Of a stretch of 64,000 nt of DNA, positions 1 through 64,000 are shown piece by piece. A model generated the notes under the pieces. That model saw only the letters and a program-made list of their open reading frames with translations, ran no database searches and had not been told where the DNA came from. Origin of the DNA: Alphaproteobacteria bacterium (GTDB lineage Bacteria > Pseudomonadota > Alphaproteobacteria > Rhodospirillales > Rhodospirillaceae). A program made the position numbers and the translations under genes. The DNA is taken from contig JAMOBE010000001.1 of the NCBI GenBank assembly GCA_039908285.1, forward strand, positions 21,155 to 85,154, given 5' to 3'. Positions within the stretch are counted from its first letter, which is position 1; every line of letters begins with the position of its first letter.

Positions 1-547
1 CCACTCCGCCATAGAGAAACAGCGGGTTGAACGGGACGTGGGCCGACTCGGCCACCCGCAGGGCGGCGGCGTGGGCGAACTCGTTGGGCTTGCCGACCAC
101 GAAGTTGGCGAAGGTGAAGCGCTGATCGAGCGGGGCCGAAATGGCGTCACGCTCATCGAGTCCAGTCTCAATCGGAGTCGCGGCGGCCGCCGCCAGGGGC
201 GGCGGCCCGAGTCGCGGGGCGGATCTCGGGGCCGGTCCGGCGGCGGCAACTGGGGCAGAGGTGATGGAGGGCGTGGAGGGCCCGGGCTGGACCACGAAGT
301 TGACGGTGCGGACGCTGGGCTCCTCGCCGCTCCACAGGGCGCGAATCCGGTCGGCGTAGTGGGTCATCACCCAGTCGCGCATGAACCGGGTCGGAACGCA
401 GAGACGCACCTCGCCATCGCGAATCCCGCCCAGAGTCATGGGCTTCACCCAGCTCTTGAACGCGGCATCACCGACCTCCCGGCGCAGGCGCCCGCGCACC
501 CGGTCCCAGGGAGTCGTTGCATTGAGCTTATCGGTTTCGTCCGTCAT
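1..547 (-). CDS. dnaA: Chromosomal replication initiator DnaA, N-terminal part (gene continues past the left edge)
   Basis: Absent from the ORF track because it has no stop in the window. The reverse complement from ATG 547-545 reads MTDETDKLNATTPWDRVRGRLRREVGDAAFKSWVKPMTLGGIRDGEVRLCVPTRFMRDWVMTHYADRIRALW...DQRFTFANFVVGKPNEFAHAAALRVAE...PFNPLFLYGG. That covers DnaA domain I, the linker and the start of the AAA+ domain. rpsT lies directly upstream, as in many alphaproteobacteria. Confidence 0.85.
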   Translation of the reverse strand, partial: MTDETDKLNATTPWDRVRGRLRREVGDAAFKSWVKPMTLGGIRDGEVRLCVPTRFMRDWVMTHYADRIRALWSGEEPSVRTVNFVVQPGPSTPSITSAPVAAAGPAPRSAPRLGPPPLAAAAATPIETGLDERDAISAPLDQRFTFANFVVGKPNEFAHAAALRVAESAHVPFNPLFLYGGV

Positions 548-1020
548 CCCCTGCTCCGATGCCGGCACTCGCTCCAGCCTGAATACCAGTCCGGACATCG
601 CCCAGGCCACCGGCACGCTTCGGCGTCCAATGCCTCGGACGGCACCACCGGTCCAGCCCCCTGCGACAGTGACCCGGCAGTCGAGTGAATGGCCCCGCCG
701 CGGCTCAAGGAGCCCCCCTCCCACCGCCGGCCGAGCCGTGATGTCATTGACGCACTGGACTTTCCGCCGGATTCTTCCGTTGTCTCCGAAATATCCAGTG
801 TTCGCGACGAACCAACCAGATGGTCACAGACTTCCCCCGTTCCACGCCGATCCGTCCACAGGGAACCCATAGCCCGTCCCAAAGGACATGCAACCAGATG
901 GGGAGGAAATCCCTCGACCAACCCTTATGACTTTACCTGCGGATGGTTCCAAAGGCAATATGGCTGAAAGCAGAACGCCAAGATTCCTTTGAATGGTGGG
1001 GTAAACTGCACGCGAATCCA

Positions 1021-1051
1021 AAGGCCCGGTTCCCACTCTGGAAACCGGCCT
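1021..1051 (-). terminator. Possible rho-independent terminator downstream of rpsT
   Basis: The minus strand reads AGGCCGGTTTCC-AGAGT-GGGAACCGGGCCT, an imperfect ~11-bp stem followed by TTTGGATT, about 40 nt after the rpsT stop. The stem has a mismatch or bulge and the T-tract is weak. Confidence 0.3.
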
Positions 1052-1090
1052 ACCCGAGGATGACCGTGACGGCAAAGACCCCGTGTCGCG

Positions 1091-1351
1091 TCAGAGACCC
1101 TTGATGGCCGCGTGCAGGCGGGACATCTTGCGGGCCACCGCATTGCGATGGATGACGCCCTTGTTGACGCCGCGCATCATTTCCGGCACGGCGGCATCGA
1201 AGGCGGCCTTGGCCTGTTCCTTGTCCTTGGCGGTGATGGCCGCCTCGACCTTGCGCACGAAGGTGCGGATGCGGCTGACGCGGCTGTGATTGATCTCGGC
1301 GCGGCGGCCGTTGCGGCGAATGCGCTTTTTTGCCGACTCGTGGTTGGCCAT
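1091..1351 (-). CDS. rpsT: 30S ribosomal protein S20
   Basis: The 86-aa product [36 protein letters not shown]...[14 protein letters not shown] is a typical basic S20 sequence. Confidence 0.95.
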
Positions 1352-1477
1352 GGATGTCCCTGTGCTGCTCTCTGGAGTGCTGACGCGGGGTTATAAGTCG
1401 GTCGGGGCTCGCCGTCAACAGGGTCGCGGAGGGAGGAGCGAATTGACTTCCGTCGCCGAACGCATCATGGTCGACCC

Positions 1478-1765
1478 ATGACGACGATCACTTTTGACAC
1501 CCACGCGTTCATCAAGCGCCTGACGTCGGCGGGCATGCCCGAGGCGCAGGCCGAGGCGGTGACGGCCATGGTCGGCGAGGCCAGGGATGGCGACCTGGCG
1601 GCGCTGGTGACCAGGGCGGATCTCTCAACCTTCAAAGCCGAGCTGAAGGCCGAACTGGCTGAAACCAAGGCCGAGCTGATGAAGTGGATGACCGGCGCGC
1701 TTGGTCTTCAGACCGTTGCCCTTCTCGGCGGCCTTGCGGCCCTCCTCAAGCTGGCCTCCTCGTAG
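1478..1765 (+). CDS. DUF1640-like coiled-coil protein with C-terminal TM helix
   Basis: 95 aa: MTTITFDTHAFIKRLTSAGMPEAQAEAVTAMV...KAELKAELAETKAELMKWMTGALGLQTVALLGGLAALL. This is the characteristic DUF1640/CCDC90-type N-terminus with a coiled coil and a hydrophobic tail. Confidence 0.65.
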   Translation: MTTITFDTHAFIKRLTSAGMPEAQAEAVTAMVGEARDGDLAALVTRADLSTFKAELKAELAETKAELMKWMTGALGLQTVALLGGLAALLKLASS

Positions 1766-1766
1766 A

Positions 1767-2144
1767 TCACTCCGGCGCGACCAGGAACCGGACGGTCAGG
1801 GGCGGGCGGTCGCCCAGGATCTCGATGCGCAGGCGCTCGCCCTCGCGGCGGAACGAGGCGTCCCCGGCGGCGGTCCAGCCAAGCTGCGGCAGGGTGGCGG
1901 CGTAGAACGTGGTGATCTGGTCGCGGGTCAGCGCCCGGCCTTCGCCATAGGCCTCGACGATGCGGCCCGCCGGCGTGTCGAAGGTGGAGCCGGCGTCGGG
2001 CACCTCGGCCAGACCCTCCATCAGCGGCAGGTCATCGATGTCCGACAGGAACCGGGGATCCTCCGCGGCCGTCGCCGGAGTCGGCGCGGCCAGGACCAGC
2101 AGAAGGGCCGCCGATGCGGCGGCGAGGAGCGAACGCGGCAACAT
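1767..2144 (-). CDS. Secreted hypothetical protein
   Basis: 125 aa with a clear signal peptide (MLPRSLLAAASAALLLVLAAPTPATAAEDP). Coding-like composition; convergent with the DUF1640 gene. No family recognised. Confidence 0.55.
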   Translation of the reverse strand: MLPRSLLAAASAALLLVLAAPTPATAAEDPRFLSDIDDLPLMEGLAEVPDAGSTFDTPAGRIVEAYGEGRALTRDQITTFYAATLPQLGWTAAGDASFRREGERLRIEILGDRPPLTVRFLVAPE

Positions 2145-2159
2145 GCCCTCTTATTACCC

Positions 2160-3020
2160 TCAAGCCTGCCGCCGCGGACAGAAAAAAGTGGATCGGCCAC
2201 TCTGGACGATGCGCCGCACGCTGTCGGTCCCGCCGCAATCGCAGCCGGGACAAGGCTCGCCGGCACGGCCATAGACGGCGAAGGCGTGCTGGAACCGACC
2301 GATCTCGCCGGAGGGTTGGACGTGGTCGCGCAACGATGATCCCCCGGCGGCGATGGCCGCGATCAGGACCGTCCGGATCGCCCCCACCAGTCGTCGCAGC
2401 GAGTCGTGGTCGAGGGATCCGGCGGGGCGGTCGGGGGCGAGGCCGGCGCGGAACAGGGACTCGCAGGCATAGATGTTGCCGAGTCCGGCGACCACGCGCT
2501 GGTCCAGTAGCGCCGCCTTGAGGGGACCACGGCGGCCACCGAGGGCCGCTCCCAGCGCGTCGGCGTCGAAGGCCTGGTCCAGGGGCTCGGGCCCGAGACC
2601 ACGCAGCAGGGGATGACCGGCAAGGCCGGCCGTCTCCACCAGGTCCATCAGGCCGAAGCGGCGGGGATCGGTGTAGGTGACCACGACGCCGTTGCCGGTG
2701 TCGTTGCCGGTACCGTGGCTGGTGCGGAACTCCACGTGGTCATGGCGGCCGGGGGGCTCGGGCGCCGCCGCCGTGATCACCATCCGCCCCGACATGCCAA
2801 GGTGAACCAGGAGCGTCCAGCCGTCGTCGAGCCCGGCCAGGATGTACTTGGCCCGCCGGCCGACCCGCTCCACCCGCCGCCCGGTGAGTCGTTCGGCGAA
2901 GCTGTGCGGCAGCGGTCGGCGCAGATCGCCCCGCCGGCTCACCACCCGCGCGAACCTCCGCCCCTCCCACACCGCCGCCAATCCCCGGCACACCGTCTCT
3001 ACCTCGGGAAGCTCAGGCAT
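2160..3020 (-). CDS. mutM: Formamidopyrimidine-DNA glycosylase (Fpg/MutM)
   Basis: Starts [14 protein letters not shown] (catalytic Pro2/Glu3). Contains [20 protein letters not shown] (H2TH) and a C-terminal zinc finger, CPGCDCGG...FFCPRRQ. Confidence 0.95.
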
Positions 3021-3171
3021 GGGGTCCTATTCGTGATGGGCCGGCGGCCGCGTGGCGTCAATGCACCGTCGGGAATGATATCGCAGTCCGTGGGAACGCG
3101 CATCGCAATTCAGGCCGCCGGAGCGTGATACCGCCAACGCGCCGGCCGCAGGATCAGTGTGCGGGCTCTGA

Positions 3172-3376
3172 GGAAGAAACAGATAACACGGATGAACACG
3201 GATGTGAACGGATGAACACGGATGAGAGAGGAGTTGACAAATGGGCCGCTCCAGCAGTGTTTGTCTTATATTCATATAATAATACACAGTATATAAGCCC
3301 ATGCCCCGGTAAACTCCGTTCTAATCCGTGTTCATCCGTTAACATCCGTGTTTATCCGTGTTATCTGTTTCTTTCT
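3172..3376. repeat. CACGGAT decamer-array inverted-repeat element, complete copy 1 (MITE-like)
   Basis: The left arm (3173-3228) holds four tandem 10-bp units: AACACGGATG AACACGGATG TGAACGGATG AACACGGATG. The right arm (3320-3375) is its inverted copy. The arms flank a ~90-bp AT-rich core. Homologous to 8974-9229 and 22073-22168. Confidence 0.75.
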
Positions 3377-3409
3377 TGACGCAAGCACGGTGATGCCAGT
3401 CACACGGTC

Positions 3410-4759
3410 TCAATCCTCATCCATGCGCTTGATGACGCCCGTGCCATTATTGTGATGCGCACGCATGATGCAGCAGGGTACAGGCTCGCCGGCCTCCATC
3501 GTGCCGGTCCCTTTTGCAAGCTGACGCGATTCGGTCTTGACGACCTCGAAATCGTGACCAAGGTCGGAATCGTGGGCCGTATCCTCATGGGCCAGAACCT
3601 CACCCGCTCCGGCCAGACTCAAGAGCCGGGCGGCCAGGTTGACCGCATCTCCATCGATATCGGAGTGGCCGAGGGATTGATTGTGTCCCACGGTAACCTT
3701 GCCGCTGGCAAGGGCGGCATGGGAGCTTGGTCCCTCGATGGCGAGATGCGCCTGGAGATTGAAGGCAGACCGGAAGGCATCATTGACGTCGGGAAAGATG
3801 GCAATGACACAGTCCCCTTCCATGTTGACCAGCGTGCCCTCGCAGGTTTCAACAAGCGGCCGTGCCATGGCGCGCAGCATCGTCAACATATTTTCTCTTG
3901 CCGCGTCCTTCATTTTGGAAAAGCCAGTGACGTCAATGAACAAAACATGAATATACCTTTCGCCCGGGGCAACGGCCGGCTTTATTGGCTTCGCCATTTC
4001 GGCCTCCAACAGCATGTTCTTGATTCTCTCCTCATAGCTATCTGCTCGCCCTTTCTCGATAATCAGTTTTTTCTGGGTTGATTGCAGTTGTTTCGCTTTT
4101 TTCTGAATTTCTTCAAGGGACGTATCGCCCAGACTTTTCACCGCGATTTTGACCGTAGTGCCCCCTGGGCCGGTCGTGATGCTCTCGAGTTCCAGAACCA
4201 CGCCTTTCCCCGAAAGCTCCCGAAGAGCGCCAATCAGGCCCGACAGCGTGGTCAACTCCGTCCCGGTAATACCGTCCTCATAGCGAATAACAACAGCGTC
4301 ACGGATGTTGGAATCTGGGCGATAGGGGGGGTAGCCGGGGAATCCGTAATAAGTTGGAGGGGGATGGTGGAGGGGAATGGCAGAACTCATATCATCAATA
4401 GAATGCATTACGTAGTCCTTCATTCCAAGAGAATTTGTGACGTTCATGCTCTCATAGCTGCACGATTTACGGAGAGCTTCCGTAAAGCCTACCATTTTGC
4501 CTTGGTTCCCTATAATGTTCATTTCTTTGAGGATCTCTGCGGCTCTTTTCCCCATGAAGCTCTCTCCGACGCTTTTCCCCATGAAGCTCTCTCCGACGCT
4601 TTTCCCCATGAAGCTCTCTCCGACGCTTTTCCCCATGAAGCTCTCTCCGACGCTTTTCCCTATGAAGCTCTCTGCGGCGCCTTTCCCCATGAGGTCCTCA
4701 GTGAGGCTCTTCCCCGTAATGCTCCCGAAAATGTCCTTCAAGTGTTTTGGATCCGCCAT
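3410..4759 (-). CDS. Class III adenylate/guanylate (nucleotidyl) cyclase domain protein with a repeat-containing N-terminal region
   Basis: The C-terminal ~190 aa carry class III cyclase motifs: VLFIDVTGFSKM (metal Asp), NMEGDCVIAIF (second Asp) and GDAVNLAARL (Asn/Arg). A coiled coil precedes the domain. The N-terminus has GKSVGESFM x5. ATG 4759 lies 8 nt after AAGGAG; the track's 4765 start is a GTG. The gene is visibly AT-richer than its flanks. Confidence 0.8.
   Translation of the reverse strand: MADPKHLKDIFGSITGKSLTEDLMGKGAAESFIGKSVGESFMGKSVGESFMGKSVGESFMGKSVGESFMGKRAAEILKEMNIIGNQGKMVGFTEALRKSCSYESMNVTNSLGMKDYVMHSIDDMSSAIPLHHPPPTYYGFPGYPPYRPDSNIRDAVVIRYEDGITGTELTTLSGLIGALRELSGKGVVLELESITTGPGGTTVKIAVKSLGDTSLEEIQKKAKQLQSTQKKLIIEKGRADSYEERIKNMLLEAEMAKPIKPAVAPGERYIHVLFIDVTGFSKMKDAARENMLTMLRAMARPLVETCEGTLVNMEGDCVIAIFPDVNDAFRSAFNLQAHLAIEGPSSHAALASGKVTVGHNQSLGHSDIDGDAVNLAARLLSLAGAGEVLAHEDTAHDSDLGHDFEVVKTESRQLAKGTGTMEAGEPVPCCIMRAHHNNGTGVIKRMDED
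4545..4706. repeat. 27-bp coding tandem repeat (VNTR) inside the cyclase gene
   Basis: The unit CTTTTCCCCATGAAGCTCTCTCCGACG occurs four times perfectly (4545-4652), followed by two degenerate copies (4653-4706). It encodes the GKSVGESFM repeats. Confidence 0.95.
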
Positions 4760-4954
4760 GACCACCTCTCCTTGCTTTTCTCATCCTACAGGATCATGTG
4801 AGACGTGAACACAGGAATGGCTGTCCCTTGAATCTGGTGAACGGGTGACTGACAACATATTTTCTCTCCCTCTTCAAGCCACCGCATGCACACACGCTGG
4901 ACAGACGGGGCCGTAGGGAGTTCGCTGTAGAAACTATCCGTTTCCCGCAAAATA

Positions 4955-5118
4955 AAGCCCTCCCCCTCGATGGGGGAGGGTTTGGGTGGGGGTGATCGTG
5001 AAGCGCCTGCAGACGGCGGTACATTCGCACCAAGGCCGAGTTCTTGGGCGCATACCTATTCCACTGTTTGCGGCGCTGTCACCCCCACCCAACCCTCCCC
5101 CATCGAGGGGGAGGGCTT
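4955..5118. repeat. Inverted pair of REP hairpin units
   Basis: 4955-4995 reads AAGCCCTCCCCCTCGATGGGGGAGGGTTTGGGTGGGGGTGA. 5079-5118 is its near-perfect reverse complement. Each unit contains a CCCTCCCCC/GGGGGAGGG hairpin. Confidence 0.85.
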
Positions 5119-5166
5119 AAGCTTGCTCTCCCCTCGATGGGGGAGCAACCGTATTGTTGGGGGGTG

Positions 5167-5303
5167 TCCCTCCGTCCCGACCTGAGGCCAGCGTGCCGTC
5201 GTGCTCGCAGCCGTCAAGAGAAAAGTGCCGCAAAGAGGCGGCACTTTTCTCTTGACCGCCGCTGCGCGCGCCGGCCCCCTGACCTCAGGTCGGGACGGAG
5301 GGA
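5167..5303 (-). other. Highly structured non-coding segment 3' of the IS110 transposase (candidate IS-encoded ncRNA or nested palindromic element)
   Basis: A perfect 21-bp outer stem (5167-5187 with 5283-5303) encloses a perfect 19-bp hairpin (5213-5231, loop AAAGAG, 5238-5256). It lies 32 nt downstream of the transposase stop. Confidence 0.35.
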
Positions 5304-5334
5304 TGGTCCTTTCGGTCGAACAAAGGGATGGTTA

Positions 5335-6285
5335 TTATCTTTCTGGTTGCTCTTGCCACGTCGAGCCACTGGCAAGCATTGCGTTGAGGCGCACGGCCAT
5401 CTTGCGCATGCAGGCAACTAGAGCAACCTTTGGTTTTTTACCGGCAGCTATGAGTCGCCGATAGAATTCATTGATCACGCCTTTGGTGCGTGTCGCCGCC
5501 ACCATGGTTGCCATGTAGAGTGCCTTGCGCAGGTCTGCGCGTCCTCCCGCGATGTGCCGTTGGCCGTGAAACTGGCCGCTGTCGCGGTCGAACGGAGCGA
5601 CGCCCACCAGGGCGGAAATCTTGCCACCGGCAAGATGTCCAAGCTCCGGTAGCATGGCCACGATGCTGACGGCTGTGACGAAGCCGATTCCCGGCGCCGT
5701 TTGCAGAGCATCGGCCGTCTTGCCGAATTTGGCGTTGGCGGCTACCCGGCTCTTGATCTTGGCCTCTATGGATAGGATCGTGACGTTGTGATGTTCGATC
5801 AGAGCGTCCAGATCCGGCCAGGCCGCTTCGACGGCCGTTGCGCGCATCTTGACCAGGTCGGCGCGCCTGTCGGCCAGACCGGCACGGGTTCGAACCAATC
5901 CGGCCAGTTCTTCCCTGGCCGAGTCGATCGCCACCGCATCGGTCTCCGGCGTGAAAGCGGTGAACTCGGCAATTACGGCGGCATCGATCGGATCGCTCTT
6001 CGCCCGCCGTCCCTTGGCCTTGGCAAAGTACCGCACCCGGCTGGGATCGAACACCTGAACCGCATAGCCCGCCTTCGTCAGTTCATCACGTGCTCGCCGC
6101 TCATAACCACCAGTGGCCTCAAGGCCGACCCTCCGGACATCATGGGTGCCAACCCAACCCAACAGCTCCTGGAGACCAGCGGCATCATTCGTTACCCTGA
6201 TGATGTCTTTCGAGTGAGAGAGGGCAACATCCAGACTCTTTTTTCCACAATCAATGCCGACAGCGCGCTCAATCTGTGCCATCAT
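5335..6285 (-). CDS. IS110-family (DEDD) transposase/recombinase
   Basis: MMAQIERAVGIDCGKKSLDVAL... then VGLEATGGYERR, then the C-terminal ...LVGVAPFDRDSGQFHGQRHIAGGRADLRKALYMA typical of IS110/IS1111 enzymes. ATG 6285 lies 7 nt after AAGGAAGG. Confidence 0.9.
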   Translation of the reverse strand: MMAQIERAVGIDCGKKSLDVALSHSKDIIRVTNDAAGLQELLGWVGTHDVRRVGLEATGGYERRARDELTKAGYAVQVFDPSRVRYFAKAKGRRAKSDPIDAAVIAEFTAFTPETDAVAIDSAREELAGLVRTRAGLADRRADLVKMRATAVEAAWPDLDALIEHHNVTILSIEAKIKSRVAANAKFGKTADALQTAPGIGFVTAVSIVAMLPELGHLAGGKISALVGVAPFDRDSGQFHGQRHIAGGRADLRKALYMATMVAATRTKGVINEFYRRLIAAGKKPKVALVACMRKMAVRLNAMLASGSTWQEQPER

Positions 6286-6579
6286 ACTGGACCTTCCTTG
6301 TGGTTCGGGCTCGAAGCCCATGCAACCGTTCGGTTTTCAAGGAAGGATGGCCGCCGTCGTGCTCCCCCGCGGCTTTGTGCCAAGGGCTATGCGAGGTCGG
6401 CCATCCCGGACGGCGGGCTGCTGACCTGCCGTCCGGGGCTGATCATACCGGGCCTTCAATACACAAGGGCTTAAGCTTGCTCTCCCCTCGAGGGGGAGGG
6501 CTTGAGCAAGCGGGAAACCTGTGGGCATACGGATGGTTTGCTTTGTCTTTCCTCCTCACCTTGGGTATGGTGCCGGCCC

Positions 6580-7371
6580 ATGGAAACCGAGACCGATCAG
6601 AGCCGCGACGGCACCACCCATTTTGGCTTCCGCACCGTGGCGGCGGAGGACAAGGTGTCACTGGTGCGTGGGGTGTTCGACAGCGTGGCGTCCCGCTACG
6701 ACCTGATGAACGACCTGATGAGCGTCGGCATCCACCGCCTGTGGAAGGCGGCGCTGATCGACTGGCTGGCGCCCCGGCCGGGGATGGTCCTGCTGGACGT
6801 GGCCGGGGGGACCGGCGACATCGCCTTCCGCTGCCTGGACCGGCTGGCGGGGCGCGGGGAGGGACCAGGGGAAGTTCCGGGCGAGGTCATCATCTGCGAC
6901 CTCACGCCCGACATGCTGGCGGTCGGCCGCAACCGCGCCCTCGATGCCGGGCGGGTGCACGGGCTGACATGGGTGTGCGGCAATGCCGAGGCCCTGCCCC
7001 TCGCCGATGCCAGCGTCGATGCCTATACCATCGCCTTTGGCCTGCGCAACGTCACCCGCATCGACGCCGCCCTCGCCGAGGCGCGGCGGGTGCTGAAGCC
7101 CGGCGGGCATTTCCTGTGCCTTGAGTTCAGCCACGTGGTGATCCCGGTCCTGCGGACGCTTTACGACCGCTACTCCTTCACCGTCCTGCCGGCGCTGGGC
7201 CAGGTGGTCACCGGCGACCGCGACGCCTATCAGTATCTGGTGGAGAGCATCCGCCGCTTCCCGCGACAGGAAGATCTGGCGGCGCTCATCACCGCGGCCG
7301 GCCTGCGGCGGGTGTCGTTCCGCAATCTTTCGGGTGGCATCGCCGCCATCCACTCGGCATGGCGGATCTGA
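6580..7371 (+). CDS. ubiE: Ubiquinone/menaquinone biosynthesis C-methyltransferase UbiE
   Basis: [44 protein letters not shown] plus the SAM motif [13 protein letters not shown]. Start moved to ATG 6580 (METETDQ) because the 5' part of the track ORF overlaps the REP/IS end. Confidence 0.92.
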
Positions 7372-7378
7372 GCCCACG

Positions 7379-8917
7379 ATGATCCGCTCCATCCGCAACA
7401 TCGTCCGCCTGGTTCACATCGTGCGCGTGCTGGCGCGCCACGATGCCCTGTTCCCCATCGAGCGCGTCACCGCCGTGCGCGACCTCGCCTATCTGGCCAA
7501 GCTGGTGACCCGCCGCGGCCCGCCCGGGCGCCCCGGCCAGCGGCTGGCCCGCGCCATGGTGGAGCTGGGGCCGGCCTTCATCAAGCTCGGGCAGACCCTG
7601 TCCACCCGCCCCGATGTCATGGGCGAGGACGTGGCGGCCGATCTCACCTCGCTCCAGGACAAGCTGGAACCTTTCCCCGCCGACGAGGCGCGGCGCATCA
7701 TCGAGAGCGACTTCGAACGGCCGCTCGAGGAGCTGTACTCCGAGTTCTCGGCCGAGCCGGTGGCGGCCGCCTCCATCGCCCAGGTCCACTTCGCGACCAC
7801 CACCGACGGGCGGCAGGTGGCGGTCAAGGTCCTGCGCCCCGACGTGGCGAAGAAGTTCGAGCAGGACATCGACGCCCTCTACTGGCTAGCCGAGATCGTC
7901 GAGCGCACCCAGCCCGGCTTCCGCCGCCTGAAGCCGATCGAGGCGGTGCGCACCTTCGAGGACACGGTGGCGATGGAGATGGACCTCCGCTTCGAGGCCG
8001 CCGCCGCCGCCGAGCTTCACGACAACTTCGCCGGTGACGACACCTTCCGCGTGCCCATGGTCGACTGGCAGCGCACGTCGCAGCGGGTCCTGACCACCCA
8101 GCGGGTGGTGGGCATCCCGGTGGATGAGCGCGAGCGCATCATCGCCGCCGGCATCGACCCCCGCGCCATCGTCGAGAAGGCCGCCAACGGCTTCTTCAAC
8201 ATGGTGTTCCGCGACGGCTTCTTTCACGGCGACCTGCACCCGGGCAACATGTTCGTCGGCGAGAACGGCGAGGTCATCCTGGTGGACTTCGGCATCACCG
8301 GCCGGGTCGACCGCGCGACGCGGCGCTATCTGGGCGAGATGCTGCTCGGCTTTCTCACCGCCGACTACCGGCGGGTGGCCGAGGTTCATTTCGAAGCCGG
8401 ATACGTTCCCGCCGACCGCTCGGTGGATACCTTCACCCAGGCCTGCCGCTCGGTGGCCGAGCCCATCTTCGGCAAGCCGATGAACGAGATCTCCATCGGC
8501 CGCCTGCTCGGGCACCTGTTCAAGGTCACCGAGACCTTCGGCATGGAAGCCCAGCCCCAGCTTCTCCTGTTGCAGAAGACCATGATCACCGCCGAGGGCG
8601 TCGGCCGCCTCCTCAGCCCCGACGTCAACATGTGGACCCTGGCCCGCCCCCTCATCGAGGGGTGGATGCGCGAGACTCTGGGACCCGAGGCCAGGCTGCG
8701 CCAGATGGCCACCGACCTCACCTCGTCGTTCGAGCGCCTGCCGCGCCTTTTGGAACACACCGAGCGCACCGCCGCCATGTTCCGCTCCGGCGGCCTGAAG
8801 CTGCACCCCGAGACCGTCGCCGAGCTGACCGGCCGGCGCGGTCGGCGCTCCTTCTTCACCACCCTGCTGCCGTGGGTTCTGGTGGCGATTCTGGCCAGCA
8901 TGCTGCTGGCCCGGTGA
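7379..8917 (+). CDS. ubiB: Ubiquinone biosynthesis regulatory kinase-like protein UbiB (ABC1 family)
   Basis: Contains FIKLGQTLSTRPDV, PVAAASIAQVHFA, VAVKVLRP and HGDLHPGNMFV, with C-terminal TM helices. Directly follows ubiE. Start taken at ATG 7379 (MIRSIRNIVRL). Confidence 0.92.
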   Translation: MIRSIRNIVRLVHIVRVLARHDALFPIERVTAVRDLAYLAKLVTRRGPPGRPGQRLARAMVELGPAFIKLGQTLSTRPDVMGEDVAADLTSLQDKLEPFPADEARRIIESDFERPLEELYSEFSAEPVAAASIAQVHFATTTDGRQVAVKVLRPDVAKKFEQDIDALYWLAEIVERTQPGFRRLKPIEAVRTFEDTVAMEMDLRFEAAAAAELHDNFAGDDTFRVPMVDWQRTSQRVLTTQRVVGIPVDERERIIAAGIDPRAIVEKAANGFFNMVFRDGFFHGDLHPGNMFVGENGEVILVDFGITGRVDRATRRYLGEMLLGFLTADYRRVAEVHFEAGYVPADRSVDTFTQACRSVAEPIFGKPMNEISIGRLLGHLFKVTETFGMEAQPQLLLLQKTMITAEGVGRLLSPDVNMWTLARPLIEGWMRETLGPEARLRQMATDLTSSFERLPRLLEHTERTAAMFRSGGLKLHPETVAELTGRRGRRSFFTTLLPWVLVAILASMLLAR

Positions 8918-8973
8918 GGGAATGGTTCGGTGAGAGATTGGAAGTGTTTCGACACACGGGGTAATACCGCTCG

Positions 8974-9229
8974 CCAGCGTGCTGGCGTAGAGAAAAAAGA
9001 TGCAACACGGATGAACACGGATATCCACGGATAAACACGGATACAGAACACCAGAATGCTACTCTGTCTTTACCCGTGACAATATGTTAAGAATAATATT
9101 ATATTATTACAGCAAGATATTTTCACGTGCCCCACTTAAGCCTATGTCAAACTCTGCTGCATCCGTGTTTATCCGTGGATATCCGTGTTCATCCGTGTTG
9201 CGCCTTTTTTCTTAAAGCCAGCACACTGG
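8974..9229. repeat. CACGGAT decamer-array inverted-repeat element, complete copy 2
   Basis: Left arm: ...AGAAAAAAGATGCAACACGGATGAACACGGATATCCACGGATAAACACGGATAC. The right arm (9158-9229) is a near-perfect inverted copy, including the outer CCAGYGTGCTGG. The AT-rich core is ~110 bp. It sits between the convergent ubiB and Sel1-repeat genes. Confidence 0.8.
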
Positions 9230-9296
9230 AGATCGATCCATTTCATTGGTGCTGTGTGTCAAACTTTAGGTTCGCCGGTGAAACCTTTTCACCCTC

Positions 9297-9911
9297 TCAC
9301 CTCTGGCCGCTCAGCATCATCCTGACGGACTGTTCGATGCCTGGCGCCGTGTCCTTTGGCATCATGGGGGCGAGGCGCTGGCGGGTGGTGGTGGCGTCGG
9401 TACGGACGGAGTCGTCCTTGGCGAAGTGTTCGGCGAGCATCAGCCAGTAATAGGCGTTGGCGGCGTCGTAGGGGCGCATCATCTTGCGGACAGGGTCATA
9501 GCCCCGGTCGAGGTACATCTTGCCCAGGCTGAGCTGGGCCCTGGCGTGGCGCTGGCGGGCGGCGGCGGTGAACCAGTCCTCGGCGCGGCGGGGATCCCGG
9601 CCGATGCCCTTGCCCTCGGCGTAGAGCTGGGCGAGCTTGTACTGGCTTTCCGGCTGGCCGCGACGGGCCGCCTGGAAGTACCAGTCGCGGGCGGCGAAGC
9701 CGTCCTTCGCCACCCCCCCCAGTCCATCGGCGTGGATGTCGCCGAGGCGCTCGCAGGCATCCGGGTCGCCCCTGTGGCCTTCGGGAGTCAGCTCGCGGAC
9801 GGCGGTCGCGCCGTCTCCACGCTCAAGCGCCTTCAACGCCTCCGCGGTGCCGGCCAGCGCCGACCCGATGAGGAGGAGATGGATACACCCCGCCAGAACC
9901 CACCGTTTCAT
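9297..9911 (-). CDS. Secreted Sel1-like (SLR/TPR) repeat protein
   Basis: Signal peptide MKRWVLAGCIHLLLIGSALAG. Repeated Sel1 signature: LGDIHADGLGGVAKDGFAARDWYFQAARRGQPESQYKLAQLYAEGKGIGRDPRRAEDWF. Confidence 0.8.
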   Translation of the reverse strand: MKRWVLAGCIHLLLIGSALAGTAEALKALERGDGATAVRELTPEGHRGDPDACERLGDIHADGLGGVAKDGFAARDWYFQAARRGQPESQYKLAQLYAEGKGIGRDPRRAEDWFTAAARQRHARAQLSLGKMYLDRGYDPVRKMMRPYDAANAYYWLMLAEHFAKDDSVRTDATTTRQRLAPMMPKDTAPGIEQSVRMMLSGQR

Positions 9912-9962
9912 AGGCATCTCCCTTGGGCTTTGCCGACGGCACACTATGACGGCACAGCCGGC

Positions 9963-12827
9963 TTACGGCAACGTCAACCGCCGACGGGCGTCCCAGAGGT
10001 ACGGCTTCAGATAGTGTCCGGTATAGCTCCCGGTCGCGGCGGCGATGTCCTCGGGCGTGCCGACGGCGACGACTCGGCCGCCGCCGGCTCCGCCCTCGGG
10101 GCCCAGGTCGATGATCCAGTCGGCGGTCTTGATGACCTCCAGGTTGTGCTCGATCACCACCACCGTGTTGCCGCTTTCCACCAGCCGATGCAAAACCTCC
10201 AAAAGCCGCCGCACGTCCTCGAAATGGAGTCCCGTGGTGGGCTCGTCCAGGATGTAGAGGGTACGGCCGGTGGCGCGGCGCGACAGCTCCTTGGCCAGCT
10301 TGACCCGCTGGGCCTCGCCGCCCGACAGGGTGGTGGCCTGCTGGCCCAGGTGAATATAGCCTAGCCCCACCTGGTCCAGCAGCACCAGCTTGTCGCGGAT
10401 CGCCGGCACCGCCTTGAAGAACCCGGCGGCCTCCTCGACGGTCATGTCCAGCACGTCGGCGATGGACTTGCCCCGGAAGGTGACTTCCAGGGTCTCTCGG
10501 TTGTAGCGCCGCCCCTTGCAGACGTCGCACTGGACGAACACGTCGGGGAGGAAGTGCATCTCGATCTTGATGACCCCGTCGCCCTGACAGGCCTCGCAGC
10601 GCCCGCCGCGGACGTTGAACGAGAACCGCCCCGGCTTGTAGCCCCGGGCCTGGGCTTCCGGCAGGCCGGCGAACCAGTCGCGGATCGGCGTGAACAGGCC
10701 GGTGTAGGTGGCCGGGTTGGAGCGTGGCGTCCGGCCGATGGGGGACTGGTCGATATCGACGATCTTGTCGATGTGCGCGATGCCGTCGATGCGCTCGTGC
10801 TCGGCCGCCGGCTCGCGGGATCCGTGCAGGGTGCGGGCCAGGCCGCGGTAGAGAGTCTCCACCACCAGGGTCGACTTGCCGCCGCCCGACACCCCGGTGA
10901 CGCAGATGAAGGTGCCGAGCGGCAGGTCGACGGTGATGCCCTGGAGGTTGTTGCCCCGCGCCCCCACCACGGAGAGGACATTGCCGCTGCCCGGCCGCCG
11001 GGCTCCGCTGATGGGGATGGCGCGCTCACCGGTGAGGTACTGCCCGGTCAGCGAGGCGGGGTTTTGCATCACCTCCTCGGGCGTGCCCTGGGCCACCACC
11101 GTGCCGCCATGGATGCCGGCTCCCGGCCCCATGTCGATCAGGTGATCGGCGGAGCGGATGGCATCCTCGTCGTGCTCGACGACGATCACGGTGTTGCCGA
11201 TGTCCCGCAGGTGCTTCAGCGTCGTCAGCAGGCGGTCGTTGTCGCGCTGGTGCAGGCCGATGGAGGGCTCGTCCAGCACGTACAAAACGCCGGTGAGGCC
11301 GGAGCCGATCTGCGAGGCGAGCCGGATGCGCTGGCTCTCGCCCCCCGACAGGGTGCCCGAGTTGCGTCCAAGCGACAGGTAGTCGAGCCCCACGTCCATC
11401 AGGAACCCGAGCCGGTCGTTGATCTCGCGCAGGATGCGGCGGGCGATCTCGCGCTGTTTCGGCGACAGGTGCTGGTCCAGGTCGGCGAACCAGCGGTGGG
11501 CCTCGGCGATGGAGAAGTCGGTGGCCTGGGTGATGTGCAGCCCCCGGATCTTGACGGCGAGCGCCGCCGGCTTGAGGCGGGCGCCCTGGCAGGCCTCGCA
11601 GGGGGCCGAGGTCTGGTAGCGCCCCAGCTCCTCGCGGATCCAGGCGGAGTCGGTCTCCCGCCAGCGCCGCTCCAGATTGGGGATGACACCCTCGAACGGC
11701 CGCTCGGTGGTGTAGGTGCGGACGTCGTCGGCATAGCGGACCAGGATCGGCTCCTTGCCCGAGCCGTACAGGATGGCCTGGCGCACCTTGTCCGGCAGGT
11801 CGCGGAACGGCACCGCCGGGCCGGCGCCGTAGTGGGTGCAGACGCTCTCCAGAGTCTGCTGGTAGTAGTGGGCGGTGGTGCTGGACCACGGGGCCACCGC
11901 GCCCTCCACCAGGGATATCGTATCGTCGGGCACCACCAGCGCCGGGTCGAAGCGCAGCGTCACCCCCAGGCCGTCGCAGCCCGGGCAGGCGCCGTGCGGA
12001 TTGTTGAACGAGAACAGCCGCGGCTCGATCTCGTCAATGGTGAAGCCCGACACCGGGCAGGCGAAGCGGGTGGAAAAGGTGGTGCGGATCTCCGGATCGT
12101 CCGCCGCCGCGTCGGCCCGGTCGGCGTAGATCAGGCCGTCGGTCAGCGACAGGGCGGTCTCCAGCGAGTCGGCGAGGCGGGCGCCCAGCCCCTCGCGCAC
12201 CACCAGCCGGTCCACCACCACCTCGATGTCGTGCTTGACCTTGCGGTTGAGGGAGGGAACCTCGTCGATCTCGTACAGCGTCCCGTCCACCCGAACCCGC
12301 TGGAAGCCCTTTTTGCGCAGGTCCACCAGGTCCTTGCGGTACTCGCCCTTGCGCCCACGCACCACCGGCGCCAGCAGCAGAAGGCGGGTGCCCTCGGGCA
12401 TGGCCAGGATGCGGTCCACCATCTGGCTCACGGTCTGGCTCTCGATGGGCAGACCGGTGGCCGGCGAGTGCGGCACGCCCACCCGCGCCCACAACAGCCG
12501 CATGTAGTCGTAGATCTCGGTCACCGTCGCCACGGTGGAGCGGGGATTGCGCGAGGTGGTCTTCTGCTCGATGGAGATGGCGGGGCTCAGGCCCTCGATC
12601 AGGTCGACGTCGGGCTTTTGCATCAGTTCCAGGAACTGGCGGGCGTAGGCGGACAGGGACTCCACATAGCGCCGCTGGCCCTCGGCATAGATGGTGTCGA
12701 AGGCAAGCGAAGACTTGCCCGATCCCGACAGGCCGGTGATGACCACCAGCCGGTCGCGCGGGATGTCCACGTCGACGCTTTTCAAGTTGTGTTCGCGCGC
12801 GCCACGCACGCGGATCTGGCCGCTCAT
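9963..12827 (-). CDS. uvrA: Excinuclease ABC subunit A
   Basis: 954 aa starting [65 protein letters not shown]. Two ABC ATPase modules and zinc-finger cysteines. Confidence 0.97.
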
Positions 12828-12848
12828 TTGGTGAGAACTTCCGCCAAT

Positions 12849-13055
12849 CAGGGCAATCGTGTGAAAGAGTGAAAGCCGCCACCTTCACTCCCTCTCCCCC
12901 TCGAGGGGGAGAGGGCCGGGGTGAGGGGGTGGGGCAGGCGGCACCACCTTGGGAGCTTCGCGCCCCCCTCACCCAAACCCTCTCCCCCCGAAAGAGGGGG
13001 GAGAGGGCTTTTGATGATTCCCGCGCCAAAGCATTTCTTTCACCCGATTGCCCCG
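12849..13055. repeat. REP/MITE composite with terminal inverted repeats CAGGGCAATCG(T/G)GTGAAAG
   Basis: TIRs at 12849-12867 and 13037-13055. Internal hairpin units: CCCTCTCCCCCTCGAGGGGGAGAGGG and CCCTCTCCCCCCGAAAGAGGGGGGAGAGGG. It lies between the uvrA start and the cheY-like stop. Confidence 0.85.
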
Positions 13056-13060
13056 TGTCC

Positions 13061-13435
13061 TTAATCTGAGTCCCCTATCCCCACCTGCTCCAGCTTGGCC
13101 TTGACGATTTCGGCGTCGAAGGGCTTCATGATGTATTCGTTGGCACCCTCGTTGAGGGCCATCTGGATGTGGTCCATGTCGTTTTCGGTGGTGCAGAATA
13201 TCACCGATGGCTGGTTACCGTTCGGCATCCGCCGCAATTCCTTGAGGAACGTGAGGCCATCCATCACCGGCATGTTCCAATCCAGCAGAATCACGGCGGG
13301 AAGCTGGGTGCGGCACGCGTCCAGAGCCTGCTTTCCGTCGGCGGCTTCCTTGACTTCGAACCCGAGGTCCACCAGGATTTTCTTGGCGACCATCCGGATC
13401 ACTTTTGAATCGTCAACGACAAGACACGATTTCAC
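13061..13435 (-). CDS. Single-domain CheY-like response regulator
   Basis: 124 aa: MKSCLVVDDSKVIRMVAKKIL...VILLDWNMPVMDGLTFLKELR...IFCTTEND...NEYIMKPF. The DD, D and K receiver residues are all in place. Confidence 0.9.
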   Translation of the reverse strand: MKSCLVVDDSKVIRMVAKKILVDLGFEVKEAADGKQALDACRTQLPAVILLDWNMPVMDGLTFLKELRRMPNGNQPSVIFCTTENDMDHIQMALNEGANEYIMKPFDAEIVKAKLEQVGIGDSD

Positions 13436-13522
13436 TGTCTTACCCGATACACTCTGCCCCGACCGCGACCGCCGCTATCGCCGTCACTCCGGTCCAGCTC
13501 TTATCACCATTTCGGAGTCCCT

Positions 13523-14794
13523 TCAAGTCCGCGGGTCTTGGCTCAGTCCATGTTCTTTCCGGGCGGCGCCGACGGTGAACGCGGCTGCCATCCACACCGC
13601 TCCCAGCCACCAGCTCTGGAACACGCCATAGCTCGAACTGGCGATCAGCAGGGTCACCACAATCAGCGCGAGAGCCGCCGCCCGCTCCTCGCGGCCGGGC
13701 AGGGCGGTCGGCAGGCGCCGGAGGATCAGAACCACCAGCGCCAGCGCCAGGGCCGCTCCGGGGGCGCCAAGCTCCAGCCAGATCTGCAGCAGGCTGTTGT
13801 GGGGATGCAGCGGCAGCATTTCCTCGAGCGCGATCAGGCGGCCGCGTCCGGGGATCTCGATGTCGACGGCGACCTTGTCCGACCCGCCCGGCATCGACCG
13901 CGACGCGTCCAGTCCATGGCCTGCCAGGGGCTGCTCGGCGATGTGGCCGGCTACGAACCGCCAGATGACCAGCCGGTGGTGGATCGAGTTGGGCACGAAG
14001 GCCGGCATCCGCTCCAGAGTCTCGTGGGGCGGCGGCAGCATCACCGGCACCACCGGTGCCAGGACCAGCCCCACGGCCAGGCCCCCGGCGATGGCTCCCG
14101 CCACCAGTCGCGGCGCCAGGCGGGCGATGGGGAAGACGAGGATCCCGGCGGCCATGGCCACCGCCGCCGTATGGGCATTGGTCGGGACCAGCACGGCGAA
14201 GAGCGCCGCCAGGACCGCCCATGCTCCCATGGCCGCTCCCCGTCCCGCCATGGCGACCACCGCCGGCCAGGCCATCACCGCCGCCATCGCCGCGCCGTTC
14301 TTCAGGAACGGCGAATAGTCCTTCTCCACCCGCCATTCCAGCCGGTCGAGGGGGGTCACGCCGTGAATCACGCGGGTGATCAGGGCGTCGGTCGTTCCCT
14401 CGACCCCCAGCAGGGCGAGGGCCAGGACGGCTCCCGCCACCAGTCCCCGCCGCAGGATGCGCCGCCCATCCTCCTCGAGGGACATCCCGGCGTCCAGCAG
14501 CACGAGGCCGGCCAGGACGCCGCCCAGGAGCTGGGCATCCTTGAACAACGACTGTAGCGGCGCCACCGACCACAGGCTCGTCAGCGCCCCCCAGGCTAGC
14601 AGCAGGCCGAAATACACGACGAGCCACCGGGACACCCGCGGCAGGGTACGGGTCGCAACCACCAGCACCCCGGCCCCGCCGATGAATAGAGCCGCCAGCC
14701 CCTTCGACGCGAACACCGCCAGCGGCGGCACGGCCACCGCCATCATGGCCAGGGTCCAGCCACGGAACAGAGACAGGGGCGCCACCATTCCCAC
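13523..14794 (-). CDS. O-antigen ligase/polymerase-like (Wzy_C family) polytopic membrane protein
   Basis: About 10-12 predicted TM segments. A large loop carries the LHPHNSLLQIWLELGAPG motif (H-N-x-x-L-x-x-x-x-E-x-G) typical of the O-antigen ligase family. Confidence 0.7.
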   Translation of the reverse strand: MGMVAPLSLFRGWTLAMMAVAVPPLAVFASKGLAALFIGGAGVLVVATRTLPRVSRWLVVYFGLLLAWGALTSLWSVAPLQSLFKDAQLLGGVLAGLVLLDAGMSLEEDGRRILRRGLVAGAVLALALLGVEGTTDALITRVIHGVTPLDRLEWRVEKDYSPFLKNGAAMAAVMAWPAVVAMAGRGAAMGAWAVLAALFAVLVPTNAHTAAVAMAAGILVFPIARLAPRLVAGAIAGGLAVGLVLAPVVPVMLPPPHETLERMPAFVPNSIHHRLVIWRFVAGHIAEQPLAGHGLDASRSMPGGSDKVAVDIEIPGRGRLIALEEMLPLHPHNSLLQIWLELGAPGAALALALVVLILRRLPTALPGREERAAALALIVVTLLIASSSYGVFQSWWLGAVWMAAAFTVGAARKEHGLSQDPRT

Positions 14795-14807
14795 CCGTTT
14801 TTCCCCC

Positions 14808-15083
14808 TCACCGCCGAAGATCGTTGATCTTGAAGGCGAGGATCAATCCCGTCAGGACCAGGGTGACGATGTTGGGAATGATCACCGGCCAGCGATGGAT
14901 CATGACTCCGTAGACGATCCAGAGGGCCACGCCGACCGTGAAGGTCAGCAGCATGACCAGCGACAGGTCGCGGGCCGATCGCGAGCGCCACGTCTTCACC
15001 ACCTGCGGCAGAAAGGCGACGGTGGTCAGCGTTCCGGCGACATAGCCCAGAATATCCGCCGGGGTCAGGGAAAAGTCGCTCAC
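14808..15083 (-). CDS. SemiSWEET / PQ-loop family small transporter
   Basis: 91 aa with three TM helices and the PQ motif VAFLPQVVKTWRSRS. Confidence 0.75.
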   Translation of the reverse strand: MSDFSLTPADILGYVAGTLTTVAFLPQVVKTWRSRSARDLSLVMLLTFTVGVALWIVYGVMIHRWPVIIPNIVTLVLTGLILAFKINDLRR

Positions 15084-16829
<1,746 letters not shown>

Positions 16830-16973
16830 TCACTTCCGGACTCGCCGTCCCCCTCGGGCGTGCCCTTCCCGGCTTCCTGCCGACACGCGAGCTTATCACA
16901 TCCCATACCATGGATAGACTGGAATTGCCTATGACGATCGACAGGGGGTACCGATCCGGGCTCCCTGGATAGC

Positions 16974-17927
16974 CTATCCGACCGGACCGCACCATAGCTC
17001 CAGGCCCCGGTCCATGAACTCATCGTAGTGAATGTAGTGGGAACCATCGCAGGAAAAATTGAGCGAGACCATGCCGTTACAGACATTGAGGGATCCTGAC
17101 CGCAGATAAATCGTGTCATCCGCGAAGCGCAATTCCCTGAACATCGTGAAGATCAGCGGAATGCTTTCCGGTGGTACCGTGGCGCGGCCGATATAGGGCA
17201 GTCGAGGATAGGCGAGGCAGATGGCCGGATCGACCAGGTCATCGATGCCGAGGATACGGTAGACATAGGGATCGTCCGCCAGCCAGATGGTGGCGCGGCT
17301 GCTGGAAAAATGCAGTTTGCCGTGGAAGACTCCGTGTTCCGTCATCAATTCGGTCATCAGCGGCAGGATGTCATCCAGACGGTCGTCCATCAGGCTTTGC
17401 ACCCGTTGCTGCTGGAACAGGCCGCCGCGGATGGCCGGGTCGCCCTTGATCTGGCGCCAGGCCGTGGGCTCCAGGTACAGTCCCTCGGACCCGGGCAGGT
17501 CGCGGAGGTCGTAATCGGCCCCGAGAAAGCCGATGCGCTCCCCGGTCGCGCCCCGCACGACCTGGATGGCGGTGACCATGGGACGCTTGCGATTGCGGCT
17601 GATGTAGGCTTCGGAGAGCTTGAAGTCGGTGCTGCCGACGATGTCCAGCATATAGGGCCGGCTGGAGCGGTCGCGCCCGAAGTGGGCAGGGTCTGGACCA
17701 TCGCGGGTGATGTTGTCGGTGAACTGGAGCCCGGCCGCATCCAGCATGTAAAGGTGCTTGCAGTAGGCGATTCGCGTCAGGGCCTCCGTCAGCAGGGTCT
17801 CGATGGCGCCCCGGTCGCCCATCACCCGGGCACAGTCCAGGGCCAGCACGCGCATGACCTCGCCCAGCAACGCGGTAAGAGTCTCCCGCTGACTGCGGAT
17901 GACCGCATCAAGAGTGGAAGGAGGCAT
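16974..17927 (-). CDS. Cytoplasmic protein with PDC/Cache-like sensor fold and a C-terminal domain of unknown function
   Basis: HLYMLDAAGLQFTDNITRDG...GRDRSSRPYM...LSEAYISRNRKRPMVTAIQVV...GERIGFLGADYDLRDL resembles the Cache/PDC pattern. No TM helix and no recognisable output domain. ATG 17927 lies 7 nt after GAGAGG. Confidence 0.55.
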   Translation of the reverse strand: MPPSTLDAVIRSQRETLTALLGEVMRVLALDCARVMGDRGAIETLLTEALTRIAYCKHLYMLDAAGLQFTDNITRDGPDPAHFGRDRSSRPYMLDIVGSTDFKLSEAYISRNRKRPMVTAIQVVRGATGERIGFLGADYDLRDLPGSEGLYLEPTAWRQIKGDPAIRGGLFQQQRVQSLMDDRLDDILPLMTELMTEHGVFHGKLHFSSSRATIWLADDPYVYRILGIDDLVDPAICLAYPRLPYIGRATVPPESIPLIFTMFRELRFADDTIYLRSGSLNVCNGMVSLNFSCDGSHYIHYDEFMDRGLELWCGPVG

Positions 17928-18166
17928 GCAACGACCTCTCGAAATGGGTTCGCCGGAGTCCTGGGGCATACGCCCTTTCGCCCCGTGACTCCTAGCATCT
18001 TGCGTCTCCAGGGGCCAGCATCGACGATCACGGATGGGACTCGCGGGCGGCAGTGAACCCTTGCCTTTTTTCGTCCCGTCATGATAGTGCTAGGCCGCCG
18101 GTTCGTTACCGGACTTCGCCTGGACCTGCAACTGTATCGGACCGACTGCAAGCAGAGGAACCTGTT

Positions 18167-18457
18167 ATGAACGTCTATATGATTCTCACGGCCACGGGGT
18201 CAGAGGTGGTTCTTACATCCTACCAGTCGCCGACTCATCCCGATCTGGTCACCAAGCTGGCCGACAAAGGAATTCGTAAGTACGTTGCTTATGAAATCCC
18301 GGTTGATATGGCACGCGAGCGCTACGGCAACCACTTCATGGTCGTCGAGCACGACTCTCATGATGATGATTTTCTGCGAATCCTGGACGAAGACGGTTCG
18401 CGGGCATTCAAGCTGTTCCGATTCTCGGAAATGGGCACCCCGGTTCACTGGGAATAA
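18167..18457 (+). CDS. Small acidic hypothetical protein (96 aa)
   Basis: ATG 18167 is preceded by AGAGGAA. Product: MNVYMILTATGSEVVLTSYQSPTHPDLVTKLADKGIRKYVAYEIPVDMARERYGNHFMVVEHDSHDDDFLRILDEDG... AT-richer than its surroundings. No family recognised. Confidence 0.5.
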   Translation: MNVYMILTATGSEVVLTSYQSPTHPDLVTKLADKGIRKYVAYEIPVDMARERYGNHFMVVEHDSHDDDFLRILDEDGSRAFKLFRFSEMGTPVHWE

Positions 18458-18699
18458 GGATTGACGCCAGAGCGGGCCAGAGCGGGATCATGGCGGAGGA
18501 AGGGGGGAGTGGTTGCCTTTTTCCTCCGTTTGCGCTACCATGCTGAAAGGCCAGAATTGGTCAGGCCGCGAAACTGGATATGTCCGGCAAGGGTCGGGTG
18601 AGTTTCACGGCACGTTCGGGGGAACAGGATGTTCACCAGGGAGCGCGGCGGTTCCCGGTCCACACCGTCAGCCGCATCCCGGTCCGGGAGTGAGGCGTC

Positions 18700-19827
18700 A
18701 TGGTAGGTATACTCGACGCGACCGGCTTCACGGCGAGCAACAGTCTGAAGACGCTCGTCATGAGCAAGATGCAGGAGTCCTACGCCAAGCAGCTCGACGA
18801 TTCCAGCGATACGACCGCTGCCGAGGGGCAGGCCAGGTACAACCGCATCCTGGACGACGTCCAGGTCGTGCAGAGCAACAAGAGCAGGCTTTCCCTGGCG
18901 GCGATGTTCGTTGCCGACAACCTGAAGAACATCACCGCCATCAAGGATGCGCTGTTCGATATGAAGGTCTGCGTCGAGAAGGCCGCCGAGGCTGGCGCGG
19001 ATACCTCCTATTGGGCGGAAAGATTCGACAAGGGCCTGCGCACCGTCAACAGCAAGGCCGATGCCTTGCCACGGAACACCAACCTTCTCGGCAACTGCGG
19101 CCAGACGGTGTGGAACGAGCCGTCGATGGCGTATCAGACGGACGCATACGGCTCGACCACGACGATCCAGGGCAAGTACATCGGCTCCGACATGTACATC
19201 GACGACTCGAACGGCAAGAAGTGGGTCCCGGATTGGGGCTCTTTGACGATTCAGCAATATGACACCTACTCCAACACCGGAAACTCGTCCGCCAACGTCA
19301 AGACGAGTACGGATTCGCCGTCGTTCACGAATGGTCTGCGACTCGATTCCTTCACCGAGGCGACCGGAGCGATCACCTTTACCACCTATCCCGAGGGCGG
19401 GGCCTCGTCACAGTCCGTGACGGGGACGGTGACGCGAGGGGGCCTGGACGTGATGCCGGCGTGGATGTACGGCGGTCTGACCACGACCCTCGACGCCACG
19501 GCCATGACCCGCGCGACGGCCGATATCAATACCGCGCGTAGCCAGGTGGAGGCGTTCGAAGCGACCCTCAAGGCCGTCCATTCCGGGATCAAGGGCAAGG
19601 AAGGGACCCTCGCTGCCTCCGTCGAGGCCATGAACGACGAAGGCATGAATGTTCTGCGTGACACGTACACGGCGTCGGCGATCAGAAGGCAGGATGTCCA
19701 GGCGCGCTATCAGGGAATGGTCATGACCCTCCAGTCCATGATGGACTCGCAGAACTCCTATGCGTCCCTTTTTGCCGGCGCGGGCGTGGACAAGATGACC
19801 GGCCTGCTTTACGACGGTTACTTCTGA
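18700..19827 (+). CDS. Hypothetical protein with helical N- and C-terminal regions around a Ser/Thr/Gly-rich core (flagellin-like architecture; homology unproven)
   Basis: 375 aa, with GGAG 8 nt upstream of the ATG. The ends are Ala/Gln/Leu-rich helical segments (...RRQDVQARYQGMVMTLQSMMDSQNSYASLFAG). The centre is T/S/G/Y-rich (YSNTGNSSANVKTSTDSPSFTNG). No canonical flagellin motifs. Confidence 0.55.
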   Translation: MVGILDATGFTASNSLKTLVMSKMQESYAKQLDDSSDTTAAEGQARYNRILDDVQVVQSNKSRLSLAAMFVADNLKNITAIKDALFDMKVCVEKAAEAGADTSYWAERFDKGLRTVNSKADALPRNTNLLGNCGQTVWNEPSMAYQTDAYGSTTTIQGKYIGSDMYIDDSNGKKWVPDWGSLTIQQYDTYSNTGNSSANVKTSTDSPSFTNGLRLDSFTEATGAITFTTYPEGGASSQSVTGTVTRGGLDVMPAWMYGGLTTTLDATAMTRATADINTARSQVEAFEATLKAVHSGIKGKEGTLAASVEAMNDEGMNVLRDTYTASAIRRQDVQARYQGMVMTLQSMMDSQNSYASLFAGAGVDKMTGLLYDGYF

Positions 19828-19835
19828 CGGTTCGG

Positions 19836-20699
19836 ATGAGTATCATCGCCTTCGTTGGCCTCGGCATCATGGGGCGGAGCATGGCCCGCAACCTGATGCG
19901 GGCCGGCCATGCCCTTTTCCTGCACACCCGCACCCGGGCCCGTGCCGAGGATCTTCTCGGCGAGGGGGCTGAGTGGCGCGACTCGCCGGCCGCGGCCGTT
20001 GCCGGGGCGGGGATCGCCATCACCATGGTCGGCCTGCCGGCGGAGGTGGAGGAGGTGTACTACGGGCCTTCGGGTCTGCTGGACGCGGCGGCGCCCGGCA
20101 CGTTTCTCATCGACATGAGCACCTCGCCCCCTGACCTTGCCGAACGGATCCATCGCGATGCGGCGGGGCGGGGGCTGCGGGCCCTGGACGCGCCGGTGTC
20201 CGGCGGCGACGTCGGCGCCCGTGACGCCACCCTCGCCGTCATGGTGGGTGGGGAGCGCGCCGATTTCGAGGCGATGGAGCCGGTGCTGGCCGGCGTGGGA
20301 CGCACGATCGTCCACGTCGGCCCGGCCGGCAGCGGCCAGCACTGCAAGATGGTCAATCAGATCGTCATCGGTGGGACGATGCTGGGCGTGGCCGAGGCCC
20401 TGACCTATGGGCGCCGCGCCGGCCTGGATGCCGCGACGGTGCTGCGGGTGATCGGCGGCGGGGCGGCCGGCAGCTTTGCCCTGAACCACCTGGGACCCCG
20501 GATGGCGGCCGGCGATTTCGCTCCCGGCTTCATGGTCGAGCACTTCGTCAAGGACATGACCATCGCCGCCGAGGAGAGCCGCCGATTCGCGCTGGACCTT
20601 CCCGGCCTGGCGCTGGCTCATGCCCAGTATCGGCGCCTGCTCGAACTGGGAAACGGGCGCGACGGGACGCAGGCCCTCTTCCGGCTGTATAATCCCTGA
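19836..20699 (+). CDS. NAD(P)-dependent 3-hydroxyisobutyrate dehydrogenase-family oxidoreductase
   Basis: Rossmann start MSIIAFVGLGIMGRSMARNL. Contains PVSGG and GSGQHCKMVNQI motifs of the HIBADH/GarR family. Confidence 0.85.
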   Translation: MSIIAFVGLGIMGRSMARNLMRAGHALFLHTRTRARAEDLLGEGAEWRDSPAAAVAGAGIAITMVGLPAEVEEVYYGPSGLLDAAAPGTFLIDMSTSPPDLAERIHRDAAGRGLRALDAPVSGGDVGARDATLAVMVGGERADFEAMEPVLAGVGRTIVHVGPAGSGQHCKMVNQIVIGGTMLGVAEALTYGRRAGLDAATVLRVIGGGAAGSFALNHLGPRMAAGDFAPGFMVEHFVKDMTIAAEESRRFALDLPGLALAHAQYRRLLELGNGRDGTQALFRLYNP

Positions 20700-20725
20700 G
20701 GCCCTGAGGACCCTGGATCTCGACG

Positions 20726-21187
20726 ATGGATCTTGGCGGCGAGCACCGCATACCGGCCACCCGCGCGGTGGTTTGGGAGGCCCTGAACGATCCCGAGGTG
20801 CTGAGGGTGTGCATCGAGGGCTGTGAAGCCATGCAGCGCCTGTCCCCGACCGAGTTCACGGCCAGGGTCAAGGCCAGGATCGGTCCGGTGCAGGCCGTGT
20901 TTGCCGGAGCCGTGACGCTGACGGACGTCGAGGCCCCCGGTGCCTACACCCTCGTCGGCCAGGGGCAGGGCGGGGTGGCCGGCTTCGTCCGTGGCCGCGC
21001 CCGGGTGACCCTGACCGCGGAGGGGGACGCCACGGTGCTGCGCTATGAGGCCAGGGCCGACGTGGGCGGCAAGCTTGCCAGCGTCGGCAATCGCCTGATC
21101 CAGGGCGTCGTCGCCGCCACCGCCGCCACCTTTTTCGATCGGCTGGCGGCGCGGCTGGCCATGAATGGACTGGGGAGGATGGAGTGA
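20726..21187 (+). CDS. CoxG-like SRPBCC family protein
   Basis: [34 protein letters not shown]...[12 protein letters not shown]...[27 protein letters not shown] matches the CoxG (carbon monoxide dehydrogenase subunit G-like) pattern. Confidence 0.8.
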
Positions 21188-22020
21188 GCGTTTCCAGCGA
21201 TATCAAGCGGATTACCATTCGCGACATCCGGCTGCGCAAGGGGGGGGAGCCCATCGTGGTGCTGACCGCCTACACGGCGCCGATGACCCGGTTTCTCGAT
21301 CCCCACGTGGACGTGCTGCTGGTGGGAGACTCGTTGGGAATGGTGGTCTATGGCATGGAGACCACCCTTGGCGTCACCCTCGACATGATGATCAATCATG
21401 GGGCGGCGGTGGTGCGGTCGTCGCGCCGGGGGTGTGTCATCGTCGACATGCCGTTCGGGTCCTATCAGGAGTCGCCGCAGGTGGCCTTTCGCGCCGCCGC
21501 GCGGGTGATGGCGGAGACGGGGTGCGCCGGCGTCAAGCTGGAGGGCGGTGTCGAGATGGCCGAGACCATCTCCTGGCTGGCCCACCGGGGCATACCGGTC
21601 ATGGCTCACGTCGGGCTGCGGCCGCAATCGGTGCACGCCCTGGGGGGCTTCCGCGCCCAGGGGCGGGAGGACGCCGACGCCCAGGCGATTCTGGCCGATG
21701 CCGTCGCCGTCGCCGACGCCGGCGCCTTCGCGGTGGTGGTGGAGGGGACGATGGAGCCGCTTGCCCGCCGAATTACCGAAACCATCGCCATTCCGACCAT
21801 CGGCATCGGCGCCTCGGTGGCCTGCGATGGTCAGGTGCTGGTGACCGAGGACATGCTGGGGCTGTTCACCGAGTTCCGCCCCAAATTCGTGCGTCACTTC
21901 GCCAACCTGGGTCCGGCCGTCACCGAGGCCATCCAAACCTACGCCGCCGACGTCCGCGCCCGCCGATTCCCCGGTCCGGAGCACTGCTTCGGAATGAAGG
22001 CCGTTCGAAGCGGGGAGTGA
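21184..22020 (+). CDS. panB: 3-methyl-2-oxobutanoate hydroxymethyltransferase
   Basis: [55 protein letters not shown]...[10 protein letters not shown]...[10 protein letters not shown]. Overlaps the coxG-like stop by 4 nt. Confidence 0.93.
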
Positions 22021-22072
22021 TGTCGGCGAGTCTGATGGTTGACACACGATGTCACTGGGACGATGCGGTCAT

Positions 22073-22168
22073 CAGCGTGCGTGTGTTGAGAAAAAGGCGC
22101 AACACGGATGAACACGGACATCCACGGATGAACACGGATGTAGCGGAGTTTGACATGGGCTAAAGTGA
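22073..22168. repeat. CACGGAT decamer-array element, truncated single-arm copy 3
   Basis: CAGCGTGCGTGTGTTGAGAAAAAGGCGCAACACGGATGAACACGGACATCCACGGATGAACACGGATGTAGCGGAGTTTGACATGGGCTAAAGTGAG aligns with the reverse complement of the right half of copy 2 (arm plus GAGTTTGACATRGGCTWAAGTG). No second arm follows. Confidence 0.75.
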
Positions 22169-22459
22169 GAAACACGCTGGCACAGGCTTTCCGTACTCCC
22201 CATGACGTCTGATCCTGGAGGGAACGGGGAGCGCGAGGGCCTCCAGGCCCTCGCTCTTATCCTGACCGTATCGGACCGGTCCCTACTTCTTCTTGTCCTT
22301 CTTGCGGCCAACCTCGGCCCACACCTCACGAACCAAGGCCTTGAACGCCTCGTCCCGGGGAATCGGATGGATGTCCGCGTCCGCCAACACATGACGATTG
22401 GCAGTTCTTCCTTGCGGTAGGAAGAAGGCTGTAGCACTTATTGTTGCGGGTCCTGGTCA

Positions 22460-22975
22460 CCTGTTCCCGCAGGGTCGACTCGGTGGAGGAGCCGAAGCGG
22501 CCGCCACATGCTCAGCGACCGCCGCCAATTGGTTGTTGTGCCCCATATGACTGTCCCAGTAGTTTCAACGCTGCTCTCTTGTTGGCCCGTGCCCTGGCCA
22601 CCTGTTCCCGCAGGGCCGTCTTGGTAGCGGAACCGAAGCGTTTTTCCACCTGTTCATAGGCAGCCACTGCCTTCGCGTACTGCTTCGACTGGTTCAACGA
22701 GATGCCCTTGTAGACAAGTGCCCTGGCCACCTGTTCCCGCAGGGCCAACTCGGTAGCGGAACCGAAGCGTTCTTCCACCTGCTCATAGGCAGCCACTGCC
22801 TTCTCGTATTGCTTCAACTGGTCCAACGAGATGCCCTTGTAGACAAGTGCCTTGGCCAACCGTTCCTGTTCCTGCGAGGCCAGTTCGGTGGCGGAGCCGA
22901 GGACGATCTCCACCTGTTCAAAGGCAGCCACTGCCTCGGAGTTGCGCTCAAGCCTACGCCACGCGACGCCGTTAT
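22460..22975. repeat. 129-bp tandem repeats (three in-frame units plus a decayed fourth unit extending past the stop codon)
   Basis: The unit boundary GTGCC(C/T)TGGCC recurs at 22589, 22718 and 22847 (period 129). 22460-22588 still aligns (…CCTGGTCACCTGTTCCCGCAGGGTCGACTCGGTGGAGGAGCCGAAGCGG…) but lies across and beyond the stop at 22512. Confidence 0.85.
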
Positions 22976-23777
22976 TGTACTGCGCCTTAGCCACCTCCTC
23001 GGGCGTGGCACCGGGTGTTCTGGACGCTTGGTCAAACAAAGACTGAGCCGCAGAAAAGTCGTCTTTGAAATAGGCATCAAGCGCCTTCGCCATCCAATCG
23101 TTGAATGTTCTTGCATTCTCCTGTTTCGTGTCAACCTGTTTTGACACGGTTTCGACCTGTTGGCGTTCCTCTGCGGATGGTGGTTTAGCACCAACTTTGC
23201 CAAGGTCGTCTGTATAATTTGCAATATTAACTCTATATTGTTCAATGATGGCATCTGTTTTATTCTTAGTTTCAGCGTCAATCCTCTCGAGAAGTTCGTC
23301 AGTTTGTTTCTTCGCACTCTCCACGAGCGCATCAACTATTGCTGTTCTGCTTTCTACGGCTGACTTGGCCAGTTCGTCGATACGGTCCTTTCCTTCATTC
23401 TGAATCCATTTGTCAACGGCCGACTTCGCTTCTGCTTTGAAATATGCATCGCCGCTTTTTGTCAGCCATTCCTGGAATGAATTTGCGGCCTTGTCCTGGG
23501 AGAAGATGAAGCTGGCAATGGATGCCGCTGCGATCAGCACGCCAATGCCCGTGAAAAACCAGCCAAGCGGCGCCAGATGGATCGACAGATCGCGAATCCG
23601 GTCGTTCTGCGCGGCGGTCTGCGCCGCAAGCAGTTTTGCCAGGCCCTCGTGCCTTTCCTTCAGCTTGTCGAGTTCGGTCGTCGTGGCGGACAGTTTGGCG
23701 CGGAGGTCCTCCACATCGGCCGCGGGTGCGGGCTGGGGTACTCCTGGTTTTGCCATATGTCTCGAGTGATACGTCAT
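22512..23777 (-). CDS. Membrane-anchored coiled-coil / TPR-like repeat protein
   Basis: N-terminal coiled coil, one TM helix (LAPLGWFFTGIGVLIAAASIASFIF), a helical region, then three ~43-aa repeats (ALVYKGISLxQxKQYxKAVAAYEQVExRFGSATExALREQVAR). AT-richer than the backbone. The start may be ATG 23756 (MAKPG). Confidence 0.7.
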   Translation of the reverse strand: MTYHSRHMAKPGVPQPAPAADVEDLRAKLSATTTELDKLKERHEGLAKLLAAQTAAQNDRIRDLSIHLAPLGWFFTGIGVLIAAASIASFIFSQDKAANSFQEWLTKSGDAYFKAEAKSAVDKWIQNEGKDRIDELAKSAVESRTAIVDALVESAKKQTDELLERIDAETKNKTDAIIEQYRVNIANYTDDLGKVGAKPPSAEERQQVETVSKQVDTKQENARTFNDWMAKALDAYFKDDFSAAQSLFDQASRTPGATPEEVAKAQYNNGVAWRRLERNSEAVAAFEQVEIVLGSATELASQEQERLAKALVYKGISLDQLKQYEKAVAAYEQVEERFGSATELALREQVARALVYKGISLNQSKQYAKAVAAYEQVEKRFGSATKTALREQVARARANKRAALKLLGQSYGAQQPIGGGR

Positions 23778-23957
23778 AGGCGCATCCTATGCCGATCACG
23801 TTATCATGACAAGACGTCGCAGGCATGCGCTACTCCATCACGCATCCCTCCTCAGGGCAATCGGGTGAAAAGTGAGTTGCGGACAGAACCCCGTCGCAGA
23901 CGCTGGACAAGGGGCGATGGATCCTGTACAAGCGGCAACTCGCAGCGGGGTTCCCGT

Positions 23958-24033
<76 letters not shown>

Positions 24034-24082
24034 CTCGCCCGCCGCAAGTGCCCGCCGCAAATTTCTCCGAATTGAAACGCAT

Positions 24083-24119
24083 CGGATGGCAGATGGACGC
24101 GCGTGCCATCTGCCATCCG
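24083..24119. terminator. 14-bp perfect hairpin between tRNA-Phe and the convergent operon end (probable bidirectional terminator)
   Basis: CGGATGGCAGATGG-ACGCGCGTG-CCATCTGCCATCCG. It lies 50 nt after the tRNA and 9 nt after the stop of the minus-strand 320-aa gene. No strong U-tract. Confidence 0.45.
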
Positions 24120-24127
24120 GTCGTCGC

Positions 24128-25090
24128 TCAGCGGGTGAGCAGCGCGGCGTCCCGGCTGGCGCGGGACATTCGCCAGACGCTGGCGAACTGGGCGGCGCGG
24201 CTCGCGAACTCCGGCATCACCACCGTAATTTCGGCGTGACTGCTCAGAGTCGCCTGGTCGATGGTGTTGCGGACGATCGACTCCACACGATCGGCATCGA
24301 CCCGGTGGATGATTTCCGCTTCTCCTTTGCCGTCCGAAGCGGCGATGCGGGCGTCGGAGGACGAGGCCTGCATGGTCGCGACCGGCGTCGGGGTGGATGC
24401 CGGCGTGGATACTGACGCCGACGTAGACGCAGACGTAGACTCCGGCGCGGACGCGGACACCGGGGTCGGCGACCGCGTGTCGCTCGCCGTCACGGTGGAC
24501 GCTGGAGATGGTCCGGCCGTCGGAGTCGCGGCGATGGCTGACGATGTAGGGGCTCCCGTTGGGCTAGCCGCGGTGATCGGCGCTGAGACCATCACGGGAG
24601 CCGGCACGTAGGCCACCGCGGGGGCAGGCGCCGATGGAGCGGGTGTCGATGGAGCGGGCGTCGAAGCGGGTGCCGCCGTGGCCGCCACCGCCGGAGCGGC
24701 GGGTTGGACGGCGGGAGAGGACGTGACCACCACCGCAGGTTGTTCTGAGGTCCGGCTTGGCGTCGGCTGTGGCCAGGCGGCGGAAATGGCCGCCGTGACG
24801 GCCGCGGTCGTCGCTTTGGCGTCCCCGAGGGTCAGGAAGGTGCTGAGTCCGAACATCCGGGTCGGAAGGGTCACGGCGGTATCGACCCGCACCGCGAAGT
24901 CGAGCTTCAGTCCGCGTATTTCAAAGCCGCCGCGCTGGTCCGCCAGTTCGGAACGGCCGAGAGACGAAAAACCGGCCAGCGGGTCCTCTGCCACCGAGGA
25001 CTGTGCTGGCCGGGCCATAAGCGACGTCATCGACAGGACGACGAGTCCAGTCACGGCTCGTCGTACCGTCCCTTGTTTTCCTTGTATCAT
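24128..25090 (-). CDS. Secreted Ala/Pro/Ser/Thr-rich protein with a double-glycine leader-like motif after the signal peptide
   Basis: Signal peptide (VTGLVVLSMTSLMARPAQS), then DPLAGFSSLGRSELADQRGG, a ~60-aa domain, a ~150-aa low-complexity APST linker (TPAPSTPAPSAPAPA...), and a ~70-aa C-terminal domain. ATG 25090 lies ~10 nt after GGAG. Confidence 0.75.
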   Translation of the reverse strand: MIQGKQGTVRRAVTGLVVLSMTSLMARPAQSSVAEDPLAGFSSLGRSELADQRGGFEIRGLKLDFAVRVDTAVTLPTRMFGLSTFLTLGDAKATTAAVTAAISAAWPQPTPSRTSEQPAVVVTSSPAVQPAAPAVAATAAPASTPAPSTPAPSAPAPAVAYVPAPVMVSAPITAASPTGAPTSSAIAATPTAGPSPASTVTASDTRSPTPVSASAPESTSASTSASVSTPASTPTPVATMQASSSDARIAASDGKGEAEIIHRVDADRVESIVRNTIDQATLSSHAEITVVMPEFASRAAQFASVWRMSRASRDAALLTR

Positions 25091-25121
25091 ATCGTGTTTC
25101 TCCACACTCCTGCTTTAGGGT

Positions 25122-25805
25122 CTAGAACTCGTTCAGTCTGGGCAGCAGCAGCGAAAAACCGGCCAGTCCGCGTCGATCGACGCCGGCCGCCAGGGGTCCC
25201 CGTCGCCGGATGCGCCATTCCTCGTCTCGATTGAAGGTGGTGCGCGCCGGCTCGATGTCGTCGCGCACGACGAACATCACCCGGTCCCACACCTCCTCGA
25301 AGTCGCCGCGGCGCATGACCTTGAGCCCAAGGGCCGGATCGCCGACCAGGACATGGCCGTCCCGCGTTCCCTTCACCACCACGAAGTGCTTGTAGCCCCT
25401 GATGCTGATGAGGGTGATGGCGGGGACGCCGATCTTCGCCAGTTCGTCGAGAGTGATCCTGAAGCCGTCGGCCCGGAGCCCCCGCATGGCCAGAAAGTTC
25501 TGCATGTCGAGAAGAGAGAAGCCATAGCGACGGATGTCGTCCTGGTTGCCCACCTGGAACATGGCGGCGAAAGCCTGTTCCTCGTCGGTGGGACGGCCGT
25601 AGTGATGGGTCAGCAGGGTCGCCACGGCCGCCGATCCGCAACTGAAGTCATAGCGCTGACGAACCACCGTGGCGAACCTGGCCTCGCGGAGACTGGTCAC
25701 CGGAACCGATATCCGCAGGCCGGCGATGCCGGCCTCCACCGTTCCCGCGTCCGCCGGTGCCGCCACCCACAGGGCGGCGGACGCCAGAACGATCCCGAGG
25801 GCCAT
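25122..25805 (-). CDS. Stand-alone secreted C39-family cysteine peptidase (FapD-like architecture)
   Basis: Signal peptide MALGIVLASAALWVAAPADA. Catalytic Q-x5-CG (VVRQRYDFSCGSAAVATLL), His (GYKHFVVVKG) and Asp (LVGDPALG). No ABC transporter domain. Start moved to ATG 25805 because the longer track ORF translates a REP element. Confidence 0.85.
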   Translation of the reverse strand: MALGIVLASAALWVAAPADAGTVEAGIAGLRISVPVTSLREARFATVVRQRYDFSCGSAAVATLLTHHYGRPTDEEQAFAAMFQVGNQDDIRRYGFSLLDMQNFLAMRGLRADGFRITLDELAKIGVPAITLISIRGYKHFVVVKGTRDGHVLVGDPALGLKVMRRGDFEEVWDRVMFVVRDDIEPARTTFNRDEEWRIRRRGPLAAGVDRRGLAGFSLLLPRLNEF

Positions 25806-25811
25806 TCCAAC

Positions 25812-25933
25812 AAGCCCTCTCCCCCCTCTTCCGGGGGGAGAGGGTTGGGTGAGGGGGGTGCAGAGGCTCCTGAGAAGGTGCCGCTTGCCCCACCCCCTCA
25901 CCCCGGCCCTCTCCCCCTCGAGGGGGAGAGGGA
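25812..25933. repeat. REP composite (two hairpin units) inside the operon, between the 128-aa gene and the C39 gene
   Basis: AAGCCCTCTCCCCCCTCTTCCGGGGGGAGAGGGTTGGGTGAGGGGGG...CCCCACCCCCTCACCCCGGCCCTCTCCCCCTCGAGGGGGAGAGGGAG. Nearly identical to 35962-36083. Confidence 0.9.
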
Positions 25934-25998
25934 GTGGGTTGGCAGAAGTGCCCTTAAGCTCACGAGTCAAAGTCCGACGAACCGGCATCGCGACCTCG

Positions 25999-26385
25999 CT
26001 ACTGCAGGTAGATATTGACGCTCATGGTGTAGTTCATGTTGACGAGGTTCCCGGTGTTCTGGATCACCGAGGCCACGCCGTGGTTGCCGCTGAGCAGCGC
26101 CGGGGCGATGGCGCCGTTGGCCATGCTGGCCCCGGCGCCTTCGTTGGAGATGCCGCTTGCCGTGTTGGCGGCCCGGGAGTCCGAACTGTTGCCCTGGACG
26201 ATGGTCCGCAGATCGACGGTTTCGGCACCACCGCTCAGTCCACCGAGTTCGGTCGTGGAGAGGGACGCGAAGGCCGCCAGGACGTCATCACTGGCGGCGG
26301 CCGGCCCGGCGACGGCTACGCCCAACGCGAGGATAAGTCCCGCCGCCGCACCAGGTGCCTTCGCATTACGATTCGTCCCACGCAT
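25999..26385 (-). CDS. Small secreted protein with a double-glycine leader motif and curlin-like C-terminal motif
   Basis: 128 aa. Signal peptide (AAAGLILALGVAVAGPAAAS), then DDVLAAFASLSTTELGGLSGG, which matches LSxxELxxIxGG. Gly/Ser/Asn/Ala-rich mature part ending GVASVIQNTGNLVNMNYTMSVNIYLQ. Confidence 0.75.
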   Translation of the reverse strand: MRGTNRNAKAPGAAAGLILALGVAVAGPAAASDDVLAAFASLSTTELGGLSGGAETVDLRTIVQGNSSDSRAANTASGISNEGAGASMANGAIAPALLSGNHGVASVIQNTGNLVNMNYTMSVNIYLQ

Positions 26386-26446
26386 GGGGGTTCCTTTCGC
26401 TCGCGAAAAAGCCCGGCGGGCCAGGTTGGCCCGCCGGAACCGTGGT

Positions 26447-28549
26447 CTAGTGGAACGATGCGTTGGCGTTGACGCTGATGGAGTGGACCTGGTTGACGTA
26501 CATGCCGGTGCTCTGCGCGATGCTGATGATGCCGCGAGAGTTGTCCATGGTCAGGCCGGCGAGGGCGCCGGTGTAGAACGTGGCCGACACGTTGCCGCCG
26601 TTGCCGGCGTTGTTGGTGCCACCGGTCGCATTGGCGGTCTGGCTGTTGCTGACCGTCTGATCGTTGGCGGCATGCTGGGTGCTGGCGGCGTCCTGGGTGT
26701 TGTTGGCCGCCTGGTCGCTGGTCGCCTGCTGGCTGTTGCCGGCCGTCTGATCGTTGGTGGCGGCCTGCTGGGTCTTGGCCTTCTGGTCGCTGGAAGCCGC
26801 CTGGTCGTTGTTGGCCGCCTGCTGGGTCTTGGTCTTCTGAGCACTGGTGGCGGCCTGGTCGTTGGTGGTGTTCTGCGCCGTCTTGGCCTTCACGTCAGTG
26901 CGGGCATTCGGATCGCTCGACGCGGTAAGAGTGTTGCCAGCGGTCTGATCCGCAGCGCCCGTCTGATCGTTGGTGGCGGTCTGGCTGTTGCCGGTCGTCT
27001 GATCGTTTGGACCACCGGTTGCCGTCGATTGAGAGGTCGGGCTGCCGGCCGCCGGATCGCCTGCGGTGGCGGTTGCCGCCTGATCGGTACGGTTCTTCGC
27101 CGTGGCATAACGAGCACCGCCGTCGCCACCTGGTGTCGCGGCTGCCGCCGCGGCTGTCGCCGGAATTCCATCCGGGGTCGGGGAGGCCGCTGCCGCCGCT
27201 GCTGCCGCTGCCGCACCGTCGCCGCCGTTGCTGTCGCCGTTGTTGCTGGCGGAGCTGCCGCTGAGGCTCAGGTTGGCGGCACCGGCCAGGCTGGCGGCGT
27301 TACCACCAATGCTCTTGCTGCGGCTGTCGGCGTCGCCGGCATAGCCCCAGGTCTTGGCATAGCCCTTGTTCTTCGCGGTGGCGTCGTTGACGTCGGCCCG
27401 ATTCCTGGCGGTGGCGTCGTTGGAGACGTCAGCCTTGGCCTTGGAGCTGCCATTCAGATCGGCGTCAGACCAGGTCTTGGCCTTGGCGTCGTTGCTGAGC
27501 GTGGCGTCGGCCGTCGTGGTGCCCTTGTTCTTCGCGGTGGCGTCGTTGCTGAGATCGGCATCGGCCTTCGTGTAGCCCTTGTTCTTCAGAGAAGCGTCGT
27601 TGGTCGCATTCGCGTCGTTCTTGGTGTAGCCCTTGTTCTTGGCGGAGCCGTCATTGCTGACGGTGGCGTCGTTGCTGGCCTTGCCCTTGTTCGTGGCATA
27701 GCCCTTGCTCTTCGCGGTCGCTTCGGCGCCGTAGGCATCGCCGCCGGTGGTGTTGCCGGTGGAGCTGTAGATCTCGCTGTAGCTGTTGGTGGCATTCAGC
27801 TCGGTCTTGTTGACCTGACGAAGGTTGTAGGAGTCGAAGATGTTGCCGGTTCCGGCCACGGCCGGACCGCTGCCCGAATGGGCCAGCATGGCGGCGCCAT
27901 TGGCGACATCGCCGTTCTCGGACAGGGCCGAGCCGCCGGTGGCCACGTCGCGGTTCTTCTGGATGGAGTTGCCGCTCGAGGCATCGCCACTGTCGGTGGC
28001 CGCCGAGCCATTGTTGGCGACGGCGTCGGTGCCGGTCGCCGAGCCATTGTTGGCGTTCTTCACGTTGCCGCTGCCCGAGGAGGCGGAGCCGTCACGGGCC
28101 AGGCCGGCATCGCCGGAGCCACTCGCCACCGAGCCATTGTCGGCGAACGGGCTGAAGGCGTCGCCACTCTTGGTCGCGGCCGAATGCTGGGTCGCGGCGG
28201 CGCTGTCATAGAAGGCGGACTCGCCGGCCTTCAGAGCCGTCGAGCTGTTGTTGGCCATCACGTCCCCACGCATGGCCTGGCTGGCGTTGGCGGCCGCGAG
28301 GCGGGCGCTCAGGGCGGTGGCGCCGCCGGTGGCCTGGGCACCGCTGCCATTGTCCATGAGGGTTGAGCCGTTGGCGACCGAGGGACCGCCATACTGGGCG
28401 GTGCTGCCCTGTGCGGCCACGGCGTCACGGGCGGTGATCGCGGAGGCGTCGGGCCCGACGGCGACCAGGGCATCCTGCGCCTGCGCTCCGGACGAAATCG
28501 CAGCCATCAGCGCCAGGGCCGAAGCGCTGGCAAGCAAGTCGAATCTCAT
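26447..28549 (-). CDS. Large secreted repeat-rich fibre/adhesin-like protein (700 aa)
   Basis: ATG 28549 lies 8 nt after GGGAGA. Signal peptide MRFDLLASASALALMAAISSGAQA. Three compositional modules: NGS/GD-rich, K/N/D/A/T-rich ~11-aa repeats (NDATAKNKGYTK...), and Q/T/N/A-rich TNDQxA repeats. C-terminus GIISIAQSTGMYVNQVHSISVNANASFH. Confidence 0.8.
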   Translation of the reverse strand: MRFDLLASASALALMAAISSGAQAQDALVAVGPDASAITARDAVAAQGSTAQYGGPSVANGSTLMDNGSGAQATGGATALSARLAAANASQAMRGDVMANNSSTALKAGESAFYDSAAATQHSAATKSGDAFSPFADNGSVASGSGDAGLARDGSASSGSGNVKNANNGSATGTDAVANNGSAATDSGDASSGNSIQKNRDVATGGSALSENGDVANGAAMLAHSGSGPAVAGTGNIFDSYNLRQVNKTELNATNSYSEIYSSTGNTTGGDAYGAEATAKSKGYATNKGKASNDATVSNDGSAKNKGYTKNDANATNDASLKNKGYTKADADLSNDATAKNKGTTTADATLSNDAKAKTWSDADLNGSSKAKADVSNDATARNRADVNDATAKNKGYAKTWGYAGDADSRSKSIGGNAASLAGAANLSLSGSSASNNGDSNGGDGAAAAAAAAAASPTPDGIPATAAAAAATPGGDGGARYATAKNRTDQAATATAGDPAAGSPTSQSTATGGPNDQTTGNSQTATNDQTGAADQTAGNTLTASSDPNARTDVKAKTAQNTTNDQAATSAQKTKTQQAANNDQAASSDQKAKTQQAATNDQTAGNSQQATSDQAANNTQDAASTQHAANDQTVSNSQTANATGGTNNAGNGGNVSATFYTGALAGLTMDNSRGIISIAQSTGMYVNQVHSISVNANASFH

Positions 28550-28790
28550 GAGCCTGTCTCCCAATGCGACGTGTTGATCGTTCGCGTGCCGGGTACGGTT
28601 GACCGCGGCACAGCCCCCTTCCGCAACCTCCGTGCCACCCGAAGCGACTCGCGGCAATCCATTGATTCGACAAGATTTTTGCAGTAGCCAGGCCGCATCG
28701 TCATGGCGTCACGATCCTTTCCGGTGTACACGGGTGGTACAGTGATGTTCAGTGGTGTGACAGTCCGTGGTTGCGGGAGGGATGGAGCCG

Positions 28791-29369
28791 ATGACGGGCA
28801 GGGGGCGATGGCTGGGAGTGGTTCTGGGAGTGGTTCTGGGGGTGACGGGCGCTCCCGCCGCCGCGGGGACGCAGTCCTGGGCGGACGCGGCCGTGACCGC
28901 CATGGTCGAAGCCATGCTGCGCTCCCTGCCCAGGGACACGCGGGTGACCTATGACAGGCTGCACACCGACACCCGCGCCCGCACCTTCGAGGTCGCGGGG
29001 CTTCAGGTCAGGCGCGAGGGCGGCGACATGGTCGGCTCGGGAAAACTGGAGCGGTTGCGGGCGAGCGGCGTCGACGTGCTGGCGGCCCTGTCGGGGAAGC
29101 CCTTCACCGCCGAGCGCATCGAACTGACCCGACTGAGAGTAAGCGAAACACCGCGGGACCGGAAAAAAAACCGAACCAAGGGTGGTACCTATGCCGCCAA
29201 CGCCATCCTCATCGAGGAGGCAAGGGTGCCGTCATTCATCGCCATGGCCCAGTCGGGGGGATCGCCGGAGCAGCCACTTCCGGGCCTCACGTTCGCACGG
29301 GCCACCATCGACGGCGTGGCGGTCCAGGATGTCCCGCAAGCCCTGGCGCGGCTGCGGCGCCGACGCTGA
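28791..29369 (+). CDS. Secreted hypothetical protein, divergent from the fibre operon
   Basis: MTGRGRWLGVVLGVVLGVTGAPAAAG signal peptide (contains a 12-bp tandem duplication). ATG 28791 lies ~10 nt after GGGAGGG. No family recognised. Confidence 0.6.
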   Translation: MTGRGRWLGVVLGVVLGVTGAPAAAGTQSWADAAVTAMVEAMLRSLPRDTRVTYDRLHTDTRARTFEVAGLQVRREGGDMVGSGKLERLRASGVDVLAALSGKPFTAERIELTRLRVSETPRDRKKNRTKGGTYAANAILIEEARVPSFIAMAQSGGSPEQPLPGLTFARATIDGVAVQDVPQALARLRRRR

Positions 29370-29620
29370 AAGCCTCCCTCGGGAACAGATGGAGCGCATG
29401 CCCCATGACCCGCCCATACGCATTATCCCTACGGATGCGCTCCACGCACCGCATGGCGTAGTTCCAGTGGATCAGGCGTCAGGACGTAGACCGTGAGGCC
29501 GGATTGCCTGCGGCGCCGCATCGGGTCACCTTTGCGAGACAGCGGAACCCGGCCCGCGGATCGCCACTTCTCCGTCGAGGGCCGTGTTGGCGGTGCGCAG
29601 AGAAACGTCAAGGGGAGCCC

Positions 29621-30421
29621 ATGGACCGAGGAGTCGCCGTCAGGCCCGTAGCGGACGCCGCGCGCGCCGTCAGCCCGTTGACCAGGAAGCTGCGTCAGGG
29701 TCTGGCGCTGAGCCGCGAGGAGGCTGCCGTCGCCGAGGATCTGCTGTCCCAGCGTCGGAGCGTCAGGGCCAACACCGATATCGTCGTGGACGGCGACGAG
29801 TACGGCGCCATCCTGATCGTCTGCGAGGGCTGGGCCTATCGCTACAAGCTCCTTGCCGACGGGCGGCGGCAGATCCTCAATTTCGTGCTGCCGGGGGACG
29901 GGATCGGCTCCTATGCCAGCCTGTTCACCATCGCCGCCAACTCGGTGCAGTCCCTGACCGACGTGGTGCTCGGCGTCATCGCCCCGGACCGACTCCACCA
30001 CATCAACCGGCACCATCCGCGCCTGTCGGGCGCCCTCAGCCGGTCGCTGGCCCAGGGGGAGTCGATGCTGGCCGAGCACGTGGTCCGCATCGGACGGCGC
30101 ACCGCCTACGAGCGCATGGCCCATCTGCTGATGGAGCTGCTGATGCGGCTGCAGGCGGTGGGGTTCGCCGACCACCGGTCCTACGACCTGCCGCTGACCC
30201 AGGAGATCCTGGCCGATGCGCTGGGCCTCAGCATCGTCCATGTCAATCGGACGCTGCGGCAGCTCCGCCGTGACGGCCTTCTCCGCATCGAGGGGCGGCG
30301 CATCGTCATCGACGACGTCGATCGCCTGACCGAGGTGGCCGAGTTCGAACCCGGATACCTCGAACAGGGTCGCGAGGCGCGAAGCGGCGACGGAGGAGTC
30401 CTTGCCTCCGTCTTCGCCTGA
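29621..30421 (+). CDS. Crp/Fnr-family transcriptional regulator
   Basis: cNMP-binding-like beta-roll (ILIVCEGWAYRYKLLADGRRQILNFVLPGDGIG) and C-terminal HTH (LPLTQEILADALGLSIVHVNRTLRQLRRDGLL). No N-terminal Cys cluster. ATG 29621 follows AAGGGGA. Confidence 0.88.
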   Translation: MDRGVAVRPVADAARAVSPLTRKLRQGLALSREEAAVAEDLLSQRRSVRANTDIVVDGDEYGAILIVCEGWAYRYKLLADGRRQILNFVLPGDGIGSYASLFTIAANSVQSLTDVVLGVIAPDRLHHINRHHPRLSGALSRSLAQGESMLAEHVVRIGRRTAYERMAHLLMELLMRLQAVGFADHRSYDLPLTQEILADALGLSIVHVNRTLRQLRRDGLLRIEGRRIVIDDVDRLTEVAEFEPGYLEQGREARSGDGGVLASVFA

Positions 30422-30443
30422 GGACAAAGGTTAACGTAGGTCA

Positions 30444-30899
30444 ATGACGACCCCGGCCGGAAGCGGGAGAGTGGGCAGGGAGCTGGCGTTGGTTCTGGGA
30501 GCGGGCAAGACGATGACACGTCATGAGGCGACCGTACGTCAAATCGAGTTCTGGCGCGAGGTGACCAACTCCGTCGGCGTGCGCGGACGGGCGACGCTGA
30601 TGACGGTGGACATCGCGGAGGAGACTCCCGACCCGGAGGCGGTCGAGGAGGCCATCCGGCGCTTCTGTGCCTTCGAGCGGGTGAGCGACTGGCGCCGTCT
30701 GGCCGACGGTTACGACGTCCGGGTGGCGGGCGCCGTCAGTCCGCGGATGCTGGTGCCCTGGCTCGACTACCCGGTCCTTGAGGACATCGATGAGTTGATC
30801 GGCGACGAGGACGAGAACGAGGACGAGGACGGCGACCAGCCGAGGCGGATGCTCCGCCAGCGCGCGAGCCTGCGGACCATGCGGCGGCCCGTCGGCTGA
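30444..30899 (+). CDS. Hypothetical acidic protein
   Basis: Coding-like ORF with an acidic tail ([18 protein letters not shown]). The true start is possibly ATG 30513 (MTRHEATV). No family recognised. Confidence 0.45.
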
Positions 30900-30969
30900 G
30901 TCCCGGGAAAATCCCTCTCCCACCCTTCAGGGGGAAGGTTTCTTGTGGACGCGATACATTTTCAGCCTC

Positions 30970-31875
<906 letters not shown>

Positions 31876-31879
31876 CGGA

Positions 31880-33889
31880 TCACAGACCGCCGGTGACGGC
31901 GGCCTCGACGGCCAGCGCCCGCGCCTCGGTGTCGAGCCCGACCAGGCGCAGGGCGGCGACCACGTGATGGAGGGTGGCCGGATCGACCGCTCCCGGGTCC
32001 TTGCCCCCCAGGGCGATGATGGACAGGAGCACGGTCTCCCCCACCCGGCGGCCGGCGGCGGCCTGGGTCAGGGCGTGCCATACCGGCAGCCCCGGCAGCT
32101 GGGCCTGGTGCAGTCCGGGACTCTCCATAACCTCGGCCCACTCGTTGCCGCTCAGGGGCTCGCCCACCGCATCGAGGGCGTTGAGCAGCAGGATCGACCG
32201 CGCGGTCAGGCGCTCGGCCGGAATGTCCCCCTGGGCGGTGCGCCAGGCGCCGAAGGCCTCGGCCGACCACGGCTCGCCCTGGGTCGGGTGGGACAGCCGG
32301 GCCAGCGGCCACAGGGTGCGCGCCGCCTGTGCCGCCTCGTCGGAGCTGGCGGCGAACTGCTGGGCCAGGCCGAACCACGAGGCGGCCAGGTCGTTCCGCC
32401 CCGCCGCCATCAGCGCCCGCGCCGCCCGTCCGGAGAACCAGGCGAGATCGGGACCGGGCTGCATCGCCTCGATCATCGGCTGATAGACCCGGGCCGCGGT
32501 GAGGAAAGCCGCTCCCCGCGACAGGTCGAGGACGCGGCTGATGAGGCCGGCCCGCGCGCCGCTGTCCGACTGCATCAGGATGATCTGGTACAGGAGAGCC
32601 CGCAGACGCGGAGTCTTGTCCACGGCGATGTCGGCGGGTGGGGTGGCCCGCTCGGCCTCGCCGAACTCGATGGCCCGGTAGACATCGCGCAGGATGGCGG
32701 TGTCGAGGGCCCCCATGCCCTCCGCCCGCTCGGCGGCGGCGAGTCGCATGTCGGCATCGGTGCCGGTACTCTGCGCCATCGCCCGCAGTACCGCCGGCGA
32801 GGCCGTCTTCAGCAGATCCTTCGGGAAGGGAGCCTTGGCCGCGCGCACGATGGCGATGGTAAGGGGAGACGGATCGGGAAGGCTCTTCAGCGACCACTTG
32901 TGCAGTCCAAGCAGAGTCTCGATGCCATGGACGAACACCGGCTCCTCGTGACCGCGCTCCCGCAGCACATCGAAGCTGGTCGCGGCGCTCTCCCGGTTGC
33001 CGGCCAGGATTTGGCACAGGATGAACGCCTTCTGCCAGAAGACATCGGGAAACGCCTTGATCGCCGAACCGACGTCGCGGCAGGCGGCGTTGGTGTCGCC
33101 GTCGATCAGCAGGCTGTCCACCCGGCTGCGCAGCACCGACTCGGTGACGTTGACCGGCGCCACCATGCCGATGATGGTGGCCACGTCGTCGGTCCGGCCA
33201 AGCGCCACCAGCCGCTCCAGCCGAAGTGGCAGCAGCGGCAGCGTCGACCCGCCGGGAGACGGCGGCGGCGGCGCGGCGACCGTGGTCAGAAGGCGGCGCG
33301 CCAGGGCATGGACCGTGTGGGACGGCGTGTCCACCGGCATGATGGAAAGCCCCCGGCGGATCAGGTCGCGGCTGCCGCCCTGCCACATGGCCGGGCCCAG
33401 GCCGCCGTGCGGCGGCTCGGCAAGGCCAAGGGAGTCCGGGTCGACGGCGGCCAGGGGCTCGCTCTGAATGCGGCCGAGGGGCACCGGCCGCGTCGGACGC
33501 CCGGCAGCCGGGCGCGACGGAGCTGGCTGGCCCGGTGCCGTGGTTGCCGGTGCCGTGGTTGCCGGTGCCGTGGTCTGGGCCGGCAGCGGTTGTCGTGGCG
33601 CACCCTCGGCAGGGGTGGCCGACTCGCCGGCCGCCGGGAGCAATGGTCGCGCTCCCCCCGGAGGGCTGCCGGGAACCGCCACGGCCGGATCGGTGGCCAC
33701 GGTTGGCTGGGCCGGCTGGGCCGGCTGGCGGTCGAACTCGGTCTCCCGGTCCCAGGGCTGCACCAGCGGCACGGGCTTGCGCTCCTGCCCCGCGGCGGGC
33801 GCGATGGCCAGGACGGCGAGGACCGGGACGGCGAGGACCGCGGTCGCGATCCGGTGCCGCCACCGGCGGTCAGCGGGTGAAGCGGTCAT
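31880..33889 (-). CDS. Large conserved periplasmic protein of unknown function (Pro-rich N-terminal region, helical repeat body)
   Basis: 669 aa. Signal or anchor segment [21 protein letters not shown]. Pro/Ala/Thr-rich region with [15 protein letters not shown]. The long alpha-helical remainder is TPR-like by eye. Translationally adjacent to xerD. Confidence 0.7.
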
Positions 33890-34010
33890 TCTGGATCACC
33901 TTCTCGACCTTGGTGGTTGGGGGAGGCATGTCCCACGAGGCGAGAAAGCCAACCGCGGCGATCAGGATGACGGCCATGAAAACAATCAGAACGCGTGTAA
34001 TATTCTGCAT
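33870..34010 (-). CDS. Possible 46-aa membrane peptide overlapping the start of the 669-aa gene
   Basis: Below the ORF-track size cutoff. [46 protein letters not shown] has one clear TM helix. Its stop lies 17 nt inside the downstream gene, suggesting coupling. The SD is weak. Confidence 0.3.
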
Positions 34011-34202
34011 TTCGCCAAGGACTCAAACTGGACTGGATCAACGGCTCTGGACACGGACCGCCCGGACCGATACAAGCCGCAGGGACGGGGCTCGCCGGAC
34101 ATGATAGGCTGTACCGGTGGGCGGCCCACAGTGTATAGGGTTGCGCTCAGGCTTTCAATGTGGCGCTCGGCGTGGCGTTCGGTCGAGCGGCCGACGGGGT
34201 GG

Positions 34203-34796
34203 ATGATGAACGGGCAATCGACGCCGGGCATGGCCGTGCCGCGCACGGTGGTGATGGTGGGACTGATGGGCGCCGGGAAAAGCGCCATCGGCAGGCGTTT
34301 GGCCACGCGAATCGGCCTTCCTTTCGTCGACGCCGACGCCGAGATCGAGGCCGCGGCCGGCTGTACCATCGACGACTTCTTCGCCCGCTATGGCGAATCG
34401 GCGTTCCGCGAGGGCGAGCGGCGGGTGATGGCCCGCCTCCTGTCCGGACCGGTGTGCGTCCTGGCGGCGGGGGGGGGCGCCTTCATCGACTCCGGCACCC
34501 GGGCCATCATTCGCGACAAGGCGGTCTCCGTCTGGCTGCGGGCGGACCTGGAGATCCTCGTCAATCGCACCAGCGGGCGTGGACACCGGCCGCTCCTCAA
34601 CCAGGGGGACCCGCGCGAGACCCTGCGACGGCTCATCGAGGTGCGCTATCCGATCTACGCCGAGGCGGACATCACCGTGGACAGCGTCGACGACGCCCGC
34701 GAGGCCATGGTGCAGAGAGTGGTGGAGTCGCTCGAGCGGCATTTCGGCATCATCATCAAGGAACCCGACGGTGACTCCTCAACCGGCAACCAGTGA
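34203..34796 (+). CDS. aroK: Shikimate kinase
   Basis: [34 protein letters not shown] (P-loop), then [12 protein letters not shown]...GGGAF. Followed by aroB. Confidence 0.92.
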
Positions 34797-35928
34797 CGTT
34801 CTGACCGTCGATCTCGGGCCACGCTCCTATGACATCCACGTCGGTGCCGGCCTCATCGACCGCGCCGGAGCAATGATCCGGCCGGTTCTCCGTCAGCCCC
34901 GGGTGTTCATCGTCACCGACGACACCGTCGCCCCCCTGTATCTCACCCGGCTGGAGCAGTCCCTGGCCGTCGCCGGGATCGAGTCGGCGCGCCTCGTCCT
35001 GCCCGCCGGCGAGCAGACCAAGGACTTCGCCCACCTGGAGCAGGTGGTAAGCGCCATGCTGGAGGCCCGCTGCGAGCGGCGGACCACGGTGGTGGCCCTC
35101 GGCGGCGGCGTCATCGGCGACCTGACCGGATTCGCGGCCGCCGTGCTGTTGCGCGGCGTCGACTTCGTGCAGATCCCGACCACGCTGCTGTCGCAGGTGG
35201 ACAGCTCGGTGGGCGGCAAGACCGGCATCAACACCGGCCACGGCAAGAACCTGGTGGGCGCCTTCCACCAGCCGCGGCTGGTGCTGGCCGACATCGCCAC
35301 CCTCGATACCCTGCCGCGGCGCGAGGTGCTGGCGGGATACGCCGAGGTGGTCAAGTACGGGCTGATCGACGATCCCGACTTCTTCGCCTGGCTGGAGGAG
35401 AACGGCACCCAGGTGGTGGCCGGCGACCCGACGGCCCGCCGGCGGGCGGTTCTCACCAGTTGTGCCGCCAAGGCCCGGGTGGTCGCCGCCGACGAGCGCG
35501 AGGATGGCCCCAGGGCGCTCCTCAATCTCGGTCACACCTTCGGGCACGTGCTGGAGGCCGAGACCGGCTATGGCGCCGAGCTTCTGCACGGCGAGGCGGT
35601 GGCCATCGGCATGACCCTGGCCTTCGCCCTGTCGGCCCGCATGGGCCTGTGTCCGCCGGCGGAGGCCCTGCGGGTGCGCCGCCATCTGGACGCCATCGGC
35701 CTGCCCACCAGTCCAAGGCAGATCGGCCCAAGGCAGATCGGCCCACAACAGATCGCCGGGCGCGTCTTCGACCCCGACCGGCTGCTGGCCCACATGGCCC
35801 AGGACAAGAAGGTCCGGGACGGCCGGGTGACCTTCGTCCTGGCGCGCGGCATCGGCCGCTCCTTCCTGAACCGGGAGGTGGACCCGGCCGACGTGCGGAC
35901 GGTGCTGGCCGAGGCGGTGGCGGGCTGA
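34771..35928 (+). CDS. aroB: 3-dehydroquinate synthase
   Basis: [68 protein letters not shown] 34771 overlaps the aroK end. Contains an in-frame 15-bp triplicated repeat at 35713-35757. Confidence 0.9.
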
Positions 35929-35961
35929 GAGAGTGAAAATGTATCGGCAGCATAACCATAA

Positions 35962-36083
35962 AAGCCCTCTCCCCCCTCTTCCGGGGGGAGAGGGTTGGGT
36001 GAGGGGGGCGCGAGGTTCCCGAGATGGTGCCGGTTGCCCCACCCCCTCACCCCGGCCCTCTCCCCCTCGAGGGGGAGAGGGAG
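35962..36083. repeat. REP composite (two hairpin units), same orientation and near-identical to 25812-25933
   Basis: AAAGCCCTCTCCCCCCTCTTCCGGGGGGAGAGGGTTGGGTGAGGGGGG...CCCCACCCCCTCACCCCGGCCCTCTCCCCCTCGAGGGGGAGAGGGAG. Confidence 0.9.
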
Positions 36084-36119
36084 TAAAGGGTCCGAAAACA
36101 TTTTCAGGCTCTGAGTGAC

Positions 36120-37421
36120 ATGACCGACATCGACACATCGCTGATCATCGACCTTGTCGCCATCCTTGCCCTGCTGGTGATGTCATTCTTCTTTTCGGGG
36201 TCGGAAACGGCGCTGACCGCCCACTCGCGGCCGCTGATGCACCAGCTCGAGCAGCAGGGCAACCGCCGCGCCGCCCTGGTCAACAAACTCACCGGCAACC
36301 GCGAGCAGTTGATCGGCGCCATCCTTCTCGGCAATACCCTGGCCAACATCCTGTCATCGGCGCTCGCCACCAAGGTGATGATCTCGCTGTTCGGCGAGGC
36401 TGGCGTCGCCTATGCCACCCTGGCGATGACCCTGGTGATCCTGATCTTCGCCGAGATTCTGCCGAAGACCGTCGCCCTCCGTCATGCCCCCCGGGTGGCC
36501 CTGGTGCTGGCGCCCCTGGTCACCGTCGTGGTCTGGGTGCTGGCGCCGGCGGTGAAGGTGATGCACGTCGTCGTGCGCCTGACCCTGCGCCTCGCCGGAG
36601 CCGACGGCGCCAGCGAGCACGACGTCTCCACCACCGTGGCCGAACTGCGGGGCGCCATCGAGCTGCACGGCCGCGACGACGGCGAGGTCCGGCACGAGCG
36701 CGCCATGCTGCGCAGCGTGCTGGAACTGGGCGAGGTGCGGGTCGGCGAAATCATGACCCACCGCCGCAACGTCGTGACCATCGACGGCGACCAGAAGGCC
36801 GGCGCCATCCTCGACGCCGTGCTCTCCAGCGCCTATACGCGCATCCCGCTGTGGCGCGGCAAGCCCGACAACATCATCGGCGTCATCCATGCCAAGGACC
36901 TGCTGCGGGCCGTGCGGGCCCATGTCGGCGACCTGGACGAACTGGACGTGGTGACCGTGGCCACGCCGCCGTGGTTCATCCCCGAGTCCACCTCGCTGCA
37001 CGAACAGCTCCAGGCCTTCCGCGATCGCCGCGAGCACTTCGCCATGGTGGTGGACGAATACGGCACCCTCCTTGGCATCGTCACGCTGGAAGACATCCTG
37101 GAGGAAATCGTCGGCGACATCACCGACGAGCACGACGTGGCGGTGTCGGGGGTGCGCCCCCAGGCCGACGGTTCGTACATGGTGAACGGCGACGTCACCC
37201 TCCGCGACCTCAACCGCGAGTTCGACTGGCGCCTGCCCGACGAGGAGGCGGTGACCATCGCCGGCCTGATGCTGCACGAGGCGCGCCACATTCCCGAGGT
37301 GGGCCAGGTCTACCTCTTTCACGGCTTCCGCTTCGAAATCGTCCGCCGCGTCCGCAACCAGATCACCGCCGTGCGAATCACCCCCCAGACCACCGATCGG
37401 GGAACCGAGACCGGCACGTGA
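36120..37421 (+). CDS. HlyC/CorC (CNNM) family transporter: DUF21 membrane domain, CBS pair, CorC_HlyC domain
   Basis: FFFSGSETALTA (DUF21 start) and four TM helices. A CBS-pair region (VGEIMTHRRNVVTI...IPLWRGKPDNIIGVIHAKDLL). C-terminal EYGTLLGIVTLEDILEEIVGDI and FRFEIV. Confidence 0.88.
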   Translation: MTDIDTSLIIDLVAILALLVMSFFFSGSETALTAHSRPLMHQLEQQGNRRAALVNKLTGNREQLIGAILLGNTLANILSSALATKVMISLFGEAGVAYATLAMTLVILIFAEILPKTVALRHAPRVALVLAPLVTVVVWVLAPAVKVMHVVVRLTLRLAGADGASEHDVSTTVAELRGAIELHGRDDGEVRHERAMLRSVLELGEVRVGEIMTHRRNVVTIDGDQKAGAILDAVLSSAYTRIPLWRGKPDNIIGVIHAKDLLRAVRAHVGDLDELDVVTVATPPWFIPESTSLHEQLQAFRDRREHFAMVVDEYGTLLGIVTLEDILEEIVGDITDEHDVAVSGVRPQADGSYMVNGDVTLRDLNREFDWRLPDEEAVTIAGLMLHEARHIPEVGQVYLFHGFRFEIVRRVRNQITAVRITPQTTDRGTETGT

Positions 37422-37462
37422 GTGGCGGGAAGCGCTCTCCCGTTGGAGGAAGAGAAACCCGC

Positions 37463-37558
37463 CAGGGCAATCGGGTGAACCGATCAAAAGCCCTCTCCCC
37501 CCGGAAGAGGGGGGAGAGGGAGTGAAGATGGCGGCTCTCACTTCACCCGATTGCCCTG
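37463..37558. repeat. Minimal REP/MITE unit: 17-bp TIRs (CAGGGCAATCGGGTGAA) around a single hairpin
   Basis: TIRs at 37463-37479 and 37542-37558. The core is CCCTCTCCCCCCGGAAGAGGGGGGAGAGGG. Confidence 0.85.
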
Positions 37559-37615
37559 AGAAACCCGCGAGCAGTGGTTCCCATGGGGCGTCGTTTGCTG
37601 TAGTCTGCCGCCCAC

Positions 37616-37692
<77 letters not shown>

Positions 37693-37853
37693 CGGGGGGT
37701 AGTGGGCGGAAATGGGCAAAGCGACACTTGGTTTTGGAGAGCGACGGGCGGAAAAAGGCCTCCCCGACGTCGGCCTCGGACGTAGGAACCCTGGGGAGGA
37801 AAGAATCCCCGCCACCTGCGCCCTCCCCGTCGGGGAAGTAAGAAAGAAAGTGT

Positions 37854-37876
37854 TGTGAGGGCCTGAGGCCCTCACA
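37854..37876 (-). terminator. Rho-independent terminator of the two-gene islet next to tRNA-Arg
   Basis: A 10-bp perfect stem (TGTGAGGGCC-TGA-GGCCCTCACA). On the minus strand it is followed by ACACTTTCTTTCTTACTT. It lies 65 nt after the stop at 37942. Confidence 0.55.
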
Positions 37877-37941
37877 CTCCCCATTCCTTCCAGGATTGGT
37901 GGTTCTGGGGAATGCGGCAGGACCGCAGAACTCAAGGTATA

Positions 37942-38220
37942 TTATTTATCAAAAGCTTCCTGATTAGTCCGCACTTTACCGGACTGTTGTTTGCTTAGGC
38001 TCGTTTCATGTTCATCTGAAGAACTGAACAATTTTATGCCAACTCTAGAGAAATATTCTATGACCTCCTTGACCGTGGCTGAGGCAGCTCCATTACCAAT
38101 CGCGGTAGCAATCAGCACAACAAACGCCGAACCACCGATGGCAGCCCCAAGTTTCTCTTTAATTGTAGAAGCTCTCCCCGCAGATTCCCTCACTTTCATC
38201 TTCCGGCTATAATTGCGCAT
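37942..38220 (-). CDS. Small hypothetical membrane protein (islet gene 2)
   Basis: AT-rich ORF with one TM segment (LGAAIGGSAFVVLIATAIGNGAAS). The track start (38304) is a TTG, so ATG 38220 (MRNYSRKMKV) is taken instead. The start is uncertain. Confidence 0.4.
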   Translation of the reverse strand: MRNYSRKMKVRESAGRASTIKEKLGAAIGGSAFVVLIATAIGNGAASATVKEVIEYFSRVGIKLFSSSDEHETSLSKQQSGKVRTNQEAFDK

Positions 38221-38305
38221 GCTATGAAACCCACTGCAAATGAGGGGACTTACGAGGAGGAATCCTGCAGCGTATGCAATGCATCGACAACATCTTCCAC
38301 GCAAC

Positions 38306-38776
38306 TCAGCGCCCTGTACATGACTGCGTCATATTGCTGAAGGTGTAGTTGGCGTAGGCGGGGTTTTTTACTATCCATGCGCTTTCGTAAGCTTTTCGCA
38401 CATTATCTACATTCTTGTCTAGTTCTGGATTTGCTGGGCTCTTTCCACTCAAAGTGTAATACTTACCATTTATCAGATTAATTGGAACCGGATGCCCTAT
38501 CCCACAATTTTTTCCAAAAATTGACTGAAGTTTATCCTTGAGGTCCGGGTATCCAGAATATGGATCTATGTATGCTCCATTCGTACCTTTTTTGAAATAT
38601 TCCGCAATAATCGGCTCTTGAACGGGATCATCGCTCAGAATGATCTTGGCCTTCTCCAGCCCGGGGACCAACGTCGGCCCCTGTGCGGCGGCTGGCAAAA
38701 CCCCGCCGACCGCGGCGACGAACGTAAAGCCCATAGCTGCAGCAATTCGCGTCAATGCCTTCATCGGTGTCTCCAA
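38306..38776 (-). CDS. Secreted hypothetical protein (islet gene 1)
   Basis: 156 aa with signal peptide MKALTRIAAAMGFTFVAAVGGVLPAAAQG. AT-rich with atypical codon usage for this genome. No family recognised. Confidence 0.55.
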   Translation of the reverse strand: METPMKALTRIAAAMGFTFVAAVGGVLPAAAQGPTLVPGLEKAKIILSDDPVQEPIIAEYFKKGTNGAYIDPYSGYPDLKDKLQSIFGKNCGIGHPVPINLINGKYYTLSGKSPANPELDKNVDNVRKAYESAWIVKNPAYANYTFSNMTQSCTGR

Positions 38777-38932
38777 CGTTTGGCGTCCTGGCCTGGTAGA
38801 CGGCTCCCCATAGACTTGACTACCCAGAAGCGTAACAGGGCGTCATCACGCTGACAACTCCAATCTACACTCGTATCACGTGCCCACATCCCCACCATTG
38901 ATTCCGCCGCTCCAGTCGGCGACAGTGGGGGC

Positions 38933-41752
38933 ATGACAACCGACACGACCGACATGACCGACACCCCCCCGTCCGCCATACCGCGCCATGTGTTCCTGGT
39001 GGATGGCTCGGGCTATATCTTCCGGGCGTTTCATGCCCTGCCGCCGATGACGCGGCCGGATGGGACGCCGGTCAATGCAGTTTACGGTTTCGTCACCATG
39101 CTGATGAAGCTTATGGCGAGAGGGGACACCGAGGCAGATCATGTGGCGGTTGTGTTCGACAAGAGCCGGCACACCTTCCGCACCGAGCTCTATCCGGCCT
39201 ACAAGGCCCAGCGCCCCCCTCCGCCCGAGGACCTGGTACCGCAGTTCGGCCTGATCCGGGAGGCGACTCGGGCCTTCAATGTCGCCTGCGTCGAGATGGA
39301 CGGGTACGAGGCCGATGACCTGATCGCCACCTATGCCCGTGAGGCGGTGGCGCTGGGGGCCGAAGTCACCATCGTCTCGGCGGACAAGGACCTGATGCAG
39401 CTCGTGGGTCCGCGCGTCACCATGCTGGACCCGATCAAGAATCGGTCCATCGGCCCGGACGAGGTGCGGGAGAAGTTCGGCGTCGGGCCGGAGCGGGTGG
39501 TGGACGTCCAGGCCCTGGTGGGCGATCCGACCGACAATGTTCCCGGCGTCCCCGGTATCGGCGTCAAGACCGCCGCCGCCCTGATCGAGGAGTTCGGCGA
39601 CCTGGACTCCCTCCTGGCCCGGGCCGCCGAGATCCCCCAGCCGAAGCGGCGCCAGGCCCTGCTGGACAACGTGGACCTGGCCAGGCTGTCGCGCGACCTG
39701 GTGCGGCTCAAGGACGACGTGCCGGTGGAGGTGCCGCTCGAAAGCTTCGCCGTCCGGCCCCGCGACGAGGCCCAGTTGCGCGCGTTCCTGACGGCGCAGG
39801 CGTTCCGCACCATCCTCGCGCGCCTTGGGCCACTCCCGGATGATGTCCCATCGGCGACTCCGGCCCCCGGCGCCGTCCCGTCGGCTCCCTCCTATGACCT
39901 GGTGCGGGACGTCGCCGCCCTGGACCGCTGGATCGCCGAGGCCACGGCCGCCGGCGTGGTGGCGGTGGATACGGAGACCGACTCCCTCGACGCCATCGCC
40001 GCGCGGCTGGTGGGGGTATCGCTGTCGGTCCAGCCGGGCCGGGGCTGCTACATCCCCCTGCGCCATGTTTCCCCCGGCACCGCCCAGGGCAGCCTGGACC
40101 TCGGCGGCGCGGGAACGGGCGGGACGGGCGACTCCGCCCCACCCCAGATTCCGGTGGAGACGGCCCTGGCGCGACTCAAAATCCTTCTCGCCGATCCGGG
40201 GGTGCTGAAGATCGGCCACAACATCAAGTACGACCTTCAGGTGTTCCGCACCGCCGGGCTCGAGGTCACGCCGGTGGACGACACCATGGTGATGTCCTAC
40301 GTGCTCGATGGCGGCAACCATGGCCATGGCATGGACGAACTGGCCGGGAAACACCTTGGCCTCACCACCATCACCTTCAAGGACGTGTGCGGCTCGGGCA
40401 AGGGGCAGATCACCTTCGACAAGGTGCCGCTGGACAAGGCCTGCGCCTATGCCGCCGAGGACGCCGACGTCACCCTGCGGCTGCACGGACTGTTCCGCGA
40501 TCGTCTGTTGGCGGAGCGGATGACCGGCGTGTACGAGACCCTCGACCGGCCGCTGATCCCCGTGCTGGCCGCCATGGAGCGCCACGGCATCCGGGTGGAC
40601 GCGACGGAGTTGCGGCGGCTGTCCGACGACTTCGCCGTCCGCATGGTGGAGCTTGAGACGGCCGTGCACCGGCTGGCCGGCCGCGCCTTCAACATCGCCT
40701 CGCCGAAGCAGCTTGGCGAGGTGCTGTTCGACGAGATGAAGCTCTCCCCCGGCGCCCGCCGGAGCGCCAAGACCGGGGCCTACACCACCGATGCCGCGGT
40801 GCTGGAGGACCTGGCCGCAGCCGGTCACGACCTGCCGGCCCGGGTGCTGGAGTGGCGCCAGCTCGCCAAGCTCAAAAGCACCTACACCGACGCCCTGACG
40901 GCCCGCATCGACCGGCGCACCGGGCGGGTGCATACCTCGTTTTCGCAGACGGTGACCTCCACCGGACGGCTGTCGTCCACCGACCCCAACCTGCAGAACA
41001 TCCCCATCCGCACCGATGACGGCCGCAAGATCCGCCGCGCCTTCATCGCCGAGCCCGGTCATGTGCTGCTGTCGGCCGACTACTCGCAGATCGAGCTGCG
41101 GCTCGTCGCCCACGTGGCCGGCATCAAGGCCCTGATCGAGGCCTTCCACCACGGTGCCGACATCCACGCCATCACCGCGAGCCAGGTGTTCGGCGTGCCG
41201 GTGGAGGGCATGGACCCGGCCCTGCGCCGACGGGCCAAGGCCATCAACTTCGGCATCATCTATGGCATCTCGCCCTTTGGCCTGGCGGCCCAGCTCGGCA
41301 TCGACAAGGGCGAGGCCAAGGCCTACATCGACGCCTACTTCGCCCGTTTCCCGGAAATCCGCGGCTACATGGACCGCACCATCGAGACGGCGCGGAACCA
41401 GGGCTTCGTCACCACCCCCTTCGGCCGCAAGTGCCACACCCCGGGGATCCGCGATCGCAATCCCAACATGCGCGGCTTCGCCGAGCGGGCGGCCATCAAC
41501 GCCCCCATCCAGGGAGGTGCTGCCGACATCATCAAGCGGGCGATGATCCGCCTGCCCGACGCCCTGACCGAGGCCGGCCTCGGCGCCCGCATGCTGCTGC
41601 AGGTCCACGACGAACTGGTGCTGGAGGTGCCCGAGGCCGAGGCGGACGCCACCGCCGCCCTGGTCCGGCGGGTCATGGAGGGTGCCGCCAGCCTCTCGGT
41701 GCCGCTGGTGGTGGACGCCGGCCTCGGCCCAAGCTGGGCCGAGGCCCATTGA
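38933..41752 (+). CDS. polA: DNA polymerase I
   Basis: 939 aa with a 5'-nuclease N-terminus (VFLVDGSGYIFRAFHALPP), a 3'-5' exonuclease region (VAVDTETDSLD) and polymerase motifs (LLSADYSQIELRLVAH; RRRAKAINFGIIYG; LLQVHDELVLE). Confidence 0.97.
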   Translation: MTTDTTDMTDTPPSAIPRHVFLVDGSGYIFRAFHALPPMTRPDGTPVNAVYGFVTMLMKLMARGDTEADHVAVVFDKSRHTFRTELYPAYKAQRPPPPEDLVPQFGLIREATRAFNVACVEMDGYEADDLIATYAREAVALGAEVTIVSADKDLMQLVGPRVTMLDPIKNRSIGPDEVREKFGVGPERVVDVQALVGDPTDNVPGVPGIGVKTAAALIEEFGDLDSLLARAAEIPQPKRRQALLDNVDLARLSRDLVRLKDDVPVEVPLESFAVRPRDEAQLRAFLTAQAFRTILARLGPLPDDVPSATPAPGAVPSAPSYDLVRDVAALDRWIAEATAAGVVAVDTETDSLDAIAARLVGVSLSVQPGRGCYIPLRHVSPGTAQGSLDLGGAGTGGTGDSAPPQIPVETALARLKILLADPGVLKIGHNIKYDLQVFRTAGLEVTPVDDTMVMSYVLDGGNHGHGMDELAGKHLGLTTITFKDVCGSGKGQITFDKVPLDKACAYAAEDADVTLRLHGLFRDRLLAERMTGVYETLDRPLIPVLAAMERHGIRVDATELRRLSDDFAVRMVELETAVHRLAGRAFNIASPKQLGEVLFDEMKLSPGARRSAKTGAYTTDAAVLEDLAAAGHDLPARVLEWRQLAKLKSTYTDALTARIDRRTGRVHTSFSQTVTSTGRLSSTDPNLQNIPIRTDDGRKIRRAFIAEPGHVLLSADYSQIELRLVAHVAGIKALIEAFHHGADIHAITASQVFGVPVEGMDPALRRRAKAINFGIIYGISPFGLAAQLGIDKGEAKAYIDAYFARFPEIRGYMDRTIETARNQGFVTTPFGRKCHTPGIRDRNPNMRGFAERAAINAPIQGGAADIIKRAMIRLPDALTEAGLGARMLLQVHDELVLEVPEAEADATAALVRRVMEGAASLSVPLVVDAGLGPSWAEAH

Positions 41753-41767
41753 AGCCAGGCGTCGGAC

Positions 41768-42028
41768 TCATTCGATTCCTCGCGGCGGCGCAACGAACGG
41801 CACGCTTCGCAGGTACAGGGTATCAGGGCTGAAATCCTGTTCGTGTGGCCAGGCCACGAAGCCCGATATCGCCCGCACGGAGCGGAAATAGACTGGATCG
41901 CGCAGTTCCCTGAACACGCCACGATTGAGGTACGGCTCGACGCAAAAGACCCGGCGCTCGCCGTTGGCGAAGGTGAGCAGGAGAGAGAAGCCCTCCAACA
42001 CGTGCACGGCTGTCACTTCTGGATGCAT
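41768..42028 (-). CDS. DUF2442 domain protein
   Basis: MHPEVTAVHVLEGFSLLLTFANGERRVFCVEPYLNRGVFRELRDPVYFRSVRAISGFVAWPHEQDFSPDTLY is the typical DUF2442 pattern. Confidence 0.7.
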   Translation of the reverse strand: MHPEVTAVHVLEGFSLLLTFANGERRVFCVEPYLNRGVFRELRDPVYFRSVRAISGFVAWPHEQDFSPDTLYLRSVPFVAPPRGIE

Positions 42029-42123
42029 GGCACGCCACCTCGCACCAACAGCCACCAGACCGTAGCTATGCCGAAGTGGGCTGATATTTCAAGCCCAACC
42101 TCGCCACCGGGTGCACACGACTC

Positions 42124-42151
42124 TTGACAGGGAGCACCGCTGCCCTTAAGA
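42124..42151 (+). promoter_or_regulatory. Possible sigma70-type promoter for tRNA-Val
   Basis: TTGACA (42124-42129), a 16-nt spacer, then TTAAGA (42146-42151), about 20 nt upstream of the tRNA 5' end. The -10 hexamer is weak. Confidence 0.25.
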
Positions 42152-42171
42152 AACGGCCTCCCTGCTGGAAT

Positions 42172-42246
42172 GGGCGCGTAGCTCAGCGGGAGAGCACTCG
42201 CTTCACACGCGAGGGGTCGCAGGTTCAATCCCTGCCGCGCCCACCA
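42172..42246 (+). tRNA. tRNA-Val (anticodon CAC)
   Basis: GGGCGCGTAGCTCAGCGGGAGAGCACTCGCTTCACACGCGAGGGGTCGCAGGTTCAATCCCTGCCGCGCCCACCA. Cloverleaf with anticodon loop TTCACAC and encoded CCA. Confidence 0.95.
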
Positions 42247-42285
42247 AGCGCCAGGACGCCAGGCTCACGGACTCCGGTGCTTTCA

Positions 42286-42612
42286 TCACGCGACCCGTTC
42301 AAGCGCTTCCCTGACGAAGGCATTGACGCTCTCACCTCGGCTCGCGGCTGCCGTGGCGATGCGGCGGTGCAGGTCTGGCGGTAGACGCACGGTAAAGTTA
42401 CCGGAATACGGCCGTTCCGGTTCCTTGCCCCGTTCCTGGCACCACGCAATATAATCGGCAACGGTATCGGCGAACGCCGCGCGAAGCTCGTCGAGAGTGC
42501 GTCCCTGAAATGTAAGTACATCTCGCGTGTTGGCGACTTCTCCGTGGAAAAGATTCGCACTCTCGTCCAATTCAATCGTCGCTATGTAGCCTTCATGGGT
42601 CATGGTCGTCAT
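42286..42612 (-). CDS. hicB: HicB-family antitoxin (RHH C-terminus)
   Basis: MTTMTHEGYIATIELDESANLFHGEVANTRDVLTFQGRTLDELRAAFADTVADYIAWCQERGKEPERPYSGNFTVRLPPDLHRRIATAAASRGESVNAFVREALERV. This shows a HicB N-terminal fold with an RHH DNA-binding tail. Confidence 0.8.
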   Translation of the reverse strand: MTTMTHEGYIATIELDESANLFHGEVANTRDVLTFQGRTLDELRAAFADTVADYIAWCQERGKEPERPYSGNFTVRLPPDLHRRIATAAASRGESVNAFVREALERVA

Positions 42613-42862
42613 GGCATCACCCCGGCTTTTTTCAAAAAGCGCCGCACCGACTCGATCCGTGCCTGCTCTGCATGCCTGTTGATACCACAAATCGGTACCA
42701 TGATCCAGAGCACGAATGGCTCATTCCGTTCCAGGCCAACCGGACCCCCCGGATGCGCAGGATAAGGTAGCCTTCGGGCACGCCGATGGATAAACTCGCC
42801 CCCCGGTGAAGCCGCGACCGTGTGCGTCCGCGGGCCGGGGCCTTCGGGCGTTGAAGGAACAG

Positions 42863-44401
42863 ATGACCGCTCGCGTCAATACCGTGGCCTTTCAGGGCAT
42901 CGACGTTCTCGACATCGACGTGCAGGTGCAGGTGGCGGCGGGGCTGCCGGCCTTCACCATCGTCGGCCTGCCCAACAAGGCGGTGGGGGAGAGCCGGGAT
43001 CGCGTGCGGGCGGCGCTTGGGGCGCTGGGCCTCGCGCTGCCGCCGAAGCGCATCACCGTCAACCTTGCCCCGGCCGACGTGCAGAAGGAGGGCAGCCACT
43101 TCGACCTCGCCATCGCCGTCGGGCTGCTGATGGCCATGGGGGTGCTGCCGGCCGAGGACATCGCCGGCTATACCGTGCTGGGCGAGCTGGCCCTGGATGG
43201 GGCGGTGGCGTCGGTGGCCGGGGTTCTGCCCGCCGCCATCGCCGCCAATGCCGCCGGTCGCGGCCTCATCTGTCCGGCGGCCCAGGGAGGAGAGGCGGCA
43301 TGGGCGGCGGGGGAGGGCATCCTGGCGGCGCCATCCCTGCTGGCCCTCATCAACCATTTCAAGGGCACCCAGATGCTCCCCCGGCCCGAGCCCCGCATCG
43401 CCGAGGAGCCGCCCAATTTCCTCGATCTACGCGAGATCAAGGGCCAGGAGACGGCGAAGCGGGCGCTGGAGGTGGCGGCGGCCGGCGGTCACAACCTGCT
43501 GTTCATCGGGCCGCCGGGATCGGGCAAGTCCATGCTGGCGTCCAGGATGCCCGGTATTCTACCGCCCCTCAGCGCTCAGGAGGCCCTTGAGGTCAGCATG
43601 ATCCACAGCGTCGCCGGCGAACTGCCCGGCGGCTGCCTGATGCGGCGGCGGCCGTTTCGCGATCCACACCATTCCGCCTCCGTACCGGCCCTGGTGGGCG
43701 GCGGCATGCGCGCCCGGCCGGGCGAGGTGTCCCTGGCCCACAACGGGGTCCTGTTCCTCGACGAGCTGCCCGAGTTCCAGCGTCCCGCCCTGGAGGCCCT
43801 GCGTCAGCCCCTGGAGACCGGCCGGGTGTCGGTGGCCCGGGCCAACAGCCACATCACCTATCCGGCGCGGGTGCAACTCATCGCCGCCATGAACCCCTGC
43901 CGCTGCGGCTACCTGAGCGATCCGGCCCTGGCGTGCAGCCGCGCCCCCGCCTGTGCCGCCGACTATCAGGCCCGGCTGTCGGGACCGTTGCTTGATCGTA
44001 TCGATATTCACGTGGACGTTCCGGCGGTCAACCCGGCCGACCTGTCGCTGCCGCCACCGGCCGAGGGCTCGGCGGAGGTGGCGCGGCGGGTGGCGGCGGC
44101 GCGGGAGGTGCAGGTGGAGCGCTATTTCCGCCTGGCCCCGGGGCGGGGCATCCTGCGCAACGCCGAGGCCGACGGCGAGGTCCTGGAGGCGGTGGCCGGC
44201 CCCGATGCCGACGGCCGCAGCCTCCTGACCGAGGCGGCCGAGCGCATGCGCCTGTCGGCCCGCGGCTATCACCGGGTGCTGCGGGTGGCCCGCACCCTGG
44301 CCGACCTGGACCAGGCCGAGCGGGTTCGGCGCATCCATATCGCCGAAGCCCTCTCCTACCGCCGCATCCTGCCCGGCCGCGCCCTGGCCCCGGCCCGCTG
44401 A
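42863..44401 (+). CDS. comM: Mg-chelatase-like ATPase ComM/YifB
   Basis: MTARVNTVAFQGIDVLDIDVQVQV...GLPAFTIVGLP...VQKEGSHFDLAIAVGLL; Walker A LLFIGPPGSGKSMLA; NGVLFLDELPEF. Confidence 0.92.
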   Translation: MTARVNTVAFQGIDVLDIDVQVQVAAGLPAFTIVGLPNKAVGESRDRVRAALGALGLALPPKRITVNLAPADVQKEGSHFDLAIAVGLLMAMGVLPAEDIAGYTVLGELALDGAVASVAGVLPAAIAANAAGRGLICPAAQGGEAAWAAGEGILAAPSLLALINHFKGTQMLPRPEPRIAEEPPNFLDLREIKGQETAKRALEVAAAGGHNLLFIGPPGSGKSMLASRMPGILPPLSAQEALEVSMIHSVAGELPGGCLMRRRPFRDPHHSASVPALVGGGMRARPGEVSLAHNGVLFLDELPEFQRPALEALRQPLETGRVSVARANSHITYPARVQLIAAMNPCRCGYLSDPALACSRAPACAADYQARLSGPLLDRIDIHVDVPAVNPADLSLPPPAEGSAEVARRVAAAREVQVERYFRLAPGRGILRNAEADGEVLEAVAGPDADGRSLLTEAAERMRLSARGYHRVLRVARTLADLDQAERVRRIHIAEALSYRRILPGRALAPAR

Positions 44402-44494
44402 GTCCGGCCCGCTGAGTATCGTCTCCCGGTCTCCACCGACCGCCCTGAGAAATTGCCGTTCCATTGCGTCCCGATCGGCGCTACACGTGTGGTC

Positions 44495-45427
44495 ATGACA
44501 ACACCAATCCTCCGCATTGGCACCCGTGGCAGCCCGCTCGCGTTGGCGCAGACCAACATGGTGAGGGATCGCCTGGCGGCCGCCCACCCCGACCTGGCCA
44601 TTCCCGGAGCCATCGAGGTGATCATCATCAAGACCACCGGCGACATCGTCCTTGACCGGCCGCTGGCCGAAATCGGCGGCAAGGGCCTGTTCACCAAGGA
44701 AATCGACGAGGCCATGCTGGAGGGGCGGGTCGATCTTGCCGTCCATTCCATGAAGGACGTGGCCACGGTGCTGCCCGACGGCATCGTGCTCCCCTGCATG
44801 CTGCCGCGCGAGGACCCGCGGGACGCCTTCCTCTGCCTGAAGGCGCGCAGCCTGGCCGACCTGCCGGCCGGGGCGGTGATCGGCACCTCGAGCCTGCGGC
44901 GTGGCGCCCAGATCCTGCATCGTCGTCCCGACCTCAAGGTGGCGCCGCTGCGGGGCAACGTGCAGACCCGCCTGCGTCGGCTGGAGGAGGGGGTGGTGGA
45001 CGCGACCCTGCTGGCCCTGGCCGGGCTGAAGCGCCTCGGTCTGGCCGACCAGGCGACCGCGGTGCTCGCCACCGAGGACCTGCTGCCGGCGGTGGCCCAG
45101 GGTGCCGTGGGCATCACCTGCCGCGATGGCGATGGTGCGGCGCTGGAGCGCCTGGCGCCCCTGAGCCATGCCGACACGGTCCGCTGCGTCGAGGCCGAGC
45201 GCGCCTTTCTCACCGTTCTCGACGGCTCGTGCCGCACGCCCATCGCTGGGCTGGCCGAAATCACCGGCGATGGGAGTCTCTGGTTTCGCGGCATGATCGT
45301 GCAGCCCGACGGCCGGGATCTCCATTTCGCCGAACGGCGCGGGGCCGTCGACGCGGCGGTGGCGCTGGCTTGCGACGCCGCCCACGACCTTCTGGCCCGG
45401 TCGCGGGCCGGCGGCGGCGGAGGCTGA
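44495..45427 (+). CDS. hemC: Porphobilinogen deaminase (hydroxymethylbilane synthase)
   Basis: ILRIGTRGSPLALAQTNMVRDRL, LFTKEIDEAMLEGRVDLAVHSMKD, GTSSLRR, RGNVQTRL. Confidence 0.93.
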   Translation: MTTPILRIGTRGSPLALAQTNMVRDRLAAAHPDLAIPGAIEVIIIKTTGDIVLDRPLAEIGGKGLFTKEIDEAMLEGRVDLAVHSMKDVATVLPDGIVLPCMLPREDPRDAFLCLKARSLADLPAGAVIGTSSLRRGAQILHRRPDLKVAPLRGNVQTRLRRLEEGVVDATLLALAGLKRLGLADQATAVLATEDLLPAVAQGAVGITCRDGDGAALERLAPLSHADTVRCVEAERAFLTVLDGSCRTPIAGLAEITGDGSLWFRGMIVQPDGRDLHFAERRGAVDAAVALACDAAHDLLARSRAGGGGG

Positions 45428-45430
45428 GTC

Positions 45431-46186
45431 GTGACGGTCCGGGCCCTGGTCACCCGTCCGGGAGAGGACGCCGGGACATTGGCCGGCCTGCTCGCCGCCC
45501 GTGGCCTGGAGGTGGCGTTCGAGCCGCTGCTGGCCATCGAGATCCTTCCCCAGCCGGTGGACCTCGGCGGGGTGCAGGCGATTCTGGTGACGTCGGCCAA
45601 CGGGGCGCGGGCGCTGGCCGCCTGCACGGCCGAGCGGGACCTGCCGGTGTTCGCCGTCGGTGACGCCTCGGCGCGGGCGGCGCGGGCCCTCGGCTTCACC
45701 AGCGTGGACAGCGCCGACGGCGACGTGGCCGCCCTGGCCGCCCTGGTGACGCGGCGGCTGCGGCCCGAGGCCGGTGCCCTGTTCCAGGCCGCCGGCAGCG
45801 TGGTGGCCGGTGACCTCGGTGGCGACCTGGCGCGGGCCGGATTCGCGGTGCGCAAGGTGCGACTCTACGAGGCGCGGACGGCGACCGCGCTGTCACCCGC
45901 GACGGCGACGCTGCTGCGGCAGGGGGGGCTCGACCTGGCGCTGTTCTATTCGCCGCGCACAGCCGCCACCTTCGTCGATCTCGTGCGGCGGGTCGGACTG
46001 GAAAATGGTGTGGCTTCCATAAGCGCCTATTGCCTGAGCGAGGCCGTGCGGAGCACACTTGTGGCCCTGCCCTGGCGGATCGCCAGAGTTGCGGTGAGAC
46101 CGGATCAGGAGGCCCTGCTGGCGCTTCTCGATGGCGATCTCGCCGCGGGATGCCTCGGGACATCGGCCCAAGGAGAAGTGACATGA
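45431..46186 (+). CDS. hemD: Uroporphyrinogen-III synthase
   Basis: RALVTRPGEDAGTLAGLL... with two HEM4-like half-domains. Sits immediately after hemC. GTG start. Its stop overlaps the next ATG (ATGA). Confidence 0.8.
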   Translation: MTVRALVTRPGEDAGTLAGLLAARGLEVAFEPLLAIEILPQPVDLGGVQAILVTSANGARALAACTAERDLPVFAVGDASARAARALGFTSVDSADGDVAALAALVTRRLRPEAGALFQAAGSVVAGDLGGDLARAGFAVRKVRLYEARTATALSPATATLLRQGGLDLALFYSPRTAATFVDLVRRVGLENGVASISAYCLSEAVRSTLVALPWRIARVAVRPDQEALLALLDGDLAAGCLGTSAQGEVT

Positions 46187-47439
46187 GCACGCGTCAGGAC
46201 CAGGGAGAGGGACCCGGCACCGACTCGGCGGCGGGCGGCGGACCGGTCGCTCCGTTCGCCGCCCCGTTCGCCGCCGGCTCGGGGCCGCCGCCGCCGGCCG
46301 GAGCCGCCGACGCCGAGCTGGAGCCTGGACGCCCGAGGACCAGCCCCGGCGTGCGGCTGAAGCTTGTCGCGGCGCTGCTGCTGGTGGTGGTCTTCGCCGG
46401 GCTGGCCGGAGTCGCTTCGCTGCCATGGTGGCGGGACCGGGTGCCGGAGGGGTATCGCGGAGTCCTGCCCACATTCCCCGAGGAGGACCGGCGGCTTGGC
46501 CAGCTTGGCGCCGCCACCGAGGCCCTGCGGCGCGACCTGGCCATGGCGGTAAATCATATCGATCGCGTGACGAAGGTCATTACGGCCCTGGAACAGCGGG
46601 TCGGCGACCTGGAGACCCGGGCTTCGGTCGTGGTCGCCCCTTCCTCGCCGCCCGTTGCCGCCGAGCCGGCCGTCGATCCCGACCTGGTCCGTCGGCTGAG
46701 CGACCTGGAGGGCAGGGTGACCGCCGTCGACCCGGCGCCGCTGGTGGAGCGCGCCCGGCAGCTTGAAAGCCGGATCGACGGGGTCTCCGGACGGATCGAT
46801 GTCATCGCCCGCGGCCAGATCGGACCGGCGACCATGGTGCAGGTGTTCGATCGCATCGCCGCCGTCGAGGAGATGGCCCGCAAGGCGTCGGCCCGTCAGG
46901 ACTCGGCTCTGGCCTTGACTCTGGCGGTGGCCCAGCTTCGCGACGCGGTCGCCCGCGGCTCGGCCTTCGAGACGGAACTGCAGACGGTTCGGGCCCTGTC
47001 GGACGAGCCCGCGGCGGTGGATCAGGCGGCGGCGGGCTTCGTCTCCCACGCCGCCCGGGGCATGCCGACGCAGGCGGCCCTGGCGCTGCGTTTCGAGAGC
47101 CTGGTGGCCGAGGTGGCCCGGGCCTCGGTGGCGCCGGAGGGGGGCGGCTGGGCGGAGCGGACGGTGCAGCGGCTGATGGCTCTTGCGACCGTGCGGCGCA
47201 CCGACGGCACCGCCGTCGGCGAGTCGGCGGTGGCGGTGATGGCGCGCGCCCAGGCGCGGATGCAGGCGGGTGACCTGGCCGGAGCCGTGCGGGAAATGAA
47301 GGCCCTGAGCGGAGCCGCCGCCCAGGCGGCCGAAGCGTGGCTGGCCGATGCGCGGGCCAGGGTGGCGGCGGACGAGGGTCTGTCGGCGCTGACCGCCCGG
47401 GCGCTCGGGCGCTCGGCGGCCGCCAGAACGGGTGGGTGA
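46183..47439 (+). CDS. Alphaproteobacterial Mic60 (mitofilin)-like membrane protein
   Basis: N-terminal TM helix (LKLVAALLLVVVFAGLAGVASL), a long coiled-coil region, and a C-terminal mitofilin-like segment (AQARMQAGDLAGAVREMKALSGAAAQAAEAWLADARARVAADEGLSAL). It lies in the conserved hemC-hemD-X-hemY position. Confidence 0.75.
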   Translation: MSTRQDQGEGPGTDSAAGGGPVAPFAAPFAAGSGPPPPAGAADAELEPGRPRTSPGVRLKLVAALLLVVVFAGLAGVASLPWWRDRVPEGYRGVLPTFPEEDRRLGQLGAATEALRRDLAMAVNHIDRVTKVITALEQRVGDLETRASVVVAPSSPPVAAEPAVDPDLVRRLSDLEGRVTAVDPAPLVERARQLESRIDGVSGRIDVIARGQIGPATMVQVFDRIAAVEEMARKASARQDSALALTLAVAQLRDAVARGSAFETELQTVRALSDEPAAVDQAAAGFVSHAARGMPTQAALALRFESLVAEVARASVAPEGGGWAERTVQRLMALATVRRTDGTAVGESAVAVMARAQARMQAGDLAGAVREMKALSGAAAQAAEAWLADARARVAADEGLSALTARALGRSAAARTGG

Positions 47440-47443
47440 GGCC

Positions 47444-48784
47444 ATGATCCGGGTGATCGCCTACATCGTGTTGGTCACGGCGCTGGTCGGCGTCTCCGTG
47501 TGGCTCGCCGATCGTCCGGGAGCGGTGACCATTCAATGGGAGGGCTGGCGCGTCGACACCTCGGTGCCGGTCCTGGCGGCAGCGCTGGTGGTGGTGGCGG
47601 GGCTGCTGGTGCTGGGGTTGCGGATTCTGCTGCTGATGCGCGGGCTACCCCGGCGGATGGTGGCACGGCGCCTCGACCACCGCCGCAGCAAAGGCTATGC
47701 GGCCCTGGGACAGGGGTTCGCCGCCATTGCCGAGGGAGACTCGATTCGGGCCGGGAAGCTCGCCGCCCAGGCCCACGCCAGGCTGCGGGATCCGGCCCTG
47801 ACCCTGCTGCTGAGTGCCCAGGCGGCGGCGCTGTCCGGCAACGACGTCCTGGCGCGCGAGCACTTCGAGGCCATGCTGGGCCGGCGGGAGACCGAGCTTG
47901 CCGGCCTGCGCGGCCTGCTGGATCTGGCCCTCAAGGCGGGCGATGCCCAGGACGCGGTGGGACTGGCCCGGCGGGCCGTCGCCCTGCGGGGGGATGCCGA
48001 CTGGGCGGTGCGGGCGCTGTTCGATCTTCTGGTGGGCGAGGACCGATGGGCGGAGGCCGAGGGGCTGCTCGCCACGCCGGGGCGGATGAAGGTGTTCGCG
48101 GCCGACCGGGAGGCGCACCTGCGGGCGGTGCTGGCCACCGCACAGGCCGCCGCCTGCCTGGCCGATGGCGACCGCGCCGAGGCGCTCCGCCTGGCCCGTC
48201 AGGCCCTGGACCGGGTGCCGGACTTCGTGCCGGCGGCGGTGATGTGCGTGACGCTGTTGGCGGCGGAGGGCAAGGACCGCAAGGCCGCCGCCGTGGTCGA
48301 GGGGACGTGGCGGCGGGTGCCCCATCCCGATCTGGCCCGGGCCTGCTTCGCCATCTGGCCGGACGACGACGCGTTGCGGCGGGCGCAGCGGGCGGAGAAA
48401 CTCGCCGCCCTCGCCCCCGATCACCTGGAAAGCCGCCTGGTGGTGGCCGAGGCGGCGATGGAGGCGCAACTGTGGGGTCGCGTCCGTACCCAGGCGGCGC
48501 CCGTTGCCGAGGCGACGGGCGGGGCCGAGGCGACGGCTGGGGCCGGGCGGGCGGCACGGCTGATGGCCCGGCTGGAGGAGGCCGAGCGCAAGGATGTGGC
48601 TGCCGCCAACGAATGGCTGCGCCGGGCCGCCGTGGCGCCGCCTGATCCGGCCTGGCGCTGCGCCGCCTGTGGTGCGGAGGCCGAGGCCTGGTCGGCGCGC
48701 TGTCCCCACTGCCGGACCTTCGACTCCCTGGCCTGGACCGCGCCGTCGCGGGCCCTGGTGACGGTGGTGGCGGCGGAGAACTAG
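47444..48784 (+). CDS. hemY: HemY-like TPR membrane protein
   Basis: HemY_N start MIRVIAYIVLVTALVGVSVWLADRPGAVTIQWEGWRVDTSV, a second TM helix, a TPR-like body and a C-terminal Cys4 (CAACGAEAEAWSARCPHC). Confidence 0.85.
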   Translation: MIRVIAYIVLVTALVGVSVWLADRPGAVTIQWEGWRVDTSVPVLAAALVVVAGLLVLGLRILLLMRGLPRRMVARRLDHRRSKGYAALGQGFAAIAEGDSIRAGKLAAQAHARLRDPALTLLLSAQAAALSGNDVLAREHFEAMLGRRETELAGLRGLLDLALKAGDAQDAVGLARRAVALRGDADWAVRALFDLLVGEDRWAEAEGLLATPGRMKVFAADREAHLRAVLATAQAAACLADGDRAEALRLARQALDRVPDFVPAAVMCVTLLAAEGKDRKAAAVVEGTWRRVPHPDLARACFAIWPDDDALRRAQRAEKLAALAPDHLESRLVVAEAAMEAQLWGRVRTQAAPVAEATGGAEATAGAGRAARLMARLEEAERKDVAAANEWLRRAAVAPPDPAWRCAACGAEAEAWSARCPHCRTFDSLAWTAPSRALVTVVAAEN

Positions 48785-48803
48785 CCGTGCAGGTTCGGGG
48801 AAT

Positions 48804-48846
48804 GCGGGGGACCGGGGGGCGCGCCGCGTCCCCCGCCTTATCCTTA
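48804..48846 (+). terminator. GC-rich hairpin terminator after hemY (member of a repeated motif)
   Basis: GCGGGGGA-CCGGGGGGCGCGCCGCG-TCCCCCGC followed by CTTATCCTTA. The same motif recurs at 61699-61750. Confidence 0.5.
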
Positions 48847-48947
48847 CCCCCGACCACGGGCCTGTTGCTCCGCCGGGCCGGCTCCCTGTACCCTCTCCCC
48901 GCCGTGTCCGTCGGCATGGCGGCGATCGTTATGACAGCGAGCAGAGC

Positions 48948-50177
48948 ATGACCATGGTCCGCACCCTTGCCCTTTGCCTCGGCCTGATGACCGCCCTCTG
49001 CAGCGGCGGTCAGGTGATGGCGCAGTCGCAGCAGCGCATCGCCGCCGTCATCAACGACGAGGTGATTTCCCTCCGCGACGTCGAGGCCCGCACCGCCTAC
49101 GTGATCGGCACGTCCGGCCTGAACGACAGCCCGGAGGTGCGGCGGCGGCTGGTGCCCCAGATTCTTCGCATCCTGGTGGACGAGAAGCTCAAGCTTCAGC
49201 AGGCGGCCCAACTCAAGCTTTCCGTCACCGACGACGAGGTAAAGCGTGCCGTCGGCCAGTTCGAGAAGCAGAACGGCCTGTCCCCCGGGGAGTACGAAAA
49301 GCTGCTTGCCGAACGCGGGCTCGACCGTCAGGCGTCGCTCGCCCAGGTCCGCGCCGACATCGCCTGGGTCAAGGTGATACAGGAAAGCCTGCGTCAGCAC
49401 GTTCGGGTCAGTGACGAGGAGGTCGATGCCTACCTCGAACGCGTCAAAGCCAATCAGGGCCTGCCGGAGAACCTGATCTCCGATATCTTCCTCGCCGTCG
49501 ACACGCCCGAGAGCGAGCCGGAGGTCCGCCAGCTCGCGGAACGGCTCGGCGAACAGATTTCCGCCGGTGCCGATTTCCGCGCCATCGCCCGCCAGTTCTC
49601 CCACAGCGCCACCGCGGCCGTGGGGGGCGACCTGGGCTGGAACGTGCAGGGGGCGCTCGACGACGATCTGGACAAGACCATCGCCCGCATGCGGCCCGGC
49701 CAGTTGGCCGGCGTACGCACGGCCGGGGGATATCATCTTCTGCTACTGCGCGAACGCCGCGAGTCCTCGGCCGATTTCAGCATCACCCTCAGTCAGATCG
49801 TGATTCCGGCCGCCGCGCCGAACCGCCGCGAGATCGTCGCCGCGTCCAAGGGCGCGAAGAATTGCGCGGAGTTCAATGCCCTGGCCCAGGACCTGAAGCT
49901 GCCGCGATCCGGCCCCGTCGGCACCCTGAAGGCCCGCGAGCTGCCCGACAAGCTGCGGCAGGTCATCCTCGGCCTGCCCCTCGACAAGGCGAGTGACCCG
50001 GTCACCGGGGAGGAAAACAGCGTCGCCGTGCTGATGGTCTGCCAGCGGGACGCGCCGACGCAACTGCCCGCCCGCGAGGAGGTGTCGAACAAGCTCGGGC
50101 AGGAGAAGATGGACATGCTGGCGCGGCGCCACATGCGGGACGTTCGGCGCAATGCCTATGTGGACCTGCGTCTGTGA
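48948..50177 (+). CDS. surA: Periplasmic chaperone / peptidyl-prolyl isomerase SurA
   Basis: Signal peptide, a SurA_N-like region (IAAVINDEVISLRDVEART) and a parvulin domain (GGDLGWNVQGALDDDLDKTI...GGYHLLLL). Conserved surA-pdxA-rsmA order. Confidence 0.88.
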   Translation: MTMVRTLALCLGLMTALCSGGQVMAQSQQRIAAVINDEVISLRDVEARTAYVIGTSGLNDSPEVRRRLVPQILRILVDEKLKLQQAAQLKLSVTDDEVKRAVGQFEKQNGLSPGEYEKLLAERGLDRQASLAQVRADIAWVKVIQESLRQHVRVSDEEVDAYLERVKANQGLPENLISDIFLAVDTPESEPEVRQLAERLGEQISAGADFRAIARQFSHSATAAVGGDLGWNVQGALDDDLDKTIARMRPGQLAGVRTAGGYHLLLLRERRESSADFSITLSQIVIPAAAPNRREIVAASKGAKNCAEFNALAQDLKLPRSGPVGTLKARELPDKLRQVILGLPLDKASDPVTGEENSVAVLMVCQRDAPTQLPAREEVSNKLGQEKMDMLARRHMRDVRRNAYVDLRL

Positions 50178-51193
50178 CCATCGGGATCGGACTCCCGCTG
50201 GCGGTGACCATGGGCGAACCCGCCGGCATCGGCGGTGAGATCACACTGAAAGCCTGGGCGCGGCGCGCCGATGGGGTGCCCCCGTTCCTCGCCATCGACG
50301 ATCCCGACCGGCTGAGGGACCTTGCCCGGCGTATCGGCCTCGGGGTCCCGGTCCGCGTCGTGGACGGGGACGACCCGGACCAGGCGATGGCGGTCTTCGC
50401 CGACGCCCTGCCGGTTCTGCCCCTGCGGCTCGCGCGTCCCGCCCAGCCGGGGCAGCCGGATCCGGCGAACGCTCCGGCGGTCATCGCCGCCATCGAGCGG
50501 GCCGTCGCCCTGGTGACGGCCGGGCAGGCCGCCGCGGTGGTTACCAATCCCATCCACAAGAAGGCCCTCTATCAGGCCGGCTTCCACCACCCGGGCCATA
50601 CGGAGTTCCTGGCCGCCCTGGCCGGAGACACCATCCGCCCGGTGATGATGCTGGCATGCGAGGGGCTGCGGGTGGTGCCGGTCACCGTCCATGTCAGCCT
50701 GCGCCAGGCCATCGACGGCCTGACCACGGCGGGCATCGTCGCCTGCGGACGCATCACCGCCGCGGCCCTGGTCCGCGACTTCGGCCTCGATCGGCCGCGG
50801 CTCGCCGTCGCCGCCCTCAATCCCCATGCCGGGGAGGGCGGCACCATGGGCCGCGAGGACATCGATATCGTCGCTCCCGCCGTCGAGGCACTGCGGGGTG
50901 ACGGCATCATCGTCTTCGGACCCGCTCCCTCCGACACCCTGTTCCATCCGGCGGCCCGCGCCGGGTACGATGCCGCCCTGTGCATGTACCACGATCAGGC
51001 ACTGATTCCCCTGAAGACCGTGGACTTCGCCGGCGGGGTCAACGTCACCCTGGGCCTGCCGTTCGTGCGCACCTCGCCCGACCACGGCACCGCCCTCGAT
51101 ATCGCCGGCAGCGGGCGGGCCGACGACACCAGTCTTGTCGCCGCCCTGCGGCTTGCCGCCTTGATGGCCGCGCGGCGCCTTGACCATGCCTGA
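50174..51193 (+). CDS. pdxA: 4-hydroxythreonine-4-phosphate dehydrogenase
   Basis: [19 protein letters not shown]...[40 protein letters not shown]. Confidence 0.95.
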
Positions 51194-52028
51194 CGAGACG
51201 CCGCCGCTGCCGCCGCTGCCGCCCCTGCGCGAGGTGATCGCCAGACTTGGTCTGTCGGCGCGCAAGTCTCTGGGCCAGCATTTCCTGCTCGACCTCAACC
51301 TGACCGGCCGCATCGCCCGCGCCGCCGGCGACCTGAGCAGTGGCACGGTGATCGAGATCGGCCCCGGTCCGGGGGGGCTGACCCGCGCCCTGCTGGAGGC
51401 CGGAGCCGGTCGGGTGGTGGCGGTGGAGCGCGACCGCCGCTGTCTCGAGGCCCTGGCCGAGGTCGAGCGAGCCTTTCCCGGCCGGCTGGAGGTGGTGGAG
51501 GCCGATGCCCTGACGGTGGACATCGCCGCGCTGGGGGCGGCGCCGCGGCGGATCGTCGCCAACCTGCCCTACAACATCTCGACGCCCCTGCTGCTGCGCT
51601 GGCTGCGGGACGTCGGGGCCATCGCCGGCATGACCTTGATGTTCCAGAAGGAGGTGGTGGAGCGCCTGGCCGCCCCGCCCCGCGCCGAGGGCTACGGCCG
51701 CCTGTCGGTCATCACCCAGTGGCTGTGCGAGGTGCAGCCGCTGTTCGACGTCCATCCCCGGGCCTTCACCCCGCCGCCGGGCGTGGTCTCGACGGTGGTG
51801 AGCCTGACACCCCGGCCGCAGCCGCTGGCGCCGGCCTCGTTCCCGGTGCTGGAACGGGTGACCGCCGCCGCCTTCGGCCAGCGCCGCAAGATGCTGCGGT
51901 CGAGCCTGAAGGCCCTTGGCGATGCCGCGGCCCTGTGCGCCGCCGCCGGTGTCGACCCGACGGCACGGGCCGAGGAGGTGGACGTCGCCGGCTTCTGCGC
52001 CCTGGCCCGGGCGCATCAGGGAACGTAG
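51186..52028 (+). CDS. rsmA: 16S rRNA (adenine1518/1519-N6)-dimethyltransferase RsmA/KsgA
   Basis: [48 protein letters not shown]. Confidence 0.95.
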
Positions 52029-52045
52029 GCTTTGCCCTGGTTTCC

Positions 52046-52708
52046 CTACCGCGGGTAGACGCGGACGGCGATGCGGCGGTTGACCTCCTGGTTCTGCGGC
52101 AGCGGTACGTTGTTGGGGTCGCGGTTGCTGACCTTCGGGGCCACGTCGGCCAGGCCGATGGCCTTGAGGCGTTGCGGCTGGATGCCCGCCTGGATGAACA
52201 TCCTCACCACTCCGGTGGCCCGGGCGGCCGACAGCTCCCAGTTGGAGGGGAACATGGCGGTGGCGATGGGGACATCGTCGGTGTGACCCTGCACCTCGAT
52301 CTGGAAGGCATTGTAGCGGGGCTCGAGGAGGGTCCTGGCCAGGGCCTGGACCACCGGGGCGCCGTCCTGGCGGATGGCGGCCGCGCCGGAATCATAGAGG
52401 AGGGAACTGGCCAGTTCGAAGACCACCCCGTCCTGGTCGGTGCCGACGGCGGCGAAGCCGTCGATCTGCAGGGTCTCCATCAACGCCTTCATGTCGGTCT
52501 TCAGTTGCTCCAGGGGGCGCTCGGTCTTGTTCTTGCTGATTCCCTCCTTCAAGCCGGACTGCACCTGTTCATACTGGTTGGCGTCGATCTTCGATATGGA
52601 AACCAGCATGATGAAAAATGTCAGAAGAAGCGTGACCATATCGGAATAGGTCAGCATCCAGTCTTCCGCTTCTTCGCATTTCGACTTCGTGAAGCGACTG
52701 TCGGCCAT
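52046..52708 (-). CDS. motB: MotB-like stator protein (OmpA-like C-terminal domain)
   Basis: WMLTYSDMVTLLLTFFIML (plug and TM with the conserved Asp), then VQGHTDDVPI...SNWELSAARATGVVRMF (OmpA/MotB peptidoglycan-binding domain). Confidence 0.85.
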   Translation of the reverse strand: MADSRFTKSKCEEAEDWMLTYSDMVTLLLTFFIMLVSISKIDANQYEQVQSGLKEGISKNKTERPLEQLKTDMKALMETLQIDGFAAVGTDQDGVVFELASSLLYDSGAAAIRQDGAPVVQALARTLLEPRYNAFQIEVQGHTDDVPIATAMFPSNWELSAARATGVVRMFIQAGIQPQRLKAIGLADVAPKVSNRDPNNVPLPQNQEVNRRIAVRVYPR

Positions 52709-53511
52709 TATTTATGGCCCTTCATGTGGCTGTCGATGTTGAAGTGGATCGCCGGATCGAGGAAGCTGTTCATCTTGTCCTGGATATAGCGCGGATTTTT
52801 GCGCTCCGCCAGCAGGGCCAGCCCCTCGGCCACCAGATAGTTGCGAAACCGGACGATTTCCTCGCGCTGCTGGATCTTGCTCGCCGTCGGCAGGAAGATG
52901 AGCCGCTGCAGCAGGGCCCCATACAGGGTGGTGATCAGCGCGACGGCCATGCCCGGGCCGATCTTCGACGGGTCGGCGGTCATGGTGTCCAGCATGATGA
53001 CGAGGCCGACCAGGGTGCCGATCATGCCGAAGGCCGGTGCCGTGTTGGCCATGTTCTTCAGGATGTCGGCGCTGATTGTGGCGCGCTGGAACGTCGTCTC
53101 CACCGTGTTGGCCAGGATCTCCCGCACCTCGGCGCCGGTATAGCCGCTGATCACCAGGTCGATGCCAAAGCCGAGGAACCGGTCCTGATTGCGGACCTTG
53201 CCGGCGTCGGCCTCGAGGCCGGGCAGGCCGCTCTTCTGGACGATGTAGCCCCAGCGGATGATCCGACCCACCTCGTTGGTCAGGACACCGCGACCGATCT
53301 TCTGGGCGAAGAAGATCGTCTTCATGACCTTGAGCGCGCCAAGGACATAGCGGGGCTCATAGGAGATGAAGGTCGAAGCCAGCGTGCCGCCGATCACCAT
53401 GACGAAGCTTGGGGCGTCGATGAAGATCCGATAGTTGCTCGTCGCCATGACGATCGAGCCCACGAACAGACCGAATCCGAAGATCACTCCCAGAAGAGTC
53501 GCGAAGGACAT
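52708..53511 (-). CDS. motA: MotA/PomA-like stator proton-channel protein
   Basis: 268 aa with four TM helices. APAFGMIGTLVGLVIML and MAVALITTLYGALLQRLIFLP are the MotA/TolQ/ExbB signature. Overlaps the motB start by 1 nt. Confidence 0.85.
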   Translation of the reverse strand: MSFATLLGVIFGFGLFVGSIVMATSNYRIFIDAPSFVMVIGGTLASTFISYEPRYVLGALKVMKTIFFAQKIGRGVLTNEVGRIIRWGYIVQKSGLPGLEADAGKVRNQDRFLGFGIDLVISGYTGAEVREILANTVETTFQRATISADILKNMANTAPAFGMIGTLVGLVIMLDTMTADPSKIGPGMAVALITTLYGALLQRLIFLPTASKIQQREEIVRFRNYLVAEGLALLAERKNPRYIQDKMNSFLDPAIHFNIDSHMKGHK

Positions 53512-53723
53512 CGTTCGAGCCTCGTTGGCGCAACGGCGCGGACGCACCGGCAGATATCAGCCGGCGACGCACCGGTTTCAGATGTCCGCAGTTTGCGCCA
53601 TTCCTGGCCCAGGAGCAATACTCGCGGGATGGCCGTCCGGGGCAATCGGGACCAAGACCAGCGTTGGCGCGGACCGGCTCCATGGTGTAGTATTTACGGC
53701 GATCGAACGCTTCCGGGGGGACG

Positions 53724-54206
53724 ATGAAGGTTGATTCGCACACATTCCGCAACGCCATGGCCTCGTTCGCCTGCGGCGTTACCGTGGTGACGGCCAGAAC
53801 CACCGACGGGCGACCACTCGGACTGACGGTCAGTTCCTTCGCCTCGGTGTCACTGGAACCGCCGCTGGTCCTGGTGTGTCTCGACCGGAATACGTCCAAC
53901 CTCGACAGCTACTGCGAGGGCCATTTCGCCGTCAACGTCCTGCGGGAGGACCAGAAGGACCTGTCCATCCGCTTCGCCACCCGCAGGGGGGACAAGTGGA
54001 CCGACACCGCCTTCACCACCTGGGACAGCGGCGTCCCCATCCTGAGCGGCTGTCTCGCCACCCTCGAGTGCGGCGTCGAGCACGCCTATGACGGCGGCGA
54101 CCACGTCATCATCGTCGGCCGCGTCCAGCGGCTGACCGCCAGCGCGGCCGGCCAGCCCCTCCTCTACTTCCGCTCCGCCTATGCGGAAATCGGCCGGGCG
54201 GTGTGA
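53724..54206 (+). CDS. Flavin reductase-like FMN-binding protein
   Basis: FRNAMASFACGVTVVTARTTDGRPLGLTVSSFASVSLEPPLVLVCL...GDHVIIVGRV is the flavin reductase domain pattern. Confidence 0.85.
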   Translation: MKVDSHTFRNAMASFACGVTVVTARTTDGRPLGLTVSSFASVSLEPPLVLVCLDRNTSNLDSYCEGHFAVNVLREDQKDLSIRFATRRGDKWTDTAFTTWDSGVPILSGCLATLECGVEHAYDGGDHVIIVGRVQRLTASAAGQPLLYFRSAYAEIGRAV

Positions 54207-54312
54207 AGCCCGCCACCCGACCGGACGGCACGGAATCCTTTGACCGCCCGCCCTGGAATGCGTAATAATATTTCAGAGAGCCCTGTTACGCGTCCAGCCG
54301 GATGATGTCGCA

Positions 54313-55734
54313 ATGAACCAGACCGCGAGTTTCCGCCTTCTCGATCGGTTGAAGGGGTGGCGCCTGTGGAGTCCGGGCGGCCGCGAGTTGACGGTGGGGG
54401 CGGTTCAGCCCGCCCTGCCCGACAGCGATGCCGGCCGGGTCCGCGCCCAGATGCAGGCCTGTCTCGAGTCCCGGGGGGGAGACGTCTCCTCCCGCCAGCG
54501 GGCGGCCATGCTGGGGCGGGCCTACCTGAACCTGAACGCCGACGGGCGGGAGCGCTTCCTGCGCATGCTGGCCGGGGAGTTCGGTGCCGACCAGGCGGCC
54601 GTGGACGCGGCGATCGCCCGCGTGCAGGCCGCCGACGGGCCCGACGGGCGCCTGGCGGCGGAGCAGGCCCTGCGGGCCGCCCTGGAGCCGCCGCGGATCC
54701 GGCTGCTGACCCAGTTCAACGCCCTGCCCGAGGGGGTCAAGTTCCTGGTGGACATGCGGGCCGAGCTGATGCCGCTGGCTCGCCGCGCCCCGGCCCTGGC
54801 GGCGCTCGAGGCCGACCTCAAGGCGCTGCTGGTATCGTGGTTCGACGTCGGCTTCCTCGAACTGAAGCGGGTGACCTGGCATTCTCCGGCGGCGCTCCTG
54901 GAAAAGATCATCGCCTACGAGGCGGTGCACGCCATCCAAAGTTGGGACGACCTCAAGAACCGACTCGACTCGGACCGCCGCCTGTATGCGTTCCTCCACC
55001 CGCGCATGCCCGACGAGCCATTGATCTTCGTCCAGGTGGCGCTGGTCAACGGCATGGCCAACAACGTCCAGGCGGTTCTCGACGAGTCGGCGCCGGTGCA
55101 GGACCACGAGGCCGCCGACACCGCCATTTTCTACTCGATTTCCAACGCCCAGATGGGGCTGGCCGGCATCAGCTTCGGCAACTTCCTGATCAAGCGGGTG
55201 GTGGACAGCCTGTCCCACGAGTTCCCCAACCTGAAGACCTTCGCCACCCTGTCGCCCATCCCCGGGTTCCGCCGCTGGCTCGACCAGCGACTGGCGGAGG
55301 GCGAGCCGGGCCTGCTCAACTCCAGCGAGCACAAGGCCATCACCGCCGTGGCCAAGGGCGGCGCCAAGGGCGGGCTCAAGGCGCTGCTGTCCCGCCCCGA
55401 CTGGCCGTCGGACGAGGCCGCCGTCCAGGCCCTGAAAGGGCCCCTCATGCGCCTCGCCGCCCGCTATCTCGGGGGGGAGAAGCGACCGGCCGAGACGCCG
55501 GGGGGACCGGTGCGAGCCCTCGACCCGGTGGCCCACTTCCACCTGTCCAACGGGGCGCGGATGGAACGGCTGAACTGGCTCGGCGACGTCTCGCCAAAGG
55601 GACTCGGCCAGTCGGCCGGCCTGATGATCAACTATCTCTACAAGCTGAGCGAAATCGACCGCAACCACGAAAGCTACAGCGCCCAGGGAAAAATCGCCAT
55701 GTCCTCGTCGATCCGGGGACTTGTTCGGGGGTGA
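54313..55734 (+). CDS. Malonyl-CoA decarboxylase
   Basis: LKALLVSWFDVGFLELKRVTWHSPAALLEKIIAYEAVHAIQSWDDLKNRL...FYSISNAQMGLAGISFGNFLIKRVV...TLSPIPGFRRWL...HFHLSNGARMERLNW matches the MCD family closely. Confidence 0.9.
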   Translation: MNQTASFRLLDRLKGWRLWSPGGRELTVGAVQPALPDSDAGRVRAQMQACLESRGGDVSSRQRAAMLGRAYLNLNADGRERFLRMLAGEFGADQAAVDAAIARVQAADGPDGRLAAEQALRAALEPPRIRLLTQFNALPEGVKFLVDMRAELMPLARRAPALAALEADLKALLVSWFDVGFLELKRVTWHSPAALLEKIIAYEAVHAIQSWDDLKNRLDSDRRLYAFLHPRMPDEPLIFVQVALVNGMANNVQAVLDESAPVQDHEAADTAIFYSISNAQMGLAGISFGNFLIKRVVDSLSHEFPNLKTFATLSPIPGFRRWLDQRLAEGEPGLLNSSEHKAITAVAKGGAKGGLKALLSRPDWPSDEAAVQALKGPLMRLAARYLGGEKRPAETPGGPVRALDPVAHFHLSNGARMERLNWLGDVSPKGLGQSAGLMINYLYKLSEIDRNHESYSAQGKIAMSSSIRGLVRG

Positions 55735-55760
55735 GGGGCAGCTCGCGTCGTTGCATTTTT

Positions 55761-55789
55761 TTGACCGACGAAACTCGTCCCGATATGAT
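55761..55789 (+). promoter_or_regulatory. Sigma70-like promoter of the PIN cassette
   Basis: TTGACC (55761-55766), a 17-nt spacer, then TATGAT (55784-55789), 33 nt upstream of ATG 55822 and preceded by a T-rich stretch. Confidence 0.4.
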
Positions 55790-55821
55790 GGGGAGGACGT
55801 GCGAAGGGGCGAAGGCGGGCC

Positions 55822-56640
55822 ATGGCCGACGACGACGACCAGATCACCCTGAAGATACACGGACTCGAAGTCGACAACGATTTCGTGCTGGCGGACGTGT
55901 TCGCAAAAAAGCTGGGGGCCCTCGTCAATGCGCTCAAACGTGTGGACCGCCTGGAGCACGACAACAAGATTCGCCACCGATATATCATTGCCGATCTGAG
56001 ATTCGGCAGTGCATGCGCCACCGTTCGAGAAAAGGCGGTCAGTCTACGCAACCCGCCGAAAGCATCGAGCGTAAAGGGTCTGCTGAGTCTCGTATCCTCC
56101 ATCCATGATGGAGACACCTCCAGGGCTGCCACGTATCCAAAGCCGCTGCTTAATGACATCCGAATTATCACCTACGGCAGCGAGAAAATGTTCTCGCATG
56201 CGGAAATTCATTTCTGGCAAGGACGTGCATTCCGTATAGATAAGTTTCTTGAAGAGCGTGTCCGCGAAGTAACAGAAGTTGCGAATGATGACAATATACT
56301 GGCGTCACCAGGTTACTTCCTTGGCACTGCCTACGGGACGTTCGATGGCATGCTAGTCGTGCTGGACGCACGGGGCACGGTCTTGCGGGGCAAGCTGATC
56401 CTGGACGTCGGGAGGATCGAACTCGACTGCGTAATGAGCATGGACGAGATTCCGAATGTTAGGGAGTATTTCAAGAAGCACGTTTCTGTCGAGGCTGTCG
56501 CCCATTATGACGGTCATCAGCAGCTCCCCATACGTCTGGAGATCCGCAATGTAAGAGAGTTGGCCGAGGCGGCTGACCTGACGAGGTGGCGCGGGGCGAT
56601 TGAGCCGCGGGCGCATGATGACTTTGACGACGAGTGGTGA
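55822..56640 (+). CDS. Hypothetical 272-aa protein, upstream partner of the PIN nuclease
   Basis: MADDDDQITLKIHGLEVDNDFVLADVFAKKLGALVNALKRVDRLEHD...AIEPRAHDDFDDEW. Coding-like and AT-richer than its flanks. No family, TM helix, signal peptide or DNA-binding motif recognised. Confidence 0.65.
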   Translation: MADDDDQITLKIHGLEVDNDFVLADVFAKKLGALVNALKRVDRLEHDNKIRHRYIIADLRFGSACATVREKAVSLRNPPKASSVKGLLSLVSSIHDGDTSRAATYPKPLLNDIRIITYGSEKMFSHAEIHFWQGRAFRIDKFLEERVREVTEVANDDNILASPGYFLGTAYGTFDGMLVVLDARGTVLRGKLILDVGRIELDCVMSMDEIPNVREYFKKHVSVEAVAHYDGHQQLPIRLEIRNVRELAEAADLTRWRGAIEPRAHDDFDDEW

Positions 56641-56645
56641 GTCCC

Positions 56646-57215
56646 ATGCCTGAAGTAACCAACGTCTTCTGGGACTCGTGCGTGTTTTATGCGTATTTCA
56701 GCAACAATACCGACGCCTACGACGTCGATGGCATTGAGCAGTACGTCAAGGATGCCAGGCAAGGTTCGGTGGTGATCCATACCTGCGCGGTTGCCCTTGC
56801 CGAGGTCGTACCGAGCGCGTTTCGCGGTGGTCCATATGGGGATTTTCCAGCCTTTATGAAGGATATTCGGGGGGGACTCAGGGTTGTCAACCTCGACCCG
56901 AACGTGATGCTGCTGGCCGGGCAGTTGAAGGATCTGCCGTACCAAAAATCGAATGGAAGTCGAAAGCTCGGAACCGGCGATGCCATAATGCTGGCAGCGT
57001 GTATTTCTCTGTCGGAAGCCTACAGTGTCACCGTCGACGCCTTTCACACGTTCGACGACGGAAAGAAGCGTGGCGAGGATGGTGGGAAGGGAGTGCCCTT
57101 GCTGACATATGAGAAATGGTGTGAGGGGTTCGATGTCAGCCAGAAGGCCTTGGCCAGGAAAGTCATCAACCTGAATCGATGTCATCCGCAACACCCTTCG
57201 CCGAGTCTCCTATAG
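56646..57215 (+). CDS. PIN-domain nuclease with C-terminal extension
   Basis: The four acidic PIN positions appear in order: VFWDSCVF, ALAEVV, GTGDAIMLAACI, HTFDDG. The ATG lies 5 nt after the upstream stop. 189 aa. Confidence 0.75.
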   Translation: MPEVTNVFWDSCVFYAYFSNNTDAYDVDGIEQYVKDARQGSVVIHTCAVALAEVVPSAFRGGPYGDFPAFMKDIRGGLRVVNLDPNVMLLAGQLKDLPYQKSNGSRKLGTGDAIMLAACISLSEAYSVTVDAFHTFDDGKKRGEDGGKGVPLLTYEKWCEGFDVSQKALARKVINLNRCHPQHPSPSLL

Positions 57216-57263
57216 AGGCCCGTGCACTCTGGAAGGCGGCAGGGTAATCCGGAACACCCCCCA

Positions 57264-57647
57264 TCAGATCGGCTTGCCGCCAGGCGGATCGGCGGGGCGG
57301 GCTGGCGGAGTGCGGGGATCGGGGGGAGGAGCACCGGGGGGCGCCCCGGGGGGGCCGTCGCCCTTGAAGCCCTCGTAGAAGCGCCGCATCTTGCCCACCT
57401 GATCGTTGAGCCAGGGCTTGGCCGCGTCGTACTGGGACTGGGCTTCGCAGGCGGCGTGGTCGGCGGTGCAGCGGGCGATGCAGCCGACCCGGGCGGCGTC
57501 GCCCTCGGGATGGCGCTGGGTGCAGGCGTCGGCGCACCCGTCGCGGACGGCCCGGCAGCGGTCCGGCGGAGTCTGATCCCCGGCGGCGGCGGCGGCCGGG
57601 GCCGCCAGGGCGAGAAGAACGGCGGCGGCGGAAAGACTTCTCCACAT
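57264..57647 (-). CDS. Secreted Cys-rich / Pro-rich small protein
   Basis: Signal peptide MWRSLSAAAVLLALAAPAAAAAG. Eight Cys in about 60 aa (CRAVRDGCADACTQ...CIARCTADHAAC) and a Pro-rich tail. No family recognised. Confidence 0.6.
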   Translation of the reverse strand: MWRSLSAAAVLLALAAPAAAAAGDQTPPDRCRAVRDGCADACTQRHPEGDAARVGCIARCTADHAACEAQSQYDAAKPWLNDQVGKMRRFYEGFKGDGPPGAPPGAPPPDPRTPPARPADPPGGKPI

Positions 57648-57652
57648 GGCCT

Positions 57653-59476
<1,824 letters not shown>

Positions 59477-59489
59477 GGTCCACCCTCGC

Positions 59490-60887
59490 TCAGCCCTTGT
59501 TGCCGTCCTTGGCTTTGTCCTTGGCTTTGCCGTTGCGGCGGCGGTGGGCGGCGCCCCAGCCGGGCACCTCCCGCTGGGCGCCGCGGGTGACGGCCAGGGC
59601 GTCGGCCGGGACGTCCCGGGTGACCACCGAGCCGGCGCCGACCACCGCTCCGTCACCCACCTTGACCGGCGCCACCAGGGCCGAGTTGGAGCCGATGAAG
59701 GCCCCGGCGCCGATGTCGGTGAAGGCCTTGTTGAAGCCATCGTAGTTGCAGAAGATGGTCCCGGCGCCGATGTTGGCGCCAGCCCCGATCCGGCCGTCGC
59801 CCACGTAGGTCAGGTGGTTGACCTTGGCGCCCTTTTCGACCTTCGCCTTCTTGATCTCGACGAAGTTGCCGATGTGGGCGCCCTCGCCGATCTCGGCGCC
59901 GGGACGCAGGCGGGCGTAGGGACCGAGTTTCACCCCCGCGGCCACCGTGGCGTCCTCCAGGTGACAGAAGCTGTTGATCGTCACCCCGTCGGCCACGGTG
60001 ACGCCGGGGCCGAACACCACGTAGGGATGGATGACCACGTCGCGGCCGATCCGGGTGTCGTGGCTGAAGTGGACCGTCGTCGGGTCGATCAGGGTGACGC
60101 CCGCCTCCATCGCCGCATCACGCAGGCGGTCCTGGGCTACCGCCTCGGCGGCGGCCAGATCCTTGCGGGAGTTGACGCCGAGCAGCTCGTCCTCCTCGCC
60201 CTCGACGAAGGCGCACGGCGCGCCGTCACCCCGCGCCAGGCCGACGATGTCGGTGAGGTAGTACTCCCCCTTGGCGTTGGCGTTGCCGATCCGCCCGACC
60301 AGGTCGAACAGCCGGGCTCCGTCCACCGCCATGACGCCCGAGTTGCAAAGCCCGATGGCCCGCTGCGCCGGCGTCGCGTCGCGATACTCGACGATGGCGT
60401 CGAGGCCACCGTCGGCGCCCACCACCAGCCGCCCGTAGGCTCCGGGATCGCGGGGCCGGAAGCCCAGCACCACCACCGCCGGGGCGCCGTTGCCGCCGGC
60501 CCCCCCGCGCCTCCGGGCCTCCAGCATCCGTTCCAGGGTCGCGCCGGTGATCAGCGGCGTATCGCCATAGAGCACCAGCACATCGCCGGTAAAGCCCGCC
60601 AGCGCCTCGCGGGCCATGGCCACCGCGTGGCCGGTGCCGAGCCGCTCCTGCTGCACCACGCTGGTATGGGGAGCGGCGAGCTGGGTCACCGCCTCCATGC
60701 CGGGACCGACCACCACCACCACCCGGTCGACTCCAAGATGGGCGCCCCCCAGGTGAGCGACGGTATCCAGCAGATGGCGGAGCATGGGACGGCCGGCGAC
60801 GGGATGAAGGACCTTGGGCAGATCCGACTTCATCCGCGTGCCCATTCCGGCGGCGAGAATGACCGCCGCGATGTTGCGCTTTGTCAT
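59490..60887 (-). CDS. glmU: Bifunctional UDP-N-acetylglucosamine pyrophosphorylase / GlcN-1-P acetyltransferase
   Basis: AAVILAAGMGTRMKSDLPKVLHPVAGRPML at the N-terminus, with left-handed beta-helix hexapeptide repeats in the C-terminal half. Confidence 0.96.
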   Translation of the reverse strand: MTKRNIAAVILAAGMGTRMKSDLPKVLHPVAGRPMLRHLLDTVAHLGGAHLGVDRVVVVVGPGMEAVTQLAAPHTSVVQQERLGTGHAVAMAREALAGFTGDVLVLYGDTPLITGATLERMLEARRRGGAGGNGAPAVVVLGFRPRDPGAYGRLVVGADGGLDAIVEYRDATPAQRAIGLCNSGVMAVDGARLFDLVGRIGNANAKGEYYLTDIVGLARGDGAPCAFVEGEEDELLGVNSRKDLAAAEAVAQDRLRDAAMEAGVTLIDPTTVHFSHDTRIGRDVVIHPYVVFGPGVTVADGVTINSFCHLEDATVAAGVKLGPYARLRPGAEIGEGAHIGNFVEIKKAKVEKGAKVNHLTYVGDGRIGAGANIGAGTIFCNYDGFNKAFTDIGAGAFIGSNSALVAPVKVGDGAVVGAGSVVTRDVPADALAVTRGAQREVPGWGAAHRRRNGKAKDKAKDGNKG

Positions 60888-60998
60888 GAAGATTCAGGGA
60901 CCAGTACATGCAGCGTGGACGACGGCCCGCCAGCGTGCCATAACCGGCCCCCCTCGCCAAGCCAAACTTTTCCCGGCCAAACTTTTCAGGTGGAACCG

Positions 60999-61685
60999 AT
61001 GCGCACGACCACTGCTTGTCCATATGGCGTGGTGTTCGACCTTGACGGTACTCTGGTGCACAGCGTGCCCGATCTGCGGGTCGCCCTGAACCGGCTGTTG
61101 TCGGAGATCGGCGGCCGCGCCGTGGACGACGACGCGGTGCGGCTGATGGTTGGCGACGGGGTGGAGGCCTTCGTGCAGCGGGGCCTTGCGGCCGCGGGTC
61201 TGCCCCCGCCGGCGGATGCGGCGGTGCCGGCCCTGGTGCGGCGCTTTCTCGACCTCTACGAGGCCGCCCCGGCCGCCCTGACCCGTCCATGGCCGCGAGC
61301 CGGGGCGGCGCTCGGTTCCCTGCGCGCCGAGGGGGTGCGGCTTGGCGTCTGCACCAACAAGCCCACCACCGCCGCCATCGACCTGCTGGACCAGCTCGGC
61401 CTTTCCGAGTTCTTCAGCGGGGTGGTGGGACAGGGCTCCACCCCCTTCATCAAGCCCGACCCGCGGCCGCTGCTGGCGACGCTCGACGCCATGGGGGTGG
61501 CGCGTGAGCGGGCGGTGATGGTGGGCGACAGCGTCAACGACGTGCAGGTGGCCCGCAACGTCGGCATCCCGGTGATTCTGGTGAGCTTCGGCTACACCGC
61601 GGTACCGGCGCGGGAGCTTGGCGCCGACGCCGTGATCGACGACTTCGCCGACCTGGCGGCGGCCGTGTCATCTCTTTGGCGCTGA
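60999..61685 (+). CDS. gph: Phosphoglycolate phosphatase (HAD superfamily)
   Basis: GVVFDLDGTLVHSVPDL (DxDGT), CTNKP, KPDPRPLL, MVGDSVNDVQVARNVG. Confidence 0.85.
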   Translation: MRTTTACPYGVVFDLDGTLVHSVPDLRVALNRLLSEIGGRAVDDDAVRLMVGDGVEAFVQRGLAAAGLPPPADAAVPALVRRFLDLYEAAPAALTRPWPRAGAALGSLRAEGVRLGVCTNKPTTAAIDLLDQLGLSEFFSGVVGQGSTPFIKPDPRPLLATLDAMGVARERAVMVGDSVNDVQVARNVGIPVILVSFGYTAVPARELGADAVIDDFADLAAAVSSLWR

Positions 61686-61698
61686 GTCTCCAGAAACC

Positions 61699-61750
61699 GC
61701 GGGGGGACCGGGGGGGGGGGCGCGCCGCGTCCCCCGCCTTGTCTTGTTCC
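61699..61750. terminator. GC-rich hairpin with an 11-nt G tract between convergent gph and phosphoesterase genes
   Basis: GCGGGGGGA-CCGGGGGGGGGGGCGCGCCGCG-TCCCCCGC followed by CTTGTCTTGTT. Paralogous to 48804-48846. Confidence 0.5.
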
Positions 61751-61751
61751 A

Positions 61752-62558
61752 TCAGGACTCGACGGTCTCGATAACCTTGCCGTCGGGGGCGAAGAGGACG
61801 GCGGCGAGGGGGCCGCCGAAGCCGCAGCCGGTGTCCACGGTGGCGGTGTACTTGCCGACCAGCACGCCCTTCTGCCGGCGGGTAAAGCCGCGGACGACCC
61901 GGCGGAAACCCGAGTAGGGCTGGTGGATGGCGGTGAAGGTCTGGCTGCTCCACCAGAAGCTGTCGCTCTGTTCCGACAGCGGTCGACTGGGGTCGATGCC
62001 GGCGTGGACGAACAGCAGGCCATCGTCGGCCGAATAGGCGGCGTGGCGCAGCACGCTCATGAGCTGGGGATGGCCGTCGTTGGCATTGAGTTTGTCCCGC
62101 AGCCCGCCCGTCCAGCGGCTGAGAGCCACCGGCCCCTCGGCGGCGGCGGCCAGTCCCTCGCCCGGCTGACCGCCATAGGCGGCGATGGTCGCTCCGACTC
62201 CCTGGTCGAGCATCCACGTCAGCACCTGCCGGGGATTGGGGGCGATGTGGATCTGCAGCAGCTTGCGCCACATCTCCTCCTGGGCGCCCCGCAGGAACAC
62301 GATGTCCTCCGGCGCCAGGCCGTCGATGCGGGCCAGCAGGCCGCGGCGGAACAGCAGCATCTCGTTGACGGTTCCGCGCACGTCGGGGCCTCGGCCGAAA
62401 TAGTTGCCGAGATAGACCAGATGATCACCGGGCTGGAAAAGGGACTCGAGCTTGCGGTGAAGCGCGGCGAGACGTTCGGTCTCGCCGTGCACCGCCCCCA
62501 CCGCCCACACCCGAGCACCGCCACGGAGCGTCGCGAATATGTTATCGGATACCATCAT
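61752..62558 (-). CDS. Metallophosphoesterase (Ser/Thr phosphatase / ApaH-like)
   Basis: RVWAVGAVHGE, GDHLVYLGNYFGRGPD, VFLRGAQE and LLFVHAGI are the calcineurin-like phosphoesterase motifs. Confidence 0.85.
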   Translation of the reverse strand: MMVSDNIFATLRGGARVWAVGAVHGETERLAALHRKLESLFQPGDHLVYLGNYFGRGPDVRGTVNEMLLFRRGLLARIDGLAPEDIVFLRGAQEEMWRKLLQIHIAPNPRQVLTWMLDQGVGATIAAYGGQPGEGLAAAAEGPVALSRWTGGLRDKLNANDGHPQLMSVLRHAAYSADDGLLFVHAGIDPSRPLSEQSDSFWWSSQTFTAIHQPYSGFRRVVRGFTRRQKGVLVGKYTATVDTGCGFGGPLAAVLFAPDGKVIETVES

Positions 62559-62631
62559 GTCCAGGCCTGGGTCTCTCCTCGAGTCCGTGTCCGATTCCCG
62601 GACGGACCCTTAGGCCGGTGCGTGGTGGCAG

Positions 62632-63129
62632 TCAAGCGGCTTCCAGGAGCTTTTCAAGATTTTCCTTGGCGGCCTCGGTATCGATCTGCTCCACCGCGGC
62701 CAGTTCGCAGGCGAGCCGTTCCAGCGCCTGCTCATAGATCTGGCGTTCGCTGTACGACTGCTCGGGCTGGGTCGCGGTACGGTGCAGATCCCGAACCACC
62801 TCGGCGATGGAAACCGGGTCGCCGGAATTGATCTTGGCCTCGTACTCCTGGGCGCGCCGGCTCCACATGGTACGCTTGACGCGCGCCCGGCCACGCAGGG
62901 TGGTGAGGGCGGTGTCCATGACCTTGCGGGTCGACAGCTTGCGCAGTCCGGAGTTCTTGGCCTTGGAAATGGGGACGCGCAACGTCATGCGGTCGCGCTC
63001 GAAGCGGATCACGAACAGATCCAGTTCGATTCCTCCAATGGTCTGGGTCTCGATTTCGATCACCCGGCCGACCCCGTGGGTCGGATACACGACGAAATCA
63101 CCAGAGATGTACGGCAGCTCTCTCGACAT
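62632..63129 (-). CDS. carD: CarD/CdnL-family RNA polymerase-binding transcription factor
   Basis: GDFVVYPTHGVGRVIEIETQTIGGIELDLFVIRFERDRMTLRVPISKAKNSGLRKL...WSRRAQEYEAKINSGD. Confidence 0.93.
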   Translation of the reverse strand: MSRELPYISGDFVVYPTHGVGRVIEIETQTIGGIELDLFVIRFERDRMTLRVPISKAKNSGLRKLSTRKVMDTALTTLRGRARVKRTMWSRRAQEYEAKINSGDPVSIAEVVRDLHRTATQPEQSYSERQIYEQALERLACELAAVEQIDTEAAKENLEKLLEAA

Positions 63130-63872
63130 GCGTTCTTCTCGTGTTCTGAGTACTCGAAAAAATCCACGCCCTGGATGGGTGACGTGTGTCCATCATGTGT
63201 GCGTCCGGCGCATCGACGAGCTTCACCGCGCCAAGACCATGGCCCCCATCGGGCTTTTCAGGTCTCCGTAAGGCGCCGGATCGCGAATGGATACTCGTCC
63301 GCACCCCCCTCTCCCGGTCGGGCCCCGCTTTCCCGGGCCCTGCTTTCCCGGGGGGGCTTACGCACCCCCCGAGGAACGAGGCCACGACAAGCGAGCCACC
63401 GTGCACGCCAATTGCTTCATGGCGCCCACGGGCCACTGACCCGCGACTCAAGGCCATTCCCTCGTCAAAGCTCTATTAAGAAGGCTCGCCGGGGATGTTC
63501 CGGCGAACCCGTCCCTTATACCACGATATGTGTCCGAATAACACTGAAAAAAGCGTAGATGCACTGCGACATATGGTTGCGGTAGGCCATCAGGTGGCAT
63601 CCGACGGTGCGAGGCTCAGACGTGCCGTCATCCGGCCCTGTCCTTCATCTGGTTGGTGTCCGGGGGAGAATAACATCCGATAGTGATCCAAAACCATCGT
63701 GTCCTTGGTTTCGGCGGGTGATGGGCCTGGTCCGAGCGATCTCGCCGGCCTTCGTCCGTATCCACTGGCTGCGACGTCCGTGATCCGGAGTCACGGCTGA
63801 CGGCATTTCTTGCGATCCTGTGGTGGTCTGGTGTAGATACGGCGAGCAACCGGGGAAACGAAGCGGACGGAC

Positions 63873-64000
63873 ATGACCAGGAAGCTTTTCTCGGCGGAGC
63901 GGCGCCTGCTGTCCCAGGGGACGGAACGGGACGACACGGGGCCGACGATCGCCGACATTCTCGCCGCGGTCGCCGCCCTCAGGGAGGACGTGCGGGCCAT
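63873..64000 (+). CDS. Possible 5' end of a gene running off the right edge
   Basis: The open frame from ATG 63873 (MTRKLFSAERRLLSQGTERDDTGPTIADILAAVAALREDVRA) continues to the window end. Only 42 codons are visible and no family is assignable. Confidence 0.25.
   Translation, partial: MTRKLFSAERRLLSQGTERDDTGPTIADILAAVAALREDVRA

Follow-up and report, generated by a model that had tools for sequence, protein, structure and literature searches.

The window examined here, a stretch of DNA of 64,000 nucleotides, carries a nucleotidyl cyclase gene of low GC content that lies among mobile repeats. This raises the question of whether the gene is an ordinary enzyme of its host, an acquired signalling protein or a piece of a defence system, and of what its input might be. 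A preliminary description had favored a horizontally acquired signalling or defence-type cyclase with an unusual input region. The overall reading that we prefer, with a probability of roughly 0.6, is that of a soluble, horizontally acquired class III cyclase whose input has been lost or altered.

The gene and its insertion site

The cyclase gene (P0001) and its surroundings are made up as follows.

2160..3020, minus strand: fpg/mutM, left edge of a broken conserved junction (synteny comparison)
3153..3394, no strand: MITE-like decamer-array element with inverted repeats, immediately following the cyclase stop codon (repeat analysis)
3410..4759, minus strand: whole ORF of cyclase P0001, 449 amino acids plus stop (ORF call)
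4765..4773, minus strand: Shine-Dalgarno-like AAGGAGAGG (read from sequence)
4864..5150, no strand: REP-type hairpin cluster, upstream of the cyclase gene (repeat analysis)
5113..6491, minus strand: IS110-family element (transposase ORF 5335-6321)
6502..7371, plus strand: ubiE, right edge of the broken conserved junction (synteny comparison)

The preliminary description had placed a 449-amino-acid gene at 3410-4759 and left its strand unstated; the ORF is indeed there, on the minus strand. The gene is intact, and its product is a class III nucleotidyl cyclase of the soluble type. Between the end of AAGGAGAGG and the ATG at 4759 there are 5 nt, the GGAG core lying 8 nt upstream, and an alternative upstream start (GTG at 4765) would give a protein of 451 rather than 449 amino acids. 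As previously noticed, the GC content is clearly below that of the backbone (0.541 versus 0.662 for the genome), which puts the gene among the 1.2% of 1350-bp genome windows with the lowest GC. GC3 is 0.64, compared to 0.85-0.93 in the neighboring genes, and the order GC3 > GC1 > GC2 holds throughout the ORF, N terminus included. Since the highest 19-residue Kyte-Doolittle hydropathy (1.32) falls inside the cyclase domain, no transmembrane segment is expected, and Pfam detected no PAS, GAF, HAMP or cNMP-binding domain in the protein, in agreement with what had been read from its sequence.

The position of the gene between a decamer-array MITE and a REP cluster plus IS110 was borne out. The arms of the decamer-array element (3153-3238 and 3309-3394) are inverted relative to each other, the REP-type hairpin family has at least dozens of copies over many contigs of the genome among the matches listed, and the IS110 transposase ORF harbors DEDD_Tnp_IS110 and Transposase_20 domains. 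The locus is chromosomal, near dnaA, and the gene sits within a 3.5-kb insertion separating fpg from ubiE; of the 14 relatives compared, at least 11 have only 40-250 bp between these two genes. None of the 14 relatives has an orthologue at the fpg-ubiE position, and a homologue of the cyclase was found in a single one of 60 relatives, at 44% identity and in a different family. The low GC and GC3, the 3.5-kb interruption of the fpg-ubiE junction and this near-absence from relatives lead us to conclude that the gene was horizontally acquired, as had been proposed.

Domain anatomy and catalytic residues

The protein is divided as follows, from its N to its C terminus.

4307..4759, minus strand: residues 1-151, lineage-specific low-complexity N terminus containing the nonapeptide repeats and the Pro/Tyr linker (pLDDT, Pfam)
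4545..4706, minus strand: 27-bp tandem repeats encoding GKSVGESFM, in frame (four perfect copies and diverged ones)
4124..4306, minus strand: residues 152-212, family-specific small alpha/beta module, beta-alpha-beta-beta (module HMM, AlphaFold2)
3992..4117, minus strand: residues 215-256, single long helix between module and cyclase domain, presumed dimeric coiled coil (AlphaFold2, family conservation)
3452..3964, minus strand: residues 266-436, class III cyclase homology domain (PF00211, Foldseek, family profile)

Class III cyclases are a well-known enzyme class, and their domains form active sites at a homodimer interface. The Pfam PF00211 score of P0001 is 20.0 bits, below the gathering score of 21.9; its relatives do pass this threshold. 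AlphaFold2 gave a pLDDT above 90 over residues 151-436, and Foldseek aligned the cyclase domain to those of Rv1900c and Ma1120 with TM-scores of 0.83-0.87 (E 1e-12 to 1e-10). Similarly, the family profile matched 1ybt in the PDB with an E value of 3.7e-25. The motifs FIDVTGFS, EGDCVIAIF and GDAVNLAARL, already recognized in the preliminary description, align to the class III catalytic positions.

The alignment that had been suggested as a check for substituted catalytic residues showed all metal-binding and transition-state residues to be kept. The key residues comprise the metal-binding aspartates D276 (FIDVTGFS) and D316 (EGDC), the transition-state residues N374 and R378 (VNLAAR), the phosphate-binding K416 (LAKG), and N312 and D367. 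Counted over 71 family domains, D276, N312 and R378 are invariant (71/71 each), while D316 and K416 are present in 70 of the 71. The near-invariant Arg347 is a histidine in P0001 and in only one other family member. The base-contact pair Asn312/Asp367 corresponds neither to the Lys/Asp pair of adenylate cyclases nor to the Glu/Cys-type pair of guanylate cyclases, and Asn takes the place of the purine-specifying Lys in all 71 family members. This pair does not predict the substrate, and the product is not readable from the sequence.

Upstream of the cyclase domain, the helix formed by residues 215-256 was modelled with a pLDDT of 89-96 and is conserved across the family, in good agreement with the coiled coil described earlier. 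Judging from the model, this helix of ~40 residues most likely forms a parallel coiled coil that would dimerize the protein. In P0001, a Pro-rich break separates it from the cyclase domain. The helix is directly preceded by the beta-alpha-beta-beta module, as seen with both the module HMM, which matches residues 152-226 (E 1.3e-20), and the model, where the module reaches a pLDDT above 90. Pfam searched with the module alone returned nothing apart from a weak ACT match in one relative (E 0.02), and a sequence-profile search of the PDB gave nothing below E 0.19. The generic ferredoxin-like folds NIL, ACT and PII were considered for the module, with a best Foldseek E value of 0.095 and no assignment.

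The GKSVGESFM repeats, the Pro/Tyr linker and the module of ~60 residues that had been described were all found. With a pLDDT below 50 over residues 1-150, the N-terminal ~150 residues are predicted by AlphaFold2 to be disordered, and Pfam detected no domain in residues 1-255. Residues 1-151 are unique within the genome, and the 27-bp repeat that they contain was probably amplified recently. Neither pentapeptide repeats nor a ClpX C4 zinc finger are present in this N terminus, and reading the coding strand in its two remaining frames revealed no hidden pentapeptide repeats. Database matches to the nonapeptide repeats (P0035, P0083, P0110, P0113, P0119 and others) were rejected as homologues, these being unrelated low-complexity or neuropeptide-precursor-like proteins.

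A rare family with exchangeable N termini

P0001 had been regarded as an orphan, and its beta-rich module as unassignable to a family. Neither view held: P0001 belongs to a rare family, and module and coiled coil are both constant parts of it. A phmmer search against 1.84 billion representatives gave 68 matches at E<=1e-10, about 45 of which, among the matches listed, align over residues ~150-432, and an exhaustive HMMER search put the family at about 70 representatives. Its constant core consists of the beta-alpha-beta-beta module, the coiled-coil helix of ~40 residues and the class III cyclase domain, the module HMM matching 38 of the proteins examined. P0001 scored 194 bits against the family domain HMM, compared to about 100 or less for most non-family proteins and 111 for the host paralogue. 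A homology search with the single P0001 sequence found P0001 itself only, and an alignment query was swamped by pentapeptide repeats. A scan of genome contigs for related loci returned only the homologue already known.

The N termini of the relatives carry pentapeptide repeats or a ClpX-type zinc finger (zf-C4_ClpX), and it is in their place that residues 1-151 of P0001 stand. In the tree, P0001 falls within a subclade of the family together with P0174 (SH-aLRT 94), G054 and P0026. Both G054 and P0026 have pentapeptide N termini, and P0174 is preceded by a pentapeptide ORF, P0123, that is part of the same split gene. The unusual input region noted in the preliminary description is thus supported: the family is rare and apparently undescribed, and P0001 is an odd member in which the usual sensor domain has been replaced. 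In the literature, we found no published description of a pentapeptide-cyclase family, and no description of pentapeptide-repeat or ClpX-zinc-finger heads as cyclase input.

Of about 860 other genomes sampled, 2 had a family member, and the module was present in 1 of 400 genomes of the class and 0 of 400 of the phylum. No member was detected by tblastn in 72,556 plasmids and 50,697 phage records, none was found in IMG/VR, and a search for related loci yielded a single metagenome locus but no contig of viral origin. At each of the nine family loci compared, the gene is lower in GC than its flanks, by 0.02 to 0.25, and the family looks like foreign DNA in every host examined. Most gene contexts consist of housekeeping genes; one member directly follows a phage-type integrase, and the island in which it lies also carries DUF3631. 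Neighbors differ among the nine loci, none of them being conserved, and no effector gene adjoins the cyclase here or at the eight other loci. At our locus, the gene is followed by the MITE and fpg, and REP, IS110 and ubiE lie beyond its other end; the preliminary description had likewise reported no adjacent effector. The search for effector genes that it had suggested gave 22 matches to the cNMP-binding domain in the host genome, none adjoining the cyclase and the nearest about 25 kb away.

Probable loss or change of input, alternative readings and known systems

In the reading that we prefer, the N-terminal domain of the relatives is presumably the input or partner-binding part, and this part would have been replaced in P0001 by ~150 low-complexity, predicted-disordered residues. 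The cyclase would work as a dimer through the helix. It is probably dimeric and active, and since the metal-binding and transition-state residues are all intact, it most likely still makes a cyclic nucleotide, cAMP being the most probable product on priors. Regulation has probably been lost or altered, and without the N-terminal domain usual in the family, P0001 could be deregulated or inert. Because no dedicated partner gene exists, it would act via the cNMP-binding proteins of the host. A role in conflict or defence, although not needed for this reading, would likewise agree with the consistently low GC and patchy spread of the family.

Such a role would make the family a single-gene conflict or anti-phage sensor-cyclase with its variable N-terminal domain as a bait, an idea that we consider unlikely. 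The bait might, with similarly low odds, be a pentapeptide beta-helix that mimics DNA, a decoy in the form of a ClpX zinc finger or, in P0001, the repeat region. An invader protein binding it would switch on the cyclase, and the signal or the depletion of nucleotides would act via host cNMP receptors, a sequence of events that we regard as equally tentative. The rare and patchy distribution, the GC deficit in 9/9 loci, the interchangeable N-terminal domains on a constant core, the member next to a phage-type integrase and DUF3631 and the insertion of P0001 among mobile repeats are all consistent with it, and both cNMP cyclases and pentapeptide repeats are known in published conflict systems (PMC7159879). 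However, the nine loci share no partner or effector, most contexts are housekeeping, and the family was not found in the plasmid and phage records or in IMG/VR. Moreover, PADLOC gave no significant match for P0001 (the best, to a PycC model, having E 0.017 and 12.7 bits over residues 270-333 only) or for seven of the eight relatives tested, the eighth, P0050, giving a partial PycC match (E 4.4e-06, 24 bits). Among the neighboring genes, PADLOC detected no defence match except a generic UvrD/GajB-type one for a helicase. The cyclase part of the earlier "signalling or defence-type" label stood, and no defence-specific evidence was found. Quite doubtful is the fullest version of this idea, a mobile one-gene sensor-cyclase with swappable baits on a constant chassis and a cNMP burst read by host receptors, whose bait here would be a rapidly evolving repeat region with slippage-variable copy number.

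It is improbable, too, that the gene is a decaying remnant that lost its sensor after transfer, gained slippage repeats and is now functionless or near loss. This would account for the missing N-terminal domain and the predicted disorder in its place, for the perfect 27-bp repeats, which indicate recent slippage, for the histidine at Arg347 and for the location among mobile elements; in addition, the closest relative is broken by a frameshift at an A7 run. On the other hand, the 449-codon frame is open behind a strong ribosome-binding site, all catalytic residues are kept, codon-position GC follows the same order along the entire ORF, and the core is modelled with a confidence above 90.

The possible Pycsar link raised in the preliminary description is not supported, and we see hardly any chance that P0001 is a PycC pyrimidine cyclase that has lost its effector gene or has it at another site. 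Both P0001 and PycC have the class III fold and lack the canonical purine-specifying Lys, and weak PycC matches were obtained (E 0.017-0.03), but these are short and not significant. Furthermore, no PycC structure was among the top 50 Foldseek or top 60 profile matches, where canonical adenylate and guanylate cyclase domains (Rv1900c, Ma1120, CyaC) rank first; no effector adjoins the gene at nine loci; and an N-terminal domain followed by module and coiled coil is unlike the PADLOC PycC models, the only ones used for this comparison, whose matches span no more than a part of the cyclase domain. Finally, an ordinary housekeeping adenylate cyclase of the lineage can practically be dismissed: the position near dnaA and the several other class III cyclases of the host would suit it, but synteny and distribution contradict it (no such gene at this site in 14 relatives, one homologue among 60), the composition is strongly atypical, and P0001 clusters apart from the cyclases native to the host.

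A soluble, acquired cyclase with lost or altered input thus remains our preferred reading. The module has no Pfam model, and we found no published description of this cyclase branch. Pentapeptide-repeat or ClpX-zinc-finger heads are coupled in this family to a cyclase, and bacterial cNMP signalling would gain a new input logic once the product and the trigger of the family are defined. With its swapped N terminus, P0001 is a naturally "headless" form in which the function of the head can be probed. If the conflict reading were true, the family would represent a new single-gene type of defence.

Among known systems, the NTP-dependent conflict systems of Kaur, Burroughs, Iyer and Aravind (2020; PMC7159879) have cNMP cyclases as signalling parts. 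Like the present family, they combine a constant module with variable domains, pentapeptide repeats included, and are patchily distributed; however, neither P0001 nor its neighboring genes harbor vWA, MoxR, VMAP, caspase, EAD or TRADD-N.

Closest in the catalytic domain are Rv1900c (LipJ of Mycobacterium tuberculosis; 1ybt, 1ybu), the best profile match among cyclases, and Ma1120 (M. avium; 4wp9 and others), which together gave the top target TM-scores. Like P0001, both are soluble homodimer-type class III domains, although at only about 20% identity. Rv1900c also has an Asn at the aligned Lys position (VNTAGD versus VNMEGD in P0001) but a His where P0001 keeps the ribose-contacting Asn374, and its N terminus is an alpha/beta-hydrolase domain instead of module and coiled coil.

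The same layout of a small alpha/beta input domain, a long helix and a class III domain is found in bPAC, OaPAC, phytochrome-cyclase fusions and soluble guanylate cyclase. The Foldseek alignments with chains of OaPAC and bPAC span about 350 columns, with a whole-length rmsd of about 16 A, and topology alone is in common. The P0001 module has no BLUF, PAS or GAF signature or significant structural match, and the Pro-rich break between helix and cyclase domain sets P0001 apart from the sensor/coiled-coil/cyclase enzymes compared. By analogy with OaPAC and bPAC, this layout suggests signalling through a dimeric coiled coil.

The P0001 gene as an insertion

The gene of the class III cyclase P0001 was confirmed as a real ORF, with a GC content below that of the backbone (0.541 versus 0.662 for the genome) and with the mobile flanks that the preliminary description had reported.

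Features at the P0001 locus
3410-4759, minus strand: P0001 ORF, 449 aa counted from the ATG
3153-3394: inverted decamer-array element, flanking the gene
from ~4864: REP hairpins, flanking the gene
flank of the gene: IS110-family element, transposase with DEDD_Tnp_IS110 and Transposase_20

AAGGAGAGG lies upstream of the ATG, its end 5 nt away. GC3 is 0.64 in the gene and 0.85 to 0.93 in the adjoining fpg, ubiE, ubiB, and rpsT, and only 1.2% of the genome's 1,350-bp windows are as poor in GC. Since GC3 exceeds GC1 and GC1 exceeds GC2 in each of the ORF's four parts, N terminus included, the frame looks coding over its full length. The GKSVGESFM repeats derive from seven 27-bp units, four of which are identical; database matches to these nonapeptides were unrelated low-complexity proteins and were rejected. 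Nothing else in the genome matches the N-terminal 150 residues.

The window starts with dnaA, rpsT, and fpg, and ubiE and ubiB follow the insertion. Of 14 related genomes, at least 11 have fpg and ubiE side by side in divergent orientation, with 40 to 250 bp between them; here they are separated by ~3.5 kb, and the P0001 gene is an insertion in this junction. Between the decamer-array and REP elements lie ~1.47 kb (3395-4863), and the part of it that was searched, 4310-4863 (N-terminal coding part plus ~100 bp upstream), occurs nowhere else in the genome. For the REP-type element on the upstream side of the gene (4864-4960), the matches listed include dozens of copies with 80 to 90% identity on many contigs.

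A cyclase family with variable heads

A word-index homology search with P0001 returned P0001 itself only. Exhaustive phmmer against 1.84 billion cluster representatives gave 68 matches at E ≤ 1e-10, so that P0001, earlier called an orphan, has a family. About 45 among the matches listed span residues ~150 to ~432, i.e., the small module earlier described as beta-rich, the coiled coil, and the cyclase domain together, and an HMM of the module only matches 38 of the proteins examined. The HMM of the family cyclase domain scores members at 117 to 243 bits (P0001, 194), a host paralogue, the best nonmember, at 111, and others at 100 or less; by these sequence scores, it separates members from most other cyclases.

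At the N terminus, the relatives mainly carry either pentapeptide repeats (PF00805, up to 150 bits), highly variable in length, or a ClpX-type C4 zinc finger (PF06689); a few are truncated or have other heads. In the cyclase-domain tree, P0001 clusters with P0174 (SH-aLRT 94), a metagenome-assembled (MAG) homologue, and P0026. As these partners bear pentapeptide repeats (those of P0174 are encoded by P0123, the upstream ORF of this split gene), P0001 most likely descends from a pentapeptide-type ancestor whose head has since been replaced.

P0123/P0174, the closest relative (53% identity), consists of two overlapping ORFs (L030:5243-6609, JGI Ga0302190_10000377; also L025, Logan SRR11847918), split at an A7 run (CAAAAAAATTGA) midway through the coiled coil, identically in two separate assemblies. 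One extra A restores a single frame reading QKKLISKDG, and the split could reflect a pseudogene, phase variation, or transcriptional slippage. At the corresponding position (~4076-4081), the P0001 gene carries an A6 run that is in frame. The contig of the MAG homologue (G054:C23; L013:6948-8048) ends within the pentapeptide repeats, which probably broke the assembly, and the N terminus is incomplete. P0122 (432 aa) harbors pentapeptide repeats, module, and coiled coil followed by a short helical C terminus in place of the cyclase domain; the module may thus also be paired with other outputs.

The host paralogue (G000:C48:5856-7355, plus strand; L003:514-2013) is GC-rich and combines pentapeptide repeats with a long acidic linker and a degenerate cyclase domain that lacks both metal-binding aspartates (SLHLSGLS, AARTNAIVAAF); it has neither module nor coiled coil. 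Just 2 of 30 relatives have a full-length orthologue. The paralogue may act as a regulatory pseudo-cyclase or possibly as a dimer partner.

No neighbor is common to the nine family loci examined.

Neighbors of family genes
the window: fpg, ubiE
MAG homologue (G054): rhodanese, aroC
G270: aldo-keto reductase, cysS
P0024: DegP-like protease, UvrD
P0025: NuoF-like protein, TldD
P0029: phage-type integrase, then hypothetical genes and DUF3631
P0031 and P0034 (two loci): leuD, leuB
closest relative (L030): ppdK, MeaB-like GTPase

At all nine (L013, L015, L018, L020, L021, L023, L027, L030, and window 3410-4759), the family gene is poorer in GC than its flanks, with a deficit of 0.02 to 0.25 that is largest at L023 (0.44 versus 0.69); this uniformity points to repeated transfers in the recent past or to a strong constraint on composition. 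P0031 and P0034, of the zinc finger clade, both lie between leuD and leuB (L020:6001-7104 and L023:6001-6939) in different assemblies (GCA_013140995.1 and GCA_046295055.1), which represents either a common insertion hotspot or vertical inheritance despite very low GC; the finger is present in P0031 and absent from the P0034 ORF as called. Among 400 other genomes of the class, the module turned up in one; among 400 of the phylum, in none. Plasmid and phage collections yielded no relative, and neither did a motif-based scan of IMG/VR.

Active site and predicted structure

Residue conservation was counted over 71 family domains.

Catalytic positions (P0001 numbering)
D276: first metal-binding Asp, 71/71
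D316: second metal-binding Asp, 70/71
R378: transition-state Arg, 71/71
K416: phosphate-binding Lys, 70/71
D367: base-contacting Asp, 65/71
N374: ribose-contacting Asn, 44/71
N312: site of the purine-specifying Lys, Asn in 71/71

Substitution of key catalytic residues, which the preliminary description had considered, was not observed: P0001 retains all seven and, on this alignment, the enzyme looks active. Arg347 is replaced by His, a change shared within the family only with the closest relative. The N312 column holds Lys in 11 of 22 cyclases outside the family, and Rv1900c, like P0001, has Asn at the aligned position. The substrate is not readable from such residues; cAMP is the most probable product, on priors only.

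In an AlphaFold2 model built with a 29-sequence alignment, pLDDT is below 50 for residues 1 to 150 and above 90 for almost all of 151 to 436.

Predicted elements of P0001
155-160, strand; 166-183, helix; 188-197 and 200-209, strands: module
215-256: single helix
266-434: cyclase domain

The cyclase domain superposes on those of Rv1900c and Ma1120 (TM 0.83 to 0.87), and 1ybt (Rv1900c) ranks first among cyclases with the family profile (E 3.7e-25). Modeled by itself, the module reaches a pLDDT of 92. Searches of the PDB with its sequence and with its fold gave nothing significant: the top fold match (E 0.095), to generic ferredoxin-like NIL, ACT, or PII domains, was too weak for an assignment. 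Pfam lacks a model of the module.

Possible roles of P0001

We favor, with a probability of about 0.6, a coiled-coil-coupled cyclase that has kept catalysis: since its head appears to have been replaced by a predicted disordered, slippage-prone repeat region, regulation has probably been lost or changed.

A role of the family in conflict as a single gene, to which foreign composition, patchy distribution, swappable heads, and the integrase adjoining one member would point, seems unlikely. We consider it more doubtful still that the gene is a decaying remnant: loss of the head and the frameshift in the closest relative are consistent with decay, but frame and active site are intact. A Pycsar cyclase, the assignment raised earlier, is effectively excluded by HMM and structure rankings: PADLOC models gave no significant match to P0001 or to 7 of 8 relatives (P0050 has a partial PycC match, E 4.4e-06), and the best 50 fold matches include no PycC structure. 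None of the 22 matches to the cNMP-binding domain in the host, where effectors had been proposed to be sought, lies near the gene. The neighboring genes have no PADLOC defense match except a generic UvrD helicase. A housekeeping enzyme is even less credible and effectively excluded, the ordinary cyclase at a syntenic position envisaged earlier being ruled out by a single real homologue in 60 relatives' genomes (44% identity over residues 148 to 401), in a Hyphomicrobiales MAG of another taxonomic family.

The enzyme class itself is known; what appears to be undescribed is the architecture of the family together with its Asn signature, for which we found no account in the literature. For the favored coiled-coil-coupled cyclase, the likely mechanism, by analogy, would be a parallel dimer whose two catalytic halves are positioned relative to each other by head and module. 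The photoactivated adenylate cyclases, which are coiled-coil-coupled class III enzymes, are built in the same way: a small input domain is followed by a long helix and the cyclase domain.

Follow-up and report, generated by a model that had tools for sequence, protein, structure and literature searches.

Double-glycine leaders share a consensus in which positions -15, -12, -7 and -4 are hydrophobic, -8 is Glu, and -2 and -1 are Gly. PCAT/AMS ABC exporters such as ComA, LahT and PCAT1 carry an N-terminal C39 peptidase. In the Fap functional-amyloid system the C39 peptidase, FapD, stands alone: it works in the periplasm, secretion needs its active-site Cys, mature FapE lacks its first ~70 residues in vivo, and processing of FapE by FapD in the periplasm has already been proposed (PMC5557850). 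Reports of Fap are confined to Beta-, Gamma- and Deltaproteobacteria (PMC3792158), whereas the locus described here has an alphaproteobacterial host. The nap island of Neisseria likewise joins a periplasmic C39 peptidase (NapP) and a FapF-type pore (NapF) to the Gly-Gly-motif substrates NapA-C (PMC11798529). The Acinetobacter filABCDEF 'putative pilus system' (NCBIfam FilA-FilF), of which we found no characterisation in the literature, encodes a homologous stand-alone C39 peptidase, FilB, and a FapF homologue, FilC.

Judged by its sequence, the locus analysed here is distantly related to the Fap system. The four-gene region is probably a self-contained sigma-54-dependent operon and a member of a large, unannotated sister family of Fap.

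Gene content of the locus and its protease

The locus comprises four minus-strand genes, coding for 700, 128, 227 and 320 aa, all with intact reading frames in the ORF list of the window (the whole 64-kb stretch of DNA that was analysed). The features are, in the direction of transcription:

28623..28637, minus strand: sigma-54 (-24/-12) promoter TGGCACGGAGGTTGC, 74 nt 5' of the ATG of the 700-aa gene
26447..28549, minus strand: putative large subunit, 700 aa (ORF 26447-28657, ATG at 28549); signal peptide, then repeats and a C-terminal module
26412..26438, minus strand: terminator/attenuator-like hairpin between the large and small subunit genes; 12 bp with 10 G-C pairs, then CTTTTT
25999..26385, minus strand: putative small subunit, 128 aa (ORF 25999-26385); signal peptide, leader and one C-terminal module (GVASVIQNTGNLVNMNYTMSVNIYLQ)
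25122..25805, minus strand: stand-alone C39 cysteine peptidase, FapD-like and predicted periplasmic, 227 aa (ORF 25122-25988, ATG at 25805); Pfam and NCBIfam matches
24128..25090, minus strand: FapE-like protein, 320 aa (ORF 24128-25105, ATG at 25090); signal peptide, leader, conserved segment, insert and C-terminal module
24084..24118, no strand assigned: inverted repeat of 13 bp in the gap that separates the stop codon of the 320-aa gene from the 3' end of the tRNA-Phe gene (23958-24033), which runs convergently

The promoter of the 700-aa gene is the single exact occurrence of TGGCAC-N5-TTGC within the 64-kb window. Among related loci, an exact match to this pattern lies upstream of the C39 gene on the gene strand in 18 of 85, against 0 on the opposite strand; when up to one mismatch is allowed the numbers are 53 and 21. 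The 13-bp inverted repeat is likely to mark the end of the transcription unit. A REP-like element sits between the 128-aa small-subunit gene and the C39 protease gene.

A first-pass annotation of this DNA had described four co-directional minus-strand genes at these positions, each beginning with a signal-peptide-like hydrophobic segment, and both descriptions are borne out. In all four proteins a 12-residue segment with a mean Kyte-Doolittle hydropathy of 1.9-2.6 lies inside the first 26 residues; it is preceded by one to three Lys/Arg residues in the 700-, 128- and 320-aa proteins and by none in the C39 protein as read from its annotated start. The same annotation had proposed a stand-alone C39 protein with a complete catalytic set, which stands except that the protein is 227 rather than 228 aa long, and had called for Pfam and Fap profile searches. 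These matched the C39 protein to PF03412 (E 1.2e-17, residues 47-181, a single domain) and to NCBIfam FapD (E 3.7e-46), with 157 bits against a family cut-off of 330; FilB gave 131 bits, under its cut-off of 475. An NCBI record for a protein of an alphaproteobacterial MAG (P0001), annotated as 'C39 family peptidase', has the identical 227-aa sequence.

Residues Q50, C56, H140 and D156 align with those of the LahT150 double-glycine protease (6MPZ), the nearest solved structure, which contains a bound leader peptide, and all four are unchanged across 85 of 85 C39 homologues. The AlphaFold model (pLDDT 85.9) superposes on the peptidase domains of 6MPZ, ComA (3K8U) and PCAT1 with TM scores of 0.76-0.82 over the target and an rmsd of 2.3-2.5 Å. 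The protease fold and catalytic residues are those of the PCAT/AMS exporters, but the window protease is a separate, predicted Sec-exported protein without an ABC transporter, and its putative substrates have a Sec signal peptide before the leader.

A leader motif on either side of the protease

The proteins encoded before and after the protease gene each have a double-glycine-type leader just after the signal peptide:

26227..26271, minus strand: leader FASLSTTELGGLSGG of the 128-aa protein, P15 to P1
24926..24970, minus strand: leader FSSLGRSELADQRGG of the 320-aa protein, P15 to P1

The first-pass annotation had placed both motifs correctly with respect to the signal peptides, with nucleotide ranges that extended 9 nt further upstream. 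The pattern [FLIVMWY]xx[LIVMF]xxx[ED][LM]xxxxGG occurs exactly twice in a six-frame translation of the whole window, both times in these leaders, compared with 0.24 +/- 0.5 occurrences in residue shuffles, and the two proteins are also the only ORFs in the whole window that match a leader profile. The 700-aa protein does not contain the motif.

In the neighbourhood survey that the earlier annotation had suggested, covering 85 loci, the gene that follows the C39 gene encodes the motif in 85 of 85, and the small gene that precedes it does so in 83 of 85; conservation in these orthologous neighbours rules out a chance match. In the FapE-like leaders P12 is hydrophobic in 94%, P8 is Glu in 55%, P7 is Leu/Met in 100%, P4 is hydrophobic in 82%, P3 is Arg in 98%, P2 is Gly/Ala in 100%, P1 is Gly in 96% and P1' is F/L/Y/M/I in 100%; the small-subunit leaders give 98% at P12, 100% at P7 and 99% for Gly/Ala at P2. 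Double-glycine leaders, among them those of the PCAT/AMS systems, have this spacing (P12 and P4 hydrophobic, P8 Glu, P7 Leu/Met, P2 Gly/Ala, P1 Gly). The leaders described here depart from the PCAT/AMS ones in a near-invariant P3 Arg and in the possibility, in relatives, of Arg/Lys at P1. The motif is also present in a genuine fap operon: FapE of Aeromonas caviae has ELAHLRGRY, and the published FapE HMM holds it at nodes 38 (Leu 0.75), 42 (Arg), 43 (Gly 0.93) and 45 (Tyr/Phe). Fap and the window locus differ in that the FapE-type leader has Gly at P1 here and Arg/Lys in Fap, and in that here the small subunit also bears a leader.

We infer from these similarities that the FapD-like C39 peptidase cleaves after the leader, and the conserved leader is a concrete candidate cleavage signal for the FapD-type C39 protease family. 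The two-step route of Sec export and periplasmic Gly-Gly cleavage put forward in the first-pass annotation is consistent with the conserved motif, the leader spacing, the protease fold and the catalytic set; the cleavage step is a prediction, and the idea is not new, since periplasmic processing of FapE by FapD was proposed earlier (PMC5557850).

The motif might instead be a binding or targeting element, a reading that we consider unlikely though worth weighing. It could dock on the periplasmic part of the FapF-type transporter, be gripped in a chaperone-like manner by a non-cutting C39 domain, or act as a half-repeat that templates assembly, and the true substrate of the protease would then lie elsewhere, for example in a linker of the barrel protein. 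Of the small subunits, 60% have Arg/Lys at P1, and in 47 loci such a leader coexists with a Gly P1 in the FapE-like protein; canonical FapE, according to the published HMM, also has Arg/Lys there. Classical C39 enzymes would reject such residues, so either the scissile bond or the specificity differs or some leaders are uncut. The residues past the motif are equally conserved (P1' aromatic/hydrophobic 100%, P6' Gly 91%), as expected of one folded or binding unit, every Fap repeat of Aeromonas FapB starts with a similar A-L-S-x-x-R-G-x-x-G string, and certain C39-like domains bind substrates but are not catalytic (PMC5135000). Against this, Q/C/H/D are invariant in 85 of 85 homologues, secretion requires FapD catalysis and the FapE N-terminus is lost in vivo (PMC5557850). 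Both window leaders end in Gly-Gly, cleaved double-glycine leaders have the same P12/P8/P7/P4/P2/P1 spacing, and the nearest structure is a leader-bound protease.

Related loci, barrel and activator

The order large subunit, small subunit, C39, FapE-like protein is syntenic across 80 species genomes. Of 80 related loci, 73 have a FapF-like barrel no more than 7 kb away (NCBIfam FapF, E 1e-41 to 1e-54) and 50 a sigma-54 activator adjoining the operon; in 54 of the 73 the barrel gene is a separate convergent unit. Among the close relatives, L081, L084 and L088 share this gene order and also have the barrel and the activator, and L089 has the four-gene core up to the contig end. Together with the FapD match and the FapE N-terminal motif, the FapF homologue and the activator speak against the earlier view that no described system fits.

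The likeness to Fap extends to a stand-alone periplasmic C39 followed by a FapE-type protein with the N-terminal motif L-x3-R-G-x-aromatic ... F-G, to small and large secreted subunits with common repeat modules before the C39, to a predicted disordered monomer, and to a FapF-type barrel and adjoining activator in most relatives, the Aeromonas fap locus having an activator too. In contrast to Fap, the large subunit precedes the small one where FapB precedes FapC, the subunits lack Cys and hence a CxxC motif, no FapA-like gene was recognised at the window locus, and the barrel gene is mostly convergent in relatives. All scores stay under the NCBIfam thresholds for the Fap families, and the window proteins give no match to the NCBIfam models of FapB, FapC and FapE or to the published Fap repeat HMM.

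As the first-pass annotation noted, the window has no FapF-like barrel; neither it nor a sigma-54 activator was found in the 64 kb by hmmsearch (best E 0.14 and 0.035, respectively), which, set against the linked barrel in 73 of 80 relatives, could mean that the locus is an orphaned or decaying Fap-like remnant that has lost both and no longer exports. The REP-like element inserted between the small-subunit and protease genes and the unusually long low-complexity insert of the FapE-like protein fit such decay, and partially deleted fap operons have been described by Dueholm et al. (PMC3792158). We nevertheless regard a remnant as improbable: none of the four reading frames is broken, and the locus retains its catalytic residues, its two leaders and a perfect sigma-54 promoter. 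The separate, convergent barrel gene of most relatives indicates that the barrel can move independently, two other alphaproteobacterial loci (L021 and L031) are likewise without a linked barrel, and the search covers the 64-kb window, beyond which lie another 28 kb of its contig and the remainder of the MAG. In a functional operon, the barrel and the activator would have to be encoded beyond the window in this genome.

Putative exported subunits and a possible secretion route

The 700-aa protein is rich in Ala/Ser/Gly/Thr/Asn/Asp, has no Cys, carries imperfect 18-aa repeats (tandem 54-nt repeats) and has no match in Pfam or NCBIfam searches. Its last 61 aa are 34% identical to the C-terminus of the 128-aa protein (E 1.6e-9). 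Related loci have a large, variable protein in this position, and its gene is kept family-wide. The small-subunit family HMM matches the ORF directly 5' of the C39 gene in 83 of 85 loci (window copy E 4.5e-13) and 945 database clusters, all 'hypothetical protein' and none with a Pfam domain. The AlphaFold model of the 128-aa protein is disordered (pLDDT 45.6), the leader being the sole confident stretch. In the 320-aa protein a conserved F-x-phi-G-x-G-phi-x-phi-x-F-[GA] segment precedes a long Ala/Pro/Ser/Thr-rich insert. An HMM of its N-terminal domain finds one ORF per locus, directly 3' of the C39 gene, in 85 of 85 (window copy E 2e-12), and hhalign pairs it with Aeromonas caviae FapE over that short segment (E 4.3e-4, probability 34%). 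The suggestion in the earlier annotation that the partner proteins are fibre subunits appears fitting given their lack of Cys, their repetitive Ala/Ser/Gly/Thr/Asn-rich composition, the common C-terminal module and the predicted disorder.

We propose that Sec exports all four products. The 700-aa protein would be the major, repeat-rich fibre subunit, with the hairpin past its gene reducing expression of the downstream genes, the 128-aa protein a minor subunit or nucleator with a single copy of the common C-terminal module, and the 320-aa protein the FapE counterpart. Removal of the signal peptide would leave on the 128- and 320-aa proteins a propeptide of 22-24 residues, with F at -15, L at -12, E at -8, L at -7, G at -2 and -1, and L (128 aa) or Q (320 aa) at -4. 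The FapD-like C39 may then bind this leader and cut after Gly-Gly, giving the FapE-like protein a highly conserved new N-terminus, F-E-I-R-G-L-K-L-D-F-A, and the processed, unfolded subunits may cross the outer membrane by way of a FapF-type barrel and assemble extracellularly.

The nap island raises the question of whether the locus could be a bacteriocin/microcin-like or nap-type autolysis system, in which the C39 matures toxic peptides that a FapF-like pore releases. That island joins a C39 (NapP), a FapF homologue (NapF) and Gly-Gly peptides (PMC11798529), and NapP is detectably homologous to the window protease (32% identity). We nonetheless consider this very improbable: the nap substrates are small cationic autolysis-causing peptides without repeat-rich large subunits or a FapE-like protein, whereas the leader-bearing proteins here have 128 and 320 aa, not <10 kDa, and share modules with the 700-aa repetitive protein, the gene for which is kept across the whole family. 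No immunity-like gene was recognised at the window locus (ORF list, Pfam, NCBIfam). The proposed fibre route is similar in logic to curli (csgBAC/csgDEFG), with its Sec-exported disordered major subunit, small nucleator with common repeat modules and dedicated outer-membrane channel, although the two are unrelated in sequence, a protease is absent from curli, and the curli channel is CsgG rather than a FapF-type barrel. As for fil, its subunits are unrelated and counterparts of FilA, FilD (FadL-like), FilE and FilF were not found at the window locus, but in FilA itself a similar string, MQSMDDAALSAATGQDG, comes after the signal peptide.

The four-gene locus and its C39 peptidase

The four minus-strand ORFs that the first-pass annotation had placed at this locus were all found, with products of 700, 128, 227 and 320 aa.

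Features of the locus (positions in the window)
26447-28549, minus strand: large subunit, 700 aa
25999-26385, minus strand: small subunit, 128 aa
25122-25805, minus strand: C39 peptidase, 227 aa
24128-25090, minus strand: FapE-like protein, 320 aa
28623-28637, minus strand: sigma-54 promoter TGGCACGGAGGTTGC, 74 nt 5' of the first ATG, the sole exact match in the window
3' of the large-subunit gene: strong hairpin with a T-run
193-nt gap 5' of the protease gene: filled by a GC-rich REP-like element, of which the window has four copies
Between the last gene and the convergent tRNA-Phe: 13-bp inverted repeat

Among the four proteins, matches to Pfam and NCBIfam models are limited to the 227-aa protein, in which Peptidase_C39 (PF03412; residues 47-181, E 1.2e-17, with 64.4 bits where the gathering cut-off is 22) is the sole Pfam domain. 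The full C39 set of catalytic Cys and His, oxyanion Gln and Asp is present, and these residues (Q50, C56, H140 and D156, aligned to LahT150, 6MPZ) are invariant in 85/85 homologues. Asp53 is an invariant residue as well. No ABC-transporter domain was found in the protease, and ABC-exporter models align with it solely over the C39 part. The description of an intact, stand-alone C39 peptidase is thus borne out. Its AlphaFold model (pLDDT 85.9) has a papain-like C39 fold; in the PDB it matches 6MPZ, 5XE9, 3K8U and PCAT1 best (rmsd 2.3-2.5 A, E near 1e-7), and the model superposes best on ComA, on the PCAT1 peptidase domain and on LahT150 as solved with its leader peptide. An NCBI entry that is 100% identical to the protein is named 'C39 family peptidase' and comes from a 92,243-bp contig of an alphaproteobacterial MAG (P0001). 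Signal-peptide-like segments had been described for all four products. By hydropathy, each has an N-terminal hydrophobic segment of the signal-peptide type; the protease, with its annotated start, has no basic n-region ahead of it. A canonical bacteriocin or T1SS locus was ruled out, as ABC transporter, membrane-fusion protein and small-peptide genes were all missing from the locus; no PCAT/AMS exporter or T1SS partner genes were found among the locus neighbours either, in agreement with the annotation.

The promoter has the correct spacing between the -24 GG and the -12 GC. Upstream of the large gene in the relatives, the exact motif occurs in 18 loci on the gene strand versus 0 on the opposite strand, and with one mismatch or none the counts are 53 versus 21. 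The hairpin after the large gene fits a high expression of the major subunit and a lower expression downstream. The 700-aa and 128-aa proteins are alike at their C-termini, where the last 61 residues of the larger one give a match with E 1.6e-9, and Cys is absent from all three subunit proteins (700, 128 and 320 aa). The low-confidence AlphaFold model of the 128-aa protein (pLDDT 45.6) is disordered except for a short helix in the leader, and this predicted disorder is consistent, though weakly so, with an amyloid-type subunit.

The G+C content of the window ranges from 0.57 to 0.74 across 2-kb blocks. Positions 22001-24033, which encode a 421-aa TPR protein beside tRNA-Phe, have a G+C of 0.566 against about 0.67 around them; no repeat of the tRNA-Phe 3' end, as a mark of an island boundary, was found in the window. 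The gap that separates the small-subunit gene from the protease gene is unusually long and folds at -113 kcal/mol (z -3.8). The REP/MITE-like nested palindrome, with arms CCCTCTCCCC...GGGGAGAGGG, lies at 12888-13007, 25815-25934, 35965-36083 and 37491-37520, four copies where none is expected by chance. Unrelated to the locus is a plus-strand ORF of 375 aa (18700-19827), rich in Ser, Thr, Asn and Asp and with no Pfam or NCBIfam match.

A sister family of Fap

Fap fibres are major constituents of the matrix in biofilms. Scanning a single genome from each species, we found more than 340 loci with relatives of the protease, of which the best 80 were studied together with loci from metagenome contigs. 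When the ORFs of these loci were clustered, they showed a conserved layout: first a large protein that varies, then a small one (110-170 aa), then the C39 gene and last a protein with 160-430 aa. In 73 of the 80 loci a FapF-like ORF adjoins the four genes; its product is distantly homologous to FapF (NCBIfam NF058560; E 1e-41 to 5e-54), which forms the outer-membrane barrel in the Fap functional-amyloid system. The ORF matches Acinetobacter FilC more weakly, and is convergent in 54 of the 73. A sigma-54-dependent activator is then present in 50/80 loci. Within the 64-kb window neither tblastn nor an unfiltered hmmsearch (best E 0.14) detected a FapF-like barrel, in line with the annotation, which saw none nearby, and no sigma-54 activator is encoded. 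Among relatives with enough flanking DNA, both genes are otherwise absent from only two loci, each in an alphaproteobacterial MAG. The retained promoter and the intact genes argue that barrel and activator are probably encoded elsewhere in the genome.

The small-subunit family comprises 945 protein clusters, and every one, the Ralstonia solanacearum and Cupriavidus clusters among them, bears the name 'hypothetical protein'. Other carriers of the family are Halomonas, the Geobacter group, Thioalkalivibrio, Lysobacter and many Alphaproteobacteria. Telmatospirillum sp. J64-1 and Cupriavidus metallidurans CH34 are among the carriers that can be cultured. For Fap itself, Dueholm et al. gave Beta-, Gamma- and Deltaproteobacteria as the only hosts, and they regarded most FapD and FapF HMM matches as belonging to larger families (PMC3792158). 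Our results uncover a large sister family of Fap, until now entirely unannotated, and thereby extend Fap-like machinery beyond the three classes of earlier reports. Several of the plasmid-labelled records that matched (H12, H15 and H22) are whole chromosomes, almost unannotated (for example NZ_AP026896.1, 4.9 Mb), so a plasmid location cannot be drawn from them.

The first-pass annotation could name no system of this kind. That view is not upheld, since the locus is a relative of Fap by homology: the window protease matches FapD (NCBIfam equivalog NF058616) with 157.2 bits and E 3.7e-46, and the FapF-like barrel accompanies most of the species-genome loci. The FapD score is below the curated cut-off of 330, and with the same model FapD from Aeromonas, used as a control, reaches 249 bits. 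The FilB model also matches the protease (131.5 bits, E 3.6e-38), under its cut-off of 475 bits. For the subunits we considered an unrecognised FapB or FapC identity, and the Fap repeat (FapBC) HMM was rebuilt from the supplement of PMC3792158. It found three repeats each in Aeromonas FapB (8e-25) and FapC (3e-34), but under default filtering it matched no ORF from any of the 85 loci; once the filters were switched off, the window's best match had E 170. The first half of the repeat alone weakly resembles the family proteins. As the Fap repeat HMM was negative across the family, this identity was dropped. NCBIfam FapB and FapC gave no match to window proteins at E<0.1, and NCBIfam FapE no match either; none of the eight window proteins compared with NCBIfam matched a model with FapA in its name, if one exists, and FapA is frequently missing from genuine fap operons (PMC3792158). 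FapB precedes FapC in Fap, whereas the order of large and small genes is reversed in the window family. Given these differences and the 'hypothetical' naming of all clusters, we class the locus, by sequence comparison, as a variant relative of Fap and not as a fap operon, in line with the annotation, to which it looked like neither a canonical fap nor a canonical bacteriocin locus.

Table S1 of PMC3792158 remarks that 'FapB contains elements of FapE, probably a chimera' in Rhodanobacter sp. 115 and Shewanella woodyi, and lists 'extra FapD and FapF' in Cupriavidus basilensis and Burkholderia terrae. These remarks fit a leader common to two subunit types and a sister family. At 3598-4740 in the fap locus of Aeromonas caviae KAM479 (L085), the sigma-54 activator and fapB are separated by an IS-type transposase gene, and the fapB frame as found has no recognisable signal peptide; the operon may be disrupted in this strain. 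FilA, FilD, FilE and FilF models did not match window proteins, and all Fil controls passed in the fil locus of Acinetobacter baumannii DETAB-P16 (L086). The filB C39 gene of that locus is broken into two ORFs of 145 and 130 aa (6848-7687), which may reflect a pseudogene or an error in sequencing.

The leader motif in the small and FapE-like proteins

The 64-kb window, translated in six frames, was searched with a strict double-glycine leader pattern, [FLIVMWY]xx[LIVMF]xxx[ED][LM]xxxxGG. It occurs exactly twice (nt 26227-26271 and 24926-24970), in the 128-aa and 320-aa proteins, against 0.24 matches expected from shuffling, so the motifs annotated beside the protease are above chance. Both fit the scheme of hydrophobic residues at -15, -12, -7 and -4, Glu at -8 and Gly-Gly at -2/-1, except for Gln at -4 in the 320-aa protein. 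At their N-termini the two proteins are paralogous, with an identity of 39% across 51 residues (E 2.9e-5), and the putative substrate peptides of the window protease are SVAEDPLAGFSSLGRSELADQRGGFEIRGLK and SDDVLAAFASLSTTELGGLSGGAETVDL.

Conservation beside orthologous proteases, the check proposed in the first-pass annotation, was found for both proteins. A family HMM of the N-terminal part of the FapE-like protein matches one ORF per locus, directly 3' of the C39 gene, in 85/85 loci (E 2e-12 for the window 320-aa protein), and the small-protein HMM matches the ORF directly 5' of the C39 gene in 83/85 and, weakly, repeats within some large proteins. When a short HMM of the leader alone was used, no third ORF with a leader came up in the window or in any locus studied, which argues that the large subunits are not leader substrates. 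The leader columns of both families were aligned on the putative cleavage site.

Residues at leader positions, numbered from the putative cleavage site
P12: FapE-like, hydrophobic 94%; small protein, hydrophobic 98%
P8: FapE-like, Glu 55%; small protein, Glu 33%
P7: FapE-like, Leu/Met 100%; small protein, Leu/Met 100%
P4: FapE-like, hydrophobic 82%; small protein, hydrophobic 37%
P3: FapE-like, Arg 98%; small protein, Arg 72%
P2: FapE-like, Gly/Ala 100%; small protein, Gly/Ala 99%
P1: FapE-like, Gly 96%; small protein, Arg 51%, Gly 32%, Lys 9%
P1': FapE-like, Phe/Leu/Tyr/Met/Ile 100%; small protein, not hydrophobic, Glu/Asp commonest

The gene directly 3' of the C39 gene has the position of FapE relative to FapD. 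As a reference we used a genuine fap operon of Aeromonas caviae, one of the species that Dueholm et al. curated; this operon matches the FapB, FapC, FapD, FapE and FapF models. Its FapE reads HFAPELADGELAHLRGRYVSSHGISYFGIEF and aligns with the FapE-like consensus eL..mRGGf.ig-Gl.i.FGi (hhalign E 4.3e-4). The columns of the FapE-like family agree node by node with the published FapE HMM, which was built from 69 curated sequences, pseudomonads included (PMC3792158 supplement).

Nodes of the published FapE HMM (PMC3792158 supplement)
Node 33: Leu/Val/Ile
Node 37: Glu
Node 38: Leu (0.75)
Node 41: Leu/Met/Gln
Node 42: Arg
Node 43: Gly (0.93)
Node 44: Arg/Lys
Node 45: Tyr/Phe
Nodes 54-55: Phe-Gly

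As the N-terminal motif is common to the Aeromonas FapE and the published HMM, we infer that the 320-aa protein is the counterpart of FapE and that, judged from these alignments, the leader-like motif is a general feature of FapE proteins. A profile search with full-length FapE-like proteins gave only 7 matches, probably because low-complexity Ala/Pro/Ser/Thr words of the window protein swamp the word index. In Acinetobacter FilA a string similar to the family leader also follows the signal peptide. We found no paper in the literature searched that defines the leader motif.

Proposed maturation route and the P1 residue

FapD is periplasmic and its active-site Cys is required for secretion, and the first ~70 residues are absent from mature FapE (PMC5557850). 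What FapD targets, and by which sequence it recognises it, is described as unclear in the same 2017 paper, and a 2025 review states only that it is 'thought to process' FapE and FapF (PMC12822426). In the best-supported route for the window family, which draws on homology, motif conservation and the published Fap data (PMC5557850), the locus products would be exported by Sec, the periplasmic C39 peptidase would strip the small and FapE-like proteins of their leader, and the products would then leave through a FapF-type barrel and assemble with the large subunit. The two-step maturation of the first-pass annotation is thus plausible and consistent with Fap, although it would belong to a Fap relative and not to a nameless system.

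The chief caveat to this route is the P1 residue. In 47 loci the small subunit has Arg or Lys at P1 versus Gly in the FapE-like protein from that locus, and canonical FapE has Arg/Lys where the window family has its second Gly. A permissive S1 pocket in the window subfamily is one possible explanation; the cut may instead fall after the invariant Gly/Ala, or some leaders may bind without being cut. Both window leaders terminate in Gly-Gly, so classical cleavage fits best in the window.

We put at slightly under even the chance that the leader (hydrophobic -12, Glu -8, Leu/Met -7, hydrophobic -4, Arg -3, Gly/Ala -2, Gly/Arg/Lys -1, aromatic +1) is the long-sought signal by which every periplasmic C39 peptidase of the FapD family recognises and cuts its substrate, be it Pseudomonas FapE, Acinetobacter FilA or, in the window family with its at least 340 species, both the small subunit and its FapE-like partner. 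If so, two-step export, by Sec, periplasmic leader removal and a FapF-type barrel, would be widespread, a bacteriocin-type leader would have been relocated across the inner membrane, and the window operon would be a working version with its barrel unlinked. The locus and its relatives give one short alignable motif, with the canonical Gly-Gly in the window, as a specific candidate recognition signal, and the question of the FapD substrate is now simply testable by mapping mature N-termini or by cutting synthetic peptides.

FapD-like proteases also have a conserved C-terminal extension of ~45 aa past the C39 core (residues ~184-227, window 25122-25256), which could serve in barrel docking or autoinhibition. 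F191, W197 and P204 are invariant, conservation is 90% or more at N192, R211, L214 and the terminal F227, and residues 206-227 are unstructured in the AlphaFold model.

Follow-up and report, generated by a model that had tools for sequence, protein, structure and literature searches.

The DNA analysed here, a stretch of 64 kb that we refer to as the window, contains a two-gene cassette of about 1.5 kb in which gene 1 is followed by gene 2, both on the plus strand. The cassette lies downstream of a gene for malonyl-CoA decarboxylase (PF05292, E 4e-107; stop at 55734) and is followed by a convergent 127-aa ORF and then by GlmS; the two immediate flanks are those named in an earlier, sequence-only reading of this DNA. 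The features of the locus are as follows:

55738..55754, plus strand: terminator-like hairpin with a T-run after the malonyl-CoA decarboxylase stop, from a consensus scan only
55761..55789, plus strand: predicted sigma-70-like promoter of the two-gene operon, TTGACC-17 nt-TATGAT, with 10/12 consensus matches
55780..55793, no strand assigned: near-palindromic CCGATATGATGGGG, overlapping the -10 box
55822..56640, plus strand: gene 1, 272 aa (MADDDDQ...DDFDDEW), founding member of an uncurated family
55822..56301, plus strand: N-terminal alpha/beta domain of gene 1 (aa 1 to ~160), from the AF2 model
56314..56571, plus strand: predicted OB-fold domain of gene 1 (aa ~165-250), from Foldseek on the model
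56572..56637, plus strand: C-terminal motif DLxxWRGAF and acidic tail (DDFDDEW) of gene 1, predicted to be disordered and Trp-terminated
56646..57215, plus strand: gene 2, 189 aa, running from an ATG at 56646 to the stop at 57215
57066..57212, plus strand: family-specific C-terminal extension of gene 2 (aa ~141-189, ~50 aa)

The gene 1 ORF, with its acidic ends, is exactly as had been claimed; its TGA stop occupies 56638-56640 and the ATG of gene 2 follows after a gap of 5 nt. A GTG at 56634 is an alternative start for gene 2, but we prefer the ATG because the N-termini of homologues favor it. We consider both ORFs to be real genes because homologues reach E-values of 1e-98 and 1e-92 and because the gene 1 family, clustered at 50% identity, counts 332 representatives, nearly all of them 260-280 aa in length.

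That the cassette is AT-richer than its surroundings had been noted by eye, and measurement bears this out: GC content is 0.555 between 55735 and 57215, whereas the window averages 0.666 (z = -2.3), and the GC3 of the two genes is 0.65-0.66 as compared with 0.85-0.92 for five neighboring genes. The dip is not unique, however, since two further patches in the window are as GC-poor as the cassette. The left border of the low-GC region is at the terminator-like hairpin, from which point GC falls. Homology with the locus of the closest malonyl-CoA decarboxylase orthologue stops at 55706, and in the closest orthologue loci (87% and 78% identity) synteny stops at the stop codon of this gene, with other genes beyond; an empty-site comparison with these loci yielded no insertion boundaries for the window copy. 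An Rfam scan of 53000-60000 found no RNA family and there is, therefore, no sign of an RNA antitoxin.

The promoter-like site noted earlier is indeed present, and the closest relatives keep its -10-like GATATGAT ahead of gene 1. More broadly, a -10-like GATATGAT, GATATGCT or GATATACT is present upstream of gene 1 in the window and in the related loci L007/L032, L001 and L008. The 2-kb region contains 3 promoter-like sites versus 0.5 expected from shuffles. We infer that the site at 55761..55789 drives the two-gene operon. The near-palindrome at 55780..55793 is a perfect palindrome, CCGATatgATCGG, in L007 and may be an operator. This near-palindrome also forms an inverted match of 13/14 positions with 57259-57272. 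We rejected the resulting 14-nt inverted repeat, which brackets the cassette, as a pair of transposon ends on three counts: (i) about 0.3 such matches are expected by chance per 2 kb (a rough estimate); (ii) GGGG lies at the inner and not the outer end, contrary to IS1595 termini and (iii) the left arm is merely the near-palindromic -10 region common to relatives.

The conserved residues and predicted fold of gene 2 mark its product as a putative nuclease of the PIN-domain class, VapC-like but divergent. The window copy matches PF01850 with 19.2 bits (E 0.0019), which is below the gathering cutoff of 23.6; the same family is matched by 11 of 19 relatives, with a best E-value of 4.1e-8, and the Roseomonas orthologue is named PIN domain-containing protein in RefSeq. 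The four acidic positions that had been picked out in canonical order are not degenerate: E53, D112 and D137 are present in 52/52 family members and D10 in 51/52, the remaining one having E, while T110, the conserved Thr/Ser before the third acidic residue, is invariant (52/52). The AF2 model (pLDDT 90, pTM 0.88) has the PIN alpha/beta/alpha fold and its top 16 Foldseek matches in the PDB are all PIN/VapC proteins, including VapC toxins of Shigella, Mycobacterium, Rickettsia, the F plasmid and archaea. Target-normalised TM-scores are 0.46-0.62 and probabilities reach 0.98, although the E-values to VapC structures are weak (0.02-0.3 overall and 0.02-0.15 for these 16), and the NCBIfam VapC model matches only 2/52 family members (E 0.002). 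The C-terminal extension, also pointed out previously, is indeed conserved, with W158, R178 and P181 invariant and C159 and H183 at 94% or more. We considered whether the window protein could be a truncated PIN protein and rejected this, as what homologues of ~270 aa have in addition is just a low-complexity tail of variable sequence that follows the conserved core and extension.

Gene 1 belongs to no Pfam, NCBIfam, PADLOC or PHROGs family, and 89 of its relatives gave only noise against Pfam, PHROGs and PADLOC. The suggestion that it is not VapB-like is upheld both by its length of 272 aa and by the lack of any match to RHH, AbrB, PHD/YefM or HTH domains in gene 1 or the 89 relatives across Pfam, NCBIfam, PADLOC and PHROGs. 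The alignment of these 89 diverse members is too divergent for pattern-based locus retrieval. Family-profile searches of gene 1 and gene 2 against PDB sequences gave nothing. Structure search on the AlphaFold model of gene 1 (pLDDT 81, pTM 0.73), which had been proposed as a check, pointed to an OB fold and not to a housekeeping family. By Foldseek the model has a five-stranded OB barrel that matches, over ~85-105 residues (E 5e-4 to 4e-3, probability 1.00), the anticodon-binding OB domain of LysRS/AspRS, the OB domain of ExoVII XseA, RPA32/14, SSB and Stn1 in the PDB, and comparable OB matches were obtained in BFVD. The curated OB families tRNA_anti (PF01336) and SSB (PF00436) had no Pfam match in gene 1 or the 89 relatives. 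Conservation within the protein is highest in the putative OB domain (G168, G176, D182, R184, C203, Y229 and P236). For the N-terminal domain no PDB fold match was better than E ~4e-3; its conserved polar residues are K30, D42, E70, S82, E128 and D140. With respect to the tail, residues 255-272 have pLDDT <50, the last 16 residues are net negative in 84% of the 89 members, conservation of W256 is 92% and an aligned Trp close to the C-terminus occurs in 87%. Conservation of D42, E70, E128, D140 and D182 would allow for gene 1 being an enzyme, but neither a catalytic motif nor a matching fold could be recognised.

Full-length structural matches to the gene 1 model were confined to uncharacterised phage proteins, namely A0A8S5T657, A0A8S5QA00 and Q6NE06 (Leptospira phage LE1), with E-values of 1.6e-9 to 2.5e-8 over 259-308 aligned columns and a TM-score of ~0.4; they have structural likeness to gene 1 but no detectable sequence similarity. 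A0A8S5QA00 is labelled DUF6575, a domain for which Pfam gave no match in the 89 gene 1 relatives at E-values up to 0.1.

The two genes are closely linked. In all 18 independent locus groups with contig room for both, gene 1 comes first and gene 2 follows at -4 to ~+20 nt, and so the expectation that the pair would be conserved as neighbors in other genomes is borne out, with the order preserved as well. The proteins also co-diverge, from 56-60% identity in one with 69-72% in the other down to 32% with 37%. The pair is rare and patchy, being found in Alphaproteobacteria and Dehalococcoidia; only one of 72,556 plasmids carries it, tblastn gave no match in 50,697 phage records and none was found in viral contigs. 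A scan of metagenome loci yielded five short contigs only. Literature searches on OB-fold partners of PIN or VapC proteins and on IS1595 passenger genes turned up no description of this pair.

In several relatives the pair is the cargo of mobile DNA, in particular of IS1595-family transposons with a DDE_Tnp_IS1595 transposase, and transposase and pair move as one unit. A transposase adjoins the pair in 7/20 locus groups and is immediately upstream of gene 1 in L010, L018, L022, L023 and L033. L033 (Roseomonas marmotae, NZ_CP061092.1, ~190309-192912) is a 2604-bp element with the order transposase, gene 1, gene 2, the ends GGGGATTAT...ATAATCCCC and an 8-bp target duplication, TATCTTTA; there the end of the transposase gene and the beginning of gene 1 share 4 nt, and the corresponding spacing is ~2-29 nt in L010, L018, L022 and L023. 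L016 is a 2526-bp element with the order gene 1, gene 2, transposase and with the target duplication TTAAGTTG(A) at its flanks, and L018 has 38-nt inverted repeats without a target duplication. Two transposase clades and two gene orders are therefore represented. The pair also occupies the cargo slot of a Gluconobacter conjugative element (ICE), with the relaxase on one side and the TraG coupling protein on the other. The earlier proposal of horizontal acquisition is thus strengthened by the foreign GC3 and by the presence of the pair inside IS1595 transposons with target duplications, in a conjugative element and on a plasmid. Two disruptions are also informative. In one genome (L011), the PIN gene has been inactivated by an IS1595 insertion (duplication AAGAGGAG), and toxin-gene decay is common in toxin-antitoxin (TA) modules; the IS1595 element in L011 carries unrelated cargo, a methylase-HNH gene. 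In L026 (two samples), an IS66 element splits gene 1 exactly at the inter-domain linker, leaving an OB-plus-tail ORF directly upstream of an intact PIN gene. The window copy itself has no transposase remnant in the whole 64 kb, and the borders of the cassette lack termini of the GGGGATTAT type; it appears to be a solitary insertion between housekeeping genes, with the transposon frame lost or never present. In this it is not alone, as in ~13/20 locus groups, the window included, neither a transposase nor a conjugation gene adjoins the pair and yet both genes are intact (three of the contigs are too short to judge).

Given that the pair is cargo of IS1595 and conjugative elements elsewhere, it is most likely a new module of the toxin-antitoxin type. 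We favor, as the probable explanation, that the cassette is an atypical, horizontally mobile type II TA-like module made up of a PIN toxin and an OB-fold partner. In this scheme gene 2 would be a Mg2+-dependent VapC-like PIN endonuclease, its target most likely being RNA as with VapC toxins, and we propose that it is therefore a growth-arresting effector. Gene 1, which we propose to be the antitoxin or regulator of the PIN protein, would be translated first from a promoter common with gene 2, in tight coupling, and the protein would bind, restrain and presumably neutralise its partner, probably through its C-terminal half (the OB domain and tail). The OB fold may in addition let gene 1 bind nucleic acid, either to contact an operator or to sense a signal. 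As a whole, the module would benefit its carrier mobile DNA, which it would stabilise or maintain through post-segregational selection; abortive defence is a further possible benefit.

Our reasoning for this is that: (i) the identity of the PIN protein, the antitoxin-first order in 18/18 cases and the co-divergence of both proteins are as expected for such a module; (ii) so are the patchy distribution, the foreign GC3, the pair's own conserved promoter region and its carriage by mobile elements; (iii) the PIN gene inactivated by IS1595 fits with the toxin-gene decay often seen in such modules and (iv) L026 keeps an OB-plus-tail ORF upstream of an intact PIN gene. There is also precedent in the TA pairs carried by Tn3-family transposons (PMC7157771). 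Several observations weaken the TA reading. Gene 1 does not have the DNA-binding folds of known VapB antitoxins; the window PIN protein is below the Pfam threshold, with weak Foldseek E-values and NCBIfam VapC matches in only 2/52 members, and L026 could mean instead that gene 1 is dispensable for surviving the PIN protein. In addition, the N-terminal domain of gene 1 conserves acidic and polar residues (D42, E70, E128 and D140) for which a passive antidote has no obvious use.

The sequence-only reading had left two options for the pair, a defence system or an atypical TA pair, and defence is the weaker of these because only 3 of ~14 long contexts resemble defence islands. We regard it as possible, but less than probable, that the cassette is a sensor-effector anti-phage (abortive infection) system in which gene 1, by means of its OB fold and acidic tail, would detect either a nucleic acid of the phage or a phage protein resembling SSB and would then free or activate the PIN nuclease. 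A large, multi-domain partner is what one would expect of a sensor component, and certain neighbors are in keeping with a role in defence: in L032/L007 the pair is followed directly by SIR2_2 (1215 aa), Schlafen/AlbA_2 and DUF4145, L001 has nSTAND3 together with an SMC_N/AAA_23 gene, and L005 has a gene pair made up of AAA_15/AAA_21 and HNH. Most long contexts, however, consist of housekeeping genes or IS elements, and the pair was found neither in sequenced phages nor in viral contigs. Moreover, PADLOC-DB v2.0.0 returned zero families for gene 1 and gene 2 at E-values up to 1, with scattered noise for the 89 gene 1 relatives and none for the 52 gene 2 relatives. The full-length resemblance of the gene 1 model to phage proteins favors defence in so far as one of them bears the label DUF6575, and this domain has been reported from a defence system of E. 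coli that was obtained by experimental selection (Vassallo et al. 2022, PMC9519451). The supplementary data of that study do not identify the DUF6575 system, Pfam DUF6575 is unmatched in the 89 relatives and the link from gene 1 to defence is an indirect one that runs through a structural model. In mechanism, an anti-phage system of this kind overlaps the TA reading; it is in biological role and trigger that the two differ.

Two further explanations give the OB domain a role in processing nucleic acid. One is that the pair is an accessory DNA-processing unit, a ssDNA-binding OB protein with a PIN/FEN-like nuclease, that assists IS1595 transposition or the processing of conjugative DNA. Such a role could account for the position of the pair inside the transposon ends and operon-like with the transposase, for its place between relaxase and coupling protein in the ICE, and for an OB domain closest to the tRNA_anti/ExoVII/RPA/SSB type with an SSB-like tail. 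We nevertheless consider it improbable, as ~13/20 locus groups keep both genes intact with no adjacent transposase or conjugation gene, two transposase clades and two gene orders are typical of exchangeable cargo, other IS1595 elements have unrelated cargo (as in L011) and the structural neighbors of gene 2 are VapC toxins rather than FEN or 5'-nuclease PIN-like domains. The other, which seems to us very improbable indeed, is that the pair forms no conflict or selfish module but serves the host in housekeeping RNA processing, as an enzyme of two subunits in which the OB subunit would give the PIN RNase its substrate specificity. The resemblance of the OB domain to tRNA anticodon-binding domains, the tight co-translation and the housekeeping neighbors in the window would all be compatible with such an enzyme. 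It is difficult to reconcile, on the other hand, with the foreign GC3, the very rare and patchy family, the broken synteny at the cassette in the closest relative, transposition of the pair with IS1595 and disruption of both genes by IS elements in natural populations; no vertically inherited syntenic core pair was seen among the loci examined.

There is also a further, doubtful reading in which gene 1 is a nucleic-acid sensor and not a passive antidote, the tRNA_anti/SSB-type OB domain and the SSB-like acidic tail gating the PIN nuclease. At rest, the tail or the OB domain would fill the substrate groove of the PIN protein, which would be freed or redirected once gene 1 has bound a specific single-stranded nucleic acid; candidate triggers would be phage, conjugative or transposition intermediates, or tRNA. 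If true, this would establish a new class of OB-sensor/PIN-effector module as standard cargo of IS1595 transposons.

The favored TA-type module resembles VapBC in having an upstream partner and a translationally coupled downstream PIN gene with their own predicted promoter, and also in the D-E-D-D tetrad of gene 2, its VapC structural neighbors and the patchy, mobile distribution. It differs in that gene 1, at 272 aa, is ~3x the size of VapB and combines a novel N-terminal domain, a putative OB fold and an acidic tail, and in that gene 2 is extended at its C-terminus by ~50 conserved aa, scores below the Pfam threshold and is almost unmatched by the NCBIfam VapC model. With OB proteins such as the LysRS/AspRS N-terminal domain, ExoVII XseA, RPA and SSB, gene 1 shares the predicted fold of aa ~165-250 and, with the SSB type in particular, an acidic disordered tail with a terminal aromatic residue; acidic, aromatic-terminated tails are found in E. 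coli SSB and T7 gp2.5. It departs from them in its extra 160-aa N-terminal domain, its obligate pairing with a PIN protein and the lack of an OB Pfam match. Tn3-family transposons carry TA pairs, PIN and PIN_3 toxins included, beside their transposition genes (Lima-Mendez et al. 2020, PMC7157771), and in some relatives of the present cassette the pair likewise lies beside transposition genes inside a transposon and moves with it. The partners of PIN toxins in Tn3 transposons are RHH_6, Phd or AbrB antitoxins (PMC7157771), whereas the partner here is an OB-fold protein, the carrier is of the IS1595 family (a small DDE insertion sequence) and the window copy is without a transposon frame.

We do not regard the finding as transformative, as the general logic of such modules is well known and no long-standing question depends on this cassette. 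The IS66 split of gene 1 at the domain boundary in L026 does provide a hypothesis as to which half of gene 1 neutralises the nuclease. If the prediction is true, an uncurated family of 332 representatives (at 50% identity) has been missed completely by TA and defence annotation tools, and the carriage of TA-type modules as integral transposon cargo would reach beyond Tn3 to small IS1595 elements. If the pair behaves as predicted, it would also add a new partner architecture, a novel domain joined to an OB fold and an acidic tail, to those of VapC/PIN toxins.

The two genes are co-directional and lie between the malonyl-CoA decarboxylase gene and a convergent ORF; a sequence-only reading had placed both ORFs correctly, and Pfam searches bore out the neighbours.

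Gene 1, the cassette's partner gene, and gene 2, its PIN gene, in the window:
55822-56640, co-directional with gene 2: gene 1, 272 aa
56646 (ATG) to 57215 (stop), co-directional with gene 1: gene 2, 189 aa

The gene 2 ATG begins 5 nt past the end of the gene 1 stop codon. A GTG at 56634, which would overlap gene 1, was considered as the gene 2 start and rejected, as the N-termini of homologues align with the ATG. The lower GC reported earlier for the cassette was substantiated: GC is 0.555 over the 1.48-kb stretch 55735-57215 versus 0.666 for the window (z = -2.3), and GC3 is 0.65-0.66 in the two genes versus 0.85-0.92 in malonyl-CoA decarboxylase, flavin reductase, the 127-aa ORF, glmS and glmU. 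The promoter-like TTGACC-17-TATGAT previously pointed out at 55761-55789 scored 10/12, and its -10-like part, GATATGAT, is conserved ahead of gene 1 among the closest relatives, which makes the putative promoter part of the cassette. No Rfam family was found in 53000-60000, and the nearest tRNA is at least about 13 kb away. The convergent 127-aa ORF (57264-57647, minus strand) encodes a protein with several Cys, whose N-terminus resembles a signal peptide and whose C-terminus is Pro-rich; it matched no Pfam family.

Other low-GC patches were seen in the window. The second (3050-4765, GC about 0.53) holds a 451-aa ORF (3410-4765, minus strand) with five N-terminal tandem 'GKSVGESFM' repeats and a C-terminal part that by eye resembles a class III nucleotidyl cyclase domain (VLFIDVTGFS...EGDCVIAIF...GDAVNLAARL); this may be another horizontally acquired gene. 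The third (37400-39300, about 0.53) starts at tRNA-Arg(cct) (37616-37692), has two small minus-strand ORFs just before polA, at 37942-38304 (120 aa) and 38306-38776 (156 aa, signal-peptide-like N-terminus), and may be a small tRNA-associated islet. A short dip (52400-52800, 0.54) falls at the edge of a MotA/ExbB-like gene (52708-53547, minus strand).

Gene 2 almost certainly encodes a PIN fold with an intact active site, as had been predicted. On its own the protein scored 19.2 bits against Pfam PIN, below the threshold of 23.6; we place it in the fold despite this because (i) 11/19 relatives matched PF01850 (best E 4e-8); (ii) among 52 relatives no substitution occurs at E53, T110, D112 or D137, and D10 is kept as D in 51, which upholds the four acidic positions picked out by eye; and (iii) the best PDB neighbours of a confident AlphaFold model (pLDDT 90, pTM 0.88) are all VapC-type PIN toxins (AF1683, mycobacterial VapCs, Shigella/Salmonella VapC, Rickettsia VapC2, F-plasmid VapC and Pyrococcus PINs), with TM 0.5-0.6, probability <=0.98 and weak E-values. 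The family barely matched the NCBIfam VapC model and matched no PADLOC model; it is a divergent PIN subfamily. The C-terminal extension noted earlier is about 50 aa long and conserved across the family (W158, R178 and P181 invariant; C159 and H183 at least 94%). The window copy is complete, since homologues of about 270 aa differ only by an added low-complexity, variable tail. Four potential metal ligands, C12, H134, C159 and H183, are each at least 92% conserved; two adjoin catalytic residues and two sit in the extension, and judging from the sequence they might form a structural zinc site that anchors the extension to the core.

The gene 1 protein matched nothing in Pfam, NCBIfam, PADLOC or PHROGs, 89 diverse relatives likewise gave no match there, and the family profile found nothing among PDB sequences. 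A word-indexed search retrieved only 11 clusters among 5.8 billion proteins, and an exhaustive profile search gave 332 representatives (at the level of 50% identity), of which almost all are 260-280 aa long; the family is thus real and uncurated. Its AlphaFold model (pLDDT 81, pTM 0.73) has three parts.

Parts of the gene 1 protein:
aa 1 to about 160: N-terminal alpha/beta domain (AlphaFold model)
aa about 165-250: OB fold (AlphaFold model and PDB fold matches)
C-terminus: DLxxWRGAF motif, then a disordered tail

The structure search that had been proposed for this protein yielded an OB fold and an unmatched N-terminal domain, whose best PDB fold match was no better than E about 4e-3. The OB fold, the most conserved part, matched the LysRS/AspRS anticodon-binding domain, ExoVII XseA, RPA, SSB and Stn1 (E 5e-4 to 4e-3). 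Of the members, 84% have a net acidic tail, and in 87% a Trp close to the end can be aligned, features reminiscent of SSB-type protein tails. Full-length structural matches were uncharacterised phage proteins only (E 1.6e-9 to 2.5e-8), one of which is labelled DUF6575. DUF6575 is also mentioned for an E. coli defence system identified by experimental selection (PMC9519451). At the sequence level the 89 relatives showed no link to DUF6575.

The 33 related loci that we retrieved reduce to about 20 independent groups. In all 18 groups with a testable contig, gene 2 comes immediately after gene 1, at a spacing of -4 to about +20 nt, so the pair holds together as neighbours in other genomes, and the identities of the two proteins drop together across relatives. 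Most carriers are Alphaproteobacteria (Rhodospirillaceae, Asticcacaulis, Gluconobacter, Roseomonas, Paracoccaceae), with one Dehalococcoidia genome. We are highly confident that this is an obligate two-gene mobile module.

The main new result is that in relatives the pair is cargo of IS1595 elements.

Elements carrying the pair:
L033 (Roseomonas marmotae plasmid), 7007-9610, 2604 bp: IS1595 transposase, gene 1, gene 2
L016 (related locus), 7093-9618, 2526 bp: gene 1, gene 2, convergent transposase of a second clade
L018 (related locus), inverted repeats 6126-6163 and 8844-8881: transposase, gene 1, gene 2

In the plasmid element, the sole match among 72,556 plasmids, the transposase stop and gene 1 overlap by 4 nt; its ends are GGGGATTAT...ATAATCCCC and it is flanked by an 8-bp target duplication, TATCTTTA. 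L016 has ends of the same kind and the duplication TTAAGTTG(A). The L018 repeats are 38 nt and 89% complementary; a target duplication was looked for there and none was found. In L010, L018, L022, L023 and L033 gene 1 is immediately preceded by a transposase, and L016 and L026 also have one linked to the pair, making 7 of about 20 groups. Small ORFs overlap or follow the PIN gene end in two IS1595 elements (L033 9363-9548, 62 aa; L019 8569-8703, 44 aa); none fits in the window, where only 48 nt are left before the convergent gene. Elsewhere the pair is flanked by the relaxase and the TraG coupling protein in a conjugative element (Gluconobacter sp. Gdi), adjoins SIR2_2, Schlafen/AlbA_2 and DUF4145 genes (L032), lies beside a primase-bearing element (L028) or is solitary among housekeeping genes (L013, L014, L030). 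The window copy belongs with the solitary ones, having no IS1595-type termini and no transposase remnant in the 64 kb; an empty-site comparison gave no boundaries because synteny ends at the malonyl-CoA decarboxylase stop in the nearest relatives.

Two natural disruptions bear on function. In a Dehalococcoidia chromosome (L011, OZ253485.1) the PIN gene is split by an IS1595 element (10901-14055; 30-nt inverted repeats, 8-bp duplication AAGAGGAG) whose passenger is a fused N6/N4 DNA methylase-HNH endonuclease; the element lies in a 10.4-kb segment present in two copies at 100% identity in that chromosome. At L026, in two samples, gene 1 is interrupted exactly at the inter-domain linker, between residues 145 and 154, by an IS66 element (ends GTAAGCG..., duplication GCGGAGGA), leaving an OB-plus-tail ORF directly upstream of an intact PIN gene. 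Both fit, and do not prove, neutralisation of a toxin by the C-terminal half of gene 1. The IS66-family element (2193-5506) also has an ORF with a DruA (Druantia) Pfam match, PF14236, which may be defence-related cargo.

In its anatomy and population genetics the pair matches a type II toxin-antitoxin-like module: the partner precedes the nuclease, the two have their own putative promoter, and the pair, strictly co-inherited, foreign in composition and scattered across genomes, rides on transposons, a plasmid and an ICE. On balance we lean toward a predicted toxin with a putative neutralising partner. A live alternative is defence by abortive infection with gene 1 as the sensor, which is favoured by some of the neighbourhoods and by the structural resemblance to phage proteins, although PADLOC gave no match and contexts are mostly non-defence. 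That the pair serves transposition or conjugative DNA processing is unlikely, as most copies have no transposase and the two transposase clades carry it in different orders.

The earlier view that this is not a textbook vapBC pair was correct: classical vapBC membership fails on the antitoxin, so we file the pair as a variant and not as a member. Neither gene family is in the curated libraries, and we found no description of the pair in the literature searched. The closest precedent comes from Tn3-family transposons, which carry toxin-antitoxin pairs, some of them with PIN toxins; the partners of those PIN toxins are antitoxins of the RHH_6, Phd or AbrB type (PMC7157771), whereas gene 1 is an OB-fold protein. 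What is new is this OB-fold partner and the status of the pair as IS1595 cargo; the general logic is already familiar.
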